A stretch of DNA of 64,000 nucleotides from Bacilli bacterium. Lineage in GTDB: Bacteria; Bacillota_I; Bacilli_A; ML615J-28; CAG-313. Each line of letters opens with the position of its first letter. The stretch's first letter is position 1. The position numbers were made by a program, and so were the translations under genes. The notes under the pieces are model-generated. The model saw only the letters and a list, made by a program, of their open reading frames with translations, did not search any database and was not told where the DNA came from. The DNA is taken from NCBI GenBank assembly GCA_017398545.1, contig JAFQFT010000013.1, positions 5,572 through 69,571 on the forward strand, written 5' to 3'. Below, one piece after another: positions 1 through 64,000 of the stretch.

Positions 1-610
1 TCAACTCTTTGTAATCAACATACAAACTTAAAGCATTTTCTTTTGTTAAACCACAATAATCAATTCCCCATAATTCGAATGCTACAGAAGGATCAAATAA
101 TTCATCCATTAACTTAATAAAGTTAGATGTATCCTTATAATTTACTTTAGTTATGCAATGTTTAATAACAATTTTAATACCATAATAATGAATGTTAAGT
201 AAACCATTAATTGATTTATTAAAACTACCTTTACTAAGGTTCTGTGATTCATGTGTTTCTGCACCGCTGCTATGAATAGTTGTTATTATTTGAAAACGAT
301 TTTTGTCAATATGTTTAGAAAGCTCATATGCAAATTTTATGTCGTAAAGTTTCTCAGCATTTGTTAAAATCGTTGTATAAATATTATTTTCTTTAAAGTA
401 ATCCAAAATATCAAAGATTTCATCGTGTAATAGAGGTTCTCCACCACTTAATGTAACATAAATACGCTCATTTTTATCAATGAAAGGTTTAATTTTGGTT
501 TTTATATCATCTAAAGATAACTTTTGTCCTTTAAATGAATTTTTACCACATGGACAACCTAAACACTTTTGATTACAACCATAAATTATTGCAAAATATA
601 AATTTACCAT
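1..610 (-). CDS. Radical SAM protein, partial (3' end lies beyond position 1; first 203 aa visible)
   Basis: I translated the minus strand from the ATG at 610: MVNLYFAIIYGCNQKCLGCPCGK...LSGGEPLLHDE.... It has a CX3CX2C motif (CNQKCLGC) near the N-terminus and a GGEPLL SAM-binding-type motif. The frame stays open to position 1. The ATG sits inside the stop region of the upstream gene (AAATGGTAA). It is absent from the supplied ORF track because it runs off the window. Confidence 0.75.
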   Translation of the reverse strand, partial: MVNLYFAIIYGCNQKCLGCPCGKNSFKGQKLSLDDIKTKIKPFIDKNERIYVTLSGGEPLLHDEIFDILDYFKENNIYTTILTNAEKLYDIKFAYELSKHIDKNRFQIITTIHSSGAETHESQNLSKGSFNKSINGLLNIHYYGIKIVIKHCITKVNYKDTSNFIKLMDELFDPSVAFELWGIDYCGLTKENALSLYVDYKEL

Positions 611-1158
611 TTTATTGCCTCCAAATACACTTGATTATTTATAAAAGACTTTTTGGTCAACGAATAAATGTATAAATCATAATACTCATCGTTATGTTTT
701 CGATAATCTTTCAATGTAGCTTCCTTTATAACACCTGGAAATTGCATTAAAGAAATTGAATTTTGATTATACGAATAAACCTCGAAAAATATTTTATTTA
801 GACTTAGTTTTTCGAATAAATGATTTAGATATAGAACTGCAGCTTCAACAGAGTATATTTTATTACGATATTCTTCACAAATGTAAATAGTTACAAAAGC
901 GTGAGAATCAATATTTCGAATATTATATGCAAATATAAATCCCATTCTCTTGTTTGAATTATTTTCATAGATTACATAAAACGAGCGATAATGACTTTTA
1001 AGCATTTCATTCATTTCTGTTTGAAACTCAAAATATGTTTGTTTACTGTTTTTGTTACTCCATAAATATAAATCATCTAAACAAAATTTTTCATAAATAA
1101 AATGATAGTCATCTCTATCTTTAATATAATTTAAATATAAATGTTTTCCTAAAATCAT
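604..1158 (-). CDS. GNAT-like (RimJ/RimL-type) acyl/acetyltransferase
   Basis: 184-aa ORF with SD AGAGGA 5 nt before the ATG. The C-terminal half (LNKIFFEVYSYNQNSISLMQFPGVIKEATLKDY) resembles the RimJ/RimL GNAT pattern. There is a 1-nt gap to the upstream gene and an overlap with the downstream rSAM gene. Confidence 0.5.
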   Translation of the reverse strand: MILGKHLYLNYIKDRDDYHFIYEKFCLDDLYLWSNKNSKQTYFEFQTEMNEMLKSHYRSFYVIYENNSNKRMGFIFAYNIRNIDSHAFVTIYICEEYRNKIYSVEAAVLYLNHLFEKLSLNKIFFEVYSYNQNSISLMQFPGVIKEATLKDYRKHNDEYYDLYIYSLTKKSFINNQVYLEAIKW

Positions 1159-1159
1159 A

Positions 1160-2512
1160 TTAGTCCTCTATTTTGATTTCACCTAATGATAATATTTCAA
1201 TAACTTTTTTATTAGTTAAAGCATATTCTATTAATTTAGGGTAAAGATATTCATTAATGCTACATTGCGTTTCGTCAATTTCTGTAAATGATTTTTTATA
1301 CGATATTATTGAAGCAGTGCATCCACCACGGCAATAAACATACCAAGGACATTTATCACATTTGAAATCATTTTTTTTCAAAAAGAAAGGATTGCTTTGA
1401 ATTGATTTCTCTAAAATATCAGTCAAATCACCATCTTGAATATTACCTATTTTAACAATTTCATTACCTACTAATTCACAAGGATAGATATTACCATCTC
1501 TGGAAAAAGTAATAAATTTATATCCACCTAAACATCCATTTGAATGACATAATTCACTATTCCATCCCTTAAATAAATTTATGATTCGATCATAAATATT
1601 CATATCTGTAATTGTATAACCTTCTTTATAGAGTTTTAATAAAATATTTATTAATCGTTCATAAAACATTGGAATATCTTTTTCTGTTAATACAGATTCC
1701 ATTGGAAAAACATCTGAATTAGGATGGACGAAATTTAACTTTATTTTTTTAATTTTTAAATCTTTAGCAAACGAAATAATGCTATCTTCTAAATAATCTA
1801 AGGACATCTTTGTAACTACAGAAATTGTTTGGACATTATATCCATTATACTTTTGAAGATTTTTTATCCCCTCAATAACTTTAAAATATGAGTCTTTCCC
1901 ATCAAAATATTTACGATGAATATTATGGATTTTTTCGTTACCATCAATACTTACTGCAACAGAAATTTTTCTATCATGCAACTCTTTAGCTATTTCCTGA
2001 GTAATTAAAGTTCCGTTAGTTTGAATAACAATCTCAGCCTTTATATTATTTTCTTTAAAGAAATCATCCATTTTTAGTATTTCTTTATATGCTAAAAAGG
2101 GCTCTCCACCCCATGGTTGAATCGTGATAGGTCTGTTGCCATTACTTTTTACATAATTTTTTATATAATCTAAAATTGCAAATAATTCATTTTCTTTAAT
2201 AACTGAACCACGTGAAATAAAATCTCTTAAACAATAATAGCATCCTAAATTGCAACAAGTAGAAAAATCAATCATAAAAAAAGAAATTTTTGGTTTTAAA
2301 GATCGAATTTCAAAGCGATCAGTTTTATAAAAAGAATTAAGTAAAAGTTTATATTTTAATTCCTCACAACATTTATCTTCAATTAAATCATCATACAATA
2401 CTTTTTCTAATATTAAACCATTTCCATTTTTTGATAATATAAATACTTTATCACATGATTTTTGTGAATAAATTATATTAAATTTTTCTATTTTATTATT
2501 CAAGAAAACCAC
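1160..2512 (-). CDS. Radical SAM peptide-modifying enzyme with C-terminal SPASM domain
   Basis: CX3CX2C motif (CNLGCYYC), a GGEPF motif, and the SPASM signature CX2CX5CX3C (CDKCPWYVYCRGGC) plus upstream Cys residues (CHSNGC...YPCE). The start is uncertain: GTG at 2512 or TTG at 2503, the latter with better SD spacing (GAAGGTGG-5nt-TTG). Confidence 0.85.
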   Translation of the reverse strand: MVFLNNKIEKFNIIYSQKSCDKVFILSKNGNGLILEKVLYDDLIEDKCCEELKYKLLLNSFYKTDRFEIRSLKPKISFFMIDFSTCCNLGCYYCLRDFISRGSVIKENELFAILDYIKNYVKSNGNRPITIQPWGGEPFLAYKEILKMDDFFKENNIKAEIVIQTNGTLITQEIAKELHDRKISVAVSIDGNEKIHNIHRKYFDGKDSYFKVIEGIKNLQKYNGYNVQTISVVTKMSLDYLEDSIISFAKDLKIKKIKLNFVHPNSDVFPMESVLTEKDIPMFYERLINILLKLYKEGYTITDMNIYDRIINLFKGWNSELCHSNGCLGGYKFITFSRDGNIYPCELVGNEIVKIGNIQDGDLTDILEKSIQSNPFFLKKNDFKCDKCPWYVYCRGGCTASIISYKKSFTEIDETQCSINEYLYPKLIEYALTNKKVIEILSLGEIKIED

Positions 2513-2744
2513 CTTCTTCTAATTTGTTATAAACATCATGTTCAGTTAATTTTTTTATTGTATCAATAGGTGACCCAATTAATAAAGAATTTAATAATAA
2601 ATTCAATTTATATCTATTTCCATTGATAATAAGTTCATTATTGTTTCTACAACATTTCAAAAATAAACTATCATTTTCTAAAGCATAAATCGTTGATGAT
2701 GATAATTTAATAGTATTTAAGTTATTTTTTTTTAGTACAACCAT
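2496..2744 (-). CDS. Small PqqD-like / RRE-type peptide-binding protein (tentative)
   Basis: 82 aa, sitting immediately upstream of the rSAM-SPASM gene and overlapping it by 17 nt. Its size and position are typical of PqqD-family chaperones. Sequence similarity is judged only loosely by eye. Confidence 0.4.
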   Translation of the reverse strand: MVVLKKNNLNTIKLSSSTIYALENDSLFLKCCRNNNELIINGNRYKLNLLLNSLLIGSPIDTIKKLTEHDVYNKLEEGGFLE

Positions 2745-2748
2745 AAGA

Positions 2749-3696
2749 TTACCTATTATCTTTCCATTTTCCTAGTTCGGGATAAAAACATTCCAAACCA
2801 TTCTCGCAATTTAATTTTTTTATTAGTTTAAATTTATTTAAATTAGCAATAAATTCATTTTTCGAATGGCTTTTCGCTGCTAATTCTCTTATTTCAAAAA
2901 TAGTTTTACAAACATATAATATAAAATCGACATCAAATTCTCTTCCCGTAATTTTAATAGAATTAACACCGATTTCTAAAAAATCATAAATAGCACAAAT
3001 TCCACATCCATAATTTAATAAAGAATTAGAATATACATCATGATTTTCATTATACAAATCAACATCCATATTTATATTCCATTTATTACTTAGAGAAAAC
3101 TTACACATTCCCCCGTTTTCAGTATGAAGGCAAAAGCAATTTCCATTTGAAAATCTGCAACCACTTAAAAAAACAAAACACTCAATTTCAATATTTAATT
3201 CAGTTCTAAATTTTTTAATTTCTTCATAAGAAACGTCTCTTGATAAAATTAATCTATCGACTTTATATCTTTTTATTAACGCTTTCACAGCAGAAATATT
3301 GTATAAAGCAAATATGGTTGATAAATAAATTTTAAGATTAAATTTATTAGCAATTTTTAAGATATTCAAATCACTAACAATAAATCCATCTCCACCCTCT
3401 CTTTCAAATTGTGACATTATTTTCTCAATACTTTGCAATTGTTCGTCACTATAAGAATGAGCATTACAAACCAAAAAGACTTCTTTTTTATTATTTTTTA
3501 TAATGTCAATTACTCTTTTTACATTATCAATATTCTTAAATGATGCTTTAGAACTAAATCCTCTCGAATGATAAGATAAAAAATTATCTTTTTGATCTTT
3601 CCAATCATCATTATTAAAGCTTAAATAAAATTCATCAGCATATTTAACTAATTCTTCTATTTTACTATCTTCATTTATTGGACAAAATATTTTCAT
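2749..3696 (-). CDS. Peptidase-U32-family protein (possible Fe-S enzyme rather than a protease)
   Basis: 315 aa. The Cys-rich segment IECFVFLSGCRFSNGNCFCLHTENGGMCKF resembles the U32 family signature as I remember it (E-x-F-x2-G-[SA]-x-C-x4-G-x-C). The N-terminal half is TIM-barrel-like (DGFIVSDLNILKIA). Confidence 0.6.
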   Translation of the reverse strand: MKIFCPINEDSKIEELVKYADEFYLSFNNDDWKDQKDNFLSYHSRGFSSKASFKNIDNVKRVIDIIKNNKKEVFLVCNAHSYSDEQLQSIEKIMSQFEREGGDGFIVSDLNILKIANKFNLKIYLSTIFALYNISAVKALIKRYKVDRLILSRDVSYEEIKKFRTELNIEIECFVFLSGCRFSNGNCFCLHTENGGMCKFSLSNKWNINMDVDLYNENHDVYSNSLLNYGCGICAIYDFLEIGVNSIKITGREFDVDFILYVCKTIFEIRELAAKSHSKNEFIANLNKFKLIKKLNCENGLECFYPELGKWKDNR

Positions 3697-3704
3697 AATA
3701 ACAT

Positions 3705-6035
3705 TTAACCCTCAATATACTTTAATATAATTTCAAAATCATCATTTTTAAGTAAATCAATTACCTTTTTGTCAAGTTTTCCTTGGTAATATAATGCATT
3801 CATATATTTATAAACTTTAATTTGATTATAATTTGTAGTTGAGCAATATTTTAAACATTCAAAGGAACAATTAACATTTTTAAACTTAGAAGCACACTTT
3901 TTATTAATTCCTGAAAATTCACAAATATTTCCACATGCCTCTAAAATATAAGGATAATTAATATATATTTTATTTAAACTTTGTGGTAATATAAAGTGTT
4001 CTGTTATGTGAGGTTCTAAAGTAACACTACGTATATTATGTTCTTCATAATACTTAAGATTTTCAGAACTAAAAACCCCAATACCTTCATTTGTTAGAAA
4101 AATATTTTTTGTTCTAAAATCACGGATTCTTTTGTCAAACAATCTTCCCAAAATAATATTTACTTTTTTAGAATAAAGTTCCATTATTCCATAATCATTA
4201 ACAATTAGATAATCAATTACTTTACGCTCAAGTAATTGATCAATAACTTGTACAAACTTTTGAAAATATTCTTCTCTAACATTTGGCACAATAAAATACG
4301 TTAAAAGATTTTTTTCTTTCGCCGATATATATTTTTTTATAAGTTTTTCTGCATTTATAGCATCAATAAATCTAGAACAAGTGCTTGAACCATAAATAAC
4401 ACCTTTAATATATGAATTATGTGGATTAATTAACTCAATACATAACTTCGAAATATTATCTAATGACATATCAATTACTGTAAATCGATCACTCAAATCA
4501 ACAATAATACCTTTTTTAAACATCAAAGATGTTTCCTTAGTCAAATAATTATTAACTAATTCCACAATATGCTGCACTTTATCCATTTTTTCAAAATCTT
4601 TATCGCTAAATGTAATATTATACTTTTTTTCTATTTCAACAATAATTAAAAAGAAATCCACTGATGTAATATTTAAATCATATTTCAGGTCGGAGTTATA
4701 AAGTACTTCAACATTAATATATTTTTCAATTAAAGTTTTAATTTCAGTAAATAGTTCATTTTTTACATCATTTCTTTGAACCTTGTGTGCATCTGAATAA
4801 ATTAAATCACCATAGATAATTTGAGTTATAAGATTAAAATTAGGAATCATACTTAATTGTTGAACATTTAATCTGCTTATCGAATCAATTTTTAAAAAGA
4901 GCTTATCGTTTTTTAAAAATAATAATGATCCTTTAACTCCATCAAACTCATTTACAACATTTTCAATTTGTTCAGGAAAAACTTTTAACCCATTTGGTAA
5001 AACAATTAATGTATCACTTCGTCCAAGTAACAATATTTTTTTATCATTTGTTAACATTCCTAAATCGTTAGATGAAAATAAAGGTTGAGTTAAAAAGTTA
5101 GGATAGTATCCTTTCATAACATTTTTACCTTCAACCGTAATTTCATTTTCTCTATTAATTGTTATATTTACGCCTTCGATTAACGAAATAACATTTAATT
5201 TACTAACATTATCAATTAAAGTTATCCCTATGCAGCCTGCTGTTTCTGTAGAACCATAACCGTTAAATAGTTGGAGATTTTTCTTTAAAACTTTATTCGC
5301 TAGTCGTTTAGAAATTTGAGCTCCTCCTACAAGAATTGTTTTCAAATTTAAGTTTTCAATACCATATTTTTCTAAAAAAATAAATAACTTTTCTAATAAT
5401 AACGGTGTTAAATTAATACATGTGGGATTGGCAATAGTAAAAGAATCAAACATTCTATTTACATCATTATTTACATATACTTTTGAACCACCAAAAATTG
5501 GTAAAAAATAATCAGCTATTAAGCCGAATACATGATGAATTGGAAGAATGCTTAAATATGAACATTTTTGATTACTTTTTAAAATTTTCCAACCCCCATT
5601 AACTGCAGCATACAAATTATTATTTGAAAGCATAACACCTTTTTTTTCTAAAGTTGTACCGGAAGTAAAAATAATTGTTGAAACGTTATCTTCATCTAAT
5701 TCTTTTTCTAACTTAAATTCAGTTTTTTCAAAACATTCTTGTAAAATGGAATTAAACTTTATATCATTAATTATTTCAACACAATTAATTAAATTATTTT
5801 GATCAGCAAAAACTGCTATATTATCAGTAAATATAATCGATAAGTATGCAGCAAAAAAATTTATCTTATCCTTAATTATTATGTTAAAATAACATCTATT
5901 ATATTTAGAAAAGTAATTGGATATTTTACTTACTAATGAAAAGAATTCACCATATGAATAATTAATATTTTCAGAACTAAAAAGAATTAGATTTTTATTA
6001 TTGTTAAAAGAATCAATTAAAGCATTCTTTAACAT
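3705..6035 (-). CDS. Tri-domain fusion: AMP-forming adenylation enzyme, acyl/peptidyl carrier domain and U32-like domain
   Basis: Adenylation motifs are TSGTTLEKKG (A3), NGYGSTETAG (A5) and SNDLG...GRSDTLIVLPNGLKVFPEQIE (A7/A8). A carrier-like helix with a Ser follows (LNITSVDFFLIIVEIEKKYNITF). The C-terminal ~270 aa are U32-like (IDYLIVNDYGIMELY...; Cys-rich EACGNICEF...CSFECLKYC). The ATG overlaps the precursor stop (TAATG). Confidence 0.7.
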   Translation of the reverse strand: MLKNALIDSFNNNKNLILFSSENINYSYGEFFSLVSKISNYFSKYNRCYFNIIIKDKINFFAAYLSIIFTDNIAVFADQNNLINCVEIINDIKFNSILQECFEKTEFKLEKELDEDNVSTIIFTSGTTLEKKGVMLSNNNLYAAVNGGWKILKSNQKCSYLSILPIHHVFGLIADYFLPIFGGSKVYVNNDVNRMFDSFTIANPTCINLTPLLLEKLFIFLEKYGIENLNLKTILVGGAQISKRLANKVLKKNLQLFNGYGSTETAGCIGITLIDNVSKLNVISLIEGVNITINRENEITVEGKNVMKGYYPNFLTQPLFSSNDLGMLTNDKKILLLGRSDTLIVLPNGLKVFPEQIENVVNEFDGVKGSLLFLKNDKLFLKIDSISRLNVQQLSMIPNFNLITQIIYGDLIYSDAHKVQRNDVKNELFTEIKTLIEKYINVEVLYNSDLKYDLNITSVDFFLIIVEIEKKYNITFSDKDFEKMDKVQHIVELVNNYLTKETSLMFKKGIIVDLSDRFTVIDMSLDNISKLCIELINPHNSYIKGVIYGSSTCSRFIDAINAEKLIKKYISAKEKNLLTYFIVPNVREEYFQKFVQVIDQLLERKVIDYLIVNDYGIMELYSKKVNIILGRLFDKRIRDFRTKNIFLTNEGIGVFSSENLKYYEEHNIRSVTLEPHITEHFILPQSLNKIYINYPYILEACGNICEFSGINKKCASKFKNVNCSFECLKYCSTTNYNQIKVYKYMNALYYQGKLDKKVIDLLKNDDFEIILKYIEG

Positions 6036-6325
6036 TATTTGCTACTTCCACCTGCACTCCAACTTGTACTATTAGACCAGTATGTCCCACCTGCACTCCA
6101 TTTAGTACTATTAGACCAGTATGTCCCACCTGCACTCCATTTAGTACTATTTGACCAATATGTTCCACCTGCACTCCACGGAGTACTATTTGACCAATAT
6201 GTTCCACCTGCGCTCCATCTTGTGCTATTTGACCAATATGAACTTTGATCATTATTATTTGAAATAGATAAATCGTTACCAAAACATAATACACAATTTA
6301 ATTTTTTAGAATAAACCTTAATCAT
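6035..6325 (-). CDS. Candidate RiPP precursor peptide: ~28-aa leader plus five 13-aa repeats (T/S)YWSNST-x-WSAGG
   Basis: Strong SD (AAGGAGTG, 7 nt before the ATG) and a consensus-like promoter upstream. It is the first gene of the rSAM operon. Sequence: MIKVYSKKLNCVLCFGNDLSISNNNDQS-SYWSNSTRWSAGG-TYWSNSTPWSAGG-TYWSNSTKWSAGG-TYWSNSTKWSAGG-TYWSNSTSWSAGG-SSK. Nucleotide differences between repeats are almost all synonymous in this frame. Confidence 0.75.
   Translation of the reverse strand: MIKVYSKKLNCVLCFGNDLSISNNNDQSSYWSNSTRWSAGGTYWSNSTPWSAGGTYWSNSTKWSAGGTYWSNSTKWSAGGTYWSNSTSWSAGGSSK
6048..6242 (-). repeat. Five tandem 39-bp repeats (unit starts 6048, 6087, 6126, 6165, 6204) encoding the peptide core units
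   Basis: Direct reading of the plus strand gives ccacctgc(a/g)ctcca-nnn-(a/t)gt(a/g)ctat(t/a)(a/t)gacca(g/a)tatg... repeated five times with an exact 39-bp period. Confidence 0.95.
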
Positions 6326-6351
6326 AATTTCACTCCTTTTATATTTTTATT

Positions 6352-6380
6352 ATTTTATCACAATGAAAATAATTAGTCAA
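6352..6380 (-). promoter_or_regulatory. Sigma-A-type promoter of the peptide operon
   Basis: The minus strand reads TTGACT (6380-6375), a 17-nt spacer, then TAAAAT (6357-6352). It lies ~27 nt upstream of the precursor ATG region, ahead of SD AAGGAGTG. Confidence 0.6.
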
Positions 6381-6485
6381 GAAAAATTGTAAAATTTTGT
6401 GGTATTTATGTAAGATATTTTTACAATATTTTATTATTTTTCTCTTTATGATTAAAAAAGTCAAAAATTATTTATATATAAAAAA

Positions 6486-6515
6486 ACCTCTCTTATAGGA
6501 TACTATTAGAGGGGT
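6486..6515. terminator. Bidirectional rho-independent terminator
   Basis: 13-bp stem (one mismatch, one G-U pair) with loop GATA, flanked by an A-run (6481-6486) and a T-run (6515-6520). It lies just downstream of the acyltransferase gene on the minus strand. Confidence 0.7.
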
Positions 6516-6597
6516 TTTTTCTTAAGATATTTTATTAAATCATAAATTAATACAAATAAAAAAATTTAATAAATAATATAATGTTTAATCATAGTTT

Positions 6598-7515
6598 TTA
6601 GTAATTAATAGTAGTTAACTTTTCTTGTTTTTCTATATCGTTTTTAACTTGTTTAAAAATAAATCTCAATAACAATGTCAACAACGATAAACCTAATATA
6701 ATTACAAAAATTACATTTCGATTCGATAAATTAAAAAATTTAATAAATAATCTTGGAACAAGTTGATATGCATAAAGTCCAAAACTAAGTGAACCCAAAA
6801 AATTAAATATCGAAAAATTAAATTTCAATAAAAATGTGAAATAAATTAATGATGGATATAAAATGATGAAAGCAAGCTGTATTAATAGTTTATCACCTGA
6901 ATACATCAAAAATAAAATTGTTAAAGAAAATAAAACAAAAACTAATACCCAATTTAAAATTTTATTAATTTTTAGTTTTGGTATATAACCTATTAATACT
7001 CCTAATGGTAACGCTGCTGCACCTCTAACAAACCCAACATGTTCACACCCAAGATTTCTTAAAACAGTAAATATTAATACCCAACATATTAAAAACATAA
7101 TAAAGTGTTTTTCTCTTTTAAAAAATTTTTTTAAAATAATAAGAATTAAACATGTATAAATCATTTGTTTGACATACCATAAGTAACTCCATAAATTAAG
7201 AGTAAGTTCGTCATTCAAAATAAGACTAATTATACAATAAATTATATTAAAAGATATTCCTACAAATAAAGGTAGGCCTAATTTTAATACTTTCTTTTTA
7301 AAGAATAAAATAATTGCTTCTCTAAAATTCATATCATGTACTTTTTCTAAAAATCCGATAAATAAATAACCAGTTAAAATAAAGAAAAATTCAACACAGA
7401 TAAAACCAGATGAAAAGTAAGGACCACCATATATAAACATTGAATGACTTTTTACAACGATTAAAGATAATATAAATCTATATAATTCAATTAAACTATT
7501 TTTCTTCATACTCAA
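6598..7515 (-). CDS. Integral membrane acyltransferase (acyltransferase_3 / OafA-like family)
   Basis: 305 aa and polytopic. The N-terminal LIELYRFILSLIVVKSHS resembles the conserved start of acyltransferase-3 proteins (R...H motif). Confidence 0.5.
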   Translation of the reverse strand: MSMKKNSLIELYRFILSLIVVKSHSMFIYGGPYFSSGFICVEFFFILTGYLFIGFLEKVHDMNFREAIILFFKKKVLKLGLPLFVGISFNIIYCIISLILNDELTLNLWSYLWYVKQMIYTCLILIILKKFFKREKHFIMFLICWVLIFTVLRNLGCEHVGFVRGAAALPLGVLIGYIPKLKINKILNWVLVFVLFSLTILFLMYSGDKLLIQLAFIILYPSLIYFTFLLKFNFSIFNFLGSLSFGLYAYQLVPRLFIKFFNLSNRNVIFVIILGLSLLTLLLRFIFKQVKNDIEKQEKLTTINY

Positions 7516-7521
7516 ATTTTA

Positions 7522-10500
7522 TTAACGCATACCTTCTATTAACATTAGAATTTCTTCACGTGTTATATATCCTTTACCTACGACAATTGATAAATATCGG
7601 CCATTTAATGCAATAAATTCTTCATATGAAACATAGTCTTGCCATTCTTCATATGTATATAATCCATATTGTGCTATATCTGATTCCATTTTCTCTTTAT
7701 CATATTTATAATCATCGCCAAATTCAAAATATGTTAAAAAGCCAGGAATATCTTCAATTGTTAATGTTAAAAAGCCTTCTACAATAACATTATCGTTGCA
7801 AGCACTTCTTAGAGAATAACACGAACTCCATTTGTATTCTGCAATTCCTGAAACCAATTCTACAGTTTCTATTGTTCCTTCTTCTCCTACCACAGCAAAA
7901 TGATGTCCTAAATATTCAACGTAATTTTCATGATTGATAAAAACATATTTATTAAGCGTGGCATCAAAGAAACCATGTTCAGTTACAACATTTAAAGACT
8001 TTCCATTAGAAAATTCAAGCGTAATTACGTTATATAAACCTTCTCCGTGATTCCAAAATAATGAAATAGGCATTGCTTCTATAGTTCCTGTAAATGCATT
8101 CCACGAAAGAACTAAATCACCAGGTTTCAAACTATCAAGTCTTGCATAAGATCCGTCATCAAGAGCAACAAGTGTATCACCAGTAAAACAGCCATTAGTA
8201 GACCAAGTAACAGTATAAGTTATAGTTTGTTTAGTTATATTATCAGTTATTTTTAACCAAGCATTTCCTGTTTTATCATCTTCCTCTTTATAAACTCTTA
8301 AAAACTCACCGTCATATGTCGCTTTTGCTCCTGAATCTGAACCACATTCATATTTATACGAACCAGAACCACCAGATACAGTTACCATTCTTTTTTCTAC
8401 TTCACTTATACTTGAGAAATCATCATCTTCGTAGTTAGTTGTACTATAACCTAAAGGGTTATACCAAGCACTATTAATCACTTGATCAAATTCAGTAACT
8501 TTTGCTACATAAATTTTACTTTCACTTAGTAATTGATCACCACAAGACCAACCTTTAAACGTATAATCATTATTTGGATCATTACTACTCTTATAAGTTG
8601 CTGAATATTCATAAGTTATTATGCAATCATTACAACTTATCGAATTTGCTTTAACAAGTTGAATTGTTGCATTTCCATAAACGCTTCCTGAATAGATAGT
8701 CATTTTACCAGAACCTATAAAATTAAGCTTAGATTCAGCTCCAGATAAATTTATAATATTACCACAGGTAACGGATGGAGAAATTGAACTTTCACCTAAA
8801 ACATTAATAGTTAAATTTATTCCATTAGTATTATATAAAGATATTGCTTCACTTTCATTAGTTATAAAATTAAAGTTATCAAACGTTAATGTAAGATTTT
8901 GTGAACTTGTATAACTACATAAATACATTCTAAAATTTATAAATGTTCTATCTTTATTACCGATAAATATGACTTCTTCTGAATACCCAGCTACTATATC
9001 TATATTGTTATACCTATTGTTTACTACACTTCTATTAGTGTGTTTTGTTAAATCTATTTCTGATTCATGACGCCAATCTATTATTGTTTTTTTATAAAGT
9101 GGATTCCAAGGAGTGCTATCAATAGTATTATATATCATATACGAATCAGTCTTAAGAGTGTTTTCAACAATTGTCCCAGTTGTGACATATTGACTAATTT
9201 CACGTGTGTTTATTTCCCAAATCGCATATAAAGTAATATTCTCTTTAGAAGTTAATCCAGATATATCATCAACATTTGTAAAACAAATTTCACTATCTGG
9301 GTTTAAAGACCAACCTTTAAAGTTCATTCCTTCAATGAAAAATGCATTATTAGTTAAAGTATATGACTTAAAATAATCACAATCTTGCATAGGAGAAATA
9401 TTTCCACCCTTTGAGCCTATATAATTAATTGTATAAGCAAAACTTGGATAGTTTGCTTCAAAATAGATATCATATAAACTTTTAACGTCAAATGAAATAT
9501 TTTCAATTACTTTTTCAAACTTTATATCAAAATACATAAATGAAACTTTAACCTCTGTTACACAACTTTTATTATTACAATTTAAATTAAAAAGTACTGT
9601 ATTATTTCCATTAGCATCAACTAAATTATGAACATCACCATATTCACTATTAATGCTAAATACTAGTGAAAAATCGTGTAAATTATATAAGCTATTTAAC
9701 GTTAAATATTCATCGTTTTCAGCTATCAATTTCCAAATTTCATCAATAGTATAAATTTTATTATTTTCAATGTAATCTAATTTAAAACTAATCTCATCAA
9801 TTTGATTCATTATTAATTGCATTGAATTATTTTTACTATCAATATCATTAGTAAATTTTGTATTCTCACTACAAATTATATCTATATTCTCACAAAAATC
9901 TATTATAAATTTCATATTATCATATGAATAAAAATTTTTAGAATTTTGTAAATATAGAGTCTTTTTCACTGTTGATGTGTTGAAACCTAATTCAGTTAAA
10001 AAGTTTTCGCTCAATAAAGAACCTTGTAAATTTACATTTTGTAACATTAGTTTATTTAATCCTATACAAAGAGAATCTTTTCGTAAATCCATATTTCTAA
10101 GATTCAAATTTTTTAAGCTATTTAATGAAGAAACATTTAAAGAACTTAAGTTAACTTTATCTAATTTTAACGTACTTAAATTGTTTAAACTACTTAATAC
10201 AATATTTTTTACTGTACTATTAATAACTTCTATACTATCAACATTCGAATTCTTGACTAAAATTGAATCAGTATCAATAGAGTTTAGTTTTATATTTTCT
10301 AGTTTATCACCTGAAGTATTACAATCAATAATAGATAAATCTTTAAAATTATATTTAGTGATTTCAAGCCAACCAATTGTACTATTTTCTAATTTTATGG
10401 TATTAAAATCATTAAAATTAATAAGTGACACATCTTTCAATGAAGTAGTTCCTTTAAAAGACATTGAAGTTATCAAATTATTAATATTTTCGTATAATTG

Positions 10501-13500
10501 ACTTTCAAATGCCCCTGTTCCAACTTTAAGTGTCGTTAAAGCTTTTGTTCCATCTAATGTTAATGTGTCCATAATCGGATAATTTACATATAATTCTTTC
10601 ATTGATTCAAGATTTTTGATAGCATCATTATTTTCTTTATTTAAAACGTTTAGTTTTACAATTCTTAATGAATTTTCACCACTAATATTAAGTTTATAAT
10701 TCAAAGCATTAACTGTTAAATTTACTAATTTCTTATTACTAGTTAAACTTGTATTTGATTCTCCATCTATAATTAAACTTTCAATTGAAGTGTTGCTTAA
10801 ACTTAAATTCTTAATTTGTGAATTAATAATTAATTTTTTGCAACCTAAAGTATTATTTAACACAAGCTCTTCCATATCATCTGAAATATTAAGTTCATTA
10901 AATAAAGTAATACCATCCAAAGTCATTTTCTTAATATTTTCTAATGAAATATCAACATTAATATTATTACCACTACCATATATTTTTAGTTCATCAATTG
11001 ATTCCACACCAAAAGTTGATAGATTTTCTAAGCACGATAAATTTTTAATTATTAAAGACTTTAGTGTTGTAGTGCCAACAAGATTAATTACACTTATACT
11101 CTTATTCCCACCTTCTTCAAGATATGCCTCAATTCTTACATTTTCTAAAGGATTGTTACATAATTGAATATCTTTTACTGTAGAAGGTAATGGTTTATAT
11201 ACTCCATTTTCATCATAATAAGAAATAAAATTATTAATATTATTATTATTTAATATTATTGTTTCTAATCCATTCATCTTTTGAACTAGCATTCCAATTA
11301 TTGCATCATATAATGAATATTTAGTATTAGTTTCTTCATCTAAAAATTTACTATTTACATCTAATGTAATACCAATATTTTCTAAATTCAATTTTTTAAT
11401 TATTGAAGCATTAACACTTAATTTGTCTATAAATTTGTATAAAATTTCTTCACTACTTATTGTACTTTGTTCTTTTTTATGAACCTCAAATTTTAGTTCA
11501 CTGATTTCACAATTATTTAAAGTAATAGGATTAAATAGAATTTCTTCATTTATTGTAATCGTAACTTTTATATTTCCATCATTTATAACATGCACATTTT
11601 CAAATGTTATAGTTGTAAGTTTTTCTAATGCTGGAATTTCTAAATCACTAAATTCGATATTTTTCAATATTAAAGTTTTTAAAGATTGTAATCCATTTAA
11701 TTTTAGTTCTCTTAAACCTCCATTTTCTCCTATAATTTCAACAGAGGCTAAGTATATTGAATCTGTAAGGTTAATAGTTTCAAGATTAAATAAATTAGTA
11801 TTGTTAAATTTAATTTCTGAAAATTTATTTCCACTAATATCTAACGTAGTAATACTTTTATTTAACTTTAAAATATTTTCTAAGAATTCGATGTGTTCTG
11901 ATTCATTATATAGATTATTTAAACCATTGAATGGTAGTGATAACGTTTTATTTATTTTAGTATTAGAATAATTAAAGTTTTCTTTAGTTTTAAATATAGT
12001 AGCAACAGGGTTATATTTATCATCAGTTTCAAGTTTTTCAATAATTAAATCATCAATATTACAATTTGTTAAATTAAATACTTTTAAGGCAGGACATGAA
12101 GATAAATTTAACTTACCTATCATACATTCATCAATTAATAAACTATTTGCATCATTATCAAATGAATTTTTAATTGTTAAATTATTAAAATCACATTTTT
12201 TAATACTTATATTATTAATTAATACATTATCAATACTTAATAAATTATTTAAGAATGAAGTATTTATTATTTCAAGATTTTTAATATTAGGAAAATTATT
12301 TAAATCAAGTGAAACATTAACTGCATTTTTCAATAATAATGTATTAACATTTGAATACTTAGAACCAAGTATCGATTTAATTGCATTACTACTAACATTA
12401 TTTTCATTAAGAAGTTCAATTTTAATTGTTTCTAATAAATCGCAATTGTCTAAGATCATTTCTTGTAAATTTAAATATTTGTCAGTAAAAATAAATTCAA
12501 CAATAGTATTTCCAGTTAAATCAATAGTCTTTTCAATATTAAATTTGTCTAATACTTTTGTCTCAGAAATATCACAGTTTTTTAATGTTAGATAATCTAC
12601 ATCAATATTATTAATTCTATCATACCAAGAGTTTTGATTAATACCATTAAAACTTAAAGTCATAACTTTGCTTGGAAAAACAAAACTATTTAAATCTATC
12701 GATTTTAATGTTGATGAAGAAATTGATAACTCTTTAAACTCTTCTTTTTGACTATAATCTCCAATTATAGTATCAATATTAGTATCATTTAAAGAAAGCT
12801 TATTTAATTTTTCAAATGAACTTAAATCTAAAATATTATCTACAAATGTAGTATTTGAAGCTTGAAGCGATTTTAATGTAGGTCTTGCATTTGATTCATC
12901 ATTCATAAGATCAAAATTTGTTAAATCATTAATAATTAATTCATTAATTCTAAATATATCTGTTGATAATTTTGTAACATCAGTACCTGAAATATTTAAA
13001 CTGTTAATATTAATGATTTGAAAACTATATTCTATATCATTAATCATTCCTTTAAATTCACTATTAATAATTTCATCACTTAAATTTGTGTTGGTAAAGT
13101 TAAATCTTTCAGTTGAAGTTCCATTGTAATATATTTTTAGAGATTGAAAATCAACACCTACTGCATTTATATCAATATTACTTCCTCTAATTAGTTCAAA
13201 TATTTTTGTATGATTTGTAACATTGATTATACAATTTCCTACATCATATATTACAAGAGAATTACTTGGAATAATAACTTCAGTTTGATTTTTATCATTA
13301 TAAAATGCTCTACTTGAACTATTATCGAAATTCACAGAATTTATAATCGAACTGCTATATACTCCACCATCAATTATAATGTTACTAGAATCAATATCCA
13401 AATAACTTAAATTAAATTTACTATTTTCAGCATTATCAAATACTGAAATATTTAAGTCAAGATTCCCTACGTTAATATTCTCTCTATATGAAGAAGTTAT

Positions 13501-15594
13501 ATTGAATGTAACATTGTTATAAATATTTAAATTAACATTTTGTAAACGATTAACTGAAATATCTACATTTGCAATTTCAGAATTTGAAATATTAATACCC
13601 AACCCATCAGATTGTCCTAAAAAGTTATTGTCAATATAAATACCATTTGGTAAATCTTTAACATCTTTAAAAATAGAATTTTTAACAACTTTAAAATTAT
13701 CAGCAACTATATTTTTCAATTCAATATTATTCCCTGAATCTAATGATGAACAATTTGTAATTATTGCTTTTCCTATTTCTAATCCTTCTAAACTAATATG
13801 TTGTAAAGATTCACATTTATCTATATTTAACGTTGGTAAAAATACAATTGTTTCTTGAACATTCTTTATAGATAATCCAGTTAAATTTGCAACATTTATA
13901 ATTTCTAAGCTTTCTAGTTGACCAATTTCATCAAAAATAATTTCATTATTTCCATCAATAGTTAATTCCTCTAATATTATGTTATTTGCATAAGAAGCAC
14001 TCGCAGAAATTACCTTGTTATTCGTATTACTTAATTCAGCTTTTTTAATTTTTAATTCTTTAATAGTTGTACTAGCATCATTAGGTCTAGTTAAAATACC
14101 ATTAAATAGAGAAACAACAGCTTCATTATCTGATAATTTAGAACGAATATTTTCTATAGTAATAGACTCGTAAGATTTATTAGCTAAACGTATTGTATCA
14201 AAATCATTTAATAACATATCGCCTTTTAAAGTAATATGCTCTAACAAGCTTAGATTTTCAAGATTTAATTCACTTCCTCTAAAACTAGTAATTGAAAGTT
14301 TTTTTAGTTTTGTTAAATCATCACTAAATTGATTATTTTCATCAAGGTAACTTTTACTATTTACATTGTCAAATTCAATTTCTTCAATTAAAGACTCATT
14401 ATCTGATGTAATTTTTAAAGACTCTAGATAGCTTAAATTTCTACATATTAGTTTAGTAAAACTATTATTATTTAAGGTAATTGTTTTAATAGAATTAAAC
14501 TCATTACCTACATTAATAGCATCATTAATTTCTAAGCATTCCACTTTTTTAATGTTTGAAAGTATAAGAGTTTTTAATCCTTCTAAGTTTTCTATATTAA
14601 TTTTATTTTCACTATTATTAGTAAAACTAATATTATTTAAATTTAATACAGAAAGATTAGCAGAAGCATTATTTATGAATGATGAAAATTCTTTAGCTGA
14701 TTTAAAGTTTCCACTTAAAAATAGTTCTTCTAACCCCTTCATGTTATTAAGATTTAATTCTTGAATTAAACTATTACCATTAGTAGCATTTATAGTTAAT
14801 TTTTTTAAGTTAGGAAGATAATTAAAGTCTGTATAACTATTAAATGTTTCCTTTTGAAGATTTAATTCCTTAATACTTGCTAAATCATTTCTGTATAACT
14901 GACCATCACTTAATTTTTTTCTTATTTCTGCTTCTATTTCAGAATCATTACACTTAACTGTAAATGCTTGGTTTTCAAGGAAAACATCAGCGTTTTGAGT
15001 TGACTTAATCGTGATATTTCCCTTACCAATACCAGTAGTTAAATATAACCCTTTATTTTCACCATCATTTATTAGTTCAAAACATTTAAAATCAGAAATT
15101 AATTCAAAATCATCAGTTTCTGACCACTGATCAGGTTCAGCATCAATTTCAAATTTATAAAATTGACCTAATTTTAGATTTTGTAAATCTTCAGGATTAG
15201 TAATTTTATTAATACTAATAATTCCAGTAGAAACTTTAAATTCAATAGTTATACTTTTTTTAGAATTATTAAAAGTACCTTCCTTTAATTGAATAATTGC
15301 TTTTGACGTTCCCTTACCAATAGCTGTAAAATAACCTGAATCATATTTAATACATGTGTCATTTTCTAACTTTACAATTACACTTTCTTCAATAATTTGT
15401 TGAGTATCTTTATTATTAAAAAATTTAACAGACTTTACATTAATTAAACTTTCTAAAGAAACACTATTACCTACATATAAAGTTTGTGTTTCTGTTATCG
15501 GTTCTATTGTGGTTGAACTTAAACCAAAGTATAATCCACAAAGGCCTCCTATTAAGAGCGCAAATACTATTAACGCAATTATTAATTTACGCAT
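7522..15594 (-). CDS. Giant (2690 aa) surface protein: N-terminal anchor/signal, Big_2-like domains, long leucine-rich-repeat arrays, Listeria-Bacteroides-type repeats and a C-terminal Hint domain
   Basis: The N-terminus MRKLIIALIVFALLIGGLCGLYFG is hydrophobic. There are many LxxLxLxxN LRR units (e.g. LPNLKKLTINA, LEELFLSGN, LKTLILSNI). FKGWSLNP...ITLYAIWE is a Flg_new-like repeat. The C-terminus has CFTGDTLV...VVTEHGFF. Confidence 0.85.
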   Translation of the reverse strand: MRKLIIALIVFALLIGGLCGLYFGLSSTTIEPITETQTLYVGNSVSLESLINVKSVKFFNNKDTQQIIEESVIVKLENDTCIKYDSGYFTAIGKGTSKAIIQLKEGTFNNSKKSITIEFKVSTGIISINKITNPEDLQNLKLGQFYKFEIDAEPDQWSETDDFELISDFKCFELINDGENKGLYLTTGIGKGNITIKSTQNADVFLENQAFTVKCNDSEIEAEIRKKLSDGQLYRNDLASIKELNLQKETFNSYTDFNYLPNLKKLTINATNGNSLIQELNLNNMKGLEELFLSGNFKSAKEFSSFINNASANLSVLNLNNISFTNNSENKINIENLEGLKTLILSNIKKVECLEINDAINVGNEFNSIKTITLNNNSFTKLICRNLSYLESLKITSDNESLIEEIEFDNVNSKSYLDENNQFSDDLTKLKKLSITSFRGSELNLENLSLLEHITLKGDMLLNDFDTIRLANKSYESITIENIRSKLSDNEAVVSLFNGILTRPNDASTTIKELKIKKAELSNTNNKVISASASYANNIILEELTIDGNNEIIFDEIGQLESLEIINVANLTGLSIKNVQETIVFLPTLNIDKCESLQHISLEGLEIGKAIITNCSSLDSGNNIELKNIVADNFKVVKNSIFKDVKDLPNGIYIDNNFLGQSDGLGINISNSEIANVDISVNRLQNVNLNIYNNVTFNITSSYRENINVGNLDLNISVFDNAENSKFNLSYLDIDSSNIIIDGGVYSSSIINSVNFDNSSSRAFYNDKNQTEVIIPSNSLVIYDVGNCIINVTNHTKIFELIRGSNIDINAVGVDFQSLKIYYNGTSTERFNFTNTNLSDEIINSEFKGMINDIEYSFQIININSLNISGTDVTKLSTDIFRINELIINDLTNFDLMNDESNARPTLKSLQASNTTFVDNILDLSSFEKLNKLSLNDTNIDTIIGDYSQKEEFKELSISSSTLKSIDLNSFVFPSKVMTLSFNGINQNSWYDRINNIDVDYLTLKNCDISETKVLDKFNIEKTIDLTGNTIVEFIFTDKYLNLQEMILDNCDLLETIKIELLNENNVSSNAIKSILGSKYSNVNTLLLKNAVNVSLDLNNFPNIKNLEIINTSFLNNLLSIDNVLINNISIKKCDFNNLTIKNSFDNDANSLLIDECMIGKLNLSSCPALKVFNLTNCNIDDLIIEKLETDDKYNPVATIFKTKENFNYSNTKINKTLSLPFNGLNNLYNESEHIEFLENILKLNKSITTLDISGNKFSEIKFNNTNLFNLETINLTDSIYLASVEIIGENGGLRELKLNGLQSLKTLILKNIEFSDLEIPALEKLTTITFENVHVINDGNIKVTITINEEILFNPITLNNCEISELKFEVHKKEQSTISSEEILYKFIDKLSVNASIIKKLNLENIGITLDVNSKFLDEETNTKYSLYDAIIGMLVQKMNGLETIILNNNNINNFISYYDENGVYKPLPSTVKDIQLCNNPLENVRIEAYLEEGGNKSISVINLVGTTTLKSLIIKNLSCLENLSTFGVESIDELKIYGSGNNINVDISLENIKKMTLDGITLFNELNISDDMEELVLNNTLGCKKLIINSQIKNLSLSNTSIESLIIDGESNTSLTSNKKLVNLTVNALNYKLNISGENSLRIVKLNVLNKENNDAIKNLESMKELYVNYPIMDTLTLDGTKALTTLKVGTGAFESQLYENINNLITSMSFKGTTSLKDVSLINFNDFNTIKLENSTIGWLEITKYNFKDLSIIDCNTSGDKLENIKLNSIDTDSILVKNSNVDSIEVINSTVKNIVLSSLNNLSTLKLDKVNLSSLNVSSLNSLKNLNLRNMDLRKDSLCIGLNKLMLQNVNLQGSLLSENFLTELGFNTSTVKKTLYLQNSKNFYSYDNMKFIIDFCENIDIICSENTKFTNDIDSKNNSMQLIMNQIDEISFKLDYIENNKIYTIDEIWKLIAENDEYLTLNSLYNLHDFSLVFSINSEYGDVHNLVDANGNNTVLFNLNCNNKSCVTEVKVSFMYFDIKFEKVIENISFDVKSLYDIYFEANYPSFAYTINYIGSKGGNISPMQDCDYFKSYTLTNNAFFIEGMNFKGWSLNPDSEICFTNVDDISGLTSKENITLYAIWEINTREISQYVTTGTIVENTLKTDSYMIYNTIDSTPWNPLYKKTIIDWRHESEIDLTKHTNRSVVNNRYNNIDIVAGYSEEVIFIGNKDRTFINFRMYLCSYTSSQNLTLTFDNFNFITNESEAISLYNTNGINLTINVLGESSISPSVTCGNIINLSGAESKLNFIGSGKMTIYSGSVYGNATIQLVKANSISCNDCIITYEYSATYKSSNDPNNDYTFKGWSCGDQLLSESKIYVAKVTEFDQVINSAWYNPLGYSTTNYEDDDFSSISEVEKRMVTVSGGSGSYKYECGSDSGAKATYDGEFLRVYKEEDDKTGNAWLKITDNITKQTITYTVTWSTNGCFTGDTLVALDDGSYARLDSLKPGDLVLSWNAFTGTIEAMPISLFWNHGEGLYNVITLEFSNGKSLNVVTEHGFFDATLNKYVFINHENYVEYLGHHFAVVGEEGTIETVELVSGIAEYKWSSCYSLRSACNDNVIVEGFLTLTIEDIPGFLTYFEFGDDYKYDKEKMESDIAQYGLYTYEEWQDYVSYEEFIALNGRYLSIVVGKGYITREEILMLIEGMR
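7768..8190 (-). other. Hint (Hedgehog/intein-like) autoprocessing domain within the 2690-aa protein
   Basis: Block A is NG-CFTGDTLVALDDG, with the Cys codon TGT at 8190-8188. Block B is the TxxH motif LNVVTEHGFFD. A C-terminal block SACNDNVIVEGFL is followed by an 81-aa acidic tail (7525-7767). Confidence 0.7.
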
Positions 15595-15608
15595 AATTGA
15601 TACCTACT

Positions 15609-18600
15609 TTATTTATCCCATGAGTATTCAACTGGATTTACTGCAGAAATAATACTTGATCCATTTCCTAATGCTCTCAATTTAAGTCTAAATCCAATGG
15701 CATTTTCAGGCATGTCTGCGATTACATATGTAGTACTTGTATGTCTTTCGACAAATAAAGTTTGAGTAGTACCATCACTTAAAATAAATTCAAATTCTAA
15801 TTCATAAGCAACTGCTTTTGCTACTGATGAATATCTTAAAATATATGTATTGTTAGAAATACTTACGTCAAAATCATTAATTGAAGGATTAGATAATAGA
15901 GTAACATCTTTTGCAGTTGATGGAACTGAATCTAACATATATTTATTGATAGAATCATTAAATAATCCACCATGTGCAACTACTGTAATAGAAGTTGTAA
16001 TTCCAGCATTTAATTTAATTGTAGCTGTATATTCAGATGTTGAAACTCTTTCAACTCCTCCAATAAATTCAAATATAGTATCTTCATGATATTTATTTAG
16101 AACTTTAATAGTTACTAAATCACCATTTACTGATTCAATTGCGATTTCTGGCTTTTCTTGTGGAGTAACAGTAATTAATTGTTCATATGGTGTAGAATTA
16201 ATAGTATTAACTCCTAAATCACCTAAAGCAATTACTTTTAATACTGCATCTTGAGTCACATTTAACGTACATTCAGGCTCTATACCAGAATAAACTAATT
16301 CACTGTTTAAATATACAGCATATTTAGTCGCACCGATAACGCCTTCCCATGAAATAACATTTTTATCTTTAATAACTACATTAGGAGTTGATAATTTTTG
16401 TATATTCAAAGGATCACTTATTTCACCAGCAAAATAAGTTTTTTCATTACCAATCGCTTGAACCGTAACAGCATAACTCTTTGTAGGATCAACAAAATGA
16501 GACACTAAATTATTTACATCATATGAAGTACCTGTAACAGTTTCAATTGTAGAAGTTCCAACTTTAATACGATAAGAAACTCTTACACCTTCTCCAGCTT
16601 GAACAGGATTCCATACTAATTTGCTACTTGCTAAGGATGTACTATCTTCAACAATAGAAAGTCCATTTACTTTTTTCAATCTAATTACAACATCAGTACT
16701 ACTCATTCCTGAATCAACTTTTGTAGAATTATTTCCTAATGCTCTTACATATATTGCTGTTCCATTTGTTGAAATATATTGATCTTCTATTGTAAATGAA
16801 TTTGTTACAACTTGTGTTGTGTATTCACCAACTTTAATATCATATTTTTCAGCACCATAAACTTCATCCCACTTTAATACGCCATTAACTATTTCTAAAC
16901 CTGTTGGAGTAGCTAATTTATCAAATGTTAACACTTTAGATTTATTTGAAGAAATATATGAGGAACCGTTTCCTAATGCTCTTACAGTCACATCATGTTC
17001 TCCTGAACTTAAACCTTCAGGAAGTTCAAAGATATTAGTTGTAGGATAGTATACTTTTCCATTAATATCTACTATATATCCAGTTGAATGAGGAATTACA
17101 TCCCATTTAATTGTTGAATTTTCAATTGATAGTTCTGTAGGTGTTGCAACTTTTGTAATTGTAAATTCGTATCCTGCTAACGAATCTAAAATTACCTTAT
17201 CAGTTGAATAACTTTGTCCATCACCAACAGCAAAAATTTCTACTTTTATAGTTGACTCAGCAGTAAGGTCTGTATAATACTTAGAATCTTTAAAATAGAA
17301 TGGTGAACCAGCAACTTCTTTACTTTCAGTTCCATTAATTCTTACTCGATAATTTTTTGCATATAACACTGTATCAAAATTAATAAATGTTTCATTAATT
17401 TGTGTGTTAATATCGAATACTTTTCCAGTTGAAGGTTTTTCTAATCTAATAATTTCAATTTCATTAGAGTATTTTGAACCAAAATAACCTTTTTCCTCAT
17501 CTGCTAAAGTAGCTACTTTAACCTTATAAATTCCGCTTTGTGCAAATTCATTAAAGTATGAAACATTTTGATTACTTAAATTAGGTACATTAATATCTTC
17601 TCCATTAAGAGATAAACTTACTTTATACCCACTAGCATTTGAAATTCCATCCCATTTAATAACACCATCTTCATATTTAATTTGAGGTGCAACACAAATA
17701 GAAATAAACACAGGTTCTGACCATTCTGAATAATATGTAGCCTTATCAGAAACTTGAAGAATACTAATAGAATACGACTCACCAGGCACGATATTTGTAT
17801 ATTGAGGTTTATCTAAAATAGTACTTTGTAAATCATTATCAATCTTAATTTTATAACCAGTTGCTTTTTCAGAACCATTCCAAACCAATACACCGTCAAC
17901 CATAGTTAAATTTTCAACTTGCGGTAAGAAAACAAATTCTTTTGATTCAGAATTATCTGAATCAAAAACATAATTTAGATGATCACCAACAGCTTTTACT
18001 GAAACAGTAAAATCTTTCTTACCTGGTTCATATTGATATGAATTATTTACTACAGTTGTTTTTTCAACACCATTAATAGTAACTTCATATTTATATGCAT
18101 TCTTTACTAAATCCCAAGTTATAATTTTATTTTCAGCATCAAACTTAATATTAGTAGGTACATCTAATAATTCAAATTGTAAAGGTGCAGTCCAAACTGA
18201 ATAAGCACGTGAATTATCTACGTTAATTGCTCTAATTTCAATAGTATTTTTTCCAATATTAAATCCACTATATTCTCTAACACTATAAGTATCTGGCAAT
18301 TCAGTACCATTTACTCTTAACTTATATGCATTTGCACCAGGTACTTCATCCCATGTAACAACACCATCTTCAATTTTAATATTAGTTACGGAACCTAAAT
18401 CTGTAAAGCTAACAGTTACTGCTTCAGAATATATTTTTTCCCCTTTAGCATTATACTTATATGCCTTAATGGAAAAAGAAAAATTTCCACCATTTTTATA
18501 TGTATATGATACAGCATGAGTATCTTTATAAACATCACCATTTATAGATACTTCATAACCTTCTGCATTTTTTACATCATCCCATTTAATCGATTCACCA

Positions 18601-18734
18601 GTATATACTATTGAATTTTCATCTACTTCTTTTATTTTATTTCTTGAACAGCCACTAACAAAACATAAAGCCATTCCTAAAACAAAAAATACTCCAATAA
18701 ATTTAAATATATTATTAATGTTTGTTTTTTTCAT
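15609..18734 (-). CDS. Lipoprotein (1041 aa) built from ~10 FN3/Ig-like repeats
   Basis: Signal peptide plus lipobox (LCFVSGC|SR). A recurring signature appears, (I/V)xW(D/N)xVxxAxxYx(V/I)xxNG, e.g. IKWDDVKNAEGYEVSING, VTWDEVPGANAYKLRVNG, ITWDLVKNAYKYEVTING. Confidence 0.75.
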   Translation of the reverse strand: MKKTNINNIFKFIGVFFVLGMALCFVSGCSRNKIKEVDENSIVYTGESIKWDDVKNAEGYEVSINGDVYKDTHAVSYTYKNGGNFSFSIKAYKYNAKGEKIYSEAVTVSFTDLGSVTNIKIEDGVVTWDEVPGANAYKLRVNGTELPDTYSVREYSGFNIGKNTIEIRAINVDNSRAYSVWTAPLQFELLDVPTNIKFDAENKIITWDLVKNAYKYEVTINGVEKTTVVNNSYQYEPGKKDFTVSVKAVGDHLNYVFDSDNSESKEFVFLPQVENLTMVDGVLVWNGSEKATGYKIKIDNDLQSTILDKPQYTNIVPGESYSISILQVSDKATYYSEWSEPVFISICVAPQIKYEDGVIKWDGISNASGYKVSLSLNGEDINVPNLSNQNVSYFNEFAQSGIYKVKVATLADEEKGYFGSKYSNEIEIIRLEKPSTGKVFDINTQINETFINFDTVLYAKNYRVRINGTESKEVAGSPFYFKDSKYYTDLTAESTIKVEIFAVGDGQSYSTDKVILDSLAGYEFTITKVATPTELSIENSTIKWDVIPHSTGYIVDINGKVYYPTTNIFELPEGLSSGEHDVTVRALGNGSSYISSNKSKVLTFDKLATPTGLEIVNGVLKWDEVYGAEKYDIKVGEYTTQVVTNSFTIEDQYISTNGTAIYVRALGNNSTKVDSGMSSTDVVIRLKKVNGLSIVEDSTSLASSKLVWNPVQAGEGVRVSYRIKVGTSTIETVTGTSYDVNNLVSHFVDPTKSYAVTVQAIGNEKTYFAGEISDPLNIQKLSTPNVVIKDKNVISWEGVIGATKYAVYLNSELVYSGIEPECTLNVTQDAVLKVIALGDLGVNTINSTPYEQLITVTPQEKPEIAIESVNGDLVTIKVLNKYHEDTIFEFIGGVERVSTSEYTATIKLNAGITTSITVVAHGGLFNDSINKYMLDSVPSTAKDVTLLSNPSINDFDVSISNNTYILRYSSVAKAVAYELEFEFILSDGTTQTLFVERHTSTTYVIADMPENAIGFRLKLRALGNGSSIISAVNPVEYSWDK

Positions 18735-21700
18735 CTTTTTTTCTTCCTTTCTTTAAAACTATTAACAAAATACCCACACTAATTGTTATACAACAAACTC
18801 CGCCAACAATAAACCATAATAAATTATTTGTTCCAGATAGTATATTTAAAGTATAACATGTCTCATAATCTAGATAACTAATGATTATTTCGTATTCTCC
18901 TTCTTTATTTTTTACATTGCTAAAGTCAACTTGATAATCTTTAATTTCTTGCTTACTACCATCATTTCCTACTAAATAAACTTTTAAATTAGTAACATTA
19001 TGATCCTCTAGTTCTTCTACATTTAACTCTACATTAGAAGTATCAACTATTAACTCATACTTAATATTACTATTTATATCAGAATTATTGTTAGAATCAT
19101 CACCAACAATTAGCTTAATTGTACATTCTTTACCATCATAAGATGTTGCTGTTATAGTAGTTTCACCTGCTTTAACACCTATAATCTTCCCGTTTTCAAT
19201 ATTAATTACTTCAGAATTTGAAGTACTAAGTGAATAACTTTGAATAGTTGAATTAAGTGGATTAAATACAACATTAAAATCAATTTCCTCACCTAACAAA
19301 ATAGTTGTTTTTGGCACTACAATTTCAACATTTTCTATAACAATGAAATTATTATAACTAACATTAAAATCATATTTTTTACTTCTTTGTACTTCTTCTT
19401 CAAATAATGTAATTGAAATGGTTTTAGATGATTCATTAATATAATCTTTTAAACTAACTTCTGAACTCTGTTTACTTAAAAGATCAAAATTTATTATATC
19501 TTGTATTCCGTTAACTATTATAACGGCATTTATATTAAAATCAAAATTATATTGATTAGTAACAATCATTACATCATTTTCTAAGGTTACTCCAATATTA
19601 TCAATTTTATCACGATTAATAATATCTATATTAACTAAATTATTCACAACAGATAATTCTAGAATGTTTGATGAAACAGAAAATGATACTGAATCATTTA
19701 AAGATTCCTTTAAAACATTTAAATCATAAATAAATTCAAAAAATTGTTTTTCTTTATGAGATAATGGTTTAATCTCTAAAATTACCTTATCAAATAAATT
19801 ATTCATACTTTTGATAGATAACTGTGTATACGTAGTGTTATCTATTCCATTATTGATGACATAACCTCTAATTGTATTATATTGACCATTATAGACTTGT
19901 TCTTCTATAACTATTTGTAAATCTCTTGAAGGCAATTCTATAATATTTTCATAAACCTCACCATCAAGAATTATAGAATAACTAAACATACCTTCTTCAT
20001 TAGGTATAATAATTTGAATACCTTTAAGTTCGCCACTTAAACATTCAACTAATACACTTTCACTGTAAATATAAGTATTAGATTCATCTAAAATTGTAAC
20101 TTGAACTTCATTTAGCACGTCATATCCTAGATTTGTTATAATTAAATCTATTACTAAATTATCATCAACTATTTCGTAATTAACATCATATAAATGTGAT
20201 TTTTCATTAGTTGAATGACATCCTACAATAATATTGTTCACTTGAAGTTCCTCACAATTATAATAAACCGTTTCTTCAACAGATGCAACATAATATAATT
20301 TTCCATTTTGTAAAATAATATCATAATTTTTTACAGTTTCTTCAGTTAATGATTCTAATGGAATTTCAAAATCATCTTTTTCCTCATTATAAATAAATGA
20401 AATTATACTTCCTGCACTTAAACCAGATACAATAAATTGCTCATAATCTGATAAAATGTTAATATTACTTAAGTTATATCTAGAAAAATCAAATTGTTTA
20501 ATTAATTTATTTGATTCATAATCAAAGATATTTAATATACCTTGATCAAAAATTATAAATCTGTTTTCACTTTGATACTCATTTATTCCAATATATGCAA
20601 GATAATTAAAACTTTCATAAATATTTTGATTATTTAAATAAACGACATATTGATTAGTAGTTTCCCCATTATTAGTAGTTTCTTCGCTAACCATATAAGC
20701 ACAATACTTATTATCTAAATACTCAAAATCAAGTACTTGATTATTAACAGTTATTAATTTTTTTGCCTCTTGATTATTAGATATATTTTTAGCATAAATG
20801 CTATAATTCACATCTTCTTGAGTTCCGAATAAATCCAATTTATTCATATTTGAATAAACCAAATATAAACTATCATTAACAACTGTAAATTTTTTATCAT
20901 ATATTAGTTCTTCTGATTTAGAGTAAGGGCCAATTTTATCCACCGTAATAAACTCTTGCTTATTCTCATCAAAGTAGCAAATTTCATTTTCCATATACGC
21001 ATACACTTTTTGAAGTTGATCATATTGATTACCACTAATATAATATTCATCTACAATTTCTGAAGCATTATCATATATCAAGTATAATTTATCCTCATAA
21101 ACATATGCTGCAAATGATGAATCTAATGTATTATCAGCTTTTACTTGCTTAGGAATAGACCAACTATTTCCATCAAAATAACTATAAAACAAATGTTGGA
21201 AATTATACGTGTTACTTTCACCATCATCATCAAGCCATAAAACAATCTTTTCATCATTACCTAAATTATATATTTTAGCTTGATTATTAGAAATTACATT
21301 TTCTTCTAACATTTGAGCATATTGATTAATTTTATTATTCACTCTTTTAACATAATTTTCAACATCAAAATCTTTAGTTTCAAGATATAAATAAGTTCTT
21401 TCAATTAAATTAGTATCATAATTATTTTCAATAAAGCTATTAAAAGTAGAAATATCTAACCTTTCAAACCATTCTTTATCTTTATGAGACATTACATCAG
21501 TCCATTCATTTTTTTCAAAATCGTAATATCCTTCAATTGATAAAATATCAAACGATGCTTTAACAAATAACAGTTCAGCAAAACCTTTTAAATGAGCCTC
21601 TAAATAAACAAGAACATTAAAATCAAAAATATTTTGTTTAGTATAAATATCTGTTTCTTTAATTGTACTTAGAGAGCCACCACCAGTTACGCCTATACTT

Positions 21701-24700
21701 GCTAGTCCTTTAGCTCCTGCTCCTAAAGATGCATCAATTAAATATTCAGTCGCACTCAAAAGAGTCACAATATTTGTTAATTTTTCTTCGTAAAAATCAG
21801 TTCCCCAATTTATTATGGTCTTCCTAGAAGTACCAAAATCAAATGTTAGATAACCTGGAATTCCTAGAATCGGAATCAAAAGAGGTTTTGTGATAGATAG
21901 ATTAACTCCAACATCTAGAGTAATACCTCCGCTTAAAAACTTTGCTTCATCCATATTATCAAAACTTTTTTCAAACATAAAACATGCTTCAAGCTCGGTT
22001 TCTATTTCAACTTTCTTATCCCATGTTTTATTCTTAATAAGTTTTTCAAAATCTTCAAATTTTTTCTCTTGTTTTTTATAAAAATTATCAACTAATTTTT
22101 CTATTAATACTAATTTTTCTTTACTTTTATTCTTTTTAACTCCAATTTCATCAGCATCTATTTTATAACTAATTCCATGAGTAAAAACATAATATATTTT
22201 TCTTTCCTCAATATCAATTATACTATTAATTTGCAGAAGTTTAGAAATATCTATATTACCTGTAAATTGTGATAAATACGATAAATTAATTCCAAAGAAT
22301 AATTCAAGATTTACATTATTATCTTCATAGAACTTTATTTCAATTTTTGGTCTTAAAACATTAATTTCAAGCGTTTTATTAAAAATCCCATCAATAGTAT
22401 AAATTTCAATAAGGTCATAACCATAATAATACGTTGGATTTATTATTCCAAAATCATTAATACTAATTATATGTTCATATTCTTCAATACCATTTGAAGA
22501 TATATTATATTTTTTTCTTTCAAATATAAAATTAGCATTTATTGCATCTTCTGGATAATATTTAATTTGTAGATTATCTAGTCTACCATCACATAAAACA
22601 GTCTCATAATCTAATTCCAAATAATCATCTAATATTTGACCATTTTGTGTAACGAAATAAACATCTTCAACTAAACCTCTTAAATAAAAATCAATACTAT
22701 TTTTTGATAAAAAGCTATTGTTTAAATACAAATAAATGTTTAATGTATATACCCCTGACTTAGTTAAGTTTTGAATATTAATTCTACCTACATCTTTAAT
22801 TGTATTTTCCAATATTTTTGAATCACCAAACGATATATCATAACGTATTTCATCATAATTAGTACCATTAATTAAGTAATCAAAACCAAAAATCTTATCA
22901 CACTCGAACACCATATTTTGTTCCGATGTAAATTCAGCTTGTGCATTTAAAACATCAAAATAACAATCTTTTTCTATTAATGATTCTGTAAAGAATACTC
23001 TAACAAACGATTCACCATCATTAATACATTTTATATCACATTTATATATAGTTATATATGAATCCCCTTCAGTATAACTATATTTTTCATCTTCAGAAAC
23101 AACAGTTACAATTGAGTCATTTGCAGATGTGAATAACACATCTTCCATTACTGGAAATTTTGATTTTACATGTACTTCCAATTTATAATTATCTAATTCA
23201 TATAATGATAAATCACTAGAAGACAATTCGACACTTGTAATTGAAGAATTGACTATAATACTATTACTCTCATAGAAAAGTTCACTATCATCAACAAACA
23301 ATTTTATTGTATATTTTCCAGGACTAATATAATCTTGTATTACATATTTAAAAGAATCATCAGAATAATATTGATTTACTAAAGTATTTTTCTTATAAAT
23401 TTCAATTTTTACATTGTCGAATGAAATCCCTCTTAGATGATAATCAATAACTATTTCTTCTCCCGATAAATAAATATATTTTTCAGTTTGTGCAGCAATT
23501 ATTTTTGTTTCCAAAATTTTTACTTCTATCTTATTAGAAACGTTACCACATGAAATATTTACAAATGTACTTCCTACGTTTTTGGCGATGAACTTACCAT
23601 CAACATATTCAATTATATTTTCGTTCTCAACCTCTATTTTTACATCTTTGTTAGTTGTGTTATATGGATAAATAGTGTTAATAAACTCTATTTTATCACC
23701 TGTATAAATTTCATTAGATAATACTTCGCTTTCGATTCTTACAGCCTCAACTACAATAGAAATACTTTTTCTATCATATACTGTCACACCATTATTCAAA
23801 ACTAGTGTTGCATCAATATTATATTTTCCACCATCAACATTAATAAGCCAATTTACACTTTTTGCTTCATTACCTGAAATTATTCTAACACATGAACCAT
23901 ATTCATTGTAAATTCTATATTCTAAAGATCGATAATTAGTACCTTCAACTTCAGATGACAATTCAATAACATCACCATTTTTATACACTTTATCTTCCAC
24001 AACAGTAGTATTCTTTATTTTCGCATCTAATATTGTTAATTTTACTTCTTCCACTATTTCACTTCGATTAGTTGATACAAATACAGTTAATTCCCCACTA
24101 GCTAGTGTTAATAATTTATTTCCGTCAAATGTAGCTAATTTTTCATCACTTAATGAGTAAATAGCATCATTGTATGAAGCATTACTAGGTTCAATAACAG
24201 TTTCAAATTCAATTACTTCATCTACATAGCAAACATTCTTAGAAATATTCGTTTTAATATCAGTTGTTTGAATAAATTCAGTAACTTCATAAGGTAACCT
24301 TACTTTAAAATCATCAAATATAATGTTAAATTCATAAGTTCCAATTTTTTCTGTTGAAAAATCACTTACATATTCATCTAAAACGGGTGTCATAAAAATT
24401 TCTTCATTATTATAAACAACATACATTATAGTATCATCTAAATTAAGATATTCACCAGCTACATAAACACTATTGTATTCTTCTACAAAAATATCAACAA
24501 TATATGGAGGTAACACCTCATAATTTACTTCATATATTAATCCTTCAACTAAAACTTTCATAGTAAAAATACCTATATTTTCAGTTGTAAAATCACGTAT
24601 CATACTTTCATTTATTTCAATTTCAATATTTCCATTATTTGTAACTCCAATAACTTTAGATAACGAAGTATTTAATGTTTCTTTTTGATAATAAAACAAT

Positions 24701-25920
24701 TTGAAAGTATCTTCAGTAATTAAAACTTCAGTTATATCACCATGATAGCTAACAATATTATAATCTTTTAATATATTTTTATAATCATCTAACAAATTAG
24801 GATGTACAAAGATTGTAGCCGTATTATTTAAAATTGATAAATTATTAAAAGATTTAATCTTATCTCCATCTAACCTTACACTTAATAAATTTGGACAATT
24901 TTCCAGAGCATAAGATTCAACTATCGATACATTTTCACCAAAAATAATATATTCCAATCCAGTACAACTAAATGAATATTGACCTACACGTTTTAAAGAA
25001 GGAGATAAATCAACTTTTTCAAGACTAGGACAATTATAGAAAGCATGGTGCTTTATTGTTTCTACATACATACCAACATCTACTGCTTTTAAGAAATTAT
25101 TATTAGCAAATGTATATTGTTCAATTGTCTTAACTTCACCTTTTAACTTTATCGTTTGAAGATTAGTATCATAAAAAGCATATTCACCAATTAAATTAAC
25201 ATTGTCAGGAATGATAATAGATTCAATTTTTTTGTTTTTATAAAATGCATAATTATTAATTTTATTAACATATGGTTTAATGAAATAATTTGTTTCGGAA
25301 TTTCCATTTGGATAAGAATGTAATATTGTATTTAAATTTGAAGAATCCTTTTCATACAATACTCTTTCACTATATCCATACTTAGCATTACCCGATTGAA
25401 CATAAAAACTATCAATCTTGTTATTACCACTAAATGCACCTTCACCAATTTCATTAATATATTTCGAAATATATACACTGCCACTAGTCGTATTAATCTG
25501 ATTAGTAGGAACAACACGTTCTAATGATTCACAATCTAAAAATGCAAATTTACCTATACTAATTAATGTGTCTGGGTAATAAACAAATTGTAAAGATTTC
25601 ATATTGCTAAATGTACCTTCACCAATCTTATTAACTCCATTTTCAGATACAATAATTTCAGTAATTGTATCATTATTGGCAAATGCATAATCTGAAATAG
25701 AAACAACCTTCATCCCATTATATCTATTAGGGATAGTAACAGATGATTCATTACCATTATACTTAATTAACTCAACTCCATCAGAACACTCTCTATATTC
25801 AAATATTTCTTGATTTGAATATAAATTCACTACATTATCAGCACTGACATTTAAATAATATAATCGATTTAAAGTAATACATAATAAAAGTGAAAAAATT
25901 AATATAATTTTTTTAACCAT
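18715..25920 (-). CDS. Giant (2401 aa) surface protein: signal peptide, BspA-type LRR (LRR_5) region, multiple Big_2-like Ig domains and a C-terminal TM anchor
   Basis: The N-terminal segment ISDYAFANN...IGEGTFSNMKSLQFV...IGKFAFLDCESLERV is typical of LRR_5. Big_2-like segments include GKIIGVKAGETTITATS and FTSANDSIVTV. The C-terminus LLWFIVGGVCCITISVGILLIVLKKGRKK is a TM anchor. Confidence 0.8.
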   Translation of the reverse strand: MVKKIILIFSLLLCITLNRLYYLNVSADNVVNLYSNQEIFEYRECSDGVELIKYNGNESSVTIPNRYNGMKVVSISDYAFANNDTITEIIVSENGVNKIGEGTFSNMKSLQFVYYPDTLISIGKFAFLDCESLERVVPTNQINTTSGSVYISKYINEIGEGAFSGNNKIDSFYVQSGNAKYGYSERVLYEKDSSNLNTILHSYPNGNSETNYFIKPYVNKINNYAFYKNKKIESIIIPDNVNLIGEYAFYDTNLQTIKLKGEVKTIEQYTFANNNFLKAVDVGMYVETIKHHAFYNCPSLEKVDLSPSLKRVGQYSFSCTGLEYIIFGENVSIVESYALENCPNLLSVRLDGDKIKSFNNLSILNNTATIFVHPNLLDDYKNILKDYNIVSYHGDITEVLITEDTFKLFYYQKETLNTSLSKVIGVTNNGNIEIEINESMIRDFTTENIGIFTMKVLVEGLIYEVNYEVLPPYIVDIFVEEYNSVYVAGEYLNLDDTIMYVVYNNEEIFMTPVLDEYVSDFSTEKIGTYEFNIIFDDFKVRLPYEVTEFIQTTDIKTNISKNVCYVDEVIEFETVIEPSNASYNDAIYSLSDEKLATFDGNKLLTLASGELTVFVSTNRSEIVEEVKLTILDAKIKNTTVVEDKVYKNGDVIELSSEVEGTNYRSLEYRIYNEYGSCVRIISGNEAKSVNWLINVDGGKYNIDATLVLNNGVTVYDRKSISIVVEAVRIESEVLSNEIYTGDKIEFINTIYPYNTTNKDVKIEVENENIIEYVDGKFIAKNVGSTFVNISCGNVSNKIEVKILETKIIAAQTEKYIYLSGEEIVIDYHLRGISFDNVKIEIYKKNTLVNQYYSDDSFKYVIQDYISPGKYTIKLFVDDSELFYESNSIIVNSSITSVELSSSDLSLYELDNYKLEVHVKSKFPVMEDVLFTSANDSIVTVVSEDEKYSYTEGDSYITIYKCDIKCINDGESFVRVFFTESLIEKDCYFDVLNAQAEFTSEQNMVFECDKIFGFDYLINGTNYDEIRYDISFGDSKILENTIKDVGRINIQNLTKSGVYTLNIYLYLNNSFLSKNSIDFYLRGLVEDVYFVTQNGQILDDYLELDYETVLCDGRLDNLQIKYYPEDAINANFIFERKKYNISSNGIEEYEHIISINDFGIINPTYYYGYDLIEIYTIDGIFNKTLEINVLRPKIEIKFYEDNNVNLELFFGINLSYLSQFTGNIDISKLLQINSIIDIEERKIYYVFTHGISYKIDADEIGVKKNKSKEKLVLIEKLVDNFYKKQEKKFEDFEKLIKNKTWDKKVEIETELEACFMFEKSFDNMDEAKFLSGGITLDVGVNLSITKPLLIPILGIPGYLTFDFGTSRKTIINWGTDFYEEKLTNIVTLLSATEYLIDASLGAGAKGLASIGVTGGGSLSTIKETDIYTKQNIFDFNVLVYLEAHLKGFAELLFVKASFDILSIEGYYDFEKNEWTDVMSHKDKEWFERLDISTFNSFIENNYDTNLIERTYLYLETKDFDVENYVKRVNNKINQYAQMLEENVISNNQAKIYNLGNDEKIVLWLDDDGESNTYNFQHLFYSYFDGNSWSIPKQVKADNTLDSSFAAYVYEDKLYLIYDNASEIVDEYYISGNQYDQLQKVYAYMENEICYFDENKQEFITVDKIGPYSKSEELIYDKKFTVVNDSLYLVYSNMNKLDLFGTQEDVNYSIYAKNISNNQEAKKLITVNNQVLDFEYLDNKYCAYMVSEETTNNGETTNQYVVYLNNQNIYESFNYLAYIGINEYQSENRFIIFDQGILNIFDYESNKLIKQFDFSRYNLSNINILSDYEQFIVSGLSAGSIISFIYNEEKDDFEIPLESLTEETVKNYDIILQNGKLYYVASVEETVYYNCEELQVNNIIVGCHSTNEKSHLYDVNYEIVDDNLVIDLIITNLGYDVLNEVQVTILDESNTYIYSESVLVECLSGELKGIQIIIPNEEGMFSYSIILDGEVYENIIELPSRDLQIVIEEQVYNGQYNTIRGYVINNGIDNTTYTQLSIKSMNNLFDKVILEIKPLSHKEKQFFEFIYDLNVLKESLNDSVSFSVSSNILELSVVNNLVNIDIINRDKIDNIGVTLENDVMIVTNQYNFDFNINAVIIVNGIQDIINFDLLSKQSSEVSLKDYINESSKTISITLFEEEVQRSKKYDFNVSYNNFIVIENVEIVVPKTTILLGEEIDFNVVFNPLNSTIQSYSLSTSNSEVINIENGKIIGVKAGETTITATSYDGKECTIKLIVGDDSNNNSDINSNIKYELIVDTSNVELNVEELEDHNVTNLKVYLVGNDGSKQEIKDYQVDFSNVKNKEGEYEIIISYLDYETCYTLNILSGTNNLLWFIVGGVCCITISVGILLIVLKKGRKKDEKNKH

Positions 25921-26707
25921 TTTTCTTTGCCACCTTTCTAAACAAAACTATTAATAAACCTATAACATCTATTATTAAAGAAAAGAAAATTGATATTATG
26001 GAAAACATTATCATTAAATTAATTAACATTATAAAATAACTAGTAATTATATCAAGAAAACTATAAAACACAAAATACAGAATTAAACTGATTAAAACTA
26101 TGCAACCTATTAAAAATAAAATTCCATATTTTGCAGCCTTAATATCATTAGTACTTAAATCCATATGAATTGCAATATTAAGACATATTATAATATAAAT
26201 CCACCACCATATATTTGCAAAATTTGAAATAGAAAATAAATTTTCAAAGTAATCTATACTAAATGAAAAGAAATTCACTAAATTAAATTCATATAAATCA
26301 ATAGTATTAATAGACAATCTTAAACTATCAAACAAATCAGGACAAAGTAACATACATAGCAATAATTGTATAACTCCTCCAAAGATAATTGGACCTATAC
26401 CAATGAAATAGTTACCAATATTATGGTATATATTTTTTTTATTATATGTATGTGATACATATCCAAGTGTATTTTCATCCCATTTTAATAACTTCATATC
26501 TACAATTTTATGTCCAAAAATTATACAGAAAAAAGCATGACCCAATTCATGAATTGGAGTACCAATAATAGATGTTGCAAGACAAATACTTTTAGATTTA
26601 TTACCACATATTGAATAAAAAAACTTATTTGTCATAGAAATAACACAACCACAAATTAATGGACATAAAATAAATATTATGAACAAATATAAAATTATCA
26701 AAAGCAT
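25913..26707 (-). CDS. Polytopic membrane protein with an HExxH motif (putative membrane zinc metalloprotease, DUF3267-like)
   Basis: 264 aa with PIHELGHAFFCIIFGH at a membrane boundary. SD AAGAGGA. It overlaps the start of the 2401-aa gene by 8 nt. Confidence 0.5.
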   Translation of the reverse strand: MLLIILYLFIIFILCPLICGCVISMTNKFFYSICGNKSKSICLATSIIGTPIHELGHAFFCIIFGHKIVDMKLLKWDENTLGYVSHTYNKKNIYHNIGNYFIGIGPIIFGGVIQLLLCMLLCPDLFDSLRLSINTIDLYEFNLVNFFSFSIDYFENLFSISNFANIWWWIYIIICLNIAIHMDLSTNDIKAAKYGILFLIGCIVLISLILYFVFYSFLDIITSYFIMLINLMIMFSIISIFFSLIIDVIGLLIVLFRKVAKKNG

Positions 26708-26899
26708 AATACTATTCCTCTTATAACAATAAATATAAGTTTAAAAAGGTAAACATTTATGTAAATAAAAAAAGTCGAATTTTAGTCTAAAAAAAATATA
26801 AAATATTGCAATATTTGGTATAATTTGTTATAATATAAATGAATAATTAGATAGACACAAATGTTTACCTTTATAGACTTAACAATATAAAATAAAATT

Positions 26900-26925
26900 C
26901 CCTCTTATAGAATCCTATAAGAGGG
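26900..26925 (-). terminator. Rho-independent terminator after rseP
   Basis: Perfect 11-bp stem ccctcttatag / ctataagaggg with a 4-nt loop, and T-rich runs on both sides. Confidence 0.8.
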
Positions 26926-26939
26926 TTTTTGTTTTATTT

Positions 26940-28607
26940 TTAGAAGCATTTAATTACATCTGAGATTAAAATTACTACAAATAATCCCATTAATAATATA
27001 AATCCTATATTATGTATTGTATTTTCTACTTTTGGAGTAGGTTTCTTTTTAGTTACACCTTCATATGCTAAGAATGCAAGACGTCCACCATCAAGCGCAG
27101 GAAGTGGTAAAAGGTTAATTAGACCAATATTTACAGAAAGTAGTCCTGTCCAATAAAGGATTTGATAGAATGAATCTTCTCCTTTTACTAGTTGTGTAAA
27201 TAAACTTAAAATACCAACTGGACCTGAAAGGTCAGTAAGTTTAACACCAGATCCTTTTTTAAAGAATAAACCTAATGTTTTAAAGATTTGAACTGATGCT
27301 TCACCTGTTTGTACCCATGGCATATAAAGAGATTTTACAAAATCTCTAGAAGATCCTGTTGAAACACCCATTGTAAGTTTTGTTTGAGGAATGCTTGAAG
27401 TATCTAACATATCAGCAGAATATGTATCAACATTAAAAGAAAGAGCTTCCATAGTTCCATCTTCTTTTGTTCTATTTACATAGAATGTAACTGTTTTTGC
27501 CTCCGTGAAACTATTAAAAAATACTAGTAGATCTTTTATACCATTAATATCAGTATCATCTATCTTTAAAATTTCATCACCTGGTAATAGCCCTGCTTTA
27601 CCAACTTTAGTATCACTCATTAAATCTCCATAATCACCAACGATTACTTTATTATCCGGAGTTTCTTTATCATATTTTAAAACCATTTCAACTGAATATA
27701 CAAATACTTGTGGTTCTAACATTACAGTTACTAATTCATTATTATTTGATTCATCTAAATATACAACTTCAATAGTACCATCTTGTGAAATACCTTCACC
27801 TTTTGCAGCTTTTGCCATAGCAGCAGATAAATCATCCCAGTCCGATAATACTTCACCATTAATAGAATAAATTGTATCATTGTTTTCAAGTCCTGCAACT
27901 TGTGCTGGACCAGAAACTTCTGCAATCTTAGTTGAAGATGTATCAGCATAACCATAACATACACCCATAATAAAGAATACAATTATTGCAAGAACAAAGT
28001 TCATTAAAGGACCTGCTAAAACACTAAAGAAACGATTCCAGAATGGTTTATATGCAAATGTTCTATTCTTAGGTGCAATTTGAAGTTCTTCTTTCTTTTC
28101 AACATTCATCATCGCATCACGAGCAACAATATACTTATTTACTTCACCATCTTCACTTTCTAGTTCTAAATAAAGTTCATCATCAAGTCCTTCCATAGTT
28201 CCTGATAAATCATAACTTACTAAGTTATATACAGGAAGATTATTATATTTAGGATTATCTAAATTAATAATAATTTTACAAACTCTATTATTTTCTAATA
28301 TAACTTTTACTCGCTTTACATCTTTTAATGCATCAAACTCAACTTCTTCACCAGCCATTGCAACGTAACCACCAAATGGAATAGCACGAATAGAGAACAT
28401 TGTTTCTCCTTTTTTTGTTTGCCAAATTAATGGCCCCATTCCAATTGAAAATTCATGACATAAGATACCTGACTTTTTAGCAATAATAAAATGTCCAGCC
28501 TCATGAATTAACACAATGATACCAAGTACTAAAATAAATACAATAACACCTAAAATAAGGTATAGTACTTGTGACCATTCTATATTATAAAATCCTAAAA
28601 ACTTCAT
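26940..28607 (-). CDS. rseP: RIP site-2 metalloprotease RseP/RasP (M50 family) with an enlarged extracytoplasmic PDZ region
   Basis: HEAGHFIIAK (HExxH) sits in TM1 and the C-terminal motif is NLLPLPALDGG. It holds the conserved position after dxr. At 555 aa it is longer than typical members, with extra sequence after TM2. Confidence 0.9.
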   Translation of the reverse strand: MKFLGFYNIEWSQVLYLILGVIVFILVLGIIVLIHEAGHFIIAKKSGILCHEFSIGMGPLIWQTKKGETMFSIRAIPFGGYVAMAGEEVEFDALKDVKRVKVILENNRVCKIIINLDNPKYNNLPVYNLVSYDLSGTMEGLDDELYLELESEDGEVNKYIVARDAMMNVEKKEELQIAPKNRTFAYKPFWNRFFSVLAGPLMNFVLAIIVFFIMGVCYGYADTSSTKIAEVSGPAQVAGLENNDTIYSINGEVLSDWDDLSAAMAKAAKGEGISQDGTIEVVYLDESNNNELVTVMLEPQVFVYSVEMVLKYDKETPDNKVIVGDYGDLMSDTKVGKAGLLPGDEILKIDDTDINGIKDLLVFFNSFTEAKTVTFYVNRTKEDGTMEALSFNVDTYSADMLDTSSIPQTKLTMGVSTGSSRDFVKSLYMPWVQTGEASVQIFKTLGLFFKKGSGVKLTDLSGPVGILSLFTQLVKGEDSFYQILYWTGLLSVNIGLINLLPLPALDGGRLAFLAYEGVTKKKPTPKVENTIHNIGFILLMGLFVVILISDVIKCF

Positions 28608-28622
28608 TTCTACAAAACCTTT

Positions 28623-29783
28623 CTATCTATACTTTGTAAGAATTTGAATTCTTACAAGTTCATCTACACTCATAATTTTAGGAATAGTTAAATCACCACT
28701 TGTAAATTTTTCATATATTGGATTATCAAGTGCTTCTTTAACAATATTCTCAATATCTAAAAATTTAATCTTATCTTTTAAGAATAAACCTACTGCAACT
28801 TCATTAGCAGCATTTAAAATTGTTGGATAAATATTTCCTCGTTTTATAGCCTCTATTGCATACCCTAACATTGGAAATCTATTTACTGATAACTCTTCAA
28901 AATGAAGTGTCCCAACTTTTACTAAATCAAGTCTTTCAACCAGTTCAGTATATGAATGACTAGGATATTCAAGCGCATATTTAATTGGAAGTCGCATATC
29001 ACTAGTAGCCATTTGCGCAAATACACTTCCGTCAAGAAATTCCACAAAAGAATGAATAATACTTTCTTTATGCATTATATAATCTATTTTATCCATTGGT
29101 AAATCAAATAAATAATGTGCTTCAATAAGTTCAAAACCTTTATTCATCATTGTCGCAGAATCAATTGTTATCTTAGATCCCATGCTCCAATTTGGATGAT
29201 TTAACGCATCTTCTTTTGTAACGTTTTCAAGCTCATCTCTTGTTTTGTCTCTAAATGATCCACCAGATGCAGTAATGATTATACGTTTAACATCATCAAT
29301 ATTATTACCATTTAATAATTGAAATATTGCGCTATGTTCACTATCAATAGGAATAATTTTTACACCCATTTCTTTTGCTTTAGCCATAACAATTTCTCCA
29401 CCAATAACTAGAGTTTCTTTATTAGCTAAATATACATCTCTACCTACTTCAATAGCACTTAATGTTGGTAAAAGCCCCACAGCACCAACTAAAGAATTAA
29501 TAACTTTAGGACATAAACAATCATGTGTAGCAACTTGTTGTAAACCTTTATTTCCAAAAGTAACTTTTACTTTTGGAAATTTTTCTTTTATAACATTAGC
29601 ATCAAACTCTTCAATTGCGCATACTAAATCAGGTTCAAATTCTTCAACAATTTCTAATGCTTTATTTATATTATGCCCAAAACTAAATGCTGCAAGTCTA
29701 TAAACATCACGCTTTTCTCTTATTAAATCAAGTACTTGTCCACCAATTGAACCTGTAGCACCAAGCAAACATAACTCTATCAT
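28623..29783 (-). CDS. dxr: 1-deoxy-D-xylulose-5-phosphate reductoisomerase
   Basis: LLGATGSIGGQ NADPH-binding motif, LANKE, and NKGFELIEAHYLF. I moved the start to the ATG at 29783 (MIELCLLG...), which forms an ATGA overlap with the cdsA stop. The ORF-track start at 29828 adds 15 implausible residues. Confidence 0.92.
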   Translation of the reverse strand: MIELCLLGATGSIGGQVLDLIREKRDVYRLAAFSFGHNINKALEIVEEFEPDLVCAIEEFDANVIKEKFPKVKVTFGNKGLQQVATHDCLCPKVINSLVGAVGLLPTLSAIEVGRDVYLANKETLVIGGEIVMAKAKEMGVKIIPIDSEHSAIFQLLNGNNIDDVKRIIITASGGSFRDKTRDELENVTKEDALNHPNWSMGSKITIDSATMMNKGFELIEAHYLFDLPMDKIDYIMHKESIIHSFVEFLDGSVFAQMATSDMRLPIKYALEYPSHSYTELVERLDLVKVGTLHFEELSVNRFPMLGYAIEAIKRGNIYPTILNAANEVAVGLFLKDKIKFLDIENIVKEALDNPIYEKFTSGDLTIPKIMSVDELVRIQILTKYR

Positions 29784-30688
29784 AGTATAACTCCTAATAA
29801 TGTAAGTACTACAAAAAATACAGCACAAGTTAAAATAACACTATCAAAGCGATCCATTACACCACCATGACCAGGAAATATTTTACCATAATCTTTAATT
29901 TCATATTCTCTTTTTAATTTAGATGCTATTAAATCACCTAATTGACTAATAATAGTTAACATTAAAGAAATAACCGCAATAATAACTATTTTAAATCCAA
30001 GTTTATCAATACCAAATAAATTAAATCCCACAAACTCTTCCGCAAGTATTAAACAAACAGTACCAACAATAGTCCCACAAATAGAACCACCTATTGCACC
30101 TTCAACACTCTTATTTGGTGAAATACTAGGAATAAGCTTATGTTTACCAATTCTACAACCTATAGAATAAGCACCAATATCAGTAAATATAGTAGTAAAA
30201 TAAATATAAACAAAAATAAATAAACCACTTAAATTTAAATCAATATTACCTAATTTTACATTATTAACAGCATATAAATCAACATTTCTTATAGTTGCCA
30301 TAACACCAAAACTAAGACCACCATATAATATAGCACCAATATAATAAAAACTATCACTTACCTTTAATTCACTATATATAAGTGATGTAATTAATAGTAC
30401 AATAACAATTAATAATAAACCAAATAAAATATATTTTTGCGCATCAAAATTAATCTTTAAATCAGCAAACATTGTAATAATTACCATACCACTTGAAAAA
30501 CTAGGTATAACAATATCAAGTATTTTAGGTAAATTATATTTACGGTTATGCATCTTAACAAGCTCATATGTCCCAATAAAAGCTAAAACTGCACATAAAC
30601 CATACATAAAATACCCACCAAGTAAAATAAATGGAATTAAAATTATTACCATTGCTATAGCAGTAACAACTCTAACTTTACTCAGCAT
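29780..30688 (-). CDS. cdsA: Phosphatidate cytidylyltransferase
   Basis: C-terminal signature SxLKRxxxxKDxGxxxPGHGGxxDRxDS (ASKLKREYEIKDYGKIFPGHGGVMDRFDS). I moved the start to the ATG at 30688 (MLSKVRVV...), which has SD GGAGA. Confidence 0.9.
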   Translation of the reverse strand: MLSKVRVVTAIAMVIILIPFILLGGYFMYGLCAVLAFIGTYELVKMHNRKYNLPKILDIVIPSFSSGMVIITMFADLKINFDAQKYILFGLLLIVIVLLITSLIYSELKVSDSFYYIGAILYGGLSFGVMATIRNVDLYAVNNVKLGNIDLNLSGLFIFVYIYFTTIFTDIGAYSIGCRIGKHKLIPSISPNKSVEGAIGGSICGTIVGTVCLILAEEFVGFNLFGIDKLGFKIVIIAVISLMLTIISQLGDLIASKLKREYEIKDYGKIFPGHGGVMDRFDSVILTCAVFFVVLTLLGVIL

Positions 30689-31430
30689 TCTTATTCTCCA
30701 ATCCTCCAAATCTTCTATTACGACTTTGGAATGCATCTATACACTCATATAATTCTCTTTTATTAAAATCAGGCCAGTAACAAGAAGTAAAAATAAACTC
30801 ACTATATGCAAGTTGCCATGGCAAGAAATTACTAAGTCTCTTTTCACCACTAGTTCTAATCATTAAATCAACTGGATCAATACCAGCAGTATATAAATGT
30901 TCATCAAATAATTCAACATTTATATCATCAATTGATATTTCACCATCTACAACTTTCTTACATATTTCTTTTGTAGCGTGAACAATTTCTTGTCTACCAC
31001 CATAATTAAAACATATTCCAAGCGTATAATTTGTAAATTCTTTAGTTAAATCCTCAATTTTATTAATAGTTTCTAAAACATCACTTGGTAAATTAGTTCT
31101 TTCACCAATAATTGAAACTCTTGTTTTATTTTTAATTAACTTTTCTGTATATTTATCAATATTCTTTACAAATGCTTTCATTAAAAACTCTACTTCATCA
31201 CTTGGTCTAGACCAGTTCTCCGTAGAAAAAGCATATACAAGCATTGCTTTAACACCTAAATCTCTACATAATTCAGATGTTTTTACAAGTGTTTCAATCC
31301 CTTTAGTATGACCAAAAGTACGAGGAAGTCCACGTTTTTTAGCCCATCTACCATTACCATCCAAAATAAATGCAATAGTATTTGGAATCTTTTTACTTAA
31401 AATCTTATTTTTCAATTCATCAATTTTCAT
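30678..31430 (-). CDS. uppS: Undecaprenyl-diphosphate synthase (isoprenyl transferase)
   Basis: IAFILDGNGRWAKKRGLPRTFGH and the C-terminal RRFGG are classic UppS motifs. Confidence 0.93.
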   Translation of the reverse strand: MKIDELKNKILSKKIPNTIAFILDGNGRWAKKRGLPRTFGHTKGIETLVKTSELCRDLGVKAMLVYAFSTENWSRPSDEVEFLMKAFVKNIDKYTEKLIKNKTRVSIIGERTNLPSDVLETINKIEDLTKEFTNYTLGICFNYGGRQEIVHATKEICKKVVDGEISIDDINVELFDEHLYTAGIDPVDLMIRTSGEKRLSNFLPWQLAYSEFIFTSCYWPDFNKRELYECIDAFQSRNRRFGGLENKNAE

Positions 31431-31464
31431 AAAGATACCTCTAAATATAAATCTCTATTTATCT

Positions 31465-31493
31465 ATTATACTATATTTCACAATAAAAATCAA
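31465..31493 (-). promoter_or_regulatory. Sigma-A-type promoter for uppS-cdsA-dxr-rseP
   Basis: The minus strand reads TTGATT (31493-31488), 17 nt, then TATAAT (31470-31465). The ATG is at 31430, preceded by SD AGAGG. Confidence 0.55.
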
Positions 31494-31511
31494 ATCAATA
31501 CCACTAAAAAA

Positions 31512-31540
31512 GAAACCATAAGCACTAAACTTATGGTTTC
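31512..31540 (-). terminator. Rho-independent terminator after the HD-domain gene
   Basis: Perfect 11-bp stem gaaaccataag / cttatggtttc with a 7-nt loop, followed on the minus strand by TTTTTT. Confidence 0.8.
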
Positions 31541-31564
31541 TATTATATATTACAAATATTAACT

Positions 31565-32221
31565 CTAAATTAATTCATGATCATTTATTACAAGTTTAAA
31601 TTCTAATCCAAAAAATGAAGCAGCTTTTTCACATAATTTCATACGTGATAAGAATATTTCAAAATATTCCATAATTGAACAAATACTTGTATCAATTACT
31701 AAATTAAGATTTAAAGTCTTATTATCTTTATCTACAACAACTCTACTTTTAATAGCAGCATAATTAACACGATTATGAATATCAAACTCTAATATTTCTT
31801 TTCTAACTCTACTTCTTCTAACATCAGTTTTATCTGCAATAATAAGTGCAGAAGAAATAATACTTACAGGATATGCAGATGATTCATCATGATTACCAAT
31901 TGCAGATACAATTAACGCAATCTCACTTGTATCCATTCCAAGTTTTTCTAAAATATGAAAAGCCATTAAAGCACCACTTCTAGCATGACCTGCACGATTA
32001 ACAACATTTCCAATATCATGCATATAAGCTGCAATCTTACCTAGTTCAATTATTCTGTCATCATAACCTAAACTTGTAAGTATTTCTTCAACAACAGCAG
32101 CACATCTTAAAACATGCTTAAACGAATGTTCAGTATATCCAATATCAGCTAAATACTTATCAGCTGATTCAATATATGTATTAATTTCTTTATTTTCTTT
32201 TATTTCTTTAAATGTAATCAT
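31565..32221 (-). CDS. HD-domain phosphohydrolase
   Basis: H...HD...D pattern: FKHVLR, YMHDIGN, GNHDE, ADKTD. Confidence 0.7.
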   Translation of the reverse strand: MITFKEIKENKEINTYIESADKYLADIGYTEHSFKHVLRCAAVVEEILTSLGYDDRIIELGKIAAYMHDIGNVVNRAGHARSGALMAFHILEKLGMDTSEIALIVSAIGNHDESSAYPVSIISSALIIADKTDVRRSRVRKEILEFDIHNRVNYAAIKSRVVVDKDNKTLNLNLVIDTSICSIMEYFEIFLSRMKLCEKAASFFGLEFKLVINDHELI

Positions 32222-32251
32222 TTTTTTCTCCTTTAAATTTTTATTACCATT

Positions 32252-33589
32252 TTATAAACAAATTGACATATAATAAGGTAAATATACTATATTATCCTCT
32301 ACTTTAATATCTCCATTATGTAAAACATATAATGTTCCAATTTTTTTATTAAAAATATTTTTAAATTTTAATAGAGATGAAATAGTATAATTATTTGTAG
32401 ACTTAACTTCTATTGGACATACTTTATTATTATGCCTAATTAGAAAATCAATTTCCATTACCGTATTTTTAGATTCTTTATCAGTTTTTTTATAATAATA
32501 TATATTATGACCATTTGCTCTTAAAGCTTGTGCTACAATATTTTCGATAATCATTCCTTCATTAATATGTAGTTTATCAAATAAAATTGCTTCATAAAAT
32601 TCATTTTCTAAATAATCCTTATTTTTATATGCTAAAGATACAAGCAATCCTGTATCCCCCATATAACATTTAAATGATGGGTCTGTAGTTGACAAATTAA
32701 ACGCAACGCTCGGATCACTTACATTTTCTGCAATATTAACTATCATTGCATCATTCAACCATCTTATTGGTTCCTTATACTCACGACGTCTAGCTCCTTC
32801 AATATGAGATAAAACAAATTGTTTATCATGTTTTGAAAGTTCAGAAGGAATATGTAAAAATATATTTTTTACATACACTGGATTCACTTCATTTTGTGTT
32901 TCTATATCATTCTCATATAGGTTTAATATATTTTGTTTTACAAAATCAACTTTACCGAAATCTTTAGATTTTACATATTCTGCAACTGCTTGAGGCATTC
33001 CTCCAACAAGAAGATATTCTCTAAAGCTTTTCATGATATCTTTATTTATTTTTCCAAGTGGTCTTAAATTAGTATAATGTTCTTTAATAATATCTATTGT
33101 AATATCATTATTCATTGCCCACATATATTCTTCAAAATCCATCGGTAATACTTCAATTGTATATTCCTCGGATGGTATCAATATATCTTTACTCTTTTTG
33201 GTTATTGAAGCAAGTGAACCAGTTTCAACATAATCATATCTCTTATCTTCAAGTAAAGTTTTTAGTGCTTTTCTAGCTGCAGGAAATAATTGTATTTCAT
33301 CAAGAATAATTAATGATTCTCTAACATATAACCTAGTTTTATAAAATATTTGTAATTTATTAAAAAAATAATCTAAATCTTCTAATGAATTTATAAACAA
33401 TTCTTTTATCTCATCAGGAGCTTTATCAAATCTTATTTCAATATATGATTTATATTCTTCCCTACCTAACCTTAATGCAAGTGTAGATTTACCAACACGT
33501 CTAGCACCCTTTAAAAACAAAGCATAATCAGGAGCATATTCATTTTTCCATTTAATCATTTTATTATAAACTTTTCTCTTAAACTCCAT
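32252..33589 (-). CDS. AAA-type ATPase with C-terminal PD-(D/E)xK nuclease-like domain (DUF4143-type architecture)
   Basis: Walker A GARRVGKST and Walker B LIILDEIQ. The C-terminal MEIDFLIRHNNKVCPIEVKS fits a D...ExK nuclease motif. Confidence 0.7.
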   Translation of the reverse strand: MEFKRKVYNKMIKWKNEYAPDYALFLKGARRVGKSTLALRLGREEYKSYIEIRFDKAPDEIKELFINSLEDLDYFFNKLQIFYKTRLYVRESLIILDEIQLFPAARKALKTLLEDKRYDYVETGSLASITKKSKDILIPSEEYTIEVLPMDFEEYMWAMNNDITIDIIKEHYTNLRPLGKINKDIMKSFREYLLVGGMPQAVAEYVKSKDFGKVDFVKQNILNLYENDIETQNEVNPVYVKNIFLHIPSELSKHDKQFVLSHIEGARRREYKEPIRWLNDAMIVNIAENVSDPSVAFNLSTTDPSFKCYMGDTGLLVSLAYKNKDYLENEFYEAILFDKLHINEGMIIENIVAQALRANGHNIYYYKKTDKESKNTVMEIDFLIRHNNKVCPIEVKSTNNYTISSLLKFKNIFNKKIGTLYVLHNGDIKVEDNIVYLPYYMSICL

Positions 33590-33631
33590 ATATTTTTTCC
33601 TTTCTCACAATTGCGAAGACTTTACACTCAT

Positions 33632-33660
33632 ATTATATCACAATTGCGAATGATTTTCAA
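33632..33660 (-). promoter_or_regulatory. Promoter P1 of the ATPase-nuclease gene, with an operator copy filling most of the spacer
   Basis: The minus strand reads TTGAAA (33660-33655), 17 nt (atcaTTCGCAATTGTGA), then TATAAT (33637-33632) with an extended TG. A further operator copy lies between the -10 and the SD. Confidence 0.6.
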
Positions 33661-33730
33661 GTATAACATTTCACAATTGCGAAGACATTTTGCGTGTTAT
33701 TTTTCACAATTGCGAAGACTACACACACAT

Positions 33731-33759
33731 ATTTTATCACAATTGCGAAAACATTTCAA
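33731..33759 (-). promoter_or_regulatory. Promoter P2, a duplicate of P1 lying 99 bp upstream
   Basis: The minus strand reads TTGAAA (33759-33754), 17 nt (tgttTTCGCAATTGTGA), then TAAAAT (33736-33731). Confidence 0.5.
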
Positions 33760-33864
33760 GTATGATATTTCACAATTGCGAATAAATTACAAATTTATTA
33801 TATAACAATTTTAATAAATTTATACGTATACAAATTGTTTTAATTATCCAATAGCTATATAAAA

Positions 33865-33890
33865 AGGATAAACCCTTTTGAGTTTATCCT
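33865..33890 (-). terminator. Rho-independent terminator after the 935-aa lipoprotein gene
   Basis: Stem aggataaac / gtttatcct with an 8-nt loop, flanked by A- and T-runs. Confidence 0.7.
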
Positions 33891-33901
33891 TATTTTATAT
33901 A

Positions 33902-36709
33902 TTAAATTGCTTCACAACTTGTAATAATATAAGTATATTGAGTTTGATACCAGTTATAAGAAACTAAAGTAACTTTAACTTGCTTACCATTTAATGCTTC
34001 TAATGGTTGATAATTTTCTTGATAGAATTTAGCATTTGTATAGTTATACATTACAATTTCAGTATCACCAGATGTAATAGAAACTTTTTCGCCTTGAGTA
34101 GTGATATTTAAAGTACCAGTTACATTAGTATAAACTAAACCACCATTTTTAGCAGCTTCACCAGCAAATGCATCAGATGCAACATCTTTTAAACTTGCAT
34201 TTACTTTAAATGCATCTTGAGGAATTACATTACCACTTGATAATACTTCAACAGTACCTTTAGAAATTTGAGGTAAACCATAATAAATATCAATATTACC
34301 TTGAATTCTTACCTTATCACCAACTTCAACAGCAGCAGATGAATAAGATAGGATAGTTGCAGTACCATCAGTTATATAGAAATTCCAAGTACTTGCACCA
34401 CTTGATTTAACAAGTCCACATACGATACCTTCAACAACTACAGTTGGACCGCCTTTAGCAGCTTGATCTCTAAAGTCTTTTAATGAAATAACTGAAGCTT
34501 TAACAACATTAAATGCAATAGTAATATCTTCATTATATTCACCAAGTTTGAAATTAACAACTACTTTAGCATTTTCAGTAGATGTTGGTTCTTTTACATC
34601 AACTGTAAATACACCATTTTCTACTTTTGCAGTAACTTGTGAAGAACTAACTTCTTTAACTGTTAAAGTCGCACCTTCTGGCACATTATAAGTAACAGTA
34701 GCAGCACTTGGATATTCAGCAGCGAATTTTCCTAATAATTCTTCTTTTGCAAATCCAGCAACTAAATGGTCAGGAGTAGGAACAACTTGAAGAACTTCTA
34801 ATACACCAGCTTTCCAAATGAATTCACCACTTGATTTAGCACCAATACGAAGTGTTACATAAGCTTCTACACATAAACCAGCATATTCTGATAACCATGC
34901 ATATTCACCAGGACCAGTTTTATTTGAGTTTTGTGAATAAACGATCATACTTAAAGATGGATCTTCTAAATCATGAATATAATAATTCACATAATTTCCA
35001 CTTGATTTTTCAACATACATTGTTGTTTTATAAACTTTATTAGAAATATTATTATCAGATGGATTATTAACTAATTCAGCCATAGGCATTTCTTCAATCC
35101 ATTCACTTGGAATTTCATTTTCTTGCCAATCTTGATATAATACTTCAGCATTATTTAAACGAATAGAACCTGTATGATTATAATCTTCTCTTGATTGATA
35201 TAAATCACCTAAACCTTCAACGATTACATATTCACCTTTTTTAAGTTTAGTTATATCTGTATTAGCATCAACAGCAGTAGAAATAAATACTGCAATTGAG
35301 GAAGTTTCATCAATTAATTCAAATCCAGCAGGAGTAGTAGCACCTTTCATATATAAGAAACCAACAATGTAACCTTCGATAACAGCTTTTTCACCTACAG
35401 GAACATTTCTTGCTTCTTCAATAGAAATAGTTTCAATTTCAGGTTTTTCAATTCCACATTCAAATGAAACTTCACGTTCATAATTAACACCTTTATACTC
35501 TACATTAATAACAACATTCATAACTACTTTTTCTTCACCGAAGTTTAAAGCAATATTAAATACATCTTCTTTATCAGCAATTACAACACCTTCAGATGTA
35601 GATATATAACTAACCTTAGACCCTTCTAAAATTTCATCAGTTTTTACTAAATCAAAATCACATAATGCAGTATATTTTTCAGCAAATTGTTTTTCTAATC
35701 TATCAAGAGCATATAATGCATAAGTTTCATCACTTACTTCAACTTCATCTAAAATTTGAAGAGGAACAATTCTCCAGAAGTTTCCACTTGCAGATAATTT
35801 ACAGTTTTGAATAGCAATAATACATTCTCTAACTTCACCATCATATTCATTTAACCATTCTAAATCAGCACCATTAGCAGTTGTATAAGCATAATAACTA
35901 TCAACACCATTTAAATCGTTAAAGTAATAATTAACAAATCCATTACCTTGACTTCTATTAATTCTTGCAACAACTTTATAAACATTTGATGTAATATTTT
36001 CAGAAACTGGAATCATACATAAATCAGCAATTGAAGTTTCTTCAACAAAATCAGTATTAATTTCATTTTCTTTACTTACAACTTCACAAGTTGCAGGAAC
36101 AATTTGTCTAGCACCAGTATAACCAGCATATTGAGCTGAAGATGCACTTGATTCATCAATATATTTAGTAAAATGACCAGTAATAATTACTTCATCACCA
36201 GCAACTACTTCTTTTGCATAGTCATATGAATATACATAAATAGCATCAGTATTGTCATATAAATAGAAACCAACAGGAATATTTTTAGTAGTACCATAAA
36301 CAACAAAAGCAACAACACCATTTACATAAACTTCTTGTCCTTCAGCAAATCCTTTTACTTCTTTTAAAGAATCATATTCTTCTGCAAGAACAACAAATTC
36401 ATATACTTTTAAAGTTTGAGCACCATTAAGTTCAAACTTAACAGCAACTTCTACTACTTGATCTTCTCTTTGTCTAACAACAACACCTTCATTAGAAATA
36501 ACTTCAGGTTTTGAAGATTCATATGTAATTTTAACTCCATCAACATTATTAACGAAATCTAAATCTTCAGTAACTTTATCAAATTTAACATCGCAAAAGA
36601 AATTTTCTGCAACTTTTTCTACACTAGCAAAACCAGGAGTACCAATTGTACATGAAGCAACAAAGCATGCACAAATAGTTAAAACTAATACAGTAAATAA
36701 TTTTTTCAT
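33902..36709 (-). CDS. Surface lipoprotein (935 aa) with three OB-fold-like modules and duplicated accessory modules
   Basis: Lipobox CFVASC|T. Three segments follow the pattern G(x)xVxVxGVVxxxxxxxxxGFYLxDxTxAIxVYS...GDxVxIxG, similar to OB domains of extracellular nucleases and DNA-binding proteins. Paralogous modules are NVYKVVARINRSQGNGFVNYYFNDL and NKVYKTTMYVEKSSGNYVNYYIHDL. Confidence 0.55.
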   Translation of the reverse strand: MKKLFTVLVLTICACFVASCTIGTPGFASVEKVAENFFCDVKFDKVTEDLDFVNNVDGVKITYESSKPEVISNEGVVVRQREDQVVEVAVKFELNGAQTLKVYEFVVLAEEYDSLKEVKGFAEGQEVYVNGVVAFVVYGTTKNIPVGFYLYDNTDAIYVYSYDYAKEVVAGDEVIITGHFTKYIDESSASSAQYAGYTGARQIVPATCEVVSKENEINTDFVEETSIADLCMIPVSENITSNVYKVVARINRSQGNGFVNYYFNDLNGVDSYYAYTTANGADLEWLNEYDGEVRECIIAIQNCKLSASGNFWRIVPLQILDEVEVSDETYALYALDRLEKQFAEKYTALCDFDLVKTDEILEGSKVSYISTSEGVVIADKEDVFNIALNFGEEKVVMNVVINVEYKGVNYEREVSFECGIEKPEIETISIEEARNVPVGEKAVIEGYIVGFLYMKGATTPAGFELIDETSSIAVFISTAVDANTDITKLKKGEYVIVEGLGDLYQSREDYNHTGSIRLNNAEVLYQDWQENEIPSEWIEEMPMAELVNNPSDNNISNKVYKTTMYVEKSSGNYVNYYIHDLEDPSLSMIVYSQNSNKTGPGEYAWLSEYAGLCVEAYVTLRIGAKSSGEFIWKAGVLEVLQVVPTPDHLVAGFAKEELLGKFAAEYPSAATVTYNVPEGATLTVKEVSSSQVTAKVENGVFTVDVKEPTSTENAKVVVNFKLGEYNEDITIAFNVVKASVISLKDFRDQAAKGGPTVVVEGIVCGLVKSSGASTWNFYITDGTATILSYSSAAVEVGDKVRIQGNIDIYYGLPQISKGTVEVLSSGNVIPQDAFKVNASLKDVASDAFAGEAAKNGGLVYTNVTGTLNITTQGEKVSITSGDTEIVMYNYTNAKFYQENYQPLEALNGKQVKVTLVSYNWYQTQYTYIITSCEAI

Positions 36710-36812
36710 ACTTTTCTTCCTTTTCTTAATAATTATTTTTAGGGGGAGAATAATCTCACTTATATTATACTATTTTTAAATTTTTTTTACCATCTATTAA
36801 CACAAAAAAACA

Positions 36813-36836
36813 AACGTATCATTTAACTGATACGTT
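36813..36836 (-). terminator. Rho-independent terminator after the paralog pair
   Basis: Stem aacgtatca / tgatacgtt with a 6-nt loop, followed on the minus strand by TGTTTTTTTG. Confidence 0.75.
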
Positions 36837-37289
36837 TTATAACTTTTTAATAATAACAGCAACTTGATTTTTTTCATCAAGTCCTGCAATTACTGTTTCT
36901 CCTATTACATTATCTAATAGAGTTTCTTTATTTATGCAATAACCACCATAAATACTAATCGTATTAAAAGTTTTAATTTCTTCATTTATTATAAAATTAA
37001 CCACTAAACCACTAGCATAAGATACTCCATTAGAATGAGTTTTTTCAATTTTAACCTCTTGAATATATTTTAGATTAACATTTTTATAATAATTATATTT
37101 AACAAAAGCATAAATAAATATAATAATAAATGGACATAGTATTGCAAAAAAACAAATCCAGAAAATCCATAATTCCATTCCCTCACTAAACACACATCCA
37201 AGCATTGCTAAAAGACTTACTGCTAATGCAATACTACTAATTACTGTTAATCTCACTTGTGATTTATAATAAATTGCATTATGATTCAT
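36837..37289 (-). CDS. Small two-TM membrane protein, paralog B
   Basis: Start moved to the ATG at 37289 (MNHNAIYYK...), with SD GGAGA, 1 nt after the paralog A stop. It shares NHNxIYYK...YY(K)(K/N)V(E/N)LKYIQEVK(L/I)EK with paralog A. Confidence 0.7.
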   Translation of the reverse strand: MNHNAIYYKSQVRLTVISSIALAVSLLAMLGCVFSEGMELWIFWICFFAILCPFIIIFIYAFVKYNYYKNVNLKYIQEVKIEKTHSNGVSYASGLVVNFIINEEIKTFNTISIYGGYCINKETLLDNVIGETVIAGLDEKNQVAVIIKKL

Positions 37290-37290
37290 A

Positions 37291-37767
37291 TTATTCTCCA
37301 CAAAAATCGTTATTAGATATCTTTTCAATAATTACACAAACTTCATTAATTTCATCATAACCTACTTTTACAGTTTCTCCGACATATTCATCAATTTGAA
37401 AATATAAAAGAGCATTCCATCCACTTCGATATAGCGCAAGAGTCTCAACATTTTTCATTTCTCCGTTAATATTCATCTTAATTAAAAAGCTACTGCAATG
37501 ATTAAATCCGGGTGTAAGTTTTTCTAATTTAACTTCTTGAATATATTTAAGTTCTACTTTTTTATAGTACCAATATTTATATAAATAATAAATTGTCATG
37601 CATAAAAATGGACAAAGAACTAAAACAATATATAATCCAAGATATTCTTTATCTCCATCTTCAGTAAAAATTAAGACTAATAATGGTGAAAATAATAGTA
37701 ACATAAGTATTGACATAGCAATACTAAATATTAAATTTCTTTTATAATAAATTACATTATGATTCAT
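37291..37767 (-). CDS. Small two-TM membrane protein, paralog A
   Basis: Start moved to the ATG at 37767 (MNHNVIYYK...), with SD AGAGGTG. The ORF-track start is a GTG lying inside that SD. Confidence 0.7.
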   Translation of the reverse strand: MNHNVIYYKRNLIFSIAMSILMLLLFSPLLVLIFTEDGDKEYLGLYIVLVLCPFLCMTIYYLYKYWYYKKVELKYIQEVKLEKLTPGFNHCSSFLIKMNINGEMKNVETLALYRSGWNALLYFQIDEYVGETVKVGYDEINEVCVIIEKISNNDFCGE

Positions 37768-37788
37768 TAAAAACACCTCTTTTGAATT

Positions 37789-37817
37789 ATTATATCAATT
37801 AAATAGGAAAAAGTAAA
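37789..37817 (-). promoter_or_regulatory. Candidate promoter for the paralog pair
   Basis: The minus strand reads TTTACT, 17 nt, then TATAAT preceded by TGa (extended -10). It lies directly after the frr terminator. Confidence 0.4.
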
Positions 37818-37842
37818 TATTCTATTTGAAAAAAAATAAAAA

Positions 37843-37865
37843 CCCTCTACCTTTGTAGTAGAGGG
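37843..37865 (-). terminator. Rho-independent terminator after frr
   Basis: Stem ccctctac / gtagaggg, followed on the minus strand by TTTTTATTTTTTTT. Confidence 0.8.
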
Positions 37866-37880
37866 TATTTAAATTCAATA

Positions 37881-38438
37881 TTAGATAGACATAATGTCGC
37901 TTTCTTTTTCTTTTGTTAAATTATCAATATTTAAGATATATTTATCAGTAAGTTTTTGAACTTGTTCACTATAACGTTTTAATTCATCTTCAGTGATTAA
38001 ACTATCTTTTTCTAATTTCTTTAAAGATTCAATAGCATCACGACGAACATTACGAATTGCAACTTTATTTTCTTCTGCAACTTTCTTAGCTTGTTTTGCA
38101 AGGTCTTTACGAGTTTGTTCATTTAGTGGTGGAATATGAATTCTAACAACTTCACCATCATTTTGAGGATTTAATCCAAGACCTGCAGTAAGAATTGCTT
38201 TTTCAATATCTTTTAAAATAGATTTGTCCCAAGGTTTAACAACAATAGTTTGTGGATCTGAAGCAGACACACTACCTACTTGAGAAACAGGAGTAGGAAC
38301 ACCATAATAAGAAACCATAACATCATTTAAAATAGCAGGATTAGCTTTACCAGTTCTAATTTTAGTAAAATCCTTTTTAAGTGATTCAATAGTTTTTAAC
38401 ATTTTTTCTTCGCAAGATGCGATAATTGTTTTAGGCAT
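37881..38438 (-). CDS. frr: Ribosome recycling factor
   Basis: 185 aa. KIRTGKANPAILNDVMVSYYG and IRNVRRDA are classic Frr motifs, and the pyrH-frr synteny is conserved. Confidence 0.95.
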   Translation of the reverse strand: MPKTIIASCEEKMLKTIESLKKDFTKIRTGKANPAILNDVMVSYYGVPTPVSQVGSVSASDPQTIVVKPWDKSILKDIEKAILTAGLGLNPQNDGEVVRIHIPPLNEQTRKDLAKQAKKVAEENKVAIRNVRRDAIESLKKLEKDSLITEDELKRYSEQVQKLTDKYILNIDNLTKEKESDIMSI

Positions 38439-38452
38439 GTTTAGTTCTCCTT

Positions 38453-39157
38453 TTATTTATTTGATACAATTGTTCCAATAGATGGATCAATCATAATTTG
38501 TTTGATATTTCCACTTTTATTCATATCGAATACTACAGCATCAATATCATTATCACTACAAAGACTAGCAGCTGTTAAATCCATAACTTCTAATTGTTCA
38601 TTTAACACTTGTTGATATGTTATATGAGTATATCTTTTAGCATTTGGATTTTTTCTAGGGTCACTATCATAAACACCATCAGTACCATTTTTAGCCATTA
38701 AAATCTTCTTTGCACCAATCTCAGCAGCACGAAGTGCAGCAGTAGTATCAGTTGAGAAGAATGGACTACCAGTACCACCAGCAAATATTACTATATAACC
38801 TTTTTCTAAAAATTCTACAGCATCACTTCTTGTATATGATTTTACAAGTGAAGGCATAGGAACAGCACTAAGAGTAACAGCTTTTAGTCCTGCATTTCTT
38901 AAACCATTTTCTACAGCTAAACTGTTCATAACAGTTCCAAGCATTCCAATACTATCAGCTAAGCAGCGATCCATATTATTAGTTTTTGCATCTCTACCAC
39001 GCCACATATTTCCAGCACCACAAACAATTCCAATTTGAACATCTGTTGAAGCAAGTTCTTTAATTTCTTTTACAACTGCTTCAATTTTTTTAGCACAAAT
39101 ACCAGTTCCTGATTCTGATAACGCTTGACCACTTAGTTTAAGAATGATACGTTCCAT
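38453..39157 (-). CDS. pyrH: UMP kinase
   Basis: ILKLSGQAL, GGGNMWRG-like (GAGNMWRG) and FAGGTGSPFFSTDT motifs. Confidence 0.95.
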   Translation of the reverse strand: MERIILKLSGQALSESGTGICAKKIEAVVKEIKELASTDVQIGIVCGAGNMWRGRDAKTNNMDRCLADSIGMLGTVMNSLAVENGLRNAGLKAVTLSAVPMPSLVKSYTRSDAVEFLEKGYIVIFAGGTGSPFFSTDTTAALRAAEIGAKKILMAKNGTDGVYDSDPRKNPNAKRYTHITYQQVLNEQLEVMDLTAASLCSDNDIDAVVFDMNKSGNIKQIMIDPSIGTIVSNK

Positions 39158-39184
39158 AGATAAGCCTCCGATTATTTTTAGATA

Positions 39185-40081
39185 TTATTTGTTTTGAGCA
39201 GCAGCTGCTTGTGCAGCAACTTCAGCAGCGAAATCATCATTACGTTTTTCCATACCTTCACCTACTTCATAACGAACGTAAGCTACAGCTGAACTATTGT
39301 GTAATTTTAAGAATTGTTCAACAGTTACACTTGGATCTTTAACGAATGGTTGATCTACTAAACAAATTTCTTTCTTGAATTTAGCTAAACGACCAACAAC
39401 CATTTTTTCAATGATTGCTTCTGGTTTAGAAGCATTTTTAGGATCATTAGCAATTTCAGTTTTGATCATTTCAGCTTCTTTATCTAATACTTCTTGATCA
39501 ATTAATGATGAATCTAAGTAACGAGGGTTGTACATTGCAACATGCATACATACATCTTTAGCAACTAATTCATCACTACCTTTAATTACTGATAATACAA
39601 CGATTTTACCACCATTGTGTTTGTAAATACCAAATACTTCATCATCAGCTTTTTCAACACGTGTAACACGACGTAAGCTTAATTTTTCACCAATTACTGC
39701 AGTAGCAGCAACGATAATTTCTTCACCTGTTTGACCATTGTGAGAAGCTGCTAAAACACATTTTTCACATTTAGCATCTGCTTCAACACAGATTTCACCA
39801 ACTGTTGCAAGTAAATCAATGAACTTTTGGTTTTTAGCAACGAAGTCAGTTTCAGAGTTTAATTCATAAAGGTAAGCAACATTACCATTAACAACTACAT
39901 CTGCTAAACCTTCAGCAGCAATTCTTGATGCTTTCTTTTCAGCTTTTGCAATACCTTTTTCACGTAACCAGTCAACAGCAGCTGTAATATCACCATTACA
40001 TTCAGTAAGAGCTTTTTTACAGTCCATCATACCAGCGCCAGTTTTTTCTCTTAATTCTTTAACTAATGCAGCACTAATCAT
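39185..40081 (-). CDS. tsf: Elongation factor Ts
   Basis: N-terminal UBA-like segment LVKELREKTGAGMMDCKKAL and LREKGIAKAEKKASR. Confidence 0.95.
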   Translation of the reverse strand: MISAALVKELREKTGAGMMDCKKALTECNGDITAAVDWLREKGIAKAEKKASRIAAEGLADVVVNGNVAYLYELNSETDFVAKNQKFIDLLATVGEICVEADAKCEKCVLAASHNGQTGEEIIVAATAVIGEKLSLRRVTRVEKADDEVFGIYKHNGGKIVVLSVIKGSDELVAKDVCMHVAMYNPRYLDSSLIDQEVLDKEAEMIKTEIANDPKNASKPEAIIEKMVVGRLAKFKKEICLVDQPFVKDPSVTVEQFLKLHNSSAVAYVRYEVGEGMEKRNDDFAAEVAAQAAAAQNK

Positions 40082-40110
40082 TTTTATATTCTCCTTAAAT
40101 TAAATTTTTA

Positions 40111-40977
40111 TTATTCAGCTTGTGGAGCTTCTTCTTTAGGTTCTGCTTTTTCTTCAGCTTTAGGAGCTTCTGCTTCAGCTTTACGAGGTTTTGCAGGACG
40201 AGGTTTTCTTTCACCACGAGCAGGTTTTGCAGGACGTTGAACTTGTTCTTCAGGTTGTTTTTCTTCTTCTGGTAAAACATATGGTTCAACAGCTTGACCA
40301 TTTGCTTCTAATACAGCGTTAGCCATAACACCTACGATTAAACGAACAGCTCTAACACCATCATCATTTGCAGGAATGATATAATCAACATCATCTGGAT
40401 CACAGTTAGTATCTACTAAACCGAAAACAGGAATACCAAGTTTACGAGCTTCTAAAACAGCATTGTGTTCAGTTTTAGGGTCAACTACGAAAATGGCACC
40501 AGGAAGTTCAGTCATTTCTTTGATACCACCAAAGAATGCTTCAAGTCTTACCATTTCTTTTTTGATTTCGATTACTTCTTTTTTAGGTAAAAGATCAAAT
40601 GTTCCATCTTTTTCCATTTCTTCATATTTGTATAATTTTGCAATACTCTTACGAATAGTCTTGATGTTAGTCATTGTACCACCAAGCCAACGTTTGTCAA
40701 CATAATATTGACCAGCACGAGTTGCTTCTTCTTTGATAATGTCTTGAATTTGTTTTCTTGTACCAACAAATAATACTTTACAATTGTTGTTACGAACTAC
40801 TTCTACCATCTTAGCATATGCAGCTTCGATTAAATCAGCAGTTTTTTGAAGGTCAATGATGTAAACACCATTTCTTTCTCCATAGATATACTCTTTCATT
40901 TTAGGGTTCCAACGGCGAGTATGATGACCGAAATGAACGCCAGCTTCTAGTAATTGTTTCATTGTAATTACAGCCAT
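40111..40977 (-). CDS. rpsB: 30S ribosomal protein S2 with a Lys/Glu/Pro/Ala-rich C-terminal tail
   Basis: Start moved to the ATG at 40977 ([18 protein letters not shown]...), with SD GGAGGA. The tail begins after ~aa 235 ([52 protein letters not shown]). Confidence 0.93.
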
Positions 40978-41118
40978 GATTTTTTCCTCCATTTTTCTTT
41001 TGTTTTTGGCCTCTAAGAAAGTCTTCATGGACCGCCCTAGTTTGAATCTTGTCTTATTTCATCAAACATAAACATGACGACGCACTCGTTTCTTATGTGT
41101 ATTTTTTTGCCATTATAT

Positions 41119-41127
41119 ATTATACCA
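41119..41127 (-). promoter_or_regulatory. Extended -10 element (TGGTATAAT) upstream of rpsB
   Basis: The minus strand reads TGGTATAAT. The -35 is weak (TGGCAA-like). This implies a ~135-nt leader before the rpsB ATG. Confidence 0.45.
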
Positions 41128-41156
41128 AAAAATATACTATATTGCCATTATTTAAC

Positions 41157-41630
41157 TTATCTTTTTTTAATTAAAGTAATAAAAGATAATCCCTCATGTT
41201 CAACTTCTCTTTCTATTTCAACAAATCCAGCTTGTTTATAGAAGTTTACATTATGATCTTCTTCTAAAATTGTATCAACATACCAAGTATTTACATCACT
41301 ATGTTTATCCATTACAGCTTCAAATACAAGTCTCCCAATCCCTTGATGTCTAAATTCATCAGATATATAGAATTGTGCTATTTGCATCACATGTGGATCA
41401 TCAAGTTCAAATATAAAAATTCCACCAATAATACTTTCAGTTTTAAAATCGACAACTTTATAATAATGACCAAACTTATATTTTAAATTAAATTCCATTC
41501 TATGCAGAGTCATATGATATGGATTAGAATCAAAATCACCATACTTAACAGAATAATTTTCAAAACACTTCTTTTGAATTTCAAGTAAAACTTTAGCATC
41601 TTTAACTAACGCTTTTTCTAAATTTACCAT
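41157..41630 (-). CDS. GNAT family N-acetyltransferase
   Basis: 157 aa. Motif A-like RHQGIGRLVFEAV and the C-terminal FYKQAGFVEIE. Confidence 0.7.
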   Translation of the reverse strand: MVNLEKALVKDAKVLLEIQKKCFENYSVKYGDFDSNPYHMTLHRMEFNLKYKFGHYYKVVDFKTESIIGGIFIFELDDPHVMQIAQFYISDEFRHQGIGRLVFEAVMDKHSDVNTWYVDTILEEDHNVNFYKQAGFVEIEREVEHEGLSFITLIKKR

Positions 41631-41675
41631 TAATTTCTCCTTTTATATCAAAAATTAAATTATTTTACTATTTAA

Positions 41676-42686
41676 TTATTTCCTATCATTTCTTTGTCTT
41701 GGATGATTCTCCATTGACTTTTTTAATTGTTCAGTAGACACATGAGTATAAATTTGTGTAGTAGATAAATTAGAATGCCCAAGCATTTCTTGAACACTTC
41801 TAAGATCTGCACCACCATCTAAAAGATGCGTCGCAAATGTATGTCTAAGCATATGTGGATACACATGAATTGACTCAGCAGCATCTTCTAATATCTTATT
41901 TATAATCACTCTAACACCTCTTGTTGTAAGAGCACCGCCATTACGATTTACAAATAAAACACTCGGTTGAACAGTCTCAACCTTTAAAACAAGTTCAGGT
42001 CTACCTACGTGAATATAGTTATTTAAAGCCTCAATCGTTCTTAAATTCATCGGAACATAACGTTCTTTACTACCTTTACCAAGCACTTTTATCATTGCAT
42101 TTGAGAAGTCTAAATTCTTTTCTTCAAGTGACACTAGTTCCGAAACACGGAGTCCTGAACCATATAAAATCTCCATTATCGCAAGGTTTCTTTTACCAAT
42201 AGCAGTTGTTTTATCAATAGAGGAAAATATTTTTTCAATTTCTTCTTTGTATAAAAATCTTGGTAAACTCTTCTCAACCTTAGGACTTTCAATAAGTTCA
42301 AAAGGATTTTTAGTGACAATTTTCTCAGTGATTAAGTAGCGATAAAAATTTTTAAGACTTGATAATTTTCTTGCGATAGACTTCTTTTTAAAATCTTTAT
42401 TAAAAAGTCTTGTCATAAAATTTCTCGCATGAATACTTCTTGCAGTAATTAGTGTTCCCATTTCTTCTTCTTTTAAAAAGTCTTTAAATTCACAAATATC
42501 ATCAATATAAGCATTTATCGTATATTCAGAATAATTACGTTCTGCTGTTAAATATTCACGATATTTTTCAATTGCTTCAATTGATTTAGACTCATTATCA
42601 ATTGTAACTGTTTCTTTCTTTTTAACACTTGGAACACTTCTTTTACCGGTTGGTCTAATCGTCTTCTTTACTGCCACTTTCATCAC
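41676..42686 (-). CDS. xerC: Tyrosine recombinase XerC/CodV-type
   Basis: R...HxxR...Y catalytic pattern (GLRVSELVSL, HMLRHTFATHLL, LGHSNLSTTQIYTHV). It lies directly downstream of trmFO, as codV does in Bacillus. The N-terminal basic extension is ~35 aa. Confidence 0.85.
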   Translation of the reverse strand: MMKVAVKKTIRPTGKRSVPSVKKKETVTIDNESKSIEAIEKYREYLTAERNYSEYTINAYIDDICEFKDFLKEEEMGTLITARSIHARNFMTRLFNKDFKKKSIARKLSSLKNFYRYLITEKIVTKNPFELIESPKVEKSLPRFLYKEEIEKIFSSIDKTTAIGKRNLAIMEILYGSGLRVSELVSLEEKNLDFSNAMIKVLGKGSKERYVPMNLRTIEALNNYIHVGRPELVLKVETVQPSVLFVNRNGGALTTRGVRVIINKILEDAAESIHVYPHMLRHTFATHLLDGGADLRSVQEMLGHSNLSTTQIYTHVSTEQLKKSMENHPRQRNDRK

Positions 42687-42710
42687 CTCCTTATTATATA
42701 ATATAATATT

Positions 42711-44021
42711 TTATAAATCTTTCACTAATTCATCAATTATAGAAAGTGCTCTTGCAGCATAAGCACCTTTACGTTCTTTCTTTCCTACTTTTATATTTAA
42801 TGGTTCAAAAATACCAAAATTAACATTCATTGGATCGAATTTTTCAACACCTTCATCACCATTATGATAATAACTAATATAATTAGCAAGTGCTCCTATA
42901 GCAGTCTTAGAATCTAAATTTAAAATATCTAAACCACTTAAATATCTGGCCATATTAATCCCCGCAACAAGTCCACTTGCAGCACTTTCAACATATCCTT
43001 CAACTCCAGTCATTTGACCTGCAAAGAATATTTGTTTATTATCTTTAAACTGAAAACCATTATTTAATACTTTAGTAGAATTAATATAAGTATTACGGTG
43101 CATTACTCCATATCTAACTATTTCTGCATTTTCAAGACCAGGAATAAGACCTAATAATTTCTTTTGTTCACCCCATTTAAGATGAGTTTGAAAACCCACT
43201 AAATTATATAAACTTTTAGCTTTATTATCTTGACGAAGTTGTACTACCGCATAAGGCCATCTACCAGTTCTAGGATCATCAAGTCCTACAGGTTTCATTG
43301 GTCCAAATAATAACGTTTGTGCACCACGCAGTGCCATTTCTTCAATCGGCATACAACCTTCAAACACTTTCATTTCAAATTCATGACTAACAGTCTTTTC
43401 TGCGTGAATTAAAAAATCATAAAATGCTTCAAATTCTTCTTTATTCATTGGACAATTAATATAAGCAGCTTCTCCCTTATTATATCTAGATGCTAAAAAA
43501 CATTTATTCATATCAATTGATTCATATGTTACAATAGGTGCAACAGCATCAAAAAAGTACATATAATCATGTCCAACAAGTTTACCAATCTCAACATGTA
43601 ATTCATCACTTGTAAGAGGACCTGATGCGATAATCACAGGAGCATCAGGAATAGTTTTAACTTCTTCATAGTGTACTTCTACATTCGGATGATTAACAAG
43701 TTCATCAGTAATATATTTAGAAAATAACTCTCTATCAACAGCCAAAGCACCACCAGCTTCAACTCTTGTTGCATCAGCAGCACGAATAATTAACGAATCC
43801 ATTCTTCTCATTTCTTCTTTTAATAAACCTACTGCATTTTCGATCCCTGCAGCGCGAAGAGAATTACTACAGATAAGTTCTGCAAATCCACATGTTTGAT
43901 GAGCAGGAGTCATCTTCTTTGGTCTCATTTCATACAAATGCACTTTTATTCCTCTTTTAGCTAGCTGATATGTTGCTTCACTTCCTGCAAGACCAGCTCC
44001 AATTACAATTACTTCTTTCAT
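42711..44021 (-). CDS. trmFO: Methylenetetrahydrofolate--tRNA-(uracil-5-)-methyltransferase
   Basis: FAD-binding [11 protein letters not shown] and the family-typical [18 protein letters not shown]. Confidence 0.93.
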
Positions 44022-44052
44022 AAAAACCTCGTTGATAAATTATCTTTATTAC

Positions 44053-44060
44053 ATTATACA
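44053..44060 (-). promoter_or_regulatory. Candidate extended -10 (TGTATAAT) for trmFO
   Basis: The minus strand reads TGTATAAT ~30 nt upstream of the ATG at 44021. No convincing -35 is present. Confidence 0.35.
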
Positions 44061-44166
44061 CTATTTTTTAAAAAAATACCATTATTTCCTCTTATCAAAT
44101 AAAACTTCCATTTGAAATTCATTTAAAATTTTAAAAAATTTATAAGGCATTTTTTTATCTTTTAAA

Positions 44167-44195
44167 TTGACTATTATATTTTTTCATAGTATAAT
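44167..44195 (+). promoter_or_regulatory. Near-consensus sigma-A promoter for the AlbA_2-domain gene
   Basis: TTGACT (44167-44172), a 17-nt spacer, then TATAAT (44190-44195). The ATG at 44366 has SD AAGGAGG. Confidence 0.6.
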
Positions 44196-44365
44196 TTTCT
44201 TAATAGGACGAAATAATATGTATAACTAATTATATTATATAATTACTAATTAATACAATATTTTTTAAAGCTTTTATTTATTAAATTTTATACAAAAATA
44301 CACTTAACACATTTAAAGAAAATCATTTACCACATTCGCCTTATTCAATAATTAAGGAGGAAATT

Positions 44366-45949
44366 ATGATTAATTTAAATGATCTACTAACTAAAAAAGA
44401 AAATAATCAACTTGAAGTAAAAGATGCTAAAGGAGGATTACCGAACAGTATTTGGGAAACTTACTCAGCTTTTGCAAATTCTTACGGAGGAACAATTCTA
44501 CTTGGTGTTATTGAAACAAAAAAGAAAAAACTAATTCCAGTAGGATTAAACGAAACAGAAGTAAATCTTCTATTAAAAAATTTTTGGGATACAATACACT
44601 CTGATAAAGTAAGTATTAATTTATTAACTGACTATCACGTTAGAATAGAAAATATTAATAACAATTATATCCTAATTATTAACGTACCACAAGCTTCAAG
44701 ATATGATAAACCTATTTATTTAAACAATAATTTATATTTATGTTATCGACGAAGCCACGAAGGAGATTATAAATGTACTAAAAACGAAGTTATCAATATG
44801 ATTAGAGATAACGATGTCAACTCACAAGATTCATACATTGTTGAAAAATTAACCATTAATGATTTGTGTAAAGATACAATTGAAAAATATAGAACATATT
44901 TCATAAACCATAAAGGTAAAGAACATCCATTTAGTAATGAACCAATCGAACTATTTTTAAAACATATTAATGCCGCAAAACTAGATAATAATGATATATT
45001 AAGACCTACTAAAGCAGGACTATTAATGTTCGGTTATAACTATGACATAATTAATGTATATCCAAATTACTTTTTAGACTATCAAGATAAAAGAAATGTT
45101 GATGATAATATACATTGGGTAAATAGAGTCTATTCCTCATCAGGAGATTGGAGCGGAAATTTATTTGACTTCTTTTTTAGAATTAACAATTATTTAGTAG
45201 AAAACGTAAAAGTACCCTTCAAAATGGATGGAATTTTTAGAGTAGATATAACTCCAATTCACAAAGCAGTTCGTGAACTTTTATGTAATTGTTTATCAAA
45301 CGCAGATTATAATGGTACGCGAGGACTAGTTATAAAACAATACAATGATAAATTAGAATTCTCAAATCCTGGTTCTTTTTTAATACCAAAAGAAATCGCC
45401 TTTAATGGTGGAAATTCCGATGCGAGAAATAAATTAATTTTAACCATGTTCAATAATATCAATGTTGGAGAAAGAACTGGATCAGGAATCCCACTAATCT
45501 TCAATGCAACTAAAGAACAAGGATATTCTACTCCAACTTTTCAAGATTTCTTTAATCCTGATTATACAATAGTTACAATTTATTTAACCAATGTTTTTAA
45601 ATCTCAAAATAAGTTGGACATTGGTAACGACAAGTTGGACATTGGTAATGATAAGTTGGACATTGGTAACGATAAGTTGGACATTAAAGATGATGGTTTA
45701 ATAATTACCTACGAGAAAATAAAGATTAAACATATAATTGAAAATTTGGATATTCGTAGCGATATAAAAGAAAAACTAGTAATAATTTATGAAAATTTTA
45801 AAAATGATACTTTTAGTTCTTCATCTATAGTAGAATTAATAAATTGTAGTCGCAGTTCTTCAGATAATTACATAAAAGTACTTCGAGCAAATAACCTTAT
45901 CGAACCTATCAAAGGAAAAGGAAAGGGAAAATATAAATTTAAATCTTAA
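44366..45949 (+). CDS. AlbA_2 (Schlafen-like) DNA-binding domain, ATPase-like domain and C-terminal wHTH protein (RecG-like putative regulator family)
   Basis: The N-terminal segment LEVKDAKGGLPNSIWETYSAFANSYGGTILLGV is typical of AlbA_2. The middle segment ELLCNCLSNADY...GERTGSGI is HATPase_c_4-like. The C-terminal wHTH-like segment ends in KGKGKGKYKF. Confidence 0.65.
   Translation: MINLNDLLTKKENNQLEVKDAKGGLPNSIWETYSAFANSYGGTILLGVIETKKKKLIPVGLNETEVNLLLKNFWDTIHSDKVSINLLTDYHVRIENINNNYILIINVPQASRYDKPIYLNNNLYLCYRRSHEGDYKCTKNEVINMIRDNDVNSQDSYIVEKLTINDLCKDTIEKYRTYFINHKGKEHPFSNEPIELFLKHINAAKLDNNDILRPTKAGLLMFGYNYDIINVYPNYFLDYQDKRNVDDNIHWVNRVYSSSGDWSGNLFDFFFRINNYLVENVKVPFKMDGIFRVDITPIHKAVRELLCNCLSNADYNGTRGLVIKQYNDKLEFSNPGSFLIPKEIAFNGGNSDARNKLILTMFNNINVGERTGSGIPLIFNATKEQGYSTPTFQDFFNPDYTIVTIYLTNVFKSQNKLDIGNDKLDIGNDKLDIGNDKLDIKDDGLIITYEKIKIKHIIENLDIRSDIKEKLVIIYENFKNDTFSSSSIVELINCSRSSSDNYIKVLRANNLIEPIKGKGKGKYKFKS
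45611..45694 (+). repeat. Four tandem 21-bp in-frame repeats encoding KLDIGND
   Basis: aagttggacattggtaa(c/t)ga(c/t) occurs three times, plus one degenerate copy (aagttggacattaaagatgat). The protein reads NKLDIGNDKLDIGNDKLDIGNDKLDIKDD. Confidence 0.9.
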
Positions 45950-46004
45950 TAGTTCACAATAAATTAATATTTAAAATAAATTAACTTATATATCTTAAAA
46001 TTTA

Positions 46005-46044
46005 AATAATGGAATAATACCATAAAAGATATCATTCCATTATT
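46005..46044 (+). terminator. Candidate terminator for the AlbA_2-domain gene
   Basis: 11-bp AT-rich stem aataatggaat / attccattatt with an 18-nt loop, followed by TTGTTTTG. Confidence 0.45.
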
Positions 46045-46134
46045 TTGTTTTGCATATTTATCTTGAATTATTAATAATTCTATTATGAAAAAAAGTTTAT
46101 ATTTCTTTCTTTTTTCAAGTACCATCTTAATTTG

Positions 46135-46158
46135 AGCAGTCAAATGACTGCTTTTTTA
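46135..46158 (+). terminator. Orphan rho-independent terminator
   Basis: Stem agcagtc / gactgct with loop aaat, followed by TTTTTTA. It is not adjacent to any tracked ORF. Confidence 0.65.
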
Positions 46159-46444
46159 TTTACACAAAAATCATTAACTATAATCAAACAATATAAAATA
46201 GTTAAATAGATGCTAACTCAATATATAACTAAATTTTCATTACTACTATAAAAATATATAATTAATTAAAAAAATTAAATTACTATTTCACATTTTTGTA
46301 TATATTTTTAGCGGTATTTTTCACATTTTTGTGATTATTAATGCTATAAATCACTAAAATAAAATTATCATTCAATGCTTAAATCAATCGCATATGTATA
46401 TCTTATTGTATAATAATTGTCAATAGATTAAATAAGAAAAGAAA

Positions 46445-46464
46445 AATCACTTTTACAAGTGATT
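46445..46464 (-). terminator. Rho-independent terminator after the LysM gene
   Basis: Stem aatcactt / aagtgatt with loop ttac. The minus strand continues TTTTTCTTTTCTT. Confidence 0.7.
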
Positions 46465-46477
46465 CTCTTATATTTTA

Positions 46478-46945
46478 TTATAGATAAATCTTATTTCCAG
46501 TTTTAAGCCATGAACTTGCGTTAGCACGAAGTAATTCTATTGCACTTTTATTAGTAGCTGCAAGTACACTATCAACAGTATCATCGCTTCTTACTGTATA
46601 AACATTACTTTTAGGGATTGTCATTTCTTGTCCAGGAACTAGTTTTAATTTACCAAAATCATTATATAAACCTAATAAAACAGGATCTACATTTTCTTTA
46701 TCAGAAATTCTTTCAATTGTATCACCATCTACAGTTGTATAAGTATAATAGTCAAATCCTGATTCTGTTGCATTCTTTTTTGGGACTAATAGGACTTGTC
46801 CAGGAAATAATGTATTAGATGTTAACATATTGATATCTATTAACTCTGATACTGTTGTATTAAACATTTTAGCGATTGCATATAGCGAATCACCTTTTTT
46901 AACTGAATACTCAACATATTCAACTCTTAAACCATAATTATTCAT
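46478..46945 (-). CDS. LysM-repeat peptidoglycan-binding protein (three LysM-like modules, no signal peptide seen)
   Basis: YSVKKGDSLYAIAKMFNTTVSELIDINML...PGQVLLVP, YTTVDGDTIERISDK...LVPGQEMTIP and YTVRSDDTVDSVLAA...LKTGNKIYL. Confidence 0.8.
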   Translation of the reverse strand: MNNYGLRVEYVEYSVKKGDSLYAIAKMFNTTVSELIDINMLTSNTLFPGQVLLVPKKNATESGFDYYTYTTVDGDTIERISDKENVDPVLLGLYNDFGKLKLVPGQEMTIPKSNVYTVRSDDTVDSVLAATNKSAIELLRANASSWLKTGNKIYL

Positions 46946-46994
46946 AATAAAAGCCTCCTCACATTTATTATATGAGAAGGCTTATTTTTTGTGA

Positions 46995-47861
46995 TTAATT
47001 TCGATAATTTGAATCGTTTAATTCAACAAATTCCATCAATACTCTAATTCTTTCTTCAATACGTGAAGCACGTAGTTCATCAATATCTTTAGCAGTTTCT
47101 GCAAGATGATTATGAAGAGATACGGGATCTAAGTTAGATGTCATAAATGTAAGTTTATAGTTTTCCATTCTTTCTTGTAACACTGCACCAAGCACTTCAT
47201 CCCTAATAAACGAAGTAGTTGTTTCTCCACCAAAATCATCAAGGAATAACACATCTGCATCTTTTAAAATTTCTACTGCATCTTCTAAACCACCTGTAGA
47301 TATTGACGACTTAATTTGTCTAATTAAATCAGGATAATACGCAAAAACTACTTTTTTACCATTTTCCGCAAACTTATTCGCAAAACATGCCATAATATAT
47401 GATTTACCACAACCATATGGCCCATGTAAATAAATACCTTTAACTTTCTCGCCATTTATTTCTTTATTAAAGATATTCATCATTTTAGAATAAATTAGTT
47501 TACGAGCAGGTTTATCACTAAATAAACTACTAGCATCAACATTATCTAAATTACACGCAAGAACAGTTAGGTTTGCAATTTTATCATTCTTATCCATTTG
47601 TTTTTGTAAGTATGGACAAGGAACATATTCAGTATAAAAATTACCATTAAACAAAAGTTTTGGCATCGAACCAATTAAATCTTGATTACAACCGTTTATT
47701 GAAGTACATCCAGCACATTTCTTTTTATTAATCATAAATGAATAAATATTTAAGATTTCTTTTTCTAGAACATCTATATTTATTTGATGATGTTCTACAA
47801 GTGTTTTAACATCTTTGTCTTCTAAAGCCGCTTTTAATATTTGTTCTCTACTAAAATTCAT
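46995..47861 (-). CDS. dnaI: Primosomal helicase loader DnaI
   Basis: N-terminal Cys cluster (CAGCTSINGC), Walker A GPYGCGKSY and Walker B LFLDDFGGE. Start moved to the ATG at 47861 with SD AAGGAGG. It follows dnaB, as in Bacillus. Confidence 0.85.
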   Translation of the reverse strand: MNFSREQILKAALEDKDVKTLVEHHQINIDVLEKEILNIYSFMINKKKCAGCTSINGCNQDLIGSMPKLLFNGNFYTEYVPCPYLQKQMDKNDKIANLTVLACNLDNVDASSLFSDKPARKLIYSKMMNIFNKEINGEKVKGIYLHGPYGCGKSYIMACFANKFAENGKKVVFAYYPDLIRQIKSSISTGGLEDAVEILKDADVLFLDDFGGETTTSFIRDEVLGAVLQERMENYKLTFMTSNLDPVSLHNHLAETAKDIDELRASRIEERIRVLMEFVELNDSNYRN

Positions 47862-47871
47862 ATGTGCCTCC

Positions 47872-49131
47872 TTACTCATTAGGTTTAAAGAAATTAGTAA
47901 TATCACTATCTAATTCTTCTTCATTATTATCGTTATTTTCATTTGATTCTTGTTTACCATACCAATTTGGTACTTGTTTAACAGTTTTAGTTTTAGTACT
48001 TTTACCTTTTTTAGGTTCTGTTTTATTATTAATATGATTTAACGCATCCATAGTATTTACAATACCAGCTCTAATCCAAGTATTAAGTACTTTTAAGAAA
48101 TAATTATATGATGGTATTTCCCCATTTTTTTCTGATAATACATATAAAATACATACATTTAAAACTCCAATTGAAACATTAGTTTCTTTTAACAACTTAT
48201 CAAACATACTAATTTCAGAACTTGTAAGTTCAGTTTGATATTTATGTTTAACAAGTTCATTAGGAGAAAGTGTATTTAACGCATTAACTAATTTATCAGA
48301 ACTTTTTACAACATCACGTTTTTTAACAAATACAACCTTTTGATTACGATTATCATATAATCTTTTTACTTGATTTTCTAATTCTTCATAATTAATTGTT
48401 TTATCAATATTTACAGATAATAAAACTGCATCTTTTAACATTTCAACACTTAATCCATATAAATATGCATAACGTTTAATTAAATTTAAAAAGTCATCAT
48501 CTTGTAGAATAGCCTTATCAAGTATATCCATTGCATCTACTAAAATAATAAAGTGATCTAAATTAAATTTATCATTATTTATAACAATACCATTATTTAT
48601 TGTATCTACACCAACACCAAGATATGTTGCGTCTGTTTCAAAAATAGAATCAAAAACATCATCAAAACTAACAGTAATATTTTCAAACTTATTTGGATCA
48701 AGTCTTCTTAGTAAAAAGTTGTATGCTAGAGTATTTAAATCATCTAATCCAATAATTGAACTTAGGACTCTCACAAAATCATGATTATTAAAAAACTCAT
48801 AAGGTGATAATACTTTTTTTAGTACATATATAAAATGTCCATCTTTATAATACGTACTAAGAAGTCCAACAGCTTCAAGTTTTCTTCTTTCTAAAACAAG
48901 TTTAGTTTTAGGAATCCCTGTCAACTTAACAAGTTGGGAGTGATTTAAAACGCTACTTTCTTGTGAACCTGGATCTAACATTGTAAATAATGTTAGATAT
49001 ATACTCATCGCCTTATCACCAATAATAGGTAAATAACAATGTGTTAATACTTTTCTGTCAAGATCTGTTAACGTATTATCAACATAGATTGTAAATGCAG
49101 TATTTTCAATTGAATAATTCTTAATACTCAA
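47872..49131 (-). CDS. dnaB: Replication initiation/membrane attachment protein DnaB (Bacillus type, DnaD-like domains; not the helicase)
   Basis: 419 aa, with an N-terminal DnaB_2-like segment (LDRKVLTHCYLPIIGDKAMSIYLTLF) and a position upstream of dnaI. It starts with TTG overlapping the upstream TGA (TTGA). Confidence 0.65.
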   Translation of the reverse strand: MSIKNYSIENTAFTIYVDNTLTDLDRKVLTHCYLPIIGDKAMSIYLTLFTMLDPGSQESSVLNHSQLVKLTGIPKTKLVLERRKLEAVGLLSTYYKDGHFIYVLKKVLSPYEFFNNHDFVRVLSSIIGLDDLNTLAYNFLLRRLDPNKFENITVSFDDVFDSIFETDATYLGVGVDTINNGIVINNDKFNLDHFIILVDAMDILDKAILQDDDFLNLIKRYAYLYGLSVEMLKDAVLLSVNIDKTINYEELENQVKRLYDNRNQKVVFVKKRDVVKSSDKLVNALNTLSPNELVKHKYQTELTSSEISMFDKLLKETNVSIGVLNVCILYVLSEKNGEIPSYNYFLKVLNTWIRAGIVNTMDALNHINNKTEPKKGKSTKTKTVKQVPNWYGKQESNENNDNNEEELDSDITNFFKPNE

Positions 49132-49496
49132 CTTACACCACCACCAATTTTCTTAAGAGGTAATTGTTTATTTAAACTATCATAATAACTTCCAATAACT
49201 TTAGCCCCACGATTAAGCGGTAATATATACATTGTTGAAATCTTAAAATCAACGCTTGTTACACTTGGAGTTTGATTAAATAAAGTTACAATTAATTCTC
49301 CCCTTGGCATAAGAATAAGCATTTCTTGAAAATCATCATTAATATTACTTACTTTAAAACGCATTGCTTTAGAAATATCTATTATAGTATTCTTAACCTT
49401 TTCATAATCAGCTTGATAATAATGTGTTAAAAGATTATTATTATCCCCAAATTCTACAGTTTCAAAACTATTAGAAAAAATCGCTTTTAATCCCAT
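49128..49496 (-). CDS. Hypothetical protein (122 aa)
   Basis: Compact ORF packed between coaE and dnaB, with a 2-nt gap upstream and a 4-nt overlap downstream. I recognised no motif. Confidence 0.5.
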   Translation of the reverse strand: MGLKAIFSNSFETVEFGDNNNLLTHYYQADYEKVKNTIIDISKAMRFKVSNINDDFQEMLILMPRGELIVTLFNQTPSVTSVDFKISTMYILPLNRGAKVIGSYYDSLNKQLPLKKIGGGVS

Positions 49497-49498
49497 CT

Positions 49499-50923
49499 TT
49501 ATTTCCTCATTTCTAGTAATTTATTTATTACTTTATCTACTTGATTATAAGTATAACATAAATCAAGCGAATTATCAATTATAAAGTGTGCTTTTTGTTT
49601 TTTAATTTCTATATCCATTTGTGAATTAATTCTTACCATTGCTTCATCTAACGTTAAATTATCACGATTCATTAGTCTATCAATATTTATATCTATATTA
49701 GCATAAACACAAATGACTTTATGACATAAATCATCAAAACCAGATTCATATAAAAGTGGTACATCTACAAAGACTATTTTTTGATTGCAATTATTTATTT
49801 CTTCAATAACTTTCTTTTTAATAATAGGATGAATTAAAGAATTAAGTTTTTTATTAGCATCTTTATCATTAAAAATAAGCTCGCCCATTTTCTTACGGTT
49901 TAGTGTTCCATTTTCAATAAATTCATCACCAAAAACTATTTTTATTGATTCAATAAAACCACTAGTACTTGCAACCTCTTTAGAAATAACATCTGTATCA
50001 ATAACAGTATATCCTAAACTAATTAAATATTTAGATACACTAGATTTTCCACACCCAATACCACCAGTAATTCCAACAACAAGAGGTTTATTCATCTTTT
50101 GACAATTATCACATAGATATGTGCCACGTCCACCAACCACAATTTTTTTAATTGGTGAAGAACATTTCTCACAAGGACATCCTACTTTTGTATGAACATG
50201 AAGTTTTAACTGAAAACGTCCTGTTACACCAAGACTTGATGTATAACTCCTAATCGTAGTACCACCAGCTTTAATAGCACCTTCAAGCACATATTTTGCG
50301 TTATCTAATATAGTTTTAGAGTCATGTAAAGTTAAATAATTACAAGGGTACTCTGGATGAAGATTAGATAAATAACAAACTTCATCAACATAAATATTAC
50401 CAAGTCCCGCAATTAAAGTTTGATCAAGTAATGCGGTTTTTAACTTAATTCGCATTTTAGATATTTTACTATGAAAATCATTTATATCTATTAGTGGAGA
50501 ATTTGCTTCAGGACCTAATTTTTTTAGTTCTGGTTCAGACATAATTTCAAATAGATCAGTAGTTTTAACAAGTTTCATTGTGCCAAACTTTCTCGTATCA
50601 TGATACCTTAAAGTCTTTCCACTTTCAAATGTAAAAACTATATGTTCATGAATATTTCTTGGTTCAAATATATCTTTTATAAAATATTTACCTTCCATTC
50701 GAAGATGTGAAATAATAGATACATTATTAAATATAAAGAATAAATATTTACCATATCTTAAAATATCTGTTACACTTTCACCAATTAATAATTCTTTAAA
50801 ATAATTTCTTGATTCTTCATCAATCATTGATTCATAAAATACATCAACTGCTACTATTTTTTCACCTATTATTTTAGTTTTAAGTGTTTCTTTTACTGTT
50901 TCAACTTCTGGTAATTCTGGCAC
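49499..50923 (-). CDS. mutM-coaE: Fusion of formamidopyrimidine-DNA glycosylase (Fpg/MutM) and dephospho-CoA kinase (CoaE)
   Basis: The Fpg part has PELPEVETV, the H2TH region and the zinc finger CPCEKCSSP...GRGTYLCDNCQ. After a 6-aa linker the CoaE P-loop follows (VVGITGGIGCGKSS). I moved the start to the GTG at 50923, so that the product begins M-PELPEV (catalytic Pro2). SD AAGGTAGGTG lies 6 nt upstream. Confidence 0.85.
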   Translation of the reverse strand: MPELPEVETVKETLKTKIIGEKIVAVDVFYESMIDEESRNYFKELLIGESVTDILRYGKYLFFIFNNVSIISHLRMEGKYFIKDIFEPRNIHEHIVFTFESGKTLRYHDTRKFGTMKLVKTTDLFEIMSEPELKKLGPEANSPLIDINDFHSKISKMRIKLKTALLDQTLIAGLGNIYVDEVCYLSNLHPEYPCNYLTLHDSKTILDNAKYVLEGAIKAGGTTIRSYTSSLGVTGRFQLKLHVHTKVGCPCEKCSSPIKKIVVGGRGTYLCDNCQKMNKPLVVGITGGIGCGKSSVSKYLISLGYTVIDTDVISKEVASTSGFIESIKIVFGDEFIENGTLNRKKMGELIFNDKDANKKLNSLIHPIIKKKVIEEINNCNQKIVFVDVPLLYESGFDDLCHKVICVYANIDINIDRLMNRDNLTLDEAMVRINSQMDIEIKKQKAHFIIDNSLDLCYTYNQVDKVINKLLEMRK

Positions 50924-50937
50924 AAACTTCACCTACC

Positions 50938-53571
50938 TTATTTCATGTCCCAATTTTCTCCCCATGAAAGTGATGCTTCTAAAACTACATCAAGACTTAC
51001 AACACCTTCCATAACTTCTTTTAATATCTTTTTAACAATTTCAACTTCAGAAATTTTTGTATCAACAACAAGTTCATCGTGAACTTGTGCTATTAATTTA
51101 CTCTCTAAATTTAATTCTTTAAACTTCTTATCAACTGCTATCATTGCTATTTTAATAACATCTGCAGCAGCACCTTGAATAGGAGCATTCTTAGCAGTAC
51201 GTTCTGCAAATTGACGAAGAGCACCATTTGATGAATTAATCTCAGGCATATATCTTCTTCTACCGAAAATAGTTTCAGTATAACCTGTAGTTTTAGTATT
51301 ACTTACAGTTTTATCTAAATAATCTTTAACTTCAGGATAAATGCTAAAATAACGATTTATAAAATCATTAGCTTCAAATGTTGAAATTTTCAACTCTTCC
51401 GCAAGTCCCCAAGGACTCATACCATATACAATACCAAAGTTAACTGCCTTAGCCATTCTTCTTTGATCTTTAGTTACATTAGAAATATCTACATTATATA
51501 TTTTAGCAGCAGTAGATGAATGTAAATCTTCTCCACTGTTAAATGCATCAATCATATTTTTACATTTAGAAACATGTGCTAAAATACGAAGTTCAATTTG
51601 TGAATAGTCAGCACTAATAAGAAGTGAATCATCACTTGGAATAAACGCCGAACGTATAAGTCTACCATCTTCAGTTCTAATTGGAATATTTTGAATATTA
51701 GGTTCAACTGAAGACAAACGACCTGTAAGTGTAAGTGATTGTTTAAATATTGTATGAACTTTACCATCATCAAACATCATATCAAGCAAACCTACTACAT
51801 ATGTAGAATATAGTTTACTATATTTACGGTACTCTAATACCTTCATAGGAACTGGATGAATTTCAGCTAGTTTTTCTAATGTTTCCGCATTAGTTACATA
51901 TCCAGTTTTATTCTTCTTACCTTTTGCTATAGCAAGTTTTTCAAATAAAACTTCACCAAGTTGTTTAGGGGATGCAATATTAAATTCAAACCCACAAAGT
52001 TCATATATTTCTTTTTCTAAACGATTAATCTCATTTAATACAAATTCACCAATTTCATTTAATCTTTCTTTACTAATTCTAAAACCATTTAATTCCATAT
52101 CTCCAAGCACAACTGCAAGAGGTATTTCTACTTCATATAATAATTTCTTTTGTTCACTAGTTAATATAGCATCAATCTCTGATTTTACAGTTTCTAAATA
52201 ACTTACCTTATCAATACTATATTTACCATATACATCAACACTAGGTACTTCATGTTTAGCATTCTTACCATAAACTTCTTCTAAATATGGAATATTAGTT
52301 TCAATAAACTTTTCATACATACTTTTAGCATCAACTGATGAATAACTTGGATTAACAATATATGCAGCAAGTCCTAAATCAAAACTAAATTTATTTAGTG
52401 TAATACCAAGTTTTTTCAAAGAAACATAAACTTTTTTAGCATCAATTGTATATAGTTCTTTATTACTTAACTCACTAATTAATTCATTATTATTTAAAAG
52501 ATTTTTTTCAATAAAATAACCCTTATTATTTATAACTACACTAATACCAAGTATTTCTTCTTTATGATAATTTTCTTTAGATATTTCTACATCAAATAAA
52601 CATTTAACACTCTTTTTTAACTCACTTATTAAACTATCTACTTCATTATAATAATATTCTAATTCTAGTTTTTCAGATTTAACAATAGTTTTTTCTTCTG
52701 TAATATCACCTAGTTTTTTTATAAAAGATTTAAATTCAACTTTTTCATAGAACTCTCTTAAAACTTCCTTTTTAGGTTCAACATATAAAGTATCATTTAT
52801 ATTATATGGTAATTCTACATCCAAATAAAGTGTTGCAAGTTTCTTACATCTTAAGGCTTGTTCTTGATCGTTTATAAGAGATACTTGAGTTTTGCCCTTT
52901 AATGAAGGAATATTTTCAATTATCTTTTCAAGCGTACCATATTCTTCTAATAACTTTGCAGCAGTCTTAGGACCTATTCCACTAACCCCTGGTAAATTAT
53001 CGCTAGAATCCCCAATTAACCCTTTATAATCAGTCATTTGATATGATTCTATCCCCATTAAACTTTTAAAGTTTTCTTCAGTATAACACTCTAAATCAGT
53101 AAGCCCTTTTTTTGTTAAATAAACATGAACATTACCTTTAGCAAGTTGAAGTAAGTCCTTATCACCTGATATAACCATTACTTCATCAAATTCATTTCTA
53201 GCCAGCATTGCCATACTACCAACAATATCATCAGCTTCATAATCATCAAGTTCTAAATGCTTAATACCAAGAACATCTAAATACTCTTTAATATAAGGAA
53301 TTTGCATCAAAAATTCCTCAGGTGTTGGTTTTCTACCACCTTTATAATCAGAATATGTTTGATGACGAAGTGTCTTTTTACCCTTGTCAAACGCAACAAA
53401 AATATTTGTCATACCTGGAGTTTGAAGGATATGTTGAATCATATTAACAAATCCATATATTGCATTAGTATATAAACCACTTCTAGCTTGCATTAAATTA
53501 CCAGTATATGCAGTTGCATAATATGCTCTAAACATAATACTATTTCCATCTAAAACAATCATTTTTTTCAT
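50938..53571 (-). CDS. polA: DNA polymerase I
   Basis: 877 aa. 5'-nuclease N-terminus (LDGNSIMFRAYYA, GDKDLLQL) and polymerase motifs DYSQIELRILAH, RRMAKAVNFGIVYG and QVHDELV. Confidence 0.95.
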   Translation of the reverse strand: MKKMIVLDGNSIMFRAYYATAYTGNLMQARSGLYTNAIYGFVNMIQHILQTPGMTNIFVAFDKGKKTLRHQTYSDYKGGRKPTPEEFLMQIPYIKEYLDVLGIKHLELDDYEADDIVGSMAMLARNEFDEVMVISGDKDLLQLAKGNVHVYLTKKGLTDLECYTEENFKSLMGIESYQMTDYKGLIGDSSDNLPGVSGIGPKTAAKLLEEYGTLEKIIENIPSLKGKTQVSLINDQEQALRCKKLATLYLDVELPYNINDTLYVEPKKEVLREFYEKVEFKSFIKKLGDITEEKTIVKSEKLELEYYYNEVDSLISELKKSVKCLFDVEISKENYHKEEILGISVVINNKGYFIEKNLLNNNELISELSNKELYTIDAKKVYVSLKKLGITLNKFSFDLGLAAYIVNPSYSSVDAKSMYEKFIETNIPYLEEVYGKNAKHEVPSVDVYGKYSIDKVSYLETVKSEIDAILTSEQKKLLYEVEIPLAVVLGDMELNGFRISKERLNEIGEFVLNEINRLEKEIYELCGFEFNIASPKQLGEVLFEKLAIAKGKKNKTGYVTNAETLEKLAEIHPVPMKVLEYRKYSKLYSTYVVGLLDMMFDDGKVHTIFKQSLTLTGRLSSVEPNIQNIPIRTEDGRLIRSAFIPSDDSLLISADYSQIELRILAHVSKCKNMIDAFNSGEDLHSSTAAKIYNVDISNVTKDQRRMAKAVNFGIVYGMSPWGLAEELKISTFEANDFINRYFSIYPEVKDYLDKTVSNTKTTGYTETIFGRRRYMPEINSSNGALRQFAERTAKNAPIQGAAADVIKIAMIAVDKKFKELNLESKLIAQVHDELVVDTKISEVEIVKKILKEVMEGVVSLDVVLEASLSWGENWDMK

Positions 53572-53675
53572 ACAAGTCCTCCAAATATTTACTTATATAT
53601 ATTTTACCACAAAATTCAAGAAAAATCACATTATTAAACAATAAAAAATGACAATAATAACAGTGGAGGAAATTT

Positions 53676-54446
53676 ATGAAAAAATTAATTTATATTTTAT
53701 TATTCCTATTAATACTAACAAGTTGTAAACAACTATCAACAAATCCATTTTATGATATCATTAAAGAATATCCTCATAATAGTAGTTTATTAAATGAATA
53801 TGAAAAAATATACAATGAAACTAATAATATTGTATATGCTATAAATAAGGTTAACTATCCAAATTTCTTAACACCTAATTCTTCAAATTATTTATCTTTC
53901 AAAATAAATAACATTCAACTAGTTAATACAAACTATAAACTATCAAAAAATTATATCCCTAAAACACTTGTAGAAATTACTAATGTTGATTATATTAAAA
54001 GAACAAACGTGATAATGATGATTGATCAAAATACACTAAATGCATACACTCTTCTTTTTAACGAATCACTTCTAAATAATTTAAACCTAATAGTATTTTC
54101 AAGTTATCGAAGTTATGAATATCAAGAATCTATATATAATAAGGAAGAAAATAACTTTATTGCAGCACCAGGTGCATCAGAACATCAAACAGGACTAGCA
54201 ATTGATATATCAACAAAAGATACTGGTTTAACTGAGTACTTTGATAATACTCCTGAATGTATATGGTTAACAAATAATGCTCATAAATATGGTTTTATCA
54301 AAAGATATCCTAAAGATAAAGAACATATAACAGGATATCCTCATGAATCATGGCATTATAGATATGTAGGGGTAGAAGTTGCAGAAATTATTTATAACAA
54401 CAACTTAACACTAGAAGAATATTTTTATCAATATATTATTTTATAA
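53676..54446 (+). CDS. Lipoprotein D-alanyl-D-alanine carboxypeptidase (M15B/VanY-like)
   Basis: Lipobox LILTSC|K. Motifs SYRSYEYQ, SEHQTGLAIDI and ESWHYRYVG form the VanY-type H-x6-D...H zinc site. Confidence 0.8.
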   Translation: MKKLIYILLFLLILTSCKQLSTNPFYDIIKEYPHNSSLLNEYEKIYNETNNIVYAINKVNYPNFLTPNSSNYLSFKINNIQLVNTNYKLSKNYIPKTLVEITNVDYIKRTNVIMMIDQNTLNAYTLLFNESLLNNLNLIVFSSYRSYEYQESIYNKEENNFIAAPGASEHQTGLAIDISTKDTGLTEYFDNTPECIWLTNNAHKYGFIKRYPKDKEHITGYPHESWHYRYVGVEVAEIIYNNNLTLEEYFYQYIIL

Positions 54447-54491
54447 TCACAAATTAAAATTGTCTTCATATTTTATAATAGAGGTGATTTA

Positions 54492-54743
54492 ATGCAATAC
54501 CAACAAGTTATTAATGAAAAAGGTGAAAGATTATGGATACCACTACTTGCAGGAGCTGCAATCTTATCTGCTCCATTTTGGTTAAATAATAATAATAAAT
54601 GTTGTAATAATTCATATTACCCTGCACCATATCCATATCCAGTTTACCCGGTAAACTATAATCCATACCCTTATCCGTATCAATATCAATATCCTTACTC
54701 AGGAGTTCCTATTGTTCAAAACTTTACAAGAAAGATAAAATAA
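54492..54743 (+). CDS. Small single-TM protein with a Pro/Tyr-rich tail
   Basis: 83 aa with SD AGAGGTGA. The TM segment is LWIPLLAGAAILSAPFWL, followed by NNNNKCCNNSYYPAPYPYPVYPVNYNPYPYPYQYQYPY. Confidence 0.55.
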   Translation: MQYQQVINEKGERLWIPLLAGAAILSAPFWLNNNNKCCNNSYYPAPYPYPVYPVNYNPYPYPYQYQYPYSGVPIVQNFTRKIK

Positions 54744-54770
54744 CGATGTCTTTTGACACCGTTATTTTTA
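54742..54770 (+). terminator. Rho-independent terminator after the PY-rich gene
   Basis: Stem aacgatgtc / gacaccgtt (one mismatch) with loop tttt, followed by ATTTTTA. Confidence 0.65.
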
Positions 54771-55206
54771 TGGTTCAATAAAATCTTTTGAGATTTTGAG
54801 ATTTTAAGATTTTGAGATAATTAATAAATTATTTTGAGATTATTTGTAAAATCTTTTGAGATGAAAAAGAGATTTGTATTTATAATACAAACCTCTTTTA
54901 TTTTTGTTCTTTATTTTCTATAATGTATTTGTCGCACCAGTATTATAAAAAATTAAATATGAACAAATATAATTATAAACTAAAATAGAGCAATTTTCAA
55001 GATTAAAAATAAAATATCAGATTTTACATAAAATAATTATAATTAAGGTAATGAATTAAAATAATACAATTAAAAATAGGGAACGGATCATAAATCCATT
55101 CCCTTTAATTTTGAGATAGATAATAAAATCATTTGAGATATTTTTCAGAATCTTTTAAGATAGGTTCTTATTTTATCTCAAAATCTCAAAAGATTTTACA
55201 GAACCA
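54771..55206. mobile_element. 436-bp non-coding MITE-like element with 32-bp terminal inverted repeats and subterminal TTTGAGAT repeats
   Basis: The left end tggttcaataaaatcttttgagattttgagat (54771-54802) matches the reverse complement of 55175-55206 at 30 of 32 positions. TTTTTA flanks both ends. At least 9 TTT(G/A)AGAT copies are present. No ORF. Confidence 0.4.
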
Positions 55207-55219
55207 TTTTTATTTTTAT

Positions 55220-57652
55220 TTATTTTTTTAAATCGTATAATTTAAATATAATACACATACCATTATAGTAAATACTAATATAATCACCAGTAAAAAGATT
55301 ATTAGTAGGATCAAGTATTGGATTACCATCTACACCTATTAATGCACTACCATTAAAGTAAGCAAATCCATTCATACCTTCAACTGTATCACCTTGGAAT
55401 GAAGGTGCACCAAGTGCAAATGTTTGATCTAACATTCCAGATAAATATGGATTTCCTTCACCATAATTAAACTCTGCATCACCTATTTTAATAGAACCTT
55501 CTACTTTTTCACTAGTAAATGATTGAGCATTACCTGATTTAATAATACCAACAAAGTTAAAGTAAGTAATACTTGAATCACCTTCATTTGTAGTTAAGAA
55601 AGTTTTTCCATAAGCATTTAAAACTTGGTCTAAAGCTTTAATAGTTGGAACAAGTGCTGTTGCATTAACTACTGAGAACCAACCTTCACTACCTGCTACA
55701 TATGAATCAATAGTACAATCAATAAATTCAGTATGCGCAATACTTTCATCTTCTTCACCAGGTCTTACATGGTCTTGAATTAAGACAGGACCACCAGCTC
55801 CTTCAAATGTACAGTTTTTAACAACAAAAGTAGGAGATCCCCAGTTATATAAGAATGAGTTAAATGAATCATATGATTTAGAATCTTCTAAATACATTGG
55901 AGCTTTTGTATCTTCTGCCATAAACGCAATAAAGAAACTATTAGATAAAGTATTCTTAATAAGTGTTTCAGGACCTTGAACTTGAATTAAAATTAATCCA
56001 CCTGCTTTTTGTGTATTTTCAACTTTAGGAGCATTACCTAATAAACTAATATTTTTAACATTAACTTTACCTGTATCATCACCACTAAAGTGTAAAACAA
56101 CTGAGTGACCAATTGACATACCTTCTGGTGTAATTTCATCAAATGCTCTTGTAACAACAGGAACTGTAGATGTATCTAAATTAAAGTAGTTACCATATAA
56201 ACCAAATTCATTACCAACAGCATTATATTGATAAAGATTTACATAGTCTCTAAGTGATCCAAGTGTTCTTTCATAATCAGAATCACTAGGAAGTAAATCA
56301 GCGTCACCTTCATTATAGAAGAATTTTTGTGGTAAGTCATCTTTTGTTACTTTAATATTCGTATGTAAAATTACGTTTGTAGGATGATAATTTACATCTA
56401 AATTATTTAAAGTTTTAAATTCTACCCATGCATCATAACCTTCTTCATCAGCAGGTCTATTATCAAGATAAGCTAAATCAAGTGCAGTATATGCATTAAA
56501 TCCATCAACAACCCCACAATAATAAGTTACAACATATTTACTAATTTGATCACTTGCTGATTGTTTTACAGTTAAATATTCTGGAATAATTTCTACTTTT
56601 AATGATTTACCAATTGCAGCTTCACTAAAATCAATTAAACCATTTTCTTTATCAAATGAATCAACTAAAGCACTATCATCTAACACTTCAACATATTCTT
56701 CACCAGTAAGTTCATATAATTTATAAGTAAAATGCCAAACACCAGTATAATCATCAAAATCATCACCAGCAGCATTTAAAACACCTAATTCATAAATAGG
56801 TAATACTTTCCAACCATTATCATCACCAACCATATAAGCTTGAGTTCTATCAATATATTCAATTTCTTTATTAGTTTGTTCTTTAATATTATTATTATAT
56901 GCAACCCAGTTTCTATTTGATGATGTTGATAAGATATATACATATTGTTCCCATTTAGCATATAAAGTTAAATCTTCATATACTAAAGAATCAAAATCAT
57001 ATTTATTAGTTAATTCTTTATCAGTATACCAACCAGTAACTTTATGAGCAGTACTCTTTAATTCCTCTGGTTCAACAACTGTATTTGAATATACAACATT
57101 TTGTGATTCTACTTCATATCCTTCACCTGCAACAAATGTAACAGTAAATACTTCAGAAGTATCAACCCATTTTGCATATAAAGTTAAATCACTTGTAACT
57201 TTTTGTTTAAAATCATATTTATTTTCAAATTCACTATCAAGATACCAACCAACTAAAGTTAACCCCTCATTAGTCAATTGTGGACTTTCGATAAGTTCAC
57301 CTTCTTTAACTTCAACTGGTTCTAAAATTACCTCACAATTAGTTACAAATGTTATTGTATAACATCCAATCCATTTAGCATATACAACAATATTTTTTGT
57401 TATTGGCTCATTAAATAAATACTCTTCAGTTAATCCAGCATCAGTATACCAACCACCAAATTCAAATCCTTCTTTTTCAGGATCAGCAGGTTTAGTAGGT
57501 ATTGTACCTTTAATAACATCCATTTGTTCAATCTTAGTTCCACCATCTGTTCTAAATGTAATTCTATAAGATGAAGCATCATCTACACATCCAGTTATAA
57601 CAAATGCTAATAAAACTAAAACTAAAACCATTAATTTCTTAAATAATTTCAT
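55220..57652 (-). CDS. Lipoprotein (810 aa) with three Listeria-Bacteroides-type (Flg_new) repeats and a large uncharacterised C-terminal domain
   Basis: Lipobox FVITGC|V. Three units follow the pattern ITF...GxxFxGWYxDxxxxxxYxFxxxxxxxxxLYAKW. Confidence 0.7.
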   Translation of the reverse strand: MKLFKKLMVLVLVLLAFVITGCVDDASSYRITFRTDGGTKIEQMDVIKGTIPTKPADPEKEGFEFGGWYTDAGLTEEYLFNEPITKNIVVYAKWIGCYTITFVTNCEVILEPVEVKEGELIESPQLTNEGLTLVGWYLDSEFENKYDFKQKVTSDLTLYAKWVDTSEVFTVTFVAGEGYEVESQNVVYSNTVVEPEELKSTAHKVTGWYTDKELTNKYDFDSLVYEDLTLYAKWEQYVYILSTSSNRNWVAYNNNIKEQTNKEIEYIDRTQAYMVGDDNGWKVLPIYELGVLNAAGDDFDDYTGVWHFTYKLYELTGEEYVEVLDDSALVDSFDKENGLIDFSEAAIGKSLKVEIIPEYLTVKQSASDQISKYVVTYYCGVVDGFNAYTALDLAYLDNRPADEEGYDAWVEFKTLNNLDVNYHPTNVILHTNIKVTKDDLPQKFFYNEGDADLLPSDSDYERTLGSLRDYVNLYQYNAVGNEFGLYGNYFNLDTSTVPVVTRAFDEITPEGMSIGHSVVLHFSGDDTGKVNVKNISLLGNAPKVENTQKAGGLILIQVQGPETLIKNTLSNSFFIAFMAEDTKAPMYLEDSKSYDSFNSFLYNWGSPTFVVKNCTFEGAGGPVLIQDHVRPGEEDESIAHTEFIDCTIDSYVAGSEGWFSVVNATALVPTIKALDQVLNAYGKTFLTTNEGDSSITYFNFVGIIKSGNAQSFTSEKVEGSIKIGDAEFNYGEGNPYLSGMLDQTFALGAPSFQGDTVEGMNGFAYFNGSALIGVDGNPILDPTNNLFTGDYISIYYNGMCIIFKLYDLKK

Positions 57653-57666
57653 ATTTTCACTCCTTT

Positions 57667-58104
57667 TTAAATTATACCGCCTATATCAGGTTTACAGTAA
57701 ACTTTTATCGTTAAAGATATATTAGAATTTCTATCAGTTGGAACAATTGTAATATATGCAGCACCTGCATCTAGCATTTTTATCGTACAAGTACCATCAC
57801 CATTTTCAACAATTTCAAACAACCTTCCAACTTCATCATGATCATAATCAAATCTAAGCATAGGATTTGTTGCGTTGTCTGGTTTAACTTGACATTTAAT
57901 AACAATTTCTTGATTCTTTTTTGCTATAATTTGACCATCACAATGTTCATCATTTACAATTTCTTCATATCCTTCTGTAACACAAACAATACTTTCTACA
58001 TATACTTTTTCATTATAAACTTTTAACGCAATCCCCAAAAATCCTACTACAACAATCGCAAGAATATAAATTATACTAATAGTTAAAACGACTGACTTTT
58101 TCAT
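57667..58104 (-). CDS. N-terminally anchored small Ig-like (Big_2-like) protein
   Basis: 145 aa with an N-terminal TM segment. The beta-rich ectodomain ends in AGAAYITIVPTDRNSNISLTIKV. Confidence 0.5.
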   Translation of the reverse strand: MKKSVVLTISIIYILAIVVVGFLGIALKVYNEKVYVESIVCVTEGYEEIVNDEHCDGQIIAKKNQEIVIKCQVKPDNATNPMLRFDYDHDEVGRLFEIVENGDGTCTIKMLDAGAAYITIVPTDRNSNISLTIKVYCKPDIGGII

Positions 58105-58109
58105 ATATT

Positions 58110-59783
58110 CTACTGCCCCTCATAATAATAAGCTTTTATTTTTTTAATAAACAATATTGTACAACTTACACAATATAAAAGCGATATTAATAATAATCTA
58201 CAACATGCTGATAAATAATTACCATATTGAATACCTGATTCATTAAATAGAATAAACGCTATAATCGCATAAACAAACGATAAAATAAACGCCAAAATAG
58301 TAGATTTATTTTCATTTGGATTATCGCTTACTACACCTGTAGAATCATATTGTTCATTTTGTGGATTCATTACATCAAGTAAAGCACTATAAATCATATG
58401 ACCATAATGTAAGAATAAGATTGCAAATCCTAATATAACAATATATAAAGCATTAAATCCAACCGACTTTCCAAATATAACAACTGTTACAAATACAGTT
58501 GGAATTGATAAGACTAAATTAAAAAATAATTTAGTAAATAAAGGATACAAAGCATATATCGGTTTAACTTTTTTAAGATAACCAGCTTTTCCCTCACGAC
58601 TATAATATGTTGCAACTAACGCATTAGAGGCAAGTAGTGGCAAACAAATAATTAAAATATTAAATGTAAAAATTAAAATTTCACCTAAATATTTTAAATC
58701 CATTGCTCCATATAAAGCATTAAGTAACAAAATAAGAATCGGAACTACAATATATACCATTAAATAATTAATAGAAATTGAGATAGTTCTTAGATTTATT
58801 TTTAATTCCTTATTAACAAACGCAAAATATTTTGAATGTCTTACATTTTTATGAGTAACTTGACGAGACTTATTAGTTTCAAAGTTTTTAGCCATAATAC
58901 TAAAGAATAAAGGTCTTGCAAGTAAATATACAAATACTAATAATGAAGAATTAACTACAATTAATAAACCAAACTTTAATACAGTCATAATATTAATTAC
59001 ACAATCGGAATCGATACTAGCTTGTTCACCAACAATAATTCTTATTAAGAATCTCATCGGTGGAAGTTTTTGTTCTATATTTACTAAAAATTGATATAAC
59101 CATTTTTTTATCGTAGGCCATTGATTTATTAAATCAATCTTCTCAGGAATTAAATTAATTAATTGAATAATAACTATAATAACAAAAGATAAAATAACAC
59201 CAAATAAAATCACTTGTAAAATTGAGTATCTTTTTAAGAATTTATATACATACATAACTGGTATTGATAAAATTGCACCTAATAAAACAGGAATCGCAAT
59301 TATCATTAATAATGGTAACCACATCCATAAAAAAGCAAATGGGCTAGCACAACCTTTAGATACTAATAATATTACACTACCTAGAGTAATAGGTATTAAA
59401 AAACTTAAACTTCTTTTAATTTCATATAAATAAAATACAATTAATTTTGATAAAAATAGTACATTACTATTAACAGGAAAAGTAATCAATACTTTATTAT
59501 CTTCTGCAAAATACAAATTCAACATCAAATCTTTTGTACATGTTATTAATGAAAGAAATAAAGAAAATGTAACTACTAATATCATTATTCTTGGTGATTC
59601 ACTATAATAGAAAATACCAATATATTGACACAAATATAAAATTACATAAGTAATTGCAGTAATAATAGCAAACTTAAGAAAACAAAAAAGAAATGTTCTA
59701 AAGATATTCATTTTAGTATTAGCCCAACTAAAATCAATCTTATTTCTTAGTTGCATCATTACAAGAGTTTTTAAGTGTTTCAT
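58110..59783 (-). CDS. Polytopic membrane protein, putative ABC exporter permease component
   Basis: 557 aa with more than 10 hydrophobic segments. Its start overlaps the upstream ABC ATPase gene by 4 nt. The N-terminus MKHLKTLVMMQLRNK is typical of putative ABC-exporter permeases as I remember them. Confidence 0.55.
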   Translation of the reverse strand: MKHLKTLVMMQLRNKIDFSWANTKMNIFRTFLFCFLKFAIITAITYVILYLCQYIGIFYYSESPRIMILVVTFSLFLSLITCTKDLMLNLYFAEDNKVLITFPVNSNVLFLSKLIVFYLYEIKRSLSFLIPITLGSVILLVSKGCASPFAFLWMWLPLLMIIAIPVLLGAILSIPVMYVYKFLKRYSILQVILFGVILSFVIIVIIQLINLIPEKIDLINQWPTIKKWLYQFLVNIEQKLPPMRFLIRIIVGEQASIDSDCVINIMTVLKFGLLIVVNSSLLVFVYLLARPLFFSIMAKNFETNKSRQVTHKNVRHSKYFAFVNKELKINLRTISISINYLMVYIVVPILILLLNALYGAMDLKYLGEILIFTFNILIICLPLLASNALVATYYSREGKAGYLKKVKPIYALYPLFTKLFFNLVLSIPTVFVTVVIFGKSVGFNALYIVILGFAILFLHYGHMIYSALLDVMNPQNEQYDSTGVVSDNPNENKSTILAFILSFVYAIIAFILFNESGIQYGNYLSACCRLLLISLLYCVSCTILFIKKIKAYYYEGQ

Positions 59784-61900
59784 GAAACCACTTCCTCTTT
59801 AACTGCATCAATACTTTCAATAGTTTGCATATAAAATTCTTCTAATGATAATCCAGATGATTCAATTTCTTCTAAAGTTTTAACACAAAGAATTTCTCCT
59901 TTTCTAATAATAGCAATTCTTTGACATAACTTTTCAACAATATCAATTAAGTGAGAACTAAAGAATACAATATTACCTTCAGCAGCATGTATTCTCATAC
60001 ATTCTTTAACTTGGAAAATACTATTAGGATCAAGACCAGTTAATGGTTCATCTAGAATCCAAACTTTAGGATTATGAACTAAAGCTGCCATAATAGTGAT
60101 TTTTTGTTTCATACCATGTGAATATGTAGCAATTTTACTATCTATCGCATGTTCTAATTGGAATATTTTAATATATTTATTTAATCTTTCATTTCTTTCT
60201 TCTTCTGTAACATCAAAAATATCTGCAATATAATTAATATATTCACGACCAGTTAACTTTTCATATAACGCATAATGGTCAGGAACATACCCAATATTAT
60301 ATTTAGCTTTTGTAGGTTCATTTGAAACATCATAACCACAAACTTCAATCGCACCTTCACTAAGCGGTTGAATACCTACAATAGATTTAATAATTGTAGA
60401 TTTACCAGCCCCATTAGGTCCAAGGAATCCAAATATTTCACCACCAAATACTTCAAAAGATGCATCTTTAACTGAATAGTGTTTATTTGTTCCATACTTT
60501 TTCGAGAAATGTTTTAACTCTAATTTAATTTCATTATTATTATTCATCATTTCCTCCTTCTGTTCAGAAGATAATTTTTCTAAATATTCTAATTTAAGTT
60601 GTTTATTAATTTTTAAACGAACATGTAAATCATAATGTTTATCAGCAATTCTAAAGAATTCAGTATAAACAAACCATTCTGCAAAACCTAACAAAATATA
60701 TACAATAAAGAATAAAATTTGATATATAGGTCTAAATACTAACTGATAACCACTAACATTCACACTAACACTAAATTCAAATAAGTGTTCTGCCCATTTA
60801 CCTAATTTATCCGCAATAAAATCTGAATTAATAAAGAAATAGTCAACATCATGTCCCATTGCAGTAAAAAGAACATTACAAACAAGTGCAAATAAAAAGT
60901 ATACTAAGAAACCACACATTGAATAATAAAACTCTTTTAATTTAGGACGATTAAAGACCTTTAAAGCTACAATTAATAAAGGCATAAAGAATGCAACCCA
61001 GTGATTATACCAAAATCTAACTAAACCTGGATCAAATAAATTTGTTGCACTATCATAATTAGGCATTAACATTGCAAGTAGTGCACCTAGTACATTAATA
61101 AAATAAGTAAAATAGAATAATTTCTTTAATCTAAATATTAAACAAATAGGAATAATAAATAATGCTGTATTACATAAATGAATTGGCCAACTCCATGGTT
61201 CTTTAAGACTAGCAAAATCATATCCAATCATAAAGCCAATCAATACACCACAACTAACATATATTAAAACAAATCTTCTTATAAGTTCATCTTTATCTCT
61301 TAATAAGAAATACATAACTACAGGTACAATAATACCAATATATAAGAAAATTCTATGAGCAAGCGAAATATCAATTACTTTAATTAAAGGATTTGCCAGT
61401 CCAAATGTAAATTGTAAAAAATAAGTTGGCATTGTAGGAATTAGTAATAATAACCAAATACCTAACATAACAAAAATTGATTTAACATTCACTTTTTCTT
61501 TTAAATCAATTATAAAATAATAGCACCAAACAATTAAACCTATAATACACTCAATTAATAATAGAGTTTTAAAAGGATTAAAATCTAAAACACCAGTTAA
61601 TAAAACTGTACTTGCATTTAAATATAATAAATTAATTACATACACAATTGGTACAATAAATCTAGTAATTAATCTTACACTTTTAATATCAAAAAAAGGT
61701 CTACATCCTACAATTAAAGTAGAACTTAATTGAAACCATATTGCAAGCAAAGTTATTATTGTAACTATTGTAGAATATGGCGATGTCTCTAATCCTATAT
61801 AATTATAAATATCATTATTATATGAAAAAACTCTTGCAATTAATACTAAGACTAATAAAATAGGAAGAATTCTTTCAAATATTAATTTACGTACTTTCAT
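59780..61900 (-). CDS. Fusion of a ~440-aa polytopic membrane domain (YwaF/TP0381-like HLC motif) with a C-terminal ABC ATP-binding domain
   Basis: Walker A GPNGAGKST, signature YSHGMKQK and Walker B VWILDEPLTGLD in the last ~240 aa. The N-terminal domain contains WSWPIHLCNTALFIIPI. Confidence 0.8.
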   Translation of the reverse strand: MKVRKLIFERILPILLVLVLIARVFSYNNDIYNYIGLETSPYSTIVTIITLLAIWFQLSSTLIVGCRPFFDIKSVRLITRFIVPIVYVINLLYLNASTVLLTGVLDFNPFKTLLLIECIIGLIVWCYYFIIDLKEKVNVKSIFVMLGIWLLLLIPTMPTYFLQFTFGLANPLIKVIDISLAHRIFLYIGIIVPVVMYFLLRDKDELIRRFVLIYVSCGVLIGFMIGYDFASLKEPWSWPIHLCNTALFIIPICLIFRLKKLFYFTYFINVLGALLAMLMPNYDSATNLFDPGLVRFWYNHWVAFFMPLLIVALKVFNRPKLKEFYYSMCGFLVYFLFALVCNVLFTAMGHDVDYFFINSDFIADKLGKWAEHLFEFSVSVNVSGYQLVFRPIYQILFFIVYILLGFAEWFVYTEFFRIADKHYDLHVRLKINKQLKLEYLEKLSSEQKEEMMNNNNEIKLELKHFSKKYGTNKHYSVKDASFEVFGGEIFGFLGPNGAGKSTIIKSIVGIQPLSEGAIEVCGYDVSNEPTKAKYNIGYVPDHYALYEKLTGREYINYIADIFDVTEEERNERLNKYIKIFQLEHAIDSKIATYSHGMKQKITIMAALVHNPKVWILDEPLTGLDPNSIFQVKECMRIHAAEGNIVFFSSHLIDIVEKLCQRIAIIRKGEILCVKTLEEIESSGLSLEEFYMQTIESIDAVKEEVVS

Positions 61901-62074
61901 ATTCTTTCACCTAAATAAAATCATATTATACTATATTTTACTATTTTTAAATATATTTTTCAAGTAATTAACGAAAATAGAGCCTTTTTTAACGTGGAAA
62001 TTTTTGCATAAAAAATCTCTAATTTTTTCATATGCATTCTAATAATATAAATATGCATTTTGGCCAAATCACCA

Positions 62075-62103
62075 TTGAATAAAAAAAGATAATATGATAT
62101 ACT
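62075..62103 (+). promoter_or_regulatory. Sigma-A-type promoter for the YwaF-like gene
   Basis: TTGAAT (62075-62080), 17 nt, then TATACT (62098-62103). The ATG at 62128 has SD GGAG. Confidence 0.5.
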
Positions 62104-62127
62104 TGCAAAGTAAAATCGGAGTATATT

Positions 62128-62961
62128 ATGAATTTATTAGAAAATTTTATGTTATTTTTAGATTCAAAAATGACAACACCTACAAGTTATGGGATATTCC
62201 ATATTATCTTTTTATTAATCGTTATAACTGTAACATTCTTATTATGTAAATACTTTAAAGATTGTAATGAATCTACTTTTAAAAGAATTATCTTTATTAC
62301 TTGGATAATTATATTTATATTAGAAGTTTACAAACAAGTCATATTTTCATTTAATTACGATAACCAAAGTATTACGTGGGACTATCAATGGTATGCCTTT
62401 CCATTTCAATTATGTTCTACACCTATATATATTTTACCTATTATCTTTCTTTCGAAAGATGGTAAAATACATCAATCTGCTATAGCATATACAGCAACCT
62501 TCGCCCTATTTGGTGGTATTGCCGTAATGATATATCCAGGAGATGTTTTTATTGAAACCATTGGAATAAACTTACAAACAATGATTCATCATGGTTCTCA
62601 AGTAGTAATGGGAATATTTTGTTTAATACATGAACGAAAAAGATTAAATTTTAAATACTATACTAAAGGAATTTTAGTCTTTCTTATTCTATTAACAATT
62701 GCTGTTACATCTAATATTATAGTATATAACATATTCCAAAAACTATCAATCGATGAAACATTTAATATGTTTTATGTAGGTCCATATTTCCCATCAACAT
62801 TACCAATATTAAGTAGCATCTATCCAAAAGTACCATATATTGTATTTTTATTACTTTATACAATTGGTTTTGTATTAATTTCTTATATTATTTTCTTTGT
62901 ATTTACTAAAATAAATAATATATTTAAAAAAAATTATACTGTCACATATAAAACAATTTAA
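62128..62961 (+). CDS. YwaF/TP0381-like integral membrane protein
   Basis: 277 aa with ~7 TM segments. The motif YAFPFQLCSTPIYILPI parallels WPIHLCNTALFIIPI in the divergent ABC fusion protein. Confidence 0.6.
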   Translation: MNLLENFMLFLDSKMTTPTSYGIFHIIFLLIVITVTFLLCKYFKDCNESTFKRIIFITWIIIFILEVYKQVIFSFNYDNQSITWDYQWYAFPFQLCSTPIYILPIIFLSKDGKIHQSAIAYTATFALFGGIAVMIYPGDVFIETIGINLQTMIHHGSQVVMGIFCLIHERKRLNFKYYTKGILVFLILLTIAVTSNIIVYNIFQKLSIDETFNMFYVGPYFPSTLPILSSIYPKVPYIVFLLLYTIGFVLISYIIFFVFTKINNIFKKNYTVTYKTI

Positions 62962-63002
62962 ACTATCAAAAAGTGACAAAAATACATTTATATAATAAAT
63001 AA

Positions 63003-63041
63003 ATGACTGTTAATTACCTAAAATCTAGGCTTAACAGTCAT
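63003..63041. terminator. Bidirectional terminator between convergent genes
   Basis: Perfect 11-bp stem atgactgttaa / ttaacagtcat with a 17-nt loop, and T-runs on both strands. Confidence 0.6.
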
Positions 63042-63049
63042 TTTATTTT

Positions 63050-64000
63050 TTAAAGTCGATTTAATTCTTTATTAATCTCTTCTGGTGTACTCTTTATAAT
63101 TTGAATTGATAAATTTGAAACAGTAGAAGTAAAAACAATCTTAACCATTATATTATCACTATTGTATGTGATAAATACATATTGTGAAGCTTCATTAGTA
63201 GCTCCTTTACCTTCAGCAAATCCATAGTTTTGTAAACTATTTGCATAATCTTTAACATGATTTAATCTAGTATTTTCAATACTAATTAGTGCATTATCAC
63301 CATAATCAATGGCAAAAGAAAAATCGCCACTTGGATATTCAGGTATAAGTAATGCAAGTCCCATATCAGGCCACTTATTAAATTCTAATGGAGCAATTTC
63401 TGTTTCATATTCTAAAATAGGATTAATTACTTGATTTGCAGAACTTTCTTCAAATGATAACTCAACAAACTCCCATGCAGAAACTGATTTTGTTCCAGAA
63501 ATAACTGTTTCTAAATGAGCTTTAACACAATATCCAGTAACTTTATCAACATAATATTGATATTTAGCATAATTTTTAGTATCTACTGTAATTAACTTTT
63601 CATACAAATCACATTCATAATTACCTACTTGTTGATTTTCAACTTTAGTATATTTTCCATCAACTTTTTCAATATGTTCTGATAACAGATCAATTAATAC
63701 ATTTTTATTAGCATCTTTATCAAATGTTAATTGTATATCTAATGTTTTAACTTTTAATTCATTATCAATTAAATAAATGTCATTATTAGCTTTATCTAAT
63801 ATAATTTCACTACTTTTAAAATTATAATAAAAATAATTACTATTTTCACATATTACAAATGTATTACTACTTCCATCAGTATTATTTAAATTAACTTTAG
63901 AATAATAAACATCAAATGCTTTTTCAATTTCTTCTTTACTTATGAATGTATATTCAACTTCTGTATTATTATAATTCGGATCAGTTGCACCACACTCACA
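63050..64000 (-). CDS. Hypothetical secreted protein or lipoprotein, partial (5' end beyond the window)
   Basis: My translation shows the frame is open from 64000 (CECGATDPNYNNTEVEYTF...) down to the stop at 63050. The ORF-track start at 63607 is only an internal TTG. The first visible residues look like a post-lipobox Cys region. Confidence 0.6.
   Translation of the reverse strand, partial: CECGATDPNYNNTEVEYTFISKEEIEKAFDVYYSKVNLNNTDGSSNTFVICENSNYFYYNFKSSEIILDKANNDIYLIDNELKVKTLDIQLTFDKDANKNVLIDLLSEHIEKVDGKYTKVENQQVGNYECDLYEKLITVDTKNYAKYQYYVDKVTGYCVKAHLETVISGTKSVSAWEFVELSFEESSANQVINPILEYETEIAPLEFNKWPDMGLALLIPEYPSGDFSFAIDYGDNALISIENTRLNHVKDYANSLQNYGFAEGKGATNEASQYVFITYNSDNIMVKIVFTSTVSNLSIQIIKSTPEEINKELNRL

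Follow-up and report, generated by a model that had tools for sequence, protein, structure and literature searches.

A probable RiPP-type maturation operon of an unnamed, paired radical SAM family in a Bacilli bacterium

What might be made by a compact gene cluster that sets two radical SAM (rSAM) enzymes, a U32 protein, an adenylation-carrier module, and a GNAT acyltransferase beside a small Trp-rich repeat peptide? The cluster lies at one end of a 64,000-nucleotide stretch of Bacilli bacterium contig JAFQFT010000013.1 (the window), and a preliminary description of the DNA had read it as an rSAM-SPASM peptide-maturation operon with an enzyme set outside the named RiPP classes. Our comparisons uphold that description on both computational points that could have overturned it, namely, the placement of the SPASM enzyme and the conservation of the peptide. 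We consider a RiPP-type maturation operon of an unnamed family, with the rSAM, U32, and acylation roles proposed below, to be the best account of the locus, with a probability of roughly 70%.

Structure and boundaries of the operon

All seven minus-strand open reading frames (ORFs) described earlier were found again within positions 1 to 6380, with the same junction distances (Table 1). The peptide gene shares one base with the gene for a 776-aa protein (3705 to 6035) in a TAATG junction, and gaps of 8 nt and 4 nt lead to the U32 gene and then to the 82-aa gene. The latter overlaps the 450-aa rSAM gene by 17 nt; this rSAM gene has a GTG start, and public gene calls place the start three codons downstream, giving 447 aa. 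A 1-nt gap separates it from the GNAT gene, which overlaps the last rSAM ORF by 7 nt. The Shine-Dalgarno sequence (SD) reported ahead of the peptide gene is present as AAAGGAG before the ATG. The conclusion that seven tightly coupled genes form a real operon, predicted to act on a small Trp-rich repeat peptide, holds.

The near-consensus promoter in the preliminary description fared less well. The sequence TTGACT-17-TAAAAT is there, and it is the sole promoter-like site with an extended -10 TG in the region, flanked by the upstream terminator and the SD. However, promoter-like matches overall occur at chance frequency in this 25% GC DNA (66 found versus 68 expected), and support for the site is therefore positional; it is a plausible promoter by its place but is statistically not distinctive. 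The 5′ boundary of the operon is a terminator with a strong hairpin (dG, -16.1 kcal/mol; z, -5.5) followed by U7. At the other end, the cluster had been expected to continue beyond position 1, but the public contig gives only what is left of the 308-aa rSAM, followed by a terminator and an oppositely oriented ISL3 transposase. No protease or exporter gene belongs to the operon, this continuation included. Genes for recombinases or transposases border the cluster on the window contig and also in two related loci, L005 and L007.

Table 1. Features of the operon and its upstream boundary (window coordinates)
Feature	Position	Strand	Basis
Second rSAM, N-terminal 203 aa (308 aa whole, public contig)	1..610	-	HxsC-like, non-SPASM
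GNAT acyltransferase, 184 aa	604..1158	-	Acetyltransf_3, 34.7 bits (cutoff, 25.4)
rSAM-SPASM peptide maturase, 450 aa (447 aa, alternative start)	1160..2512	-	Radical_SAM and SPASM Pfam matches
Discrete RRE-fold (leader-peptide recognition) protein, 82 aa	2496..2744	-	AF2 model and Foldseek
U32-family Fe-S protein, 315 aa (UbiU/TrhP-like, outside named subfamilies)	2749..3696	-	PF01136, 104 bits
Distant U32-like TIM-barrel domain of 776-aa protein (aa 499-776)	3708..4541	-	Fold and profile comparison
Probable carrier (PP-binding) domain of 776-aa fusion (aa 432-493)	4557..4742	-	PF00550
Adenylation (ANL/acyl-AMP ligase) domain of 776-aa fusion (aa 1 to ~400)	4836..6035	-	PF00501, 112 bits
Predicted precursor peptide, 96 aa	6035..6325	-	Leader MIKVYSKKLN..., core 5 x YWSNSTxWSAGG(T), end GGSSK
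Putative sigma-70 promoter, TTGACT-17-TAAAAT, extended -10 TG	6352..6380	-	Position only
Intrinsic terminator of upstream acyltransferase gene (operon 5′ boundary)	6480..6521 (approx.)	-	Hairpin and U7

A family with two rSAM enzymes, an RRE-fold protein, and a Trp-rich peptide

The cysteine motifs of the SPASM enzyme, C87x3C91x2C94 and C385x2C388x5C394x3C398, are invariant in 34 homologues, and CX3CX2C plus 7 to 8 SPASM cysteines are invariant across its family. Its best NCBIfam scores all lie below the cutoffs (anSME, 129 bits versus 349; PapB, 129 versus 340; DynA, 128 versus 450; HxsB, 116 versus 370); it is approximately equidistant from these four, and cyclophane formation is not singled out by sequence. 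About 40 metagenomic proteins score 241 to 473 bits with this enzyme before a sharp drop to 120 bits, delimiting a discrete family outside anSME and the other characterized families, and no family member reaches a curated NCBIfam cutoff. The conserved partner, which the preliminary description missed, is the second rSAM rather than the U32, adenylation, or GNAT genes. It stands next to the SPASM gene, or is fused with it, in 52 of 53 genome loci, with fusions in both orders (second rSAM first in L045, SPASM enzyme first in L052). HxsC is its best NCBIfam family (110 bits; cutoff, 268), followed by a runner-up at 65 bits, and beyond CX3CX2C it has four more conserved cysteines past the window edge (C233, C276, C279, and C285).

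HMM searches of the ORFs returned the expected AMP-binding, U32, rSAM/SPASM, and GNAT matches, with Radical_SAM also matching the truncated last ORF, but placed PP-binding below its cutoff and gave no PqqD match. The 82-aa protein, previously labeled PqqD-like, and 26 relatives have no PqqD match in Pfam or NCBIfam, the 82-aa protein matches no other family by sequence either, and what stands of the label is the fold. Its AF2 model (pLDDT, 85; topology, b1b2b3-a1a2a3) has only RREs as top Foldseek matches (ThcOx RRE, TbiB1 with leader, PbtF RRE, SuiB, LynD/TruD, and MccB), and judged by this model the protein is an RRE at the fold level only. At 38 loci, a small homologous protein is encoded ahead of the SPASM gene.

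The peptide gene is built from a 39-bp unit in 4.9 copies that encodes the five repeats, and the core contains no Cys. Approximately 45 related loci, from Bacillota, Bacteroidota, Endomicrobia, Calditrichia, and one archaeon, encode a peptide that shares this leader (xVFSKKLG) and has a core rich in Trp, Asn, and Gly, in which W-x-N is commonest; a leader HMM search detects precursors in about 40 loci. The YWSNST unit itself recurs in the precursors of L007 and the GC-rich L005 (enzyme identity, 41 to 46%), and leader and Trp-rich core are kept across phyla and from about 25% GC to the composition of L005. Other relatives have long or membrane-anchored precursors. Homologous clusters thus keep an adjoining, often repetitive Trp-rich peptide, and this conservation marks the 96-aa ORF as a genuine precursor. 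Within the cores, positional preference is strongest at W+2 (N, 41%; A, 18%; D, 12%), although this residue is not fixed and W-W spacing ranges between 3 and 7 residues. The earlier suggestion that thioethers are unlikely and Trp-centered crosslinks likely is consistent with the family-wide W-x-N preference.

The invariant core of the family comprises the RRE-fold protein, the rSAM-SPASM enzyme, the HxsC-like rSAM, and the precursor peptide. The family is widespread in (gut) anaerobes of several phyla, is unnamed, and has the HXS anti-phage system as its nearest known relative; we found no literature on it. Relatives add accessory genes of RiPP type, including M42 and C1-like aminopeptidases, an ABC ATPase, an FkbM methyltransferase, and extra rSAMs.

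Accessory modules and a proposed pathway

The window represents a subtype that joins three accessory modules to the family core: the U32 protein, the U32-like domain fused to the adenylation-carrier module, and the GNAT. The 315-aa U32 protein has seven cysteines invariant among 7 orthologues and scores far below the named subfamilies (UbiU, 58 bits versus a cutoff of 440; TrhP, 47 versus 534). The 776-aa protein had been called a U32 fusion, but Pfam gives no U32 match in its C-terminal 278 aa and no match in 67 homologues either; the label is upheld only by fold and profile comparison. Alignment with the cluster U32 proteins is modest (hhalign E, 1e-4; probability, 57%), as is the best PDB match of the AF2 model (pLDDT, 91), which is 5d88 (E, 5e-4; TM, 0.44/0.48), the sole U32 structure among the top 50 matches. 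The domain has four invariant cysteines (C55, C207, C225, and C229 in domain numbering), belongs to a family of 176 representatives that are mostly stand-alone proteins of 270 to 290 aa, and is homologous to the C-terminal half of 581- and 598-aa proteins of L005 and L007.

The presence of U32 tracks a YW dipeptide in the core, found at all seven loci with both U32 and the U32-like domain versus 1 of 31 others (Fisher test, 6e-7, or 9e-6 after dereplication, not phylogenetically corrected). These seven loci fall in two separate clades of an unbootstrapped NJ tree, and the one exception, L040, sits close to where a short (13-kb) contig ends. The Fe-S proteins of the U32 family have been linked to a prephenate-dependent hydroxylation of aromatic rings, a phenol included, and direct in vitro hydroxylase activity has so far been demonstrated for none of them (PMC10990095). 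The literature searched here reports no peptide substrate for any U32 protein.

For the adenylation domain, the best NCBIfam match is MenE (150 bits), under the cutoff of 330. The PF00550 score of the carrier domain is weak (17.3 bits, below the cutoff of 20.8), but the call gains context support from L005, where a stand-alone adenylation domain, a 79-aa PP-binding-like protein (19.8 bits), and an ACPS-type PPTase are encoded side by side with a GNAT adjoining. The adenylation-carrier module is missing from most loci, and the GNAT is an accessory gene found in 9. Among short precursors, GNAT presence tracks a C-terminal G/S-K (6/6 versus 0/21, not phylogenetically corrected); at the GNAT loci L038 and L042, the precursors are 212 to 299 aa long and have a C-terminal residue other than Lys.

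We propose that the RRE-fold protein binds the leader (xVYSKKLN) and that the SPASM enzyme probably binds it too, through its N-terminal domain; the core would thereby be presented to two rSAMs acting as a physical pair. The SPASM enzyme would most likely crosslink Trp to side chains on W-x-N and W-x-A units, giving three-residue cyclophanes like those of darobactin, dynobactin, and the triceptides, with a mass change of -2 Da for each. By analogy with HxsC-HxsD, the HxsC-like enzyme may use the RRE protein and add a second radical modification. In the window subtype, the U32 protein may pair with the U32-like domain as UbiU does with UbiV, and this Fe-S pair would modify the Tyr of YW, most likely by O2-independent aromatic hydroxylation. 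The adenylation-carrier module would load a carboxylic acid for transfer to the peptide by the GNAT, with the C-terminal Lys as the most likely acceptor.

Other readings and relation to known systems

The HXS system (HxsD-HxsB-HxsC-HxsA, Haft's His-Xaa-Ser paired-rSAM system) is an anti-phage system in which HxsC binds the small HxsD protein (Nat Commun 2026, PMC13128918). It has the same four parts as our family: a small protein, an rSAM-SPASM enzyme, a non-SPASM rSAM, and a short tandem-repeat substrate, in an order (HxsD-B-C-A) that most relatives keep. HxsC is the best family of the second rSAM, HxsB is among the top matches of the SPASM enzyme, and the small partner protein here probably serves the HxsC-like enzyme. 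The locus could thus be a defense or cell envelope system whose paired rSAMs mature a cell-retained Trp-repeat effector, as HxsB and HxsC mature the short-repeat array of HxsA against phage DNA entry (PMC13128918), a reading that we regard as unlikely. It would agree with the protein-sized substrates with a C-terminal helical domain in L037 and L042, the hydrophobic ends of the L048 and L051 substrates (transmembrane helix-like as judged by eye), the mobile-element genes beside three of the clusters, and the lack of an exporter or protease in the window operon, which would fit a nonsecreted product. However, the HXS model cutoffs are missed widely and HxsD has no match; PADLOC matches are limited to generic viperin-type rSAMs; and phage and plasmid collections contained no family members. 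The HXS substrate is a 214-aa peptidoglycan-binding protein with HxS repeats, whereas ours is a leader-plus-core peptide with Trp repeats that lacks HxS repeats, a peptidoglycan-binding domain, and a signal peptide. Hosts differ as well, HXS being 99.7% in Pseudomonadota and our family being in gut anaerobes of the Bacillota, Bacteroidota, and Endomicrobia and in an archaeon. Many relatives encode aminopeptidases and ABC components, as RiPP clusters typically do, and the window subtype, unlike HXS, also has U32, adenylation-carrier, and GNAT genes.

PQQ and mycofactocin follow the logic of an rSAM-SPASM enzyme, an RRE, and a small peptide, and in PQQ biosynthesis (PqqA/D/E, with a discrete RRE protein as here) ring hydroxylation comes later. 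A redox cofactor pathway of this manner, with rSAM-crosslinked repeats, anaerobic hydroxylation of the Tyr or Trp ring by the U32 pair in the role of PqqB, excision by housekeeping peptidases, and five quinone-type units per precursor, seems very improbable to us. Repeated identical cores would multiply its yield, anaerobic ring hydroxylation during quinone biosynthesis has been linked to U32 proteins, Tyr next to Trp covaries with U32, and a dedicated protease or exporter is absent. Yet U32 is found in only 7 of about 50 loci and therefore is not part of the core function, the cores vary highly between lineages, unlike cofactor precursors, no cognate dehydrogenase is conserved nearby, and the acylation module would be left without a role. 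PqqE and mycofactocin models stay far under their cutoffs; PqqE is not among the best 25 of 65 NCBIfam families matching the SPASM enzyme and gives 27 bits against a cutoff of 381 for the second rSAM. Also unlike PQQ, the locus has no PqqD (PF05402) sequence match, no PqqB or PqqC gene, and no Glu/Tyr motif in the peptide.

Scarcely credible is a non-peptide system with a fortuitous repeat ORF, whose enzymes act on a carrier-tethered small molecule or whose SPASM enzyme matures a protein (e.g., a sulfatase): anSME is nominally the top match and an adenylation-carrier module with a PPTase (L005) is typical of thiotemplated small-molecule pathways, but this reading is largely refuted by an anSME score far under its cutoff and level with several RiPP maturases, by the SD and first place of the repeat ORF, by the conservation of leader and core across phyla and GC range, by the conserved RRE-fold protein, and by the lack of the module at most loci.

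The preferred RiPP-type reading has its own precedents. Triceptide synthases (XncB, OscB/GrrM, YhhB, HaaB, and HtkB) and DarE/DynA are rSAM-SPASM enzymes that act, as is proposed here, on repeated aromatic-X-X motifs, and the W-x-N, W-x-K, and W-x-A units of our family resemble HAA-type motifs and the darobactin core, WNWSKSF. Triceptide synthases act on aromatic-X-X motifs that include Ala at X3 (PMC11499958), and dynobactin has a Trp-Asn C-C link (PMC10288494) comparable to the putative crosslink of our W-x-N units. DynA is among the best NCBIfam matches of the SPASM enzyme (128 to 139 bits), but every maturase model score stays below its cutoff (besides DynA, YhhB, 111/445; GrrM/OscB, 105/310; AmcB, 77/425; DarE, 70/650), and their systems have no obligatory second rSAM or discrete RRE protein.

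The 315-aa protein shares Pfam U32 membership and conserved cysteines with the prephenate-dependent, O2-independent UbiU/UbiV, TrhP, and RlhA. Together with its more divergent partner with four invariant cysteines it recalls the UbiU-UbiV pair, whose phenolic substrate is chemically close to the likely Tyr phenol here. In contrast to UbiU and TrhP, it belongs to no named subfamily, and its partner domain, unlike UbiV, is unrecognized by Pfam and fused to an adenylation-carrier module. GNAT-dependent RiPP acylation occurs in goadvionin (GdvG) and the selidamides, whose clusters encode a GNAT with an acyl-loading/carrier function, and the selidamide acyl acceptors are Lys or ornithine side chains. 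The window likewise pairs a GNAT with a predicted acyl-loading function, a likeness in gene content, but here a MenE-like ligase, joined in one protein with a carrier and a U32-like domain, would serve as the donor module.

Operon structure and the precursor peptide

Seven minus-strand ORFs are present at positions 1 to 6380 exactly as the preliminary description had them: a 96-aa precursor peptide, a 776-aa adenylation-carrier fusion, a 315-aa U32 protein, an 82-aa small protein, a 450-aa radical SAM (rSAM)-SPASM enzyme, a 184-aa GNAT protein, and a second rSAM. Neighboring ORFs share a single base at 6035 (TAATG), 17 nt at 2496-2512 (or 8 nt, should the alternative start of the public gene calls be right), and 7 nt at 604-610; the remaining junctions are gaps of 8, 4, and 1 nt. 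The membrane acyltransferase gene upstream closes with a strong hairpin followed by U7 (dG = -16.1 kcal/mol, z = -5.5), and between that terminator and the start codon (ATG) of the peptide gene lie, in this order, TTGACT-17-TAAAAT, whose -10 element is extended by TG, and AAAGGAG. Promoter-like matches occur at the chance level in DNA of 25% GC (66 found versus 68 expected), so the promoter is credible by its position only. The acyltransferase gene is missing from related loci and was left out of the operon. Rfam and tRNA scans of the window gave no matches. Farther upstream, a 2690-aa protein combines leucine-rich-repeat-like arrays, a C-terminal Hint (intein-like) domain, and a short tail, a layout typical of polymorphic toxins or surface proteins (weak precomputed Pfam matches to Flg_new and Hint); two further giant ORFs of 1041 and 2401 aa lie beyond it.

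The cluster had been expected to continue past position 1 to a protease or exporter, and here the preliminary description did not hold. In public metagenome scaffolds of 104 to 145 kb carrying the same sequence, the second rSAM is completed to 308 aa and is followed by a strong bidirectional terminator, an ISL3 transposase gene on the opposite strand, and unrelated genes. Because a terminator and an insertion element come after the second rSAM, the operon consists of seven genes, with neither protease nor exporter. The missing protease is no objection to a RiPP reading, since RiPP pathways can use host peptidases (PMC9055067). Beyond the insertion element, genes for a flavin reductase, a dCTP-deaminase-like protein, and another radical SAM protein of 302 aa stand consecutively and may form a separate small pathway. 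As for the domains proposed earlier, Pfam recovered AMP-binding, Peptidase_U32 on the 315-aa protein, Radical_SAM with SPASM, GNAT, and the second Radical_SAM, with PP-binding below threshold; it matched neither U32 in the 776-aa fusion nor PqqD in the 82-aa protein.

The peptide gene carries 4.9 copies of a 39-bp unit and encodes a 29-aa leader, five YWSNSTxWSAGG(T) repeats, and a C-terminal GGSSK. The core contains no Cys, every repeat has both W-x-N and W-x-A, and the precursor has no His and gave no Pfam or NCBIfam domain match. The equivalent small ORFs of two related loci, L005 (GC rich) and L007, have the same YWSNST(x)W(S/T)xG(S/T) repeats and end in GGSK or SGGK. Searching strictly for W[ST]N[ST][ST] repeats overlooked most relatives; these were recovered by a leader HMM made from nine peptides, which found the precursor in about 40 loci with the leader MKK(V/I)xVFS(K/E)KLG. 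On the key test set by the preliminary description, homologous clusters were found to retain an adjacent Trp-rich and often repetitive peptide. The cores are rich in Trp, Asn, and Gly yet diverse between lineages, with NRAWESWMNNGWNNWGAICN in Bacteroidales, GWTNSGWSKSGGWKKPTAIQ in Lachnospiraceae, VGWSHGGWNNDGGGAGW in Ruminococcus, SWTNGGWTNGGKDGG repeats in Phascolarctobacterium, and WTAWDAW-type arrays in further loci. In the dereplicated set of cores, no position shows a stronger preference than W+2 (N, 41%; A, 18%; D, 12%).

Some substrates are protein sized. In some Erysipelotrichaceae and Clostridia relatives, substrates are 212 to 299 aa long: the leader precedes five SWxDKGWNNSSG repeats, which are followed by a Gly run and by a ~100-aa helical domain that bears GGGC(Y/F)ITTA...DDCxEL...LRxYRD and has no Pfam match. 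Two more, from uncultured Staphylococcaceae and a Bacilli MAG, lack the FSKKLG leader and begin with an SWVxxGWxNNSD array followed by hydrophobic segments that, judged by eye, resemble transmembrane helices; these would be membrane-anchored Trp-repeat proteins.

Coordinates of features in the window and in related loci (L numbers; L001 is the public contig carrying the window operon)
Feature	Location	Strand	Remarks
Membrane acyltransferase gene	window 6598-7515	-	Acyl_transf_3, 40.5 bits; own terminator; just upstream of operon promoter
2690-aa protein	window 7522-15594	-	upstream of operon
1041-aa ORF	window 15609-18734	-	
2401-aa ORF	window 18715-25920	-	
ISL3 transposase	L001 11674-12816		flanking mobile element
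Flavin reductase, dCTP-deaminase-like protein, 302-aa radical SAM protein	L001 13630-16025		beyond insertion element
Fusion gene called as two ORFs	L002 1-1888		second public contig
Resolvases	L005 15698-16314		flanking mobile element
Serine recombinase and rve integrase	L007 1-1795		flanking mobile element
Long substrates, 212-299 aa	L037 12231-12896; L044 2739-3404; L042 5307-5945; L038 2539-3438		Erysipelotrichaceae and Clostridia relatives
Substrates without FSKKLG leader	L048 10983-11465; L051 11981-12589		uncultured Staphylococcaceae and Bacilli MAG
Fused rSAMs, 764-768 aa	L045 8924-11218; L052 9914-12220		Lachnospiraceae MAG; Methanomethylophilaceae archaeon
~300-aa domain with NNGCxxxCxxC...C	L005 5069-6814; L007 3725-5521; L018 11277-12272; L023 11348-12268; L058 8529-10289		

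The paired radical SAM enzymes and the small RRE-fold protein

The SPASM enzyme has about 40 close relatives at 241 to 473 bits, nearly all of them metagenomic; below these comes a sharp drop to 120 bits. When one genome per species was scanned by pattern, with ORFs called within this analysis, 53 loci emerged, in Lachnospiraceae (including the cultured Blautia caecimuris DSM 29492), Ruminococcus sp. YE282, Phascolarctobacterium, many Bacteroidales, Endomicrobia, Calditrichia, and a Methanomethylophilaceae archaeon. When the window proteins were mapped onto these loci, three proteins made up the invariant core: a small protein of ~90 aa, encoded just upstream of the SPASM gene in 38 loci, the SPASM enzyme, and the second rSAM, the two enzymes being neighbors in 52 of the 53. 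Accessory genes, confined to subsets of loci, encode the U32 protein and the U32-like domain as well as the adenylation-carrier module and the GNAT. Other accessory genes in relatives encode M42 and C1-like aminopeptidases, ABC components, an FkbM methyltransferase, and extra rSAMs.

The two rSAMs are also fused in both orders, the second rSAM preceding SPASM in a Lachnospiraceae MAG and following it in the archaeon, and a further relative, P0028, has 769 aa. Fusion on two independent occasions is a strong sign that the enzymes function as a physical pair. Genes of mobile elements stand next to the cluster in three unrelated hosts (the window contig, L005, and L007), which suggests that it moves horizontally; such travel would fit its occurrence in an archaeon. 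In phage and plasmid collections, matches were confined to distant SCIFF-type maturases scoring about 104 bits, none of them a family member.

Curated NCBIfam cut-offs were missed by every protein of the window and of the relatives. The SPASM enzyme is about equally distant from several families (bits obtained/cut-off): anSME (TIGR03942), 129/349; PapB, 129/340; DynA, 128/450; HxsB (TIGR03978), 116/370, with relatives at 104 to 126 bits; YhhB, 111/445; and GrrM/OscB, 105/310. Membership in the anSME, sactipeptide, ranthipeptide, PQQ, mycofactocin, and known cyclophane-synthase families was rejected, as all scores fell under the curated cut-offs. For sactipeptides and ranthipeptides, the Cys-free core adds to the PapB score and to that of SCIFF (114/425); for daropeptide maturases, DarE (70/650) and DarW (83/650) stand beside DynA; and for cyclophane synthases, AmcB (77/425) stands beside YhhB and GrrM/OscB. 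FxsB was not among the best 25 families listed for the window enzyme and scored 57 to 61 of 370 bits in relatives. The second rSAM, at its full 308 aa, is closest to HxsC (TIGR03977; 110 bits versus a cut-off of 267.9), with the next family at 65 bits. Besides CX3CX2C, it has four further conserved Cys (C233, C276, C279, and C285), which probably bind an auxiliary cluster.

The 82-aa protein and its 26 relatives had no sequence match in Pfam, NCBIfam, or PDB: PqqD (PF05402) was matched in 0 of 27 family members, and no NCBIfam match to HxsD appeared at an E value of ≤1. An AF2 model from 14 sequences (pLDDT 85) has a winged-helix fold of the order b1b2b3-a1a2a3, and its best Foldseek matches in PDB were ThcOx, TbiB1 with leader, the PbtF RRE, SuiB, LynD/TruD, MccB, and McbB, in a top list dominated by RRE or peptide-clamp domains (TM about 0.6, best E value 2.7e-3). 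Because these matches are leader-binding domains, the modeled protein is a discrete RRE at the fold level. The earlier label "PqqD-like" therefore stands for the generic RRE fold and falls as a sequence assignment, and sequence-level identity with PqqD or HxsD was rejected. The N-terminal 78 residues of the SPASM enzyme weakly match the profile of the small protein (probability 78%), so this enzyme may have an RRE of its own.

U32 proteins and covariation of accessory genes with the core

Pfam places the 315-aa protein clearly in U32 (PF01136, 104 bits versus a cut-off of 22.4), outside the named subfamilies (UbiU, 58/440; TrhP, 47/534), and seven Cys are invariant among seven orthologues. The C-terminal 278 aa of the 776-aa protein resemble the C-terminal half of the 581- and 598-aa proteins of L005 and L007 (28 to 33% identity) and belong to a family of 176 representatives in an exhaustive HMMER search, mostly stand-alone proteins of 270 to 290 aa, with four invariant Cys and a GRxFDKRxRDxR motif. 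A sequence-level U32 assignment of this domain was rejected: Pfam matched 0 of 68 members (the fused domain and 67 homologues), and PDB profile searches found no match, as was also the case for the true U32 protein of 315 aa. Profile-profile comparison with the cluster U32 proteins (hhalign) gave an E value of 1e-4 and a probability of 57%. The best PDB match of an AF2 model (pLDDT 91) was 5d88, the sole U32 structure among the best 50 matches, at modest scores (E value 5e-4, TM 0.44/0.48); the others were generic TIM barrels. The profile comparison, the model, and the 5d88 match together give moderate support to a distant U32-like domain, so that "U32 fusion" is apt as a modest profile and fold resemblance and not as a Pfam assignment. 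In L002, a second public contig with an identical GNAT and the same gene set, the fusion gene was called as two ORFs, one of 395 aa that the contig end truncates and one of 194 aa, reflecting either a frameshift or assembly error or gene decay in that population.

A further domain of ~300 aa forms the N-terminal half of the 581- to 598-aa proteins and stands alone in Blautia and Lachnospiraceae loci. An NNGCxxxCxxC...C motif is invariant in it; Pfam has no match for it, and its profile resembles that of U32 weakly (E value 5e-4, probability 32%). The window lacks this domain, and the adenylation-carrier module takes its place in the fusion protein.

The accessory genes vary together with the precursor. 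A YW dipeptide occurs in the core of all seven loci with both the U32 protein and the U32-like domain (the window, L005, L007, L022, L032, L047, and L049), in the contexts YWSNST, GYWNRD/DYWNRSW, GYWNNGG, GYWSDT, and GYWDNG, versus only 1 of 31 other loci, the exception (L040) lying near the end of a short contig of 13 kb. Fisher's test gave 6e-7 and, after dereplication, 9e-6, values uncorrected for phylogeny; the seven loci are spread over two separate clades of an unbootstrapped neighbor-joining tree. Similarly, the precursor ends in G/S-K in 6 of 6 GNAT loci with short precursors versus 0 of 21 others (3e-6, uncorrected for phylogeny), and two further GNAT loci, L038 and L042, have long precursors without a terminal Lys. 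These statistics are the main ground for naming Tyr as the residue on which the U32 pair would act; they tie the GNAT to the terminal Lys in the same way, but less strongly. L005 encodes the adenylation domain and a 79-aa carrier-like protein by separate genes, side by side with those for the GNAT and an ACPS-type PPTase, which supports the carrier reading of the weak PP-binding match in the window.

Proposed pathway and comparison with known systems

What is directly seen is how the operon is built, that its precursor is conserved, that the small protein models as an RRE fold, that the rSAMs are paired and in places fused, and that accessory genes covary with the core. Building on this, we propose that the leader would be captured by the RRE protein, after which the SPASM enzyme would install Trp-centered cross-links on W-x-N and W-x-A, the HxsC-like enzyme with the RRE protein would introduce a second radical modification, the U32 pair would hydroxylate Tyr anaerobically, and the ligase-carrier-GNAT module would acylate the peptide. 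The U32 proteins UbiU/V, TrhP, and RlhA contain Fe-S clusters and have been implicated in the hydroxylation of aromatic rings, a phenol among them, by reactions that depend on prephenate and not on O2; they belong to a family in which most subfamilies are uncharacterized and in vitro activity has been shown for none (PMC10990095). The full reading, to which we give a probability of only about one in five, is a new maturation class of anaerobes in which an obligate rSAM pair, cousins of the HXS enzymes, would cross-link Trp repeats, a UbiU/UbiV-like U32 pair would hydroxylate peptide Tyr in an O2-independent and prephenate-dependent reaction, and an adenylation-carrier-GNAT module would acylate the C-terminal Lys. 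If this is true, the U32 family would gain its first peptide substrate.

The most serious rival is that the product is a cell-associated effector like that of HXS, possibly serving in defense. A 2026 study established HXS as an anti-phage system: its HxsA protein, which contains the HxS repeat five times, is matured by HxsB and HxsC with +8 Da on the SHRSS motif, and HxsC binds the small HxsD protein (PMC13128918). The shared architecture, the protein-sized or seemingly membrane-anchored substrates of relatives, the operon without an exporter, and the mobile-element neighbors all speak for such an effector; against it, PADLOC defense-system models returned only generic viperin-type rSAM similarity, and the family-level HXS tests all failed. 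A PQQ-like cofactor pathway would be consistent with the U32 subtype but sits poorly with the variable cores and with U32 genes that are accessory. A non-peptide or anSME role is essentially excluded, the SPASM enzyme lying outside that family by PRK13758 (122/441) as well as TIGR03942 and having a conserved peptide substrate instead.

The proposed peptide-maturation pathway belongs to a family common in gut and rumen anaerobes, from Bacteroidales, Lachnospiraceae, Ruminococcus, and Phascolarctobacterium to Endomicrobia and even a methanogen-related archaeon. Searches of the open literature for its peptide motifs, for U32 proteins with RiPPs, and for Trp-rich rSAM peptides found no published account (subscription papers and RiPP atlases were outside their scope), nor was a curated model or structure covering the family found; a whole class of microbiome peptides therefore appears uncharted. 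The window subtype offers a genetically clean test case for possible O2-free peptide hydroxylation by U32 Fe-S proteins, and the predictions are directly testable because the cultured B. caecimuris DSM 29492 and Ruminococcus sp. YE282 carry relatives.

Maturation of RiPPs by rSAM enzymes is already known; the enzyme combination here is unusual, and its kinship to HXS is informative. The two systems share a four-part logic of small protein, SPASM enzyme, second rSAM, and substrate, and most loci have an order like the D-B-C-A of HXS; the window operon starts with the peptide and has the GNAT between its two rSAMs. Unlike HxsA, the window precursor has neither His-Xaa-Ser repeats nor a peptidoglycan-binding domain, and the family differs from HXS, of which 99.7% of systems are in Pseudomonadota (PMC13128918), in substrate type and host range. 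Given the subthreshold HxsB and HxsC scores, the missing HxsD match, and the lack of an HxsA-type substrate, membership in HXS was rejected, and we treat the family as a sister architecture, which ties RiPP biosynthesis to an anti-phage system and adds a second class of substrate, very unlike the first, for the HxsB/HxsC pair, itself poorly understood. The likeness to triceptides lies in the aromatic-X-X motifs of the precursor, with W-x-N and W-x-A in each repeat: triceptides form on such motifs, Ala at X3 included (PMC11499958), and dynobactin carries a Trp-Asn link (PMC10288494), precedents on which the proposed Trp-centered cross-links are modeled.

Follow-up and report, generated by a model that had tools for sequence, protein, structure and literature searches.

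A tri-domain adenylation-carrier-UbiV-like fusion in a tryptophan-rich peptide cluster suggests O2-free hydroxylation coupled with peptide acylation

Introduction

Why would a peptide operon of a Bacilli bacterium encode, in a single polypeptide, an acid-activating domain, a carrier and a domain reminiscent of O2-independent hydroxylases? The question is raised by a 776-aa protein encoded on the minus strand (3705-6035) of the 64,000-nt stretch of DNA analysed here (the window), in which an adenylation domain is followed by a carrier domain and then by a TIM-barrel domain forming the last 277 residues. The next gene encodes a stand-alone U32 protein of 315 aa (2749..3696, minus strand). Both reading frames, 6035..3705 and 3696..2749, lie where a preliminary description of this DNA had placed them.

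Results and Discussion

A radical SAM peptide operon with a repetitive precursor

The gene for a 96-aa precursor peptide (6035..6325, minus strand) precedes the fusion gene, the stop codon of the one and the start codon of the other overlapping in TAATG. The precursor has a leader beginning MIKVYSKKLN and a core of five YWSNSTxWSAGGT units ending in GGSSK, encoded by a 39-nt tandem repeat (4.9 copies, 90% matching). The promoter-like site upstream (TTGACT, 17 nt, TG-TAAAAT; 6352..6380, minus strand) is weak evidence, such sites being no more numerous near the precursor than in shuffled sequence. Orthologous precursors with the same motifs are present in loci L010 and L011, and related Trp/Tyr-rich precursors in L009, L013 and L015. 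At their variable site the five units carry R, P, K, K and S, so that three of the five do have Lys or Ser, as had been pointed out; these suggested acceptors are not conserved, the site being occupied by S, P, N or R in the orthologous precursors. A C-terminal Lys is common to the precursors of the window, L010 and L011.

The remaining genes are likewise on the minus strand. A small protein of 82 aa (2496..2744), without Pfam matches, overlaps the gene for a radical SAM/SPASM peptide maturase of 450 aa (1160..2512; Pfam Radical_SAM and SPASM), which is followed by a GNAT acyltransferase of 184 aa (604..1158; Pfam Acetyltransf_3) and by a second, HxsC-like radical SAM gene cut by the window edge (2..610, the first 203 of 308 aa), which is 99% identical to positions 15426-16352 of L001 by tblastn. 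Proteins of 78-99 aa occupy the position equivalent to that of the 82-aa protein in L006, L009, L011 and L014, and it may be a peptide-binding partner of the maturase. The maturase is 41% identical to its L011 orthologue, and the GNAT 31% and 26% identical to its orthologues in L011 and L018. The earlier reading of the locus as a peptide operon was borne out, namely as a RiPP operon with a GNAT; no PPTase gene was found within the 64-kb window.

The association of a SPASM maturase with a smaller HxsC-like radical SAM enzyme resembles HxsB/HxsC of the His-Xaa-Ser system, and short repeated precursor motifs are shared with paired radical SAM systems. A further parallel is with the cyclophane-forming radical SAM/SPASM maturases (YhhB, GrrM/OscB, DynA and DarE), as aromatic-X-X triplets (WSN, WSA, WNR) occur in the cores here and in substrates of three-residue cyclophane enzymes. 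In contrast, NCBIfam scores are all well below the cut-offs, and the precursor lacks His-Xaa-Ser repeats. The maturase fell far short of every cut-off (anSME, PapB, DynA, HxsB, YhhB and others), and the L011 orthologue of the HxsC-like gene, at 120 bits, was also under the cut-off of the HxsC model.

The adenylation and carrier domains

The adenylation (ANL) domain (residues 1-421; 4773..6035, minus strand) is compact and matches Pfam AMP-binding over residues 92-311 (E 4.5e-32). It contains the A3 motif TSGTTLEKKG (residue 124), the A5 motif YGSTETAG (260), the A8 hinge GRSD within GRSDTLIV (338) and the A10 residues K418 and R421, which are nearly invariant across aligned homologues; together with NITSVDFF (455) in the carrier, every fusion motif quoted earlier was recovered. 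An AlphaFold model of residues 1-500 (pLDDT 89) gave MenE, DltA and A-PCP didomains as best fold matches (E about 1e-29), and the PDB sequence matches of the adenylation domain were to MenE. The NCBIfam MenE model reached 150 bits, under its cut-off, and the domain lies under every NCBIfam cut-off, equivalogs included. MenE, DltA and loading didomains of the McyG and EntE-EntB type have the same ANL fold and core motifs, and in such didomains, too, the carrier directly follows adenylation. In contrast to these enzymes, the domain is shorter than usual, with Pfam aligning HMM positions 133-384 only, and the C-terminal partner is a predicted Fe-S TIM barrel rather than a condensation, reductase or acyltransferase domain.

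The carrier (thiolation) domain (residues 422-499; 4539..4772, minus strand) was marginal in Pfam, where PP-binding scored 17.3 bits in the whole protein and 21.5 bits for the region alone against a cut-off of 20.8 bits. Its AlphaFold model is a four-helix bundle (pLDDT 90-96) with the candidate phosphopantetheine Ser458 (codon 4662-4664) at the start of helix 2. This residue aligned with Ser36 of E. coli AcpP and with the Ser of a separate ACP in L011, and the carrier-like helix with its candidate Ser proposed beforehand was thus upheld.

A UbiU/UbiV-like pair conserved in related loci

The U32 proteins UbiU and UbiV function in Fe-S-dependent, prephenate-dependent and O2-independent hydroxylation of aromatic rings (PMC6747719, PMC10990095), and their genes reportedly occur together in 99% of genomes, mostly as neighbours (PMC6747719). 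Direct demonstration of hydroxylase activity in vitro is lacking even for UbiU/V, TrhP and RlhA (PMC10990095). The 315-aa protein is a true U32 protein, as had been claimed (PF01136, E 7e-30), and is of UbiU type. The segment SGCRFSNGNCFCLHTENGGMCKF begins at its residue 178, and its Cys cluster comprises C180, C187, C198 and C231/C234 (codons within 2995-3159); with C297 and C303, seven Cys are invariant across the stand-alone U32 subfamily. C180-x6-C187-x10-C198 aligned with the cluster ligands C169, C176 and C193 of UbiU.

A PF01136 gene directly follows the UbiV-like gene in all 11 loci examined. Gene order thus establishes the pairing of the UbiV-like domain with the U32 protein, and a single UbiU/UbiV-like pair, probably binding Fe-S clusters, describes the two better than a couple of independent U32 enzymes would. 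Related loci were recovered from rabbit (L009) and human (L018) gut metagenomes. In L018, adjacent but separate genes encode a GNAT, an adenylation enzyme (432 aa), a carrier (76 aa; PF00550, E 9e-10), a UbiV-like protein (284 aa) and a U32 protein (318 aa), in the order of the domains of the window. L011 has separate genes for an adenylation enzyme, an ACP, a GNAT and a PPTase alongside a homologous precursor, a UbiV-like protein, a U32 protein, a small protein and a radical SAM enzyme. The adenylation-carrier and UbiV-like/U32 modules, with a GNAT, therefore occur together in two clusters besides the window.

A proposed pathway and the substrate of the pair

This recurrence in L011 and L018 lends comparative support to a mechanism of hydroxylation plus acylation. 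We propose that the compact adenylate-forming domain would activate a carboxylic acid, which would then be tethered to the carrier as a thioester through the phosphopantetheine arm at Ser458. The radical SAM/SPASM and HxsC-like enzymes would cross-link the core peptide. The UbiV-like subunit, with a putative [4Fe-4S] cluster, and the UbiU-type U32 protein may make up an enzyme with two clusters, much like the UbiU-UbiV heterodimer, that would hydroxylate aromatic side chains without O2, the oxygen donor probably being prephenate, as in UbiU/V. We know of no U32 enzyme with a peptide substrate. The GNAT would then move the carrier-bound acyl group onto the peptide, either to an amine (the shared C-terminal Lys or a new N-terminus) or possibly to a newly made hydroxyl. 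From this arrangement we infer Fe-S binding and hydroxylase chemistry, what each step acts on, and the acyl group itself. Taken together, adenylation-carrier acylation, a peptide-hydroxylating UbiU/UbiV-like pair and radical SAM cross-linking provide the best explanation of the whole, in which we place roughly even confidence.

In the goadvionins and selidamides, RiPPs receive ACP-bound or fatty acyl groups from GNATs (PMC8784127), and a GNAT gene within the RiPP cluster is shared with these systems (GdvG; KspN, PhaN and NpuN). The likeness is one of RiPP-cluster context. The goadvionin donor is a carrier-bound acyl group, and the selidamide acceptors are Lys residues near the core ends, to which the C-terminal Lys of the three related precursors may be compared. 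Unlike those clusters, this one has no PKS/FAS or lanthionine machinery, and acyl supply would fall to a single compact adenylation-carrier didomain.

Alternatively, an aromatic acid could be loaded first, the pair hydroxylating the acyl or aryl group on Ser458 before the GNAT transfers it to the peptide. By sequence and by fold, the adenylation domain is closest to the MenE enzymes, which activate an aromatic acid. The fusion of adenylation, carrier and UbiV-like domains, and their adjacency in the same order followed by U32 in L018, also fit such a route, as do the small aromatic molecules that are the known substrates of UbiU/V (PMC6747719, PMC10990095). Against it, no AMP-binding or carrier gene accompanies the pair in the stretches available for L009 (7.7 kb), L013/14 (8.5 kb), L016/17 (20 kb) and L019 (19 kb), which argues against the carrier-bound acyl group as its obligate or general substrate, and the UbiV-like domain of L011 and L006 is fused to a different N-terminal domain. 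We consider this alternative unlikely.

Because the operon encodes no protease (or transporter) other than the pair, as judged from ORFs and Pfam, a proteolytic role for the latter must also be weighed, either in removing the leader or in cutting the five-unit core into single units. The repeat architecture suggests unit excision, and relatives are labelled 'putative protease' by their sources. However, there is no variation at the Cys that line up with Fe-S ligands in UbiU and UbiV, and the functionally studied UbiU/V, TrhP and RlhA are all linked to hydroxylation rather than to proteolysis (PMC6747719, PMC10990095). The pair of L016, moreover, lies beside three dedicated peptidases (families M3, S9 and S8), and we regard a peptidase function as quite improbable.

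The C-terminal domain belongs to an unannotated UbiV-like family

The C-terminal domain (residues 500-776; 3705..4538, minus strand) had been described as U32-like, a claim that stood in part: remote evidence places it near U32, while no standard HMM recognises U32 there. The domain and 61 relatives gave no Pfam or NCBIfam matches, and the family comprises 176 representative clusters. C553, C705, C723 and C727 (the last three with codons within 3855-3923) are invariant in the 62 family sequences, with the spacing C..(151)..C-x17-C-x3-C. The motif of UbiV is CXnCX12CX3C, its first Cys also far upstream (PMC6747719). Alignment of the family to UbiV/UbiU with hhalign gave 85% probability (E 6e-6), and to RiPP-type U32 proteins an insignificant 2.9%. 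The family HMM scored the canonical U32 protein P0322 at 18.6 bits (2000 shuffles reached at most 9.8 bits), and blastp of the segment against the U32 protein of the window gave E 0.012. The model (pLDDT 90.8) had the U32 peptidase Mk0906 as best PDB fold match, a marginal one (TM 0.43-0.48, E 1.4e-3).

Could the domain be an unrelated Cys-rich TIM barrel that resembles UbiV by convergence and serves as an adaptor, scaffold or electron-transfer partner with its own chemistry? The lack of any Pfam or NCBIfam match in all 62 members would fit this, as would the family HMM scores of E. coli UbiV and UbiU, which were not above those of shuffled decoys, and the fold matches, which were largely generic TIM barrels ranking close behind Mk0906. 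In contrast, three independent weak signals (blastp, hhalign and HMM) fall on the same segment, a U32 protein is the top fold match, and ubiV-ubiU is mirrored both in the order of the Cys and in the invariable position next to a U32 gene; convergence therefore appears quite unlikely. The domain is a separate, unannotated UbiV-like family whose kinship with U32 is drawn from remote sequence and fold evidence.

The fusion is genuine and essentially unique

A second fusion allele, 98% identical, is present in independent assemblies (ENA, JGI and Logan) and samples, on 16 contigs in all. It differs from the window at 31 codons (14 synonymous, including that of Ser458, and 17 non-synonymous). L011 and L018 carry the homologous parts as separate genes, but an assembly or frameshift artefact is improbable in the extreme, as the 776-aa ORF has identical length on all 16 contigs, the window is a distinct allele without a single indel, and the adenylation-to-carrier transition is continuous in the AlphaFold model. 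The junction consequently stands, and the protein is a genuine fusion of three functions encoded separately in related clusters; Pfam, AlphaFold models, fold matches and remote homology agree with the three-part architecture first read from the motifs. Among 1.84 billion representatives, the architecture was confined to one 50%-identity cluster, and no AMP-binding fusion was present in 53 related U32 proteins (0/53). It is thus very rare and essentially unique, in keeping with the earlier remark that no such fusion had been described.

Relation to known U32 hydroxylases

The closest parallel is UbiU-UbiV (E. coli YhbU/YhbV), the U32-family heterodimer of O2-independent ubiquinone hydroxylation. 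Both systems have adjacent genes for one clear U32 protein and a shorter, divergent partner, four conserved Cys in each with the first Cys of the partner far upstream of C-x(12-17)-C-x3-C, an anaerobic setting, and aromatic rings as likely substrates. In contrast to UbiU, the stand-alone protein scores 58 bits on the UbiU model (cut-off 440) and its subfamily has three additional invariant Cys; the partner domain is missed by PF01136, whereas UbiV gives 38 bits. Here, too, the partner comes first, UbiT is absent, and the pair sits in a RiPP cluster with its partner fused to an adenylation-carrier didomain. O2-independent hydroxylation of tRNA U34 requires TrhP, and that of 23S rRNA C2501 requires RlhA; both share the U32 core and are linked, in an Fe-S-dependent way, to the hydroxylation of an sp2 ring carbon. 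Among the NCBIfam models, TrhP gives the second-best match to the stand-alone protein (E 1.5e-12), but at 47 bits this is far under the cut-off of 534, and TrhP and RlhA are single proteins that act on RNA without a UbiV-like partner.

O2-independent hydroxylation together with carrier-dependent acylation of a radical SAM-modified peptide is thus a plausible function of this locus, and the UbiU/UbiV-like pair is, as read from sequence, a tailoring module conserved across a family of radical SAM RiPP clusters with Trp/Tyr-rich precursors.

Organisation of the operon

Open reading frame calling placed a single tightly packed operon on the minus strand at positions 1-6400 of the window, in chromosomal DNA of about 25% GC. 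The gene for a 96-aa precursor peptide (6325..6035) comes first, and its stop codon is overlapped (TAATG) by the start of the gene for a 776-aa tri-domain fusion (6035..3705). This is followed by the genes for a 315-aa protein recognised by the U32 model PF01136 (3696..2749), a small protein of 82 aa (2744..2496), a radical SAM/SPASM enzyme of 450 aa (2512..1160), a 184-aa GNAT (1158..604) with a match to Acetyltransf_3 (E 3.5e-8), and a second radical SAM enzyme, whose first 203 codons (610..2) are seen before the gene is cut by the window edge. Neither the 82-aa protein nor its counterparts in other loci gave a Pfam match.

A membrane acyltransferase of the Acyl_transf_3 family (305 aa, 6598-7515, minus strand) is encoded just upstream, separated from the operon by a terminator-like hairpin. 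Three very large proteins adjoin on the same strand. The first (2690 aa, 7522-15594) is built like a polymorphic toxin, carrying a Listeria-Bacteroides repeat and a Hint module close to the C-terminus; the second (15609-18734) has 1041 aa; the third (2401 aa, 18715-25920) contains BspA-type LRRs together with Big_2 domains. The window as a whole encodes polA, trmFO, rseP, very large surface proteins and an fpg-coaE fusion, the last a single ORF of 477 aa (49499-50932, minus strand) joining formamidopyrimidine-DNA glycosylase (residues 4-279) to dephospho-CoA kinase (residues 285-466). In a sister strain (locus L001), an rve-type integrase gene lies between the Acyl_transf_3 and precursor genes (L001 8294-9620) and an ISL3 transposase lies just after the second radical SAM gene (L001 16552-17841). 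The integrase insertion is absent from the corresponding interval of the window (6325-6598), and mobile elements thus flank the cluster in some strains.

The tri-domain fusion is real and unique

A homologue search among 5.8 billion proteins returned only one full-length match, P0001, which is 98% identical to the fusion and is found in the same operon on 16 contigs from independent ENA, JGI and Logan assemblies. The gene of the window represents another allele. The two differ at 31 codons, 14 of them synonymously and 17 non-synonymously, without any indel, and the codon for the candidate phosphopantetheine serine, Ser458, belongs to the synonymous class. An assembly or frameshift artefact can be dismissed with near certainty because a second allele is carried on 16 contigs and the two differ at 31 codons without an indel. 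No adenylation/carrier fusion was found in any other member of the C-terminal domain family (176 clusters) or in the 53 clusters of related U32 proteins, and the tri-domain fusion is unique.

The adenylation and carrier domains

The preliminary description had assigned the N-terminal part of the 776-aa protein to the acyl/aryl-AMP ligases on the strength of three motifs, and all three were located as described (TSGTTLEKKG at 124, YGSTETAG at 260 and GRSDTLIV at 338), as were the carrier segment NITSVDFF and the cysteine-cluster segment quoted for the next protein. The assignment was borne out by Pfam AMP-binding (PF00501), which matched residues 92-311 (111.7 bits, cut-off 29.9; E 4.5e-32), and by the conservation of the P-loop, YGxTE, the hinge arginine and the A10 residues K418/R421, which occupy invariant or nearly invariant columns in an alignment of 61 sequences. 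The fusion was modelled with AlphaFold as two separate halves, residues 1-500 and the C-terminal domain. The first half (pLDDT 89) adopts the two-subdomain ANL fold, and Foldseek searches with it retrieved MenE, DltA, the McyG A-PCP and EntE-EntB with E values of about 1e-29 to 1e-25. The closest NCBIfam and PDB relatives of the adenylation domain (residues 1-421) are MenE, then luciferases and fatty or feruloyl-CoA ligases. The domain falls far under all equivalog cut-offs among these NCBIfam relatives and scores 150.5 bits on the MenE model TIGR01923, under its cut-off of 330, so that MenE is the nearest relative only.

The carrier-like region that follows (residues 422-499) is marginal by HMM: PF00550 (cut-off 20.8) gives it 17.3 bits when the whole protein is scanned and 21.5 bits when the region is scanned by itself. 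Its model is a confident four-helix bundle (helices 422-440, 458-472, 478-483 and 487-499) in which Ser458, the serine proposed earlier, starts helix 2 and aligns with Ser36 of AcpP and with the serine of the L011 ACP and of the P0003 and P0051 carriers. A PPTase gene (PF01648) is present in the orthologous L011 cluster; tblastn did not find a PPTase homologue in the 64-kb window.

The C-terminal domain belongs to an unannotated family

The last 277 residues had been described as U32-like. No domain model recognises them as such, remote profile and fold comparisons pointed in both directions, and the cysteine order resembles that of UbiV. Residues 500-776 gave no match in Pfam, including PF01136 at E up to 10, or in NCBIfam, including the UbiV equivalog, and PDB sequence searches, whether started from the single sequence or from the family profile, returned nothing. 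None of the 62 family members scanned carries a Pfam domain, with no match to PF01136 at E up to 0.01, a model that gives E. coli UbiV 38 bits; one of the 62 matches the U32/UbiV-type model PRK15447 (E 0.025). By standard domain models, residues 500-776 are thus not recognisable as U32. HMMER, run exhaustively over 1.84 billion representatives, recovered 176 clusters (E up to 1e-3), almost all of which are stand-alone proteins of 260-300 aa. In GTDB species genomes, a scan that used the domain as single query recovered no relative, and one with a six-sequence alignment recovered only locus L009, from a rabbit-gut Clostridia MAG. The family gene there is broken into two ORFs (153 aa and 111 aa; L009 4780-5582), by either a frameshift or a sequencing error.

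Four cysteines (C553, C705, C723 and C727 in fusion numbering) are invariant in the 62 sequences, with spacings of Xn, X17 and X3. The motif of UbiV is CXnCX12CX3C with the first cysteine far upstream (PMC6747719), and as read from the alignment the order in the new family is the UbiV arrangement, but with a spacer of 17 rather than 12. Compared by hhalign with UbiV and UbiU aligned together with two RiPP-type U32 proteins, the family gave a match of 85% probability (E 6e-6, 95 columns), which places C553 on UbiV C39; against the RiPP-type U32 alignment alone the match was insignificant (2.9%). On P0322, a canonical U32 protein, the family HMM scored 18.6 bits against a maximum of 9.8 in 2000 shuffles, with VNDfGmL placed on VSDLGLI; E. 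coli UbiV and UbiU could not be told apart from shuffled decoys with it. BLASTP between the domain and the window's own U32 protein (E 0.012) covered a segment that is also aligned in the P0322 match. The domain model is an alpha/beta barrel (pLDDT 90.8) whose top PDB fold match is the U32 peptidase Mk0906 (5d88; TM 0.43/0.48), with generic TIM barrels close behind. The proximity of those barrels and the failure with UbiV and UbiU would suit a partner domain unrelated to U32, which we nevertheless consider improbable given the hhalign and P0322 matches and the shared cysteine order. Residues 500-776 are probably a very divergent, UbiV-like relative of the U32 proteins.

The stand-alone U32 protein and its pairing with the UbiV-like family

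The 315-aa protein had been described as a U32 protein with a cysteine cluster, and both parts of that description were upheld. PF01136 matched it with 104.4 bits against a cut-off of 22.4 (E 7e-30), and three of its cysteines, C180, C187 and C198, fall on the UbiU cluster ligands C169, C176 and C193, with C231 and C234 as candidates for the fourth ligand. It falls under the equivalog cut-offs of UbiU (NF047963; 58 against 440 bits) and TrhP (NF011996; 47 against 534 bits). A homologue search with the single sequence gave two proteins, and a profile search gave 53 clusters, a small and separate RiPP-type subfamily that is nearly all metagenomic and single-domain. Seven cysteines are invariant in this subfamily (C180, C187, C198, C231, C234, C297 and C303), and since these are three more than one [4Fe-4S] cluster needs, a second metal site is hinted at. 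In the subfamily member P0302 (550 aa, 52 member sequences) the U32 domain is fused C-terminally to a further candidate partner, a 296-aa protein, which in locus L019 is a separate gene after the U32 gene (9001-10852).

The UbiV-like gene is directly followed by the U32 gene in all 11 loci with sequence for it (the window, L006, L007, L009, L010, L011/12, L013/14, L015, L016/17, L018 and L019). UbiU and UbiV form a heterodimer with one [4Fe-4S] cluster in each subunit (PMC6747719). The gene adjacency seen here mirrors that of ubiU and ubiV, although a complex of the present pair is predicted from gene order.

Related clusters

The same components recur as separate genes in other clusters. L011, an ENA assembly of 49% GC, encodes an adenylation protein (346 aa), an ACP (79 aa), a GNAT, the PPTase, an HxsC-like radical SAM enzyme, a homologous precursor (..SWSNSTSWSRGSYWSNSTPWSRGSYWSNSTSWSQGGSK), a 581-aa protein joining a further domain, here domain X, to a UbiV-like domain, a U32 protein, a small protein and a radical SAM/SPASM enzyme. 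Its proteins share 23% to 41% pairwise identity with those of the window, and the precursor repeats 75-79%. In L018, from a human gut metagenome, a different, Cys/Pro-rich precursor is followed by genes for a radical SAM/SPASM enzyme, a GNAT, an adenylation protein (432 aa), a carrier (76 aa, PF00550 E 9e-10), a UbiV-like protein (284 aa) and a U32 protein (318 aa), the last four being separate genes in the same order as the domains of the fusion and the U32 gene of the window. The L018 precursor (4430-4708) consists of CTPC(S/T)PCYPDSSG repeats, and the cluster may sit on a mobile element because relaxase, MobC and recombinase genes are found close by. Thus a GNAT is found together with adenylation and carrier functions in the window, L011 and L018, and an acyl-loading set (adenylation, carrier and GNAT, with the PPTase in L011) recurs with the UbiV-like/U32 pair in three different clusters.

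The nearest relative, L006, a Logan assembly, encodes a domain X-UbiV-like fusion, a U32 protein, a small protein, a radical SAM/SPASM enzyme, a GNAT and a second radical SAM enzyme, on a contig that ends before the position where an adenylation gene could be seen. L009 and the assemblies L013/14, L016/17 and L019 combine the pair with radical SAM genes and with genes for small peptides that contain Trp, and no adenylation/carrier gene lies on the 7.7-20 kb available. The related loci come from gut metagenomes, an origin that fits an anaerobic lifestyle. Domain X is an N-terminal fusion of about 300 aa to the UbiV-like domain in L011 (5960-7705; P0125), L010 (892-2682; P0122) and L006 (2-1267), with an invariant NNGCxxxCxWC...HC motif that resembles the CxxxCxxC of radical SAM enzymes. 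It had no match in Pfam or NCBIfam and none to U32 by hhalign, and it is absent from the window.

Precursor peptides and candidate acyl acceptors

A leader motif, (V/A)(F/Y)S(E/K)K(L/M)G.N(I/V), is common to the precursors of the clusters, and their cores are rich in YW, WSQG, WNR and WSN. In the window the core is encoded by 4.9 copies of a 39-nt repeat, giving five YWSNSTxWSAGGT units. ORFs of 93 aa (6013-6294, minus strand) and 69 aa (6039-6248, plus strand) also run over the repeats in alternative frames. They are by-products of the 39-nt repeat, and L011 and L010 conserve the 96-aa frame alone.

Lys or Ser at the variable position x had been suggested as possible acceptors. This suggestion was not sustained, as the position is not conserved in the orthologous precursors, which have P, N, R or S there, and it is rejected as a general acceptor. 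The three WSN-type precursors (window 6035-6325, L011 5714-5920 and L010 4615-4902) end in Lys within a short Gly/Ser tail (GGSSK, QGGSK and GSSGK), while the Trp-rich precursors of clusters without a GNAT on the available sequence have a C-terminal Trp instead. The C-terminal Lys, or a newly made hydroxyl, is a better candidate acceptor than the variable repeat position.

A proposed pathway

To our knowledge, hydroxylation is the only chemistry linked to U32 proteins that have been studied, and their Fe-S enzymes have so far been tied only to quinones and RNA. By analogy, the UbiV-like/U32 pair would hold two [4Fe-4S] clusters and catalyse the O2-independent hydroxylation of an aromatic ring. 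The oxygen donor of UbiU/V is prephenate, and the prephenate-dependent, O2-independent hydroxylase activity proposed for U32 proteins has not been reconstituted in vitro (PMC10990095). The favoured targets would be Trp or Tyr side chains of the core peptide, because the pair is also found in clusters without adenylation/carrier genes, where the peptide is the sole obvious substrate. The adenylation domain would load an acid on Ser458, and the GNAT would transfer the acyl group to the peptide, in the manner of the ACP-dependent GNAT GdvG of the goadvionins (PMC8784127).

The fusion, together with the gene order of L018, suggests a physical coupling of hydroxylation and acylation. In one alternative the pair would hydroxylate the carrier-bound acyl group itself, which we regard as unlikely in view of the clusters where the pair stands without a carrier. 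A proteolytic role for the pair seems improbable beside the conserved UbiU/UbiV-type cysteines. Tentatively, we suggest that a UbiU/UbiV-like pair hydroxylates Trp/Tyr of a RiPP without O2 and that in this lineage it is physically tied to acyl loading, which would let the new hydroxyl or an amine close to it be acylated immediately. In a bolder variant, the acid placed on the carrier by the MenE-like domain would be the oxygen donor itself, prephenate or a related diacid derived from chorismate; once the oxygen had been transferred and the donor decarboxylated, the arylpyruvoyl group that remains would be handed to the peptide by the GNAT. Even taken jointly, the two versions are possible rather than probable.

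The system would work as a combination of UbiU-UbiV with acylation of the goadvionin/selidamide type on a radical-SAM RiPP. Those GNAT-acylated RiPPs draw on a carrier-bound or fatty acyl donor; here too the cluster encodes a GNAT, beside adenylation and carrier functions, and an acylated product is predicted. The likeness to the His-Xaa-Ser system is limited, with the window enzyme at 116 bits on HxsB (cut-off 370), the L011 orthologue of the second radical SAM enzyme at 120 bits on HxsC (cut-off 268) and no HxS repeats in the window precursor. Because every cut-off was missed, the proteins are not placed in the UbiU, UbiV, TrhP, MenE, HxsB/C or named maturase equivalogs.

Implications

U32 proteins form a large, mostly uncharacterised family, and among the papers searched we found none linking them to RiPPs, precursor peptides or radical SAM enzymes. 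The unannotated UbiV-like family, the putative use of a U32 pair as a RiPP tailoring module and the unique tri-domain fusion therefore appear to be new. A new precursor family is defined by its common leader motif and Trp/Tyr-rich cores. If the peptide encoded beside the enzyme pair is its substrate, that substrate would be soluble and genetically defined and would make U32 chemistry directly testable. For the RiPP field, the pair adds a recurrent putative tailoring module whose UbiV-like partner comprises 176 clusters without a Pfam model, and the adenylation, carrier and GNAT functions predict a minimal way for gut anaerobes to acylate ribosomal peptides, with the fusion as the Rosetta stone that ties this acylation module to the U32 module.

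What the first reader, a model, noticed from the sequence alone, without database searches (positions are those of the whole stretch)
6035..6325. Multi-core precursor candidate: five 13-aa Trp/Tyr-rich units with synonymous-only drift except at one hypervariable codon
Seen in the sequence: after a ~28-aa leader (MIKVYSKKLNCVLCFGNDLSISNNNDQS) the peptide is (S/T)YWSNST-X-WSAGG repeated five times, then SSK. That gives 10 Trp and 5 Tyr in 65 residues. I compared the five 39-bp DNA units codon by codon. All differences are synonymous in this frame (TAC/TAT, TCT/TCA, AGT/AGC, ACT/ACA, GGA/GGG), with two exceptions. The first is the first residue of unit 1 (TCA Ser versus ACA Thr). The second is the single X codon, which reads AGA, CCG, AAA, AAA, AGT (R, P, K, K, S); the change from AAA to CCG alters all three bases. 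This pattern indicates selection for this reading frame, against the two other open frames in the same repeat. It also suggests deliberate diversification at one position. Inference: each unit may be a separate core released as a 13-mer or smaller. W-S-N, W-S-A and Y-W-S fit the aromatic-X-X three-residue cyclophane logic of triceptide-type rSAM enzymes. The W/N/S/K composition recalls the darobactin core WNWSKSF.
Basis: partly seen in the sequence, partly recalled or inferred. Interest (0 to 1): 0.88.

Follow-up and report, generated by a model that had tools for sequence, protein, structure and literature searches.

The report
Trp-repeat peptide precursor, paired radical-SAM cluster
The repeat is a real, conserved gene for a tryptophan-rich peptide that heads an operon of peptide-modifying enzymes, and it belongs to a rare, apparently undescribed family of modified peptides found mainly in gut-metagenome bacteria.

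Summary
ORF 6035-6325 (minus strand) encodes a 28-aa leader, five 13-aa units (S/T)YWSNSTxWSAGG and the tail SSK. Within the array, all differences outside the X codon and one S/T codon are synonymous.

Cross-genome evidence is much stronger. Relatives in genomes of 31-49% GC keep YWSNSTxW while synonymous sites are saturated and serine codon families switch. The other frames are not conserved.

The gene heads an operon:
- precursor
- AMP-ligase/carrier/unknown-domain fusion
- U32 Fe-S protein
- 82-aa protein with a predicted leader-binding (RRE) fold
- radical SAM/SPASM enzyme
- GNAT
- an HxsC-like second radical SAM enzyme

The SPASM enzyme defines a discrete family of about 40 clusters. It nearly always sits with the second radical SAM and a precursor that has a conserved (V/I)(F/Y)S(E/K)KLG leader and a core of W-x-N motifs (Asn at W+2 in 127 of 191 cases).

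I infer a triceptide-like, multiply cross-linked peptide, further tailored and probably acylated. No enzyme reaches the cut-off of any curated family, so this is a new variant, not a member. Release of five separate 13-mers, deliberate hypervariation at X and a darobactin link are not supported.

The parts
6352..6380 (-). Promoter-like site: TTGACT, 17-nt spacer, TG-TAAAAT, about 27 nt upstream of the start codon
   Evidence: 10 of 12 matches with an extended -10 TG. The count of such sites in this AT-rich stretch is not above shuffles, so this is only suggestive.
6333..6338 (-). Shine-Dalgarno AAGGAG, 7 nt before the ATG at 6325
   Evidence: Read directly from the sequence.
6035..6325 (-). 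Precursor peptide gene (96 aa)
   Evidence: The gene was called on the source contig (L015). Exactly this protein and identical DNA occur on 4 contigs from different samples. Homologues: P0001, P0059, P0061, P0063 and unannotated ORFs in L012 and L017-L091.
6242..6325 (-). Leader region (residues 1-28). The family motif VYSKKLN is at residues 4-10 (nt 6296-6316).
   Evidence: The leader motif (V/I)(F/Y)S(E/K)K(L/I/M)(G/N) lies near the N-terminus in 37 of 39 precursors of the family. The leader/core boundary is not determined.
6047..6241 (-). Five 39-bp units encoding (S/T)YWSNSTxWSAGG. Each unit has two Trp-x-x motifs (W-S-N and W-S-A), one Tyr and an N-S-T triplet.
6035..6046 (-). C-terminal tail SSK plus the stop codon. 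The TAA overlaps the ATG of the next gene (TAATG).
   Evidence: A ...S/G-K C-terminus is found in 15 precursors. All 14 on long enough contigs have a GNAT in the cluster, and AMP-ligase genes occur only with this tail type.
3705..6035 (-). 776-aa fusion protein. About residues 1-400: AMP-binding (acyl/aryl-activating) domain. Residues 432-493: carrier-protein-like region. Residues 497-776: Cys-containing domain of no known family, always encoded directly before the U32 gene.
   Evidence: PF00501 at E 4.5e-32 and PP-binding at E 0.0059, below its cut-off. The best NCBIfam hit is menE-like, below cut-off. The domains are separate genes in L004 (442 aa AMP-binding, 74 aa, 598 aa) and L012, which also has a PPTase. 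HHalign of the C-terminal domain against U32 gives only probability 46%. The AF2 model failed.
2749..3696 (-). U32-family protein (315 aa) with invariant Cys residues C180, C187, C198, C231, C234, C297 and C303
   Evidence: PF01136 at E 7e-30. The nearest named relatives, UbiU and TrhP, score below their cut-offs. Invariant Cys residues come from an alignment of 8 orthologues.
2496..2744 (-). 82-aa stand-alone RiPP recognition element (leader-binding protein). It overlaps the start of the SPASM gene.
   Evidence: It has no Pfam or NCBIfam hit. The AF2 model has pLDDT 85 and a beta3-alpha3 topology. The top Foldseek PDB matches are all RREs: TbiB1 5v1v (TM 0.62), ThcOx, PbtF RRE 8t19, lasso B1 6jx3 and SuiB. 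A homologous small gene sits upstream of the SPASM gene in most loci.
1160..2512 (-). Radical SAM/SPASM peptide maturase (450 aa from the GTG start; 447 aa as called in public data)
   Evidence: PF04055 and PF13186. CxxxCxxC at C87/C91/C94 and eight further invariant Cys residues. It defines a discrete family: about 40 clusters at 241-1010 bits, then a gap to 120 bits. No NCBIfam cut-off is reached.
604..1158 (-). GNAT acyltransferase (184 aa)
   Evidence: PF13302 at E 3.5e-8. Orthologues occur in L004 and L012 and in every GK-tail cluster on a long enough contig.
1..610 (-). First 203 codons of a 308-aa second radical SAM enzyme (HxsC-like, CxxxCxxC at C12/C16/C19). The gene is cut by the start of the window.
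   Evidence: HxsC (TIGR03977) is by far the best family hit: 110 bits, with the next at 65 and a cut-off of 268. It is 25% identical to Klebsiella HxsC. This enzyme is paired with the SPASM enzyme in nearly all loci.

Best explanation
ORF 6035-6325 is the precursor peptide of an uncharacterised family of radical-SAM-modified ribosomal peptides (RiPPs).

Shown:
- The gene is real and under purifying selection in this frame.
- It is the first gene of an operon whose core module recurs next to W-rich precursors in dozens of metagenomic loci. That module is an 82-aa protein with a predicted RRE fold, a SPASM radical SAM enzyme and an HxsC-like radical SAM enzyme.
- All these precursors share an N-terminal leader motif, (V/I)(F/Y)S(E/K)KLG, and cores built from W-x-N motifs.

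Inferred mechanism:
1. The RRE protein binds the leader motif and presents the core to the radical SAM enzymes.
2. The SPASM enzyme abstracts a side-chain hydrogen from the residue two positions after each Trp (Asn in W-S-N, Ala in W-S-A). It couples that carbon to the indole ring, giving up to ten small three-residue cyclophane rings along one peptide. This is triceptide-like chemistry.
3. The HxsC-like enzyme adds a second, unknown radical modification.
4. The AMP-ligase loads an acid onto the fused carrier domain, and the GNAT transfers it to an amine of the peptide. The conserved C-terminal Lys is the best candidate acceptor.
5. The U32 Fe-S protein, with the unknown domain fused to the carrier, performs an oxygen-independent tailoring step. 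This is either hydroxylation of the per-unit Tyr or modification of the carrier-bound acyl group.

The product is most likely one long poly-cyclic peptide, not five separate 13-mers.
For: Coding and selection:
- Window and L012 (GC 26% vs 49%) share 46 of 55 core residues while synonymous sites are saturated (pS about 1).
- Ser codons switch between the TCN and AGY families at the same positions.
- The other frames differ or carry stops.
- A profile search of 1.84 billion proteins finds only same-architecture relatives.

Context:
- Syntenic clusters are found for P0001 (L003-L010), L012 and L097.
- SPASM plus second radical SAM plus small protein occur in nearly all loci.
- 46 of 80 metagenome loci carry an ORF with the leader motif and a W-rich tail.
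- The leader motif is present in 37 of 39 precursors.
- The small protein has an RRE fold.

Chemistry by analogy:
- Asn is at W+2 in 127 of 191 cases.
- Trp-to-Asn/Asp C-beta cross-links by OscB and XncB, and His-Ala-Ala by HaaB, are established (PMC11002830; PMC11499958).
- The enzyme has all SPASM cysteines.

Tailoring:
- The ...GK tail goes with a GNAT in 14 of 15 cases, and AMP-ligase occurs only with this tail.
- GNAT-catalysed Lys acylation of RiPPs has a precedent in the selidamides (PMC8784127).
- U32 is found only with precursors that have a Tyr in every unit.

Operon:
- SD sequence, TAATG stop/start overlap and overlapping RRE/SPASM genes.
Against: - No chemical data exist for any member.
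- The SPASM enzyme is no closer to triceptide synthases than to other SPASM enzymes: GrrM/OscB 105, YhhB 111 and AmcB 77 bits, against anSME 129, PapB 129, DynA 128 and HxsB 116 bits.
- The universal second radical SAM has no counterpart in triceptide pathways.
- Its nearest relative system, HXS, is reported to install an undefined +8 Da change, not a -2 Da cross-link (PMC13128918).
- Many relatives end in Trp, which cannot be residue 1 of a W-x-x motif.
- GNATs also occur with CFI-box-fused precursors that lack the terminal Lys, so the acyl acceptor is not fixed.
- No exporter and no clear protease is conserved in this cluster type.
- The U32-Tyr link rests on few, phylogenetically related loci, and L017 is an exception.
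Confidence: 0.6

Rival explanations
1. Multi-core precursor. After cross-linking, a protease cuts at every unit boundary (G-G | T-Y-W) and releases five 12-13-residue bicyclic peptides that differ only at X. The U32 'peptidase' would be the cutter.
For: - The units are near-identical and directly tandem.
- Unit number varies among homologues, from 3 to 5.
- U32 genes occur only where every unit carries a Tyr, which could be a cleavage determinant.
- A precedent exists for uniform cleavage of a repeat-motif radical SAM precursor by a dedicated S9 protease, WprP2 (PMC12957482).
Against: - No conserved recognition or spacer sequence flanks the units.
- The closest named relatives of this U32 protein are Fe-S hydroxylases (UbiU, TrhP), and it keeps a conserved Cys set.
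- Clusters without U32 have equally repetitive precursors (L018-L023).
- A single conserved C-terminal tail tracks the acylation genes.
- Related precursors have irregular spacing or are fused to folded domains.
Confidence: 0.15
2. HXS-like effector. The paired radical SAM module works as in the His-Xaa-Ser antiphage system. It installs a non-cyclophane modification and processes the peptide into a cell-envelope-associated effector, for defence or competition, rather than a diffusible natural product.
For: - The second radical SAM's best match is HxsC.
- HxsB is among the top hits of the SPASM enzyme.
- The gene order small protein, SPASM, radical SAM, repeat substrate in L022, L047, L054 and L061 equals HxsD-B-C-A.
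- Both substrates carry aromatic-X-polar triplet repeats.
- Some relatives fuse the W-x-N array to a CFI-box-CTERM domain or a membrane segment.
- The clusters often sit beside mobile-element genes.
- There is no exporter in the cluster.
Against: - Identity to HxsB and HxsC is only 24-25%, and scores are far below the cut-offs.
- The small protein has an RRE fold and no similarity to HxsD.
- The window peptide has a RiPP-type leader, no signal peptide and no peptidoglycan-binding domain, unlike HxsA.
- There is no PADLOC match beyond generic viperin-like radical SAM similarity.
Confidence: 0.15
3. The peptide is translated but is not the substrate of the neighbouring enzymes, for example an unmodified Trp-rich secreted or antimicrobial peptide.
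For: No direct evidence of modification exists. Trp-rich peptides can be active unmodified (general knowledge).
Against: There is strict co-occurrence of this leader plus W-rich peptide type with the enzyme family across very different genomes. A protein with a predicted RRE fold is encoded in the operon. The stop/start overlap suggests translational coupling with the next gene.
Confidence: 0.03
4. A non-coding tandem repeat, or a gene read in another frame or on the other strand (ORFs 6013-6294 minus strand and 6039-6248 plus strand).
For: Three frames are open across the repeat in the window.
Against: Only the YWSNST frame is conserved in L004, L012, P0059, P0061 and P0063. The alternative frames have stops in L004 and unrelated sequences in L012. 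Synonymous-only drift occurs only in this frame. An SD sequence and ATG are present. There is no Rfam match.
Confidence: 0.01

Closest known systems
Triceptides: three-residue cyclophane RiPPs made by SPASM radical SAM enzymes such as XncB, OscB/GrrM, MscB/FxsB, YhhB, HaaB and ChlB
   Same: The core is built of aromatic-X-X triplets, predominantly W-x-N, the very motif OscB and XncB cross-link (Trp C7 or C6 to Asn C-beta). Several motifs occur per precursor. The composition is Gly/Ser/Asn-rich and repetitive, like the Gly-rich-repeat (Grr/Osc) precursors. The maturase has a full SPASM domain. It probably works like these.
   Different: The maturase does not reach the cut-off of any curated triceptide synthase model: 77-111 bits against 310-445. 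It is not closer to them than to anSME, PapB, DynA or HxsB. There is an obligatory second, HxsC-like radical SAM enzyme, a separate RRE protein and a distinct conserved leader. U32, GNAT and AMP-ligase/carrier tailoring genes are present. The hosts are mostly gut-metagenome Bacillota.
HXS (His-Xaa-Ser) system HxsABCD, a paired radical SAM antiphage system
   Same: Both pair a SPASM radical SAM with a shorter radical SAM, and HxsC is the best match for the latter. A small protein is encoded just upstream. The substrate carries tandem aromatic-X-polar triplets. Several relatives have the same gene order. Both are often on mobile DNA.
   Different: Identity is 24-25% and all curated cut-offs are missed. 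The small protein is RRE-like, not HxsD-like. The substrate is a 96-aa leader-core peptide rich in Trp, not a 211-aa secreted protein with a peptidoglycan-binding domain. HXS is 99.7% Pseudomonadota.
WprA/WprB, with the WprP2 protease
   Same: A radical SAM enzyme cross-links Trp in several identical three-residue motifs (WPR) of one precursor. An associated protease cleaves uniformly. This is the best precedent for the multi-core reading.
   Different: The motif differs (W-P-R, Trp C5 to Arg C-gamma) and so does the enzyme family (a StrB/WgkB-related network). A dedicated S9 protease is present there and absent here.
Darobactin and dynobactin (DarE, DynA)
   Same: Both have a Trp-containing core modified by a SPASM radical SAM. 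DynA is the best NCBIfam hit across this family.
   Different: Those have single 7-10-residue cores with fused or two-ring topology. DynA scores 128 bits against 450 and DarE 70 against 650. There is no W-x-W-x-K core, and the hosts are Gram-negative.
Selidamides: GNAT-acylated RiPPs
   Same: A GNAT is encoded in a RiPP cluster and a Lys side chain is available as acceptor.
   Different: Here the acyl donor would come from a dedicated AMP-ligase/carrier fusion. The precursor and core chemistry are unrelated, and acylation is inferred only from gene co-occurrence.

Membership tests
Triceptides (3-CyFE radical SAM RiPPs) | The core contains aromatic(1)-X(2)-X(3) motifs. | tested here: met
   There are ten W-x-x motifs in the window peptide. 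Family-wide, W+2 is Asn in 127 of 191 cases, followed by Asp, Ala, His, Lys, Arg and Gln.
Triceptides (3-CyFE radical SAM RiPPs) | The maturase is a radical SAM enzyme with a SPASM domain. | tested here: met
   PF04055 and PF13186. CxxxCxxC plus eight further invariant Cys residues in 34 homologues.
Triceptides (3-CyFE radical SAM RiPPs) | The maturase belongs to a curated cyclophane-synthase family (GrrM/OscB TIGR04261, YhhB NF041707, FxsB TIGR04269, AmcB NF041718). | tested here: not met
   105 bits against 310, 111 against 445 and 77 against 425. FxsB reaches only E 1.6e-22. All 34 family members are below the cut-offs.
Triceptides (3-CyFE radical SAM RiPPs) | An aromatic-carbon to C-beta cross-link (-2 Da per ring) is demonstrated. 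| not testable with these tools
   This needs co-expression, MS/MS and NMR.
HXS system (HxsABCD) | HxsB-type SPASM radical SAM (TIGR03978) | tested here: not met
   116 bits against a cut-off of 370. It is 24% identical to Klebsiella HxsB.
HXS system (HxsABCD) | HxsC-type second radical SAM (TIGR03977) | tested here: not met
   It is the best hit but scores 110 bits against a cut-off of 268. Identity is 25%. 329 of 351 plasmid records matched were Klebsiella, and most listed hits are annotated hxsC.
HXS system (HxsABCD) | HxsD small protein (TIGR03976) | tested here: not met
   None of 30 small proteins hit it. HHalign probability is 0.6%. The fold is RRE-like.
HXS system (HxsABCD) | HxsA: a secreted protein with His-Xaa-Ser repeats and a peptidoglycan-binding domain | tested here: not met
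   The window peptide has Trp-based repeats, no signal peptide and no extra domain.
HXS system (HxsABCD) | Gene order: small protein, SPASM radical SAM, second radical SAM, repeat substrate | tested here: inconclusive
   This order is found in relatives L022, L047, L054 and L061. It is rearranged in the window: precursor first, and a GNAT between the two radical SAM genes.
Darobactin/dynobactin | DarE or DynA maturase, and a W-x-W-x-K type single core | tested here: not met
   DarE scores 70 bits against 650 and DynA 128 against 450. The core is a tandem array without W-x-W.
RRE-dependent RiPP pathway (general) | A PqqD-like recognition element, and a conserved leader motif in the precursor | tested here: met
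   AF2 pLDDT 85, beta3-alpha3; the top Foldseek hits are TbiB1, ThcOx RRE, PbtF RRE, lasso B1 and SuiB. The leader motif is in 37 of 39 precursors. Sequence HMMs for PqqD do not hit, and binding itself is not tested.
Multi-core RiPP precursors (separately released repeats) | Each core copy is flanked by conserved cleavage/recognition sequences, and a dedicated protease is in the cluster. | tested here: inconclusive
   The units abut directly with no separate spacer. The only 'peptidase' is a U32 protein whose named relatives are hydroxylases. Cleavage cannot be excluded without experiment.
GNAT-acylated RiPPs (selidamide-type) | A GNAT maturase plus an amine acceptor (Lys/Orn) in the core | tested here: inconclusive
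   GNAT, AMP-ligase and carrier genes are present. The C-terminal Lys co-occurs with GNAT in 14 of 15 cases. GNATs also accompany CFI-box-fused precursors that have no terminal Lys. Chemistry is untested.

The most novel reading that the evidence does not exclude
A RiPP family of gut anaerobes with three new features together:
- An RRE-guided pair of radical SAM enzymes (SPASM plus HxsC-like) installs a modification not yet described, on up to ten W-x-N sites of one peptide. It would either go beyond the simple triceptide C-C bond or be the Trp counterpart of the unexplained HXS modification.
- A U32 Fe-S enzyme of the UbiU/TrhP type carries out the first oxygen-independent aromatic hydroxylation seen in peptide maturation.
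- A dedicated ligase/carrier/GNAT trio acylates the conserved C-terminal lysine.
Probability: 0.2. Interest if true: 0.85.

Novelty: new variant of a known kind. Interest (0 to 1): 0.62.

Why it matters
If the inference holds, this is an undescribed branch of radical-SAM peptide natural products from uncultured gut Bacillota.

- One 96-residue precursor would carry up to ten Trp-based macrocycles.
- The family has a defined leader motif and a dedicated RRE, which makes it directly minable and expressible.
- It links two fields that have been separate: triceptide natural products and the paired radical SAM HXS defence system. The chemistry of HXS is still unresolved, so solving one would inform the other.
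- The recurrent U32 protein is a lead for anaerobic, O2-independent hydroxylation in peptide biosynthesis. No precedent for this turned up in the searchable literature.
- Carrier-dependent acylation would add a ribosomal lipopeptide route in anaerobes.

Tried and rejected
- Pfam, NCBIfam and PADLOC scans of the precursor gave nothing.
- A word-indexed search with the precursor found only one homologue. The profile search added four.
- The genome-contig scan with the SPASM enzyme returned only two distant archaeal SPASM genes, which were not used.
- tblastn of the SPASM enzyme against plasmids and phages gave no match at 1e-30.
- The small protein gave no PqqD or HxsD hit by HMM.
- For the C-terminal domain of the 776-aa protein, phmmer against PDB found nothing and Pfam found nothing on six homologues. 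HHalign against U32 gave only 46% probability. The single-sequence AF2 model was unusable, with pLDDT 43. The 'second U32 subunit' idea therefore remains unproven.
- My first BLAST-based GNAT census missed divergent GNATs next to CFI-box-fused precursors. It was redone with iterated HMMs, and this weakened the 'GNAT targets the terminal Lys' argument.
- Literature searches for U32 in RiPP clusters, for Trp-rich precursors and for HxsC relatives found no description of this family. The library lacks most subscription journals, so absence is not proof.
- There is no Rfam element in 1-9000.
- No strain variation in the repeat could be assessed, because all public copies are identical.

Full report
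**1. The observation.**
The minus-strand ORF 6035-6325 encodes 96 residues: MIKVYSKKLNCVLCFGNDLSISNNNDQS, then five units (S/T)YWSNSTxWSAGG, then SSK. Tandem Repeats Finder gives a 39-bp period, 4.9 copies, 90% matches and no indels, at 6048-6240.

- Of the 39 columns, 10 vary.
- Six are third-codon positions and all are synonymous in this frame.
- One is the Ser/Thr first base of unit 1.
- Three make up the X codon (AGA, CCG, AAA, AAA, AGT).
- In every other frame most variable codons change the amino acid.
- Within-array pS is 0.53 against pN 0.05.

An AAGGAG Shine-Dalgarno sequence lies 7 nt before the ATG, and a promoter-like TTGACT-17-TGnTAAAAT lies just upstream. The stop codon overlaps the next gene's ATG as TAATG.

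**2. The gene is real and conserved.**
A word-indexed search of 5.8 billion proteins found one homologue, P0001 (72 aa, three YWSNSTKWTQG units). A profile search of 1.84 billion representatives added P0059, P0060, P0061 and P0063. Mining the DNA next to homologues of the neighbouring radical SAM enzyme revealed many unannotated relatives. One example is L012 4751-5029, in a 49% GC contig, with five units SYWSNST(S/P)WSRG plus GGSK.

Between the window (26% GC), L012 and L004:
- The peptide motif is retained; window and L012 share 46 of 55 core residues.
- Synonymous sites are saturated (pS about 1).
- The three Ser positions use different codon families (TCN versus AGY) in different genomes.
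- The alternative frames carry stops (L004) or encode unrelated sequence (L012).

This excludes a non-coding repeat and the overlapping ORFs. The exact 96-aa protein and identical DNA occur on four contigs from different samples. The array is therefore stable, but strain-level variation cannot be judged.

**3. The operon.**
All genes are on the minus strand and tightly packed.

| Gene | Coordinates | Description |
|---|---|---|
| Precursor | 6035-6325 | 96-aa peptide |
| 776-aa fusion | 3705-6035 | AMP-binding domain, a weak carrier-protein region, and a C-terminal Cys-containing domain of no known family |
| U32 protein | 2749-3696 | U32-family protein |
| 82-aa protein | 2496-2744 | Small protein, no family hit |
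| SPASM enzyme | 1160-2512 | Radical SAM/SPASM enzyme |
| GNAT | 604-1158 | Acyltransferase |
| Second radical SAM | 1-610 | 308 aa, cut by the window edge; seen in full on the source contig L015, where an ISL3 transposase follows |

The source is annotated as a 'MAG: Bacilli bacterium'.

**4. A discrete enzyme family with a characteristic precursor.**
The SPASM enzyme has about 40 relatives (90% clusters) scoring 241-1010 bits, followed by a sharp drop to 120 bits. The CxxxCxxC motif and eight further Cys residues are invariant. A metagenome scan returned 80 loci, many from records named as human gut metagenomes.

- In nearly all loci long enough to judge, the SPASM gene is paired with the shorter radical SAM and preceded by a small gene.
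- In 46 of the 80 loci I find an ORF with a shared N-terminal motif and a Trp-rich C-terminal part.
- The leader motif (V/I)(F/Y)S(E/K)K(L/I/M)(G/N) is present in 37 of 39 collected precursors.
- The cores are made of Ser, Trp, Gly and Asn (69% of residues).
- The residue two positions after Trp is Asn in 127 of 191 cases, then Asp, Ala, His, Lys, Arg and Gln.
- The closer the enzyme is to the window's, the more the precursor resembles YWSNST...GK.

**5. The small protein is a leader-binding element.**
It hits no Pfam or NCBIfam model. An AlphaFold2 model has pLDDT 85, with two of five models agreeing, and a three-strand, three-helix topology. Its best PDB matches are all RiPP recognition elements: TbiB1 with bound leader (TM 0.62), ThcOx, PbtF RRE, lasso-peptide B1, SuiB, LynD/TruD and MccB. 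Together with the conserved leader motif, this is the classic RiPP substrate-recognition arrangement. Binding itself is inferred, not shown.

**6. What the radical SAM enzymes probably do.**
W-x-N is a motif on which known triceptide synthases form a bond between the indole ring and the C-beta of the third residue. OscB links Trp C7 to Asn/Asp, and XncB links Trp C6 to Arg/Asn. Ala as third residue is known from HaaB, which acts on His-Ala-Ala (PMC11002830; PMC11499958). An independent survey also called Aro-Xaa-Asn the hallmark of strained cyclophane RiPPs (PMC9062424).

I therefore infer that each W-S-N and W-S-A triplet becomes a small cyclophane, up to ten per peptide. This is analogy, not proof.
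- The enzyme reaches no curated cut-off.
- It is equidistant from anSME (129 bits), PapB (129), DynA (128), HxsB (116), YhhB (111) and GrrM/OscB (105).
- Its nearest solved structures are anSME, CteB and ChlB.

**7. Relation to the HXS system.**
The second radical SAM matches HxsC far better than anything else: 110 bits, with the next hit at 65 and the cut-off at 268. A tblastn against plasmids matched 351 records, 329 of them from Klebsiella, and most of the listed hits are annotated hxsC. I retrieved a Klebsiella hxsDBCA locus and compared it directly.

- SPASM enzyme against HxsB: 24% identity.
- Second radical SAM against HxsC: 25% identity, with a similar C-terminal CxxC...C motif.
- Small protein against HxsD: no similarity.
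- HxsA is a 211-aa secreted protein with HRS repeats and a peptidoglycan-binding domain.

HXS was recently shown to be an antiphage system whose enzymes process HxsA and add an undefined +8 Da modification. Its usual gene order is D-B-C-A (PMC13128918). The same order occurs in relatives L022, L047, L054 and L061. The present family is thus a distant cousin in enzyme pairing, not a member.

**8. Tailoring genes.**
Fifteen precursors end in ...S/G-K. Fourteen of them have a GNAT in the cluster; the fifteenth, L054, is on a 3.3-kb contig cut right after the precursor. AMP-ligase genes occur only with this tail type.
- In L004 and L012 the AMP-ligase, a 74-79-aa carrier-sized protein and the GNAT are separate genes. 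L012 adds a phosphopantetheinyl transferase.
- GNAT-catalysed Lys acylation of RiPPs is known from the selidamides (PMC8784127).
- I infer acylation, with the terminal Lys as best candidate. GNATs also accompany CFI-box-fused precursors without that Lys, so the acceptor is open.

U32 genes occur only in clusters whose precursors have a Tyr in every unit: the window, L004, L012, L047 and L061. P0063 (L097) also has U32 beside a Tyr-per-unit precursor.
- They are always preceded by the unknown Cys-containing domain.
- The U32 protein's nearest named relatives are UbiU and TrhP. From established knowledge of those enzymes, they are Fe-S-dependent, O2-independent hydroxylases.
- Seven Cys residues are invariant among eight orthologues.
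- One possibility is hydroxylation of Tyr or Trp. Another, suggested by the fusion of the partner domain to the ligase-carrier, is modification of the carrier-bound acyl group. Proteolysis is a third. None is tested.

**9. One product or five?**
- The units abut with no spacer or recognition sequence.
- No dedicated protease or exporter is conserved in this cluster type.
- One C-terminal tail per precursor tracks the tailoring genes.
- Relatives have irregular W spacing of 3-10 residues, only three Trp, or fusion to a folded domain or a hydrophobic (probably membrane) C-terminal segment.

I therefore favour one poly-cyclic peptide. The multi-core idea retains some weight because of the WprP2 precedent (PMC12957482) and the U32-Tyr association.

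**10. The X position.**
Across homologues X is K, R, H, S, N or P. It is a tolerant position, not demonstrably diversified. It is Pro at unit 2 in both the window and L012, which argues against free hypervariation. No diversity-generating element was seen among the cluster genes.

**11. Novelty.**
No curated model covers the precursor, the RRE or either enzyme at cut-off. No paper in the searchable library describes this leader/core family or a U32 protein in a RiPP cluster. That library is incomplete. I rate this a new variant of a known kind (radical SAM RiPPs with triceptide-like logic), of above-average interest.

Noticed in passing
L039 9237-9875; L057 from 9211 (213 aa); P0060; L082 from about 8869 (171 aa): In some relatives the same leader and W-x-N array is not a free peptide. 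It is fused to a C-terminal CFI-box-CTERM domain (NF041770, 37.7-43 bits, cut-off 40) or, in L082, to a hydrophobic membrane-like segment. This hints at a cell-envelope role for part of the family.
   Followed up: partly
window 6047-6241 and homologues (L004, L012, L017-L025, P0059, P0061): The triplet after the first Trp motif is N-S-T or N-T-T, the form of an N-glycosylation sequon. It is conserved across the GK-tail subfamily, and no glycosyltransferase is in the window cluster. Its meaning is unknown.
   Followed up: no
window unit 2 (CCG, 6178-6180) and L012 unit 2 (CCC): The X position of the second unit is Pro in both arrays, although each array looks homogenised within its own genome. 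CCG is also a GC-rich codon in a 26% GC genome. I have no explanation.
   Followed up: no
L016, the same locus from another sample (matches window 1-5594): A single indel relative to the window splits the 776-aa ligase/carrier fusion gene into 395-aa and 194-aa ORFs. This is either an assembly error or a natural inactivation.
   Followed up: partly
L003 5062-6276; L017 5953-7128; L018-L025: An HD-domain protein (PF01966, E 7.8e-9 in L017) accompanies the GNAT in L004, L017, L018, L020, L021, L023 and L025, with an AMP-ligase too wherever the contig is long enough. It is absent from the window.
   Followed up: partly
L015 13019-14161; L003 1-4339; L013 87-1917 and 11147-13299; L012 15698-16314; L099 41-724: The clusters frequently lie beside transposase, recombinase, integrase, ArdC or ParAB genes, which suggests horizontal mobility of the system.
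   Followed up: no
L028, L035, L038, L062: A subtype has two SPASM/radical SAM pairs and a Cys-containing precursor, ...AWESWMNNGWNNWGAICN. L064 and L079 each carry two precursor genes.
   Followed up: no
window 7522-25920: There are three giant ORFs in a row, on the minus strand: 2690 aa (leucine-rich-repeat-like by eye, with weak Flg_new and C-terminal Hint domain hits on record), 1041 aa and 2401 aa. An Acyl_transf_3 membrane protein lies at 6598-7515. None is conserved next to the cluster in other genomes.
   Followed up: no
L101 (Streptococcus equinus plasmid CP020439.2, 109455-120366): An unrelated paired arrangement: radical SAM plus radical SAM/SPASM behind a MutR-type regulator, with ABC transporter genes. 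The first radical SAM is a distant (26%) match to the HxsC-like enzyme.
   Followed up: no
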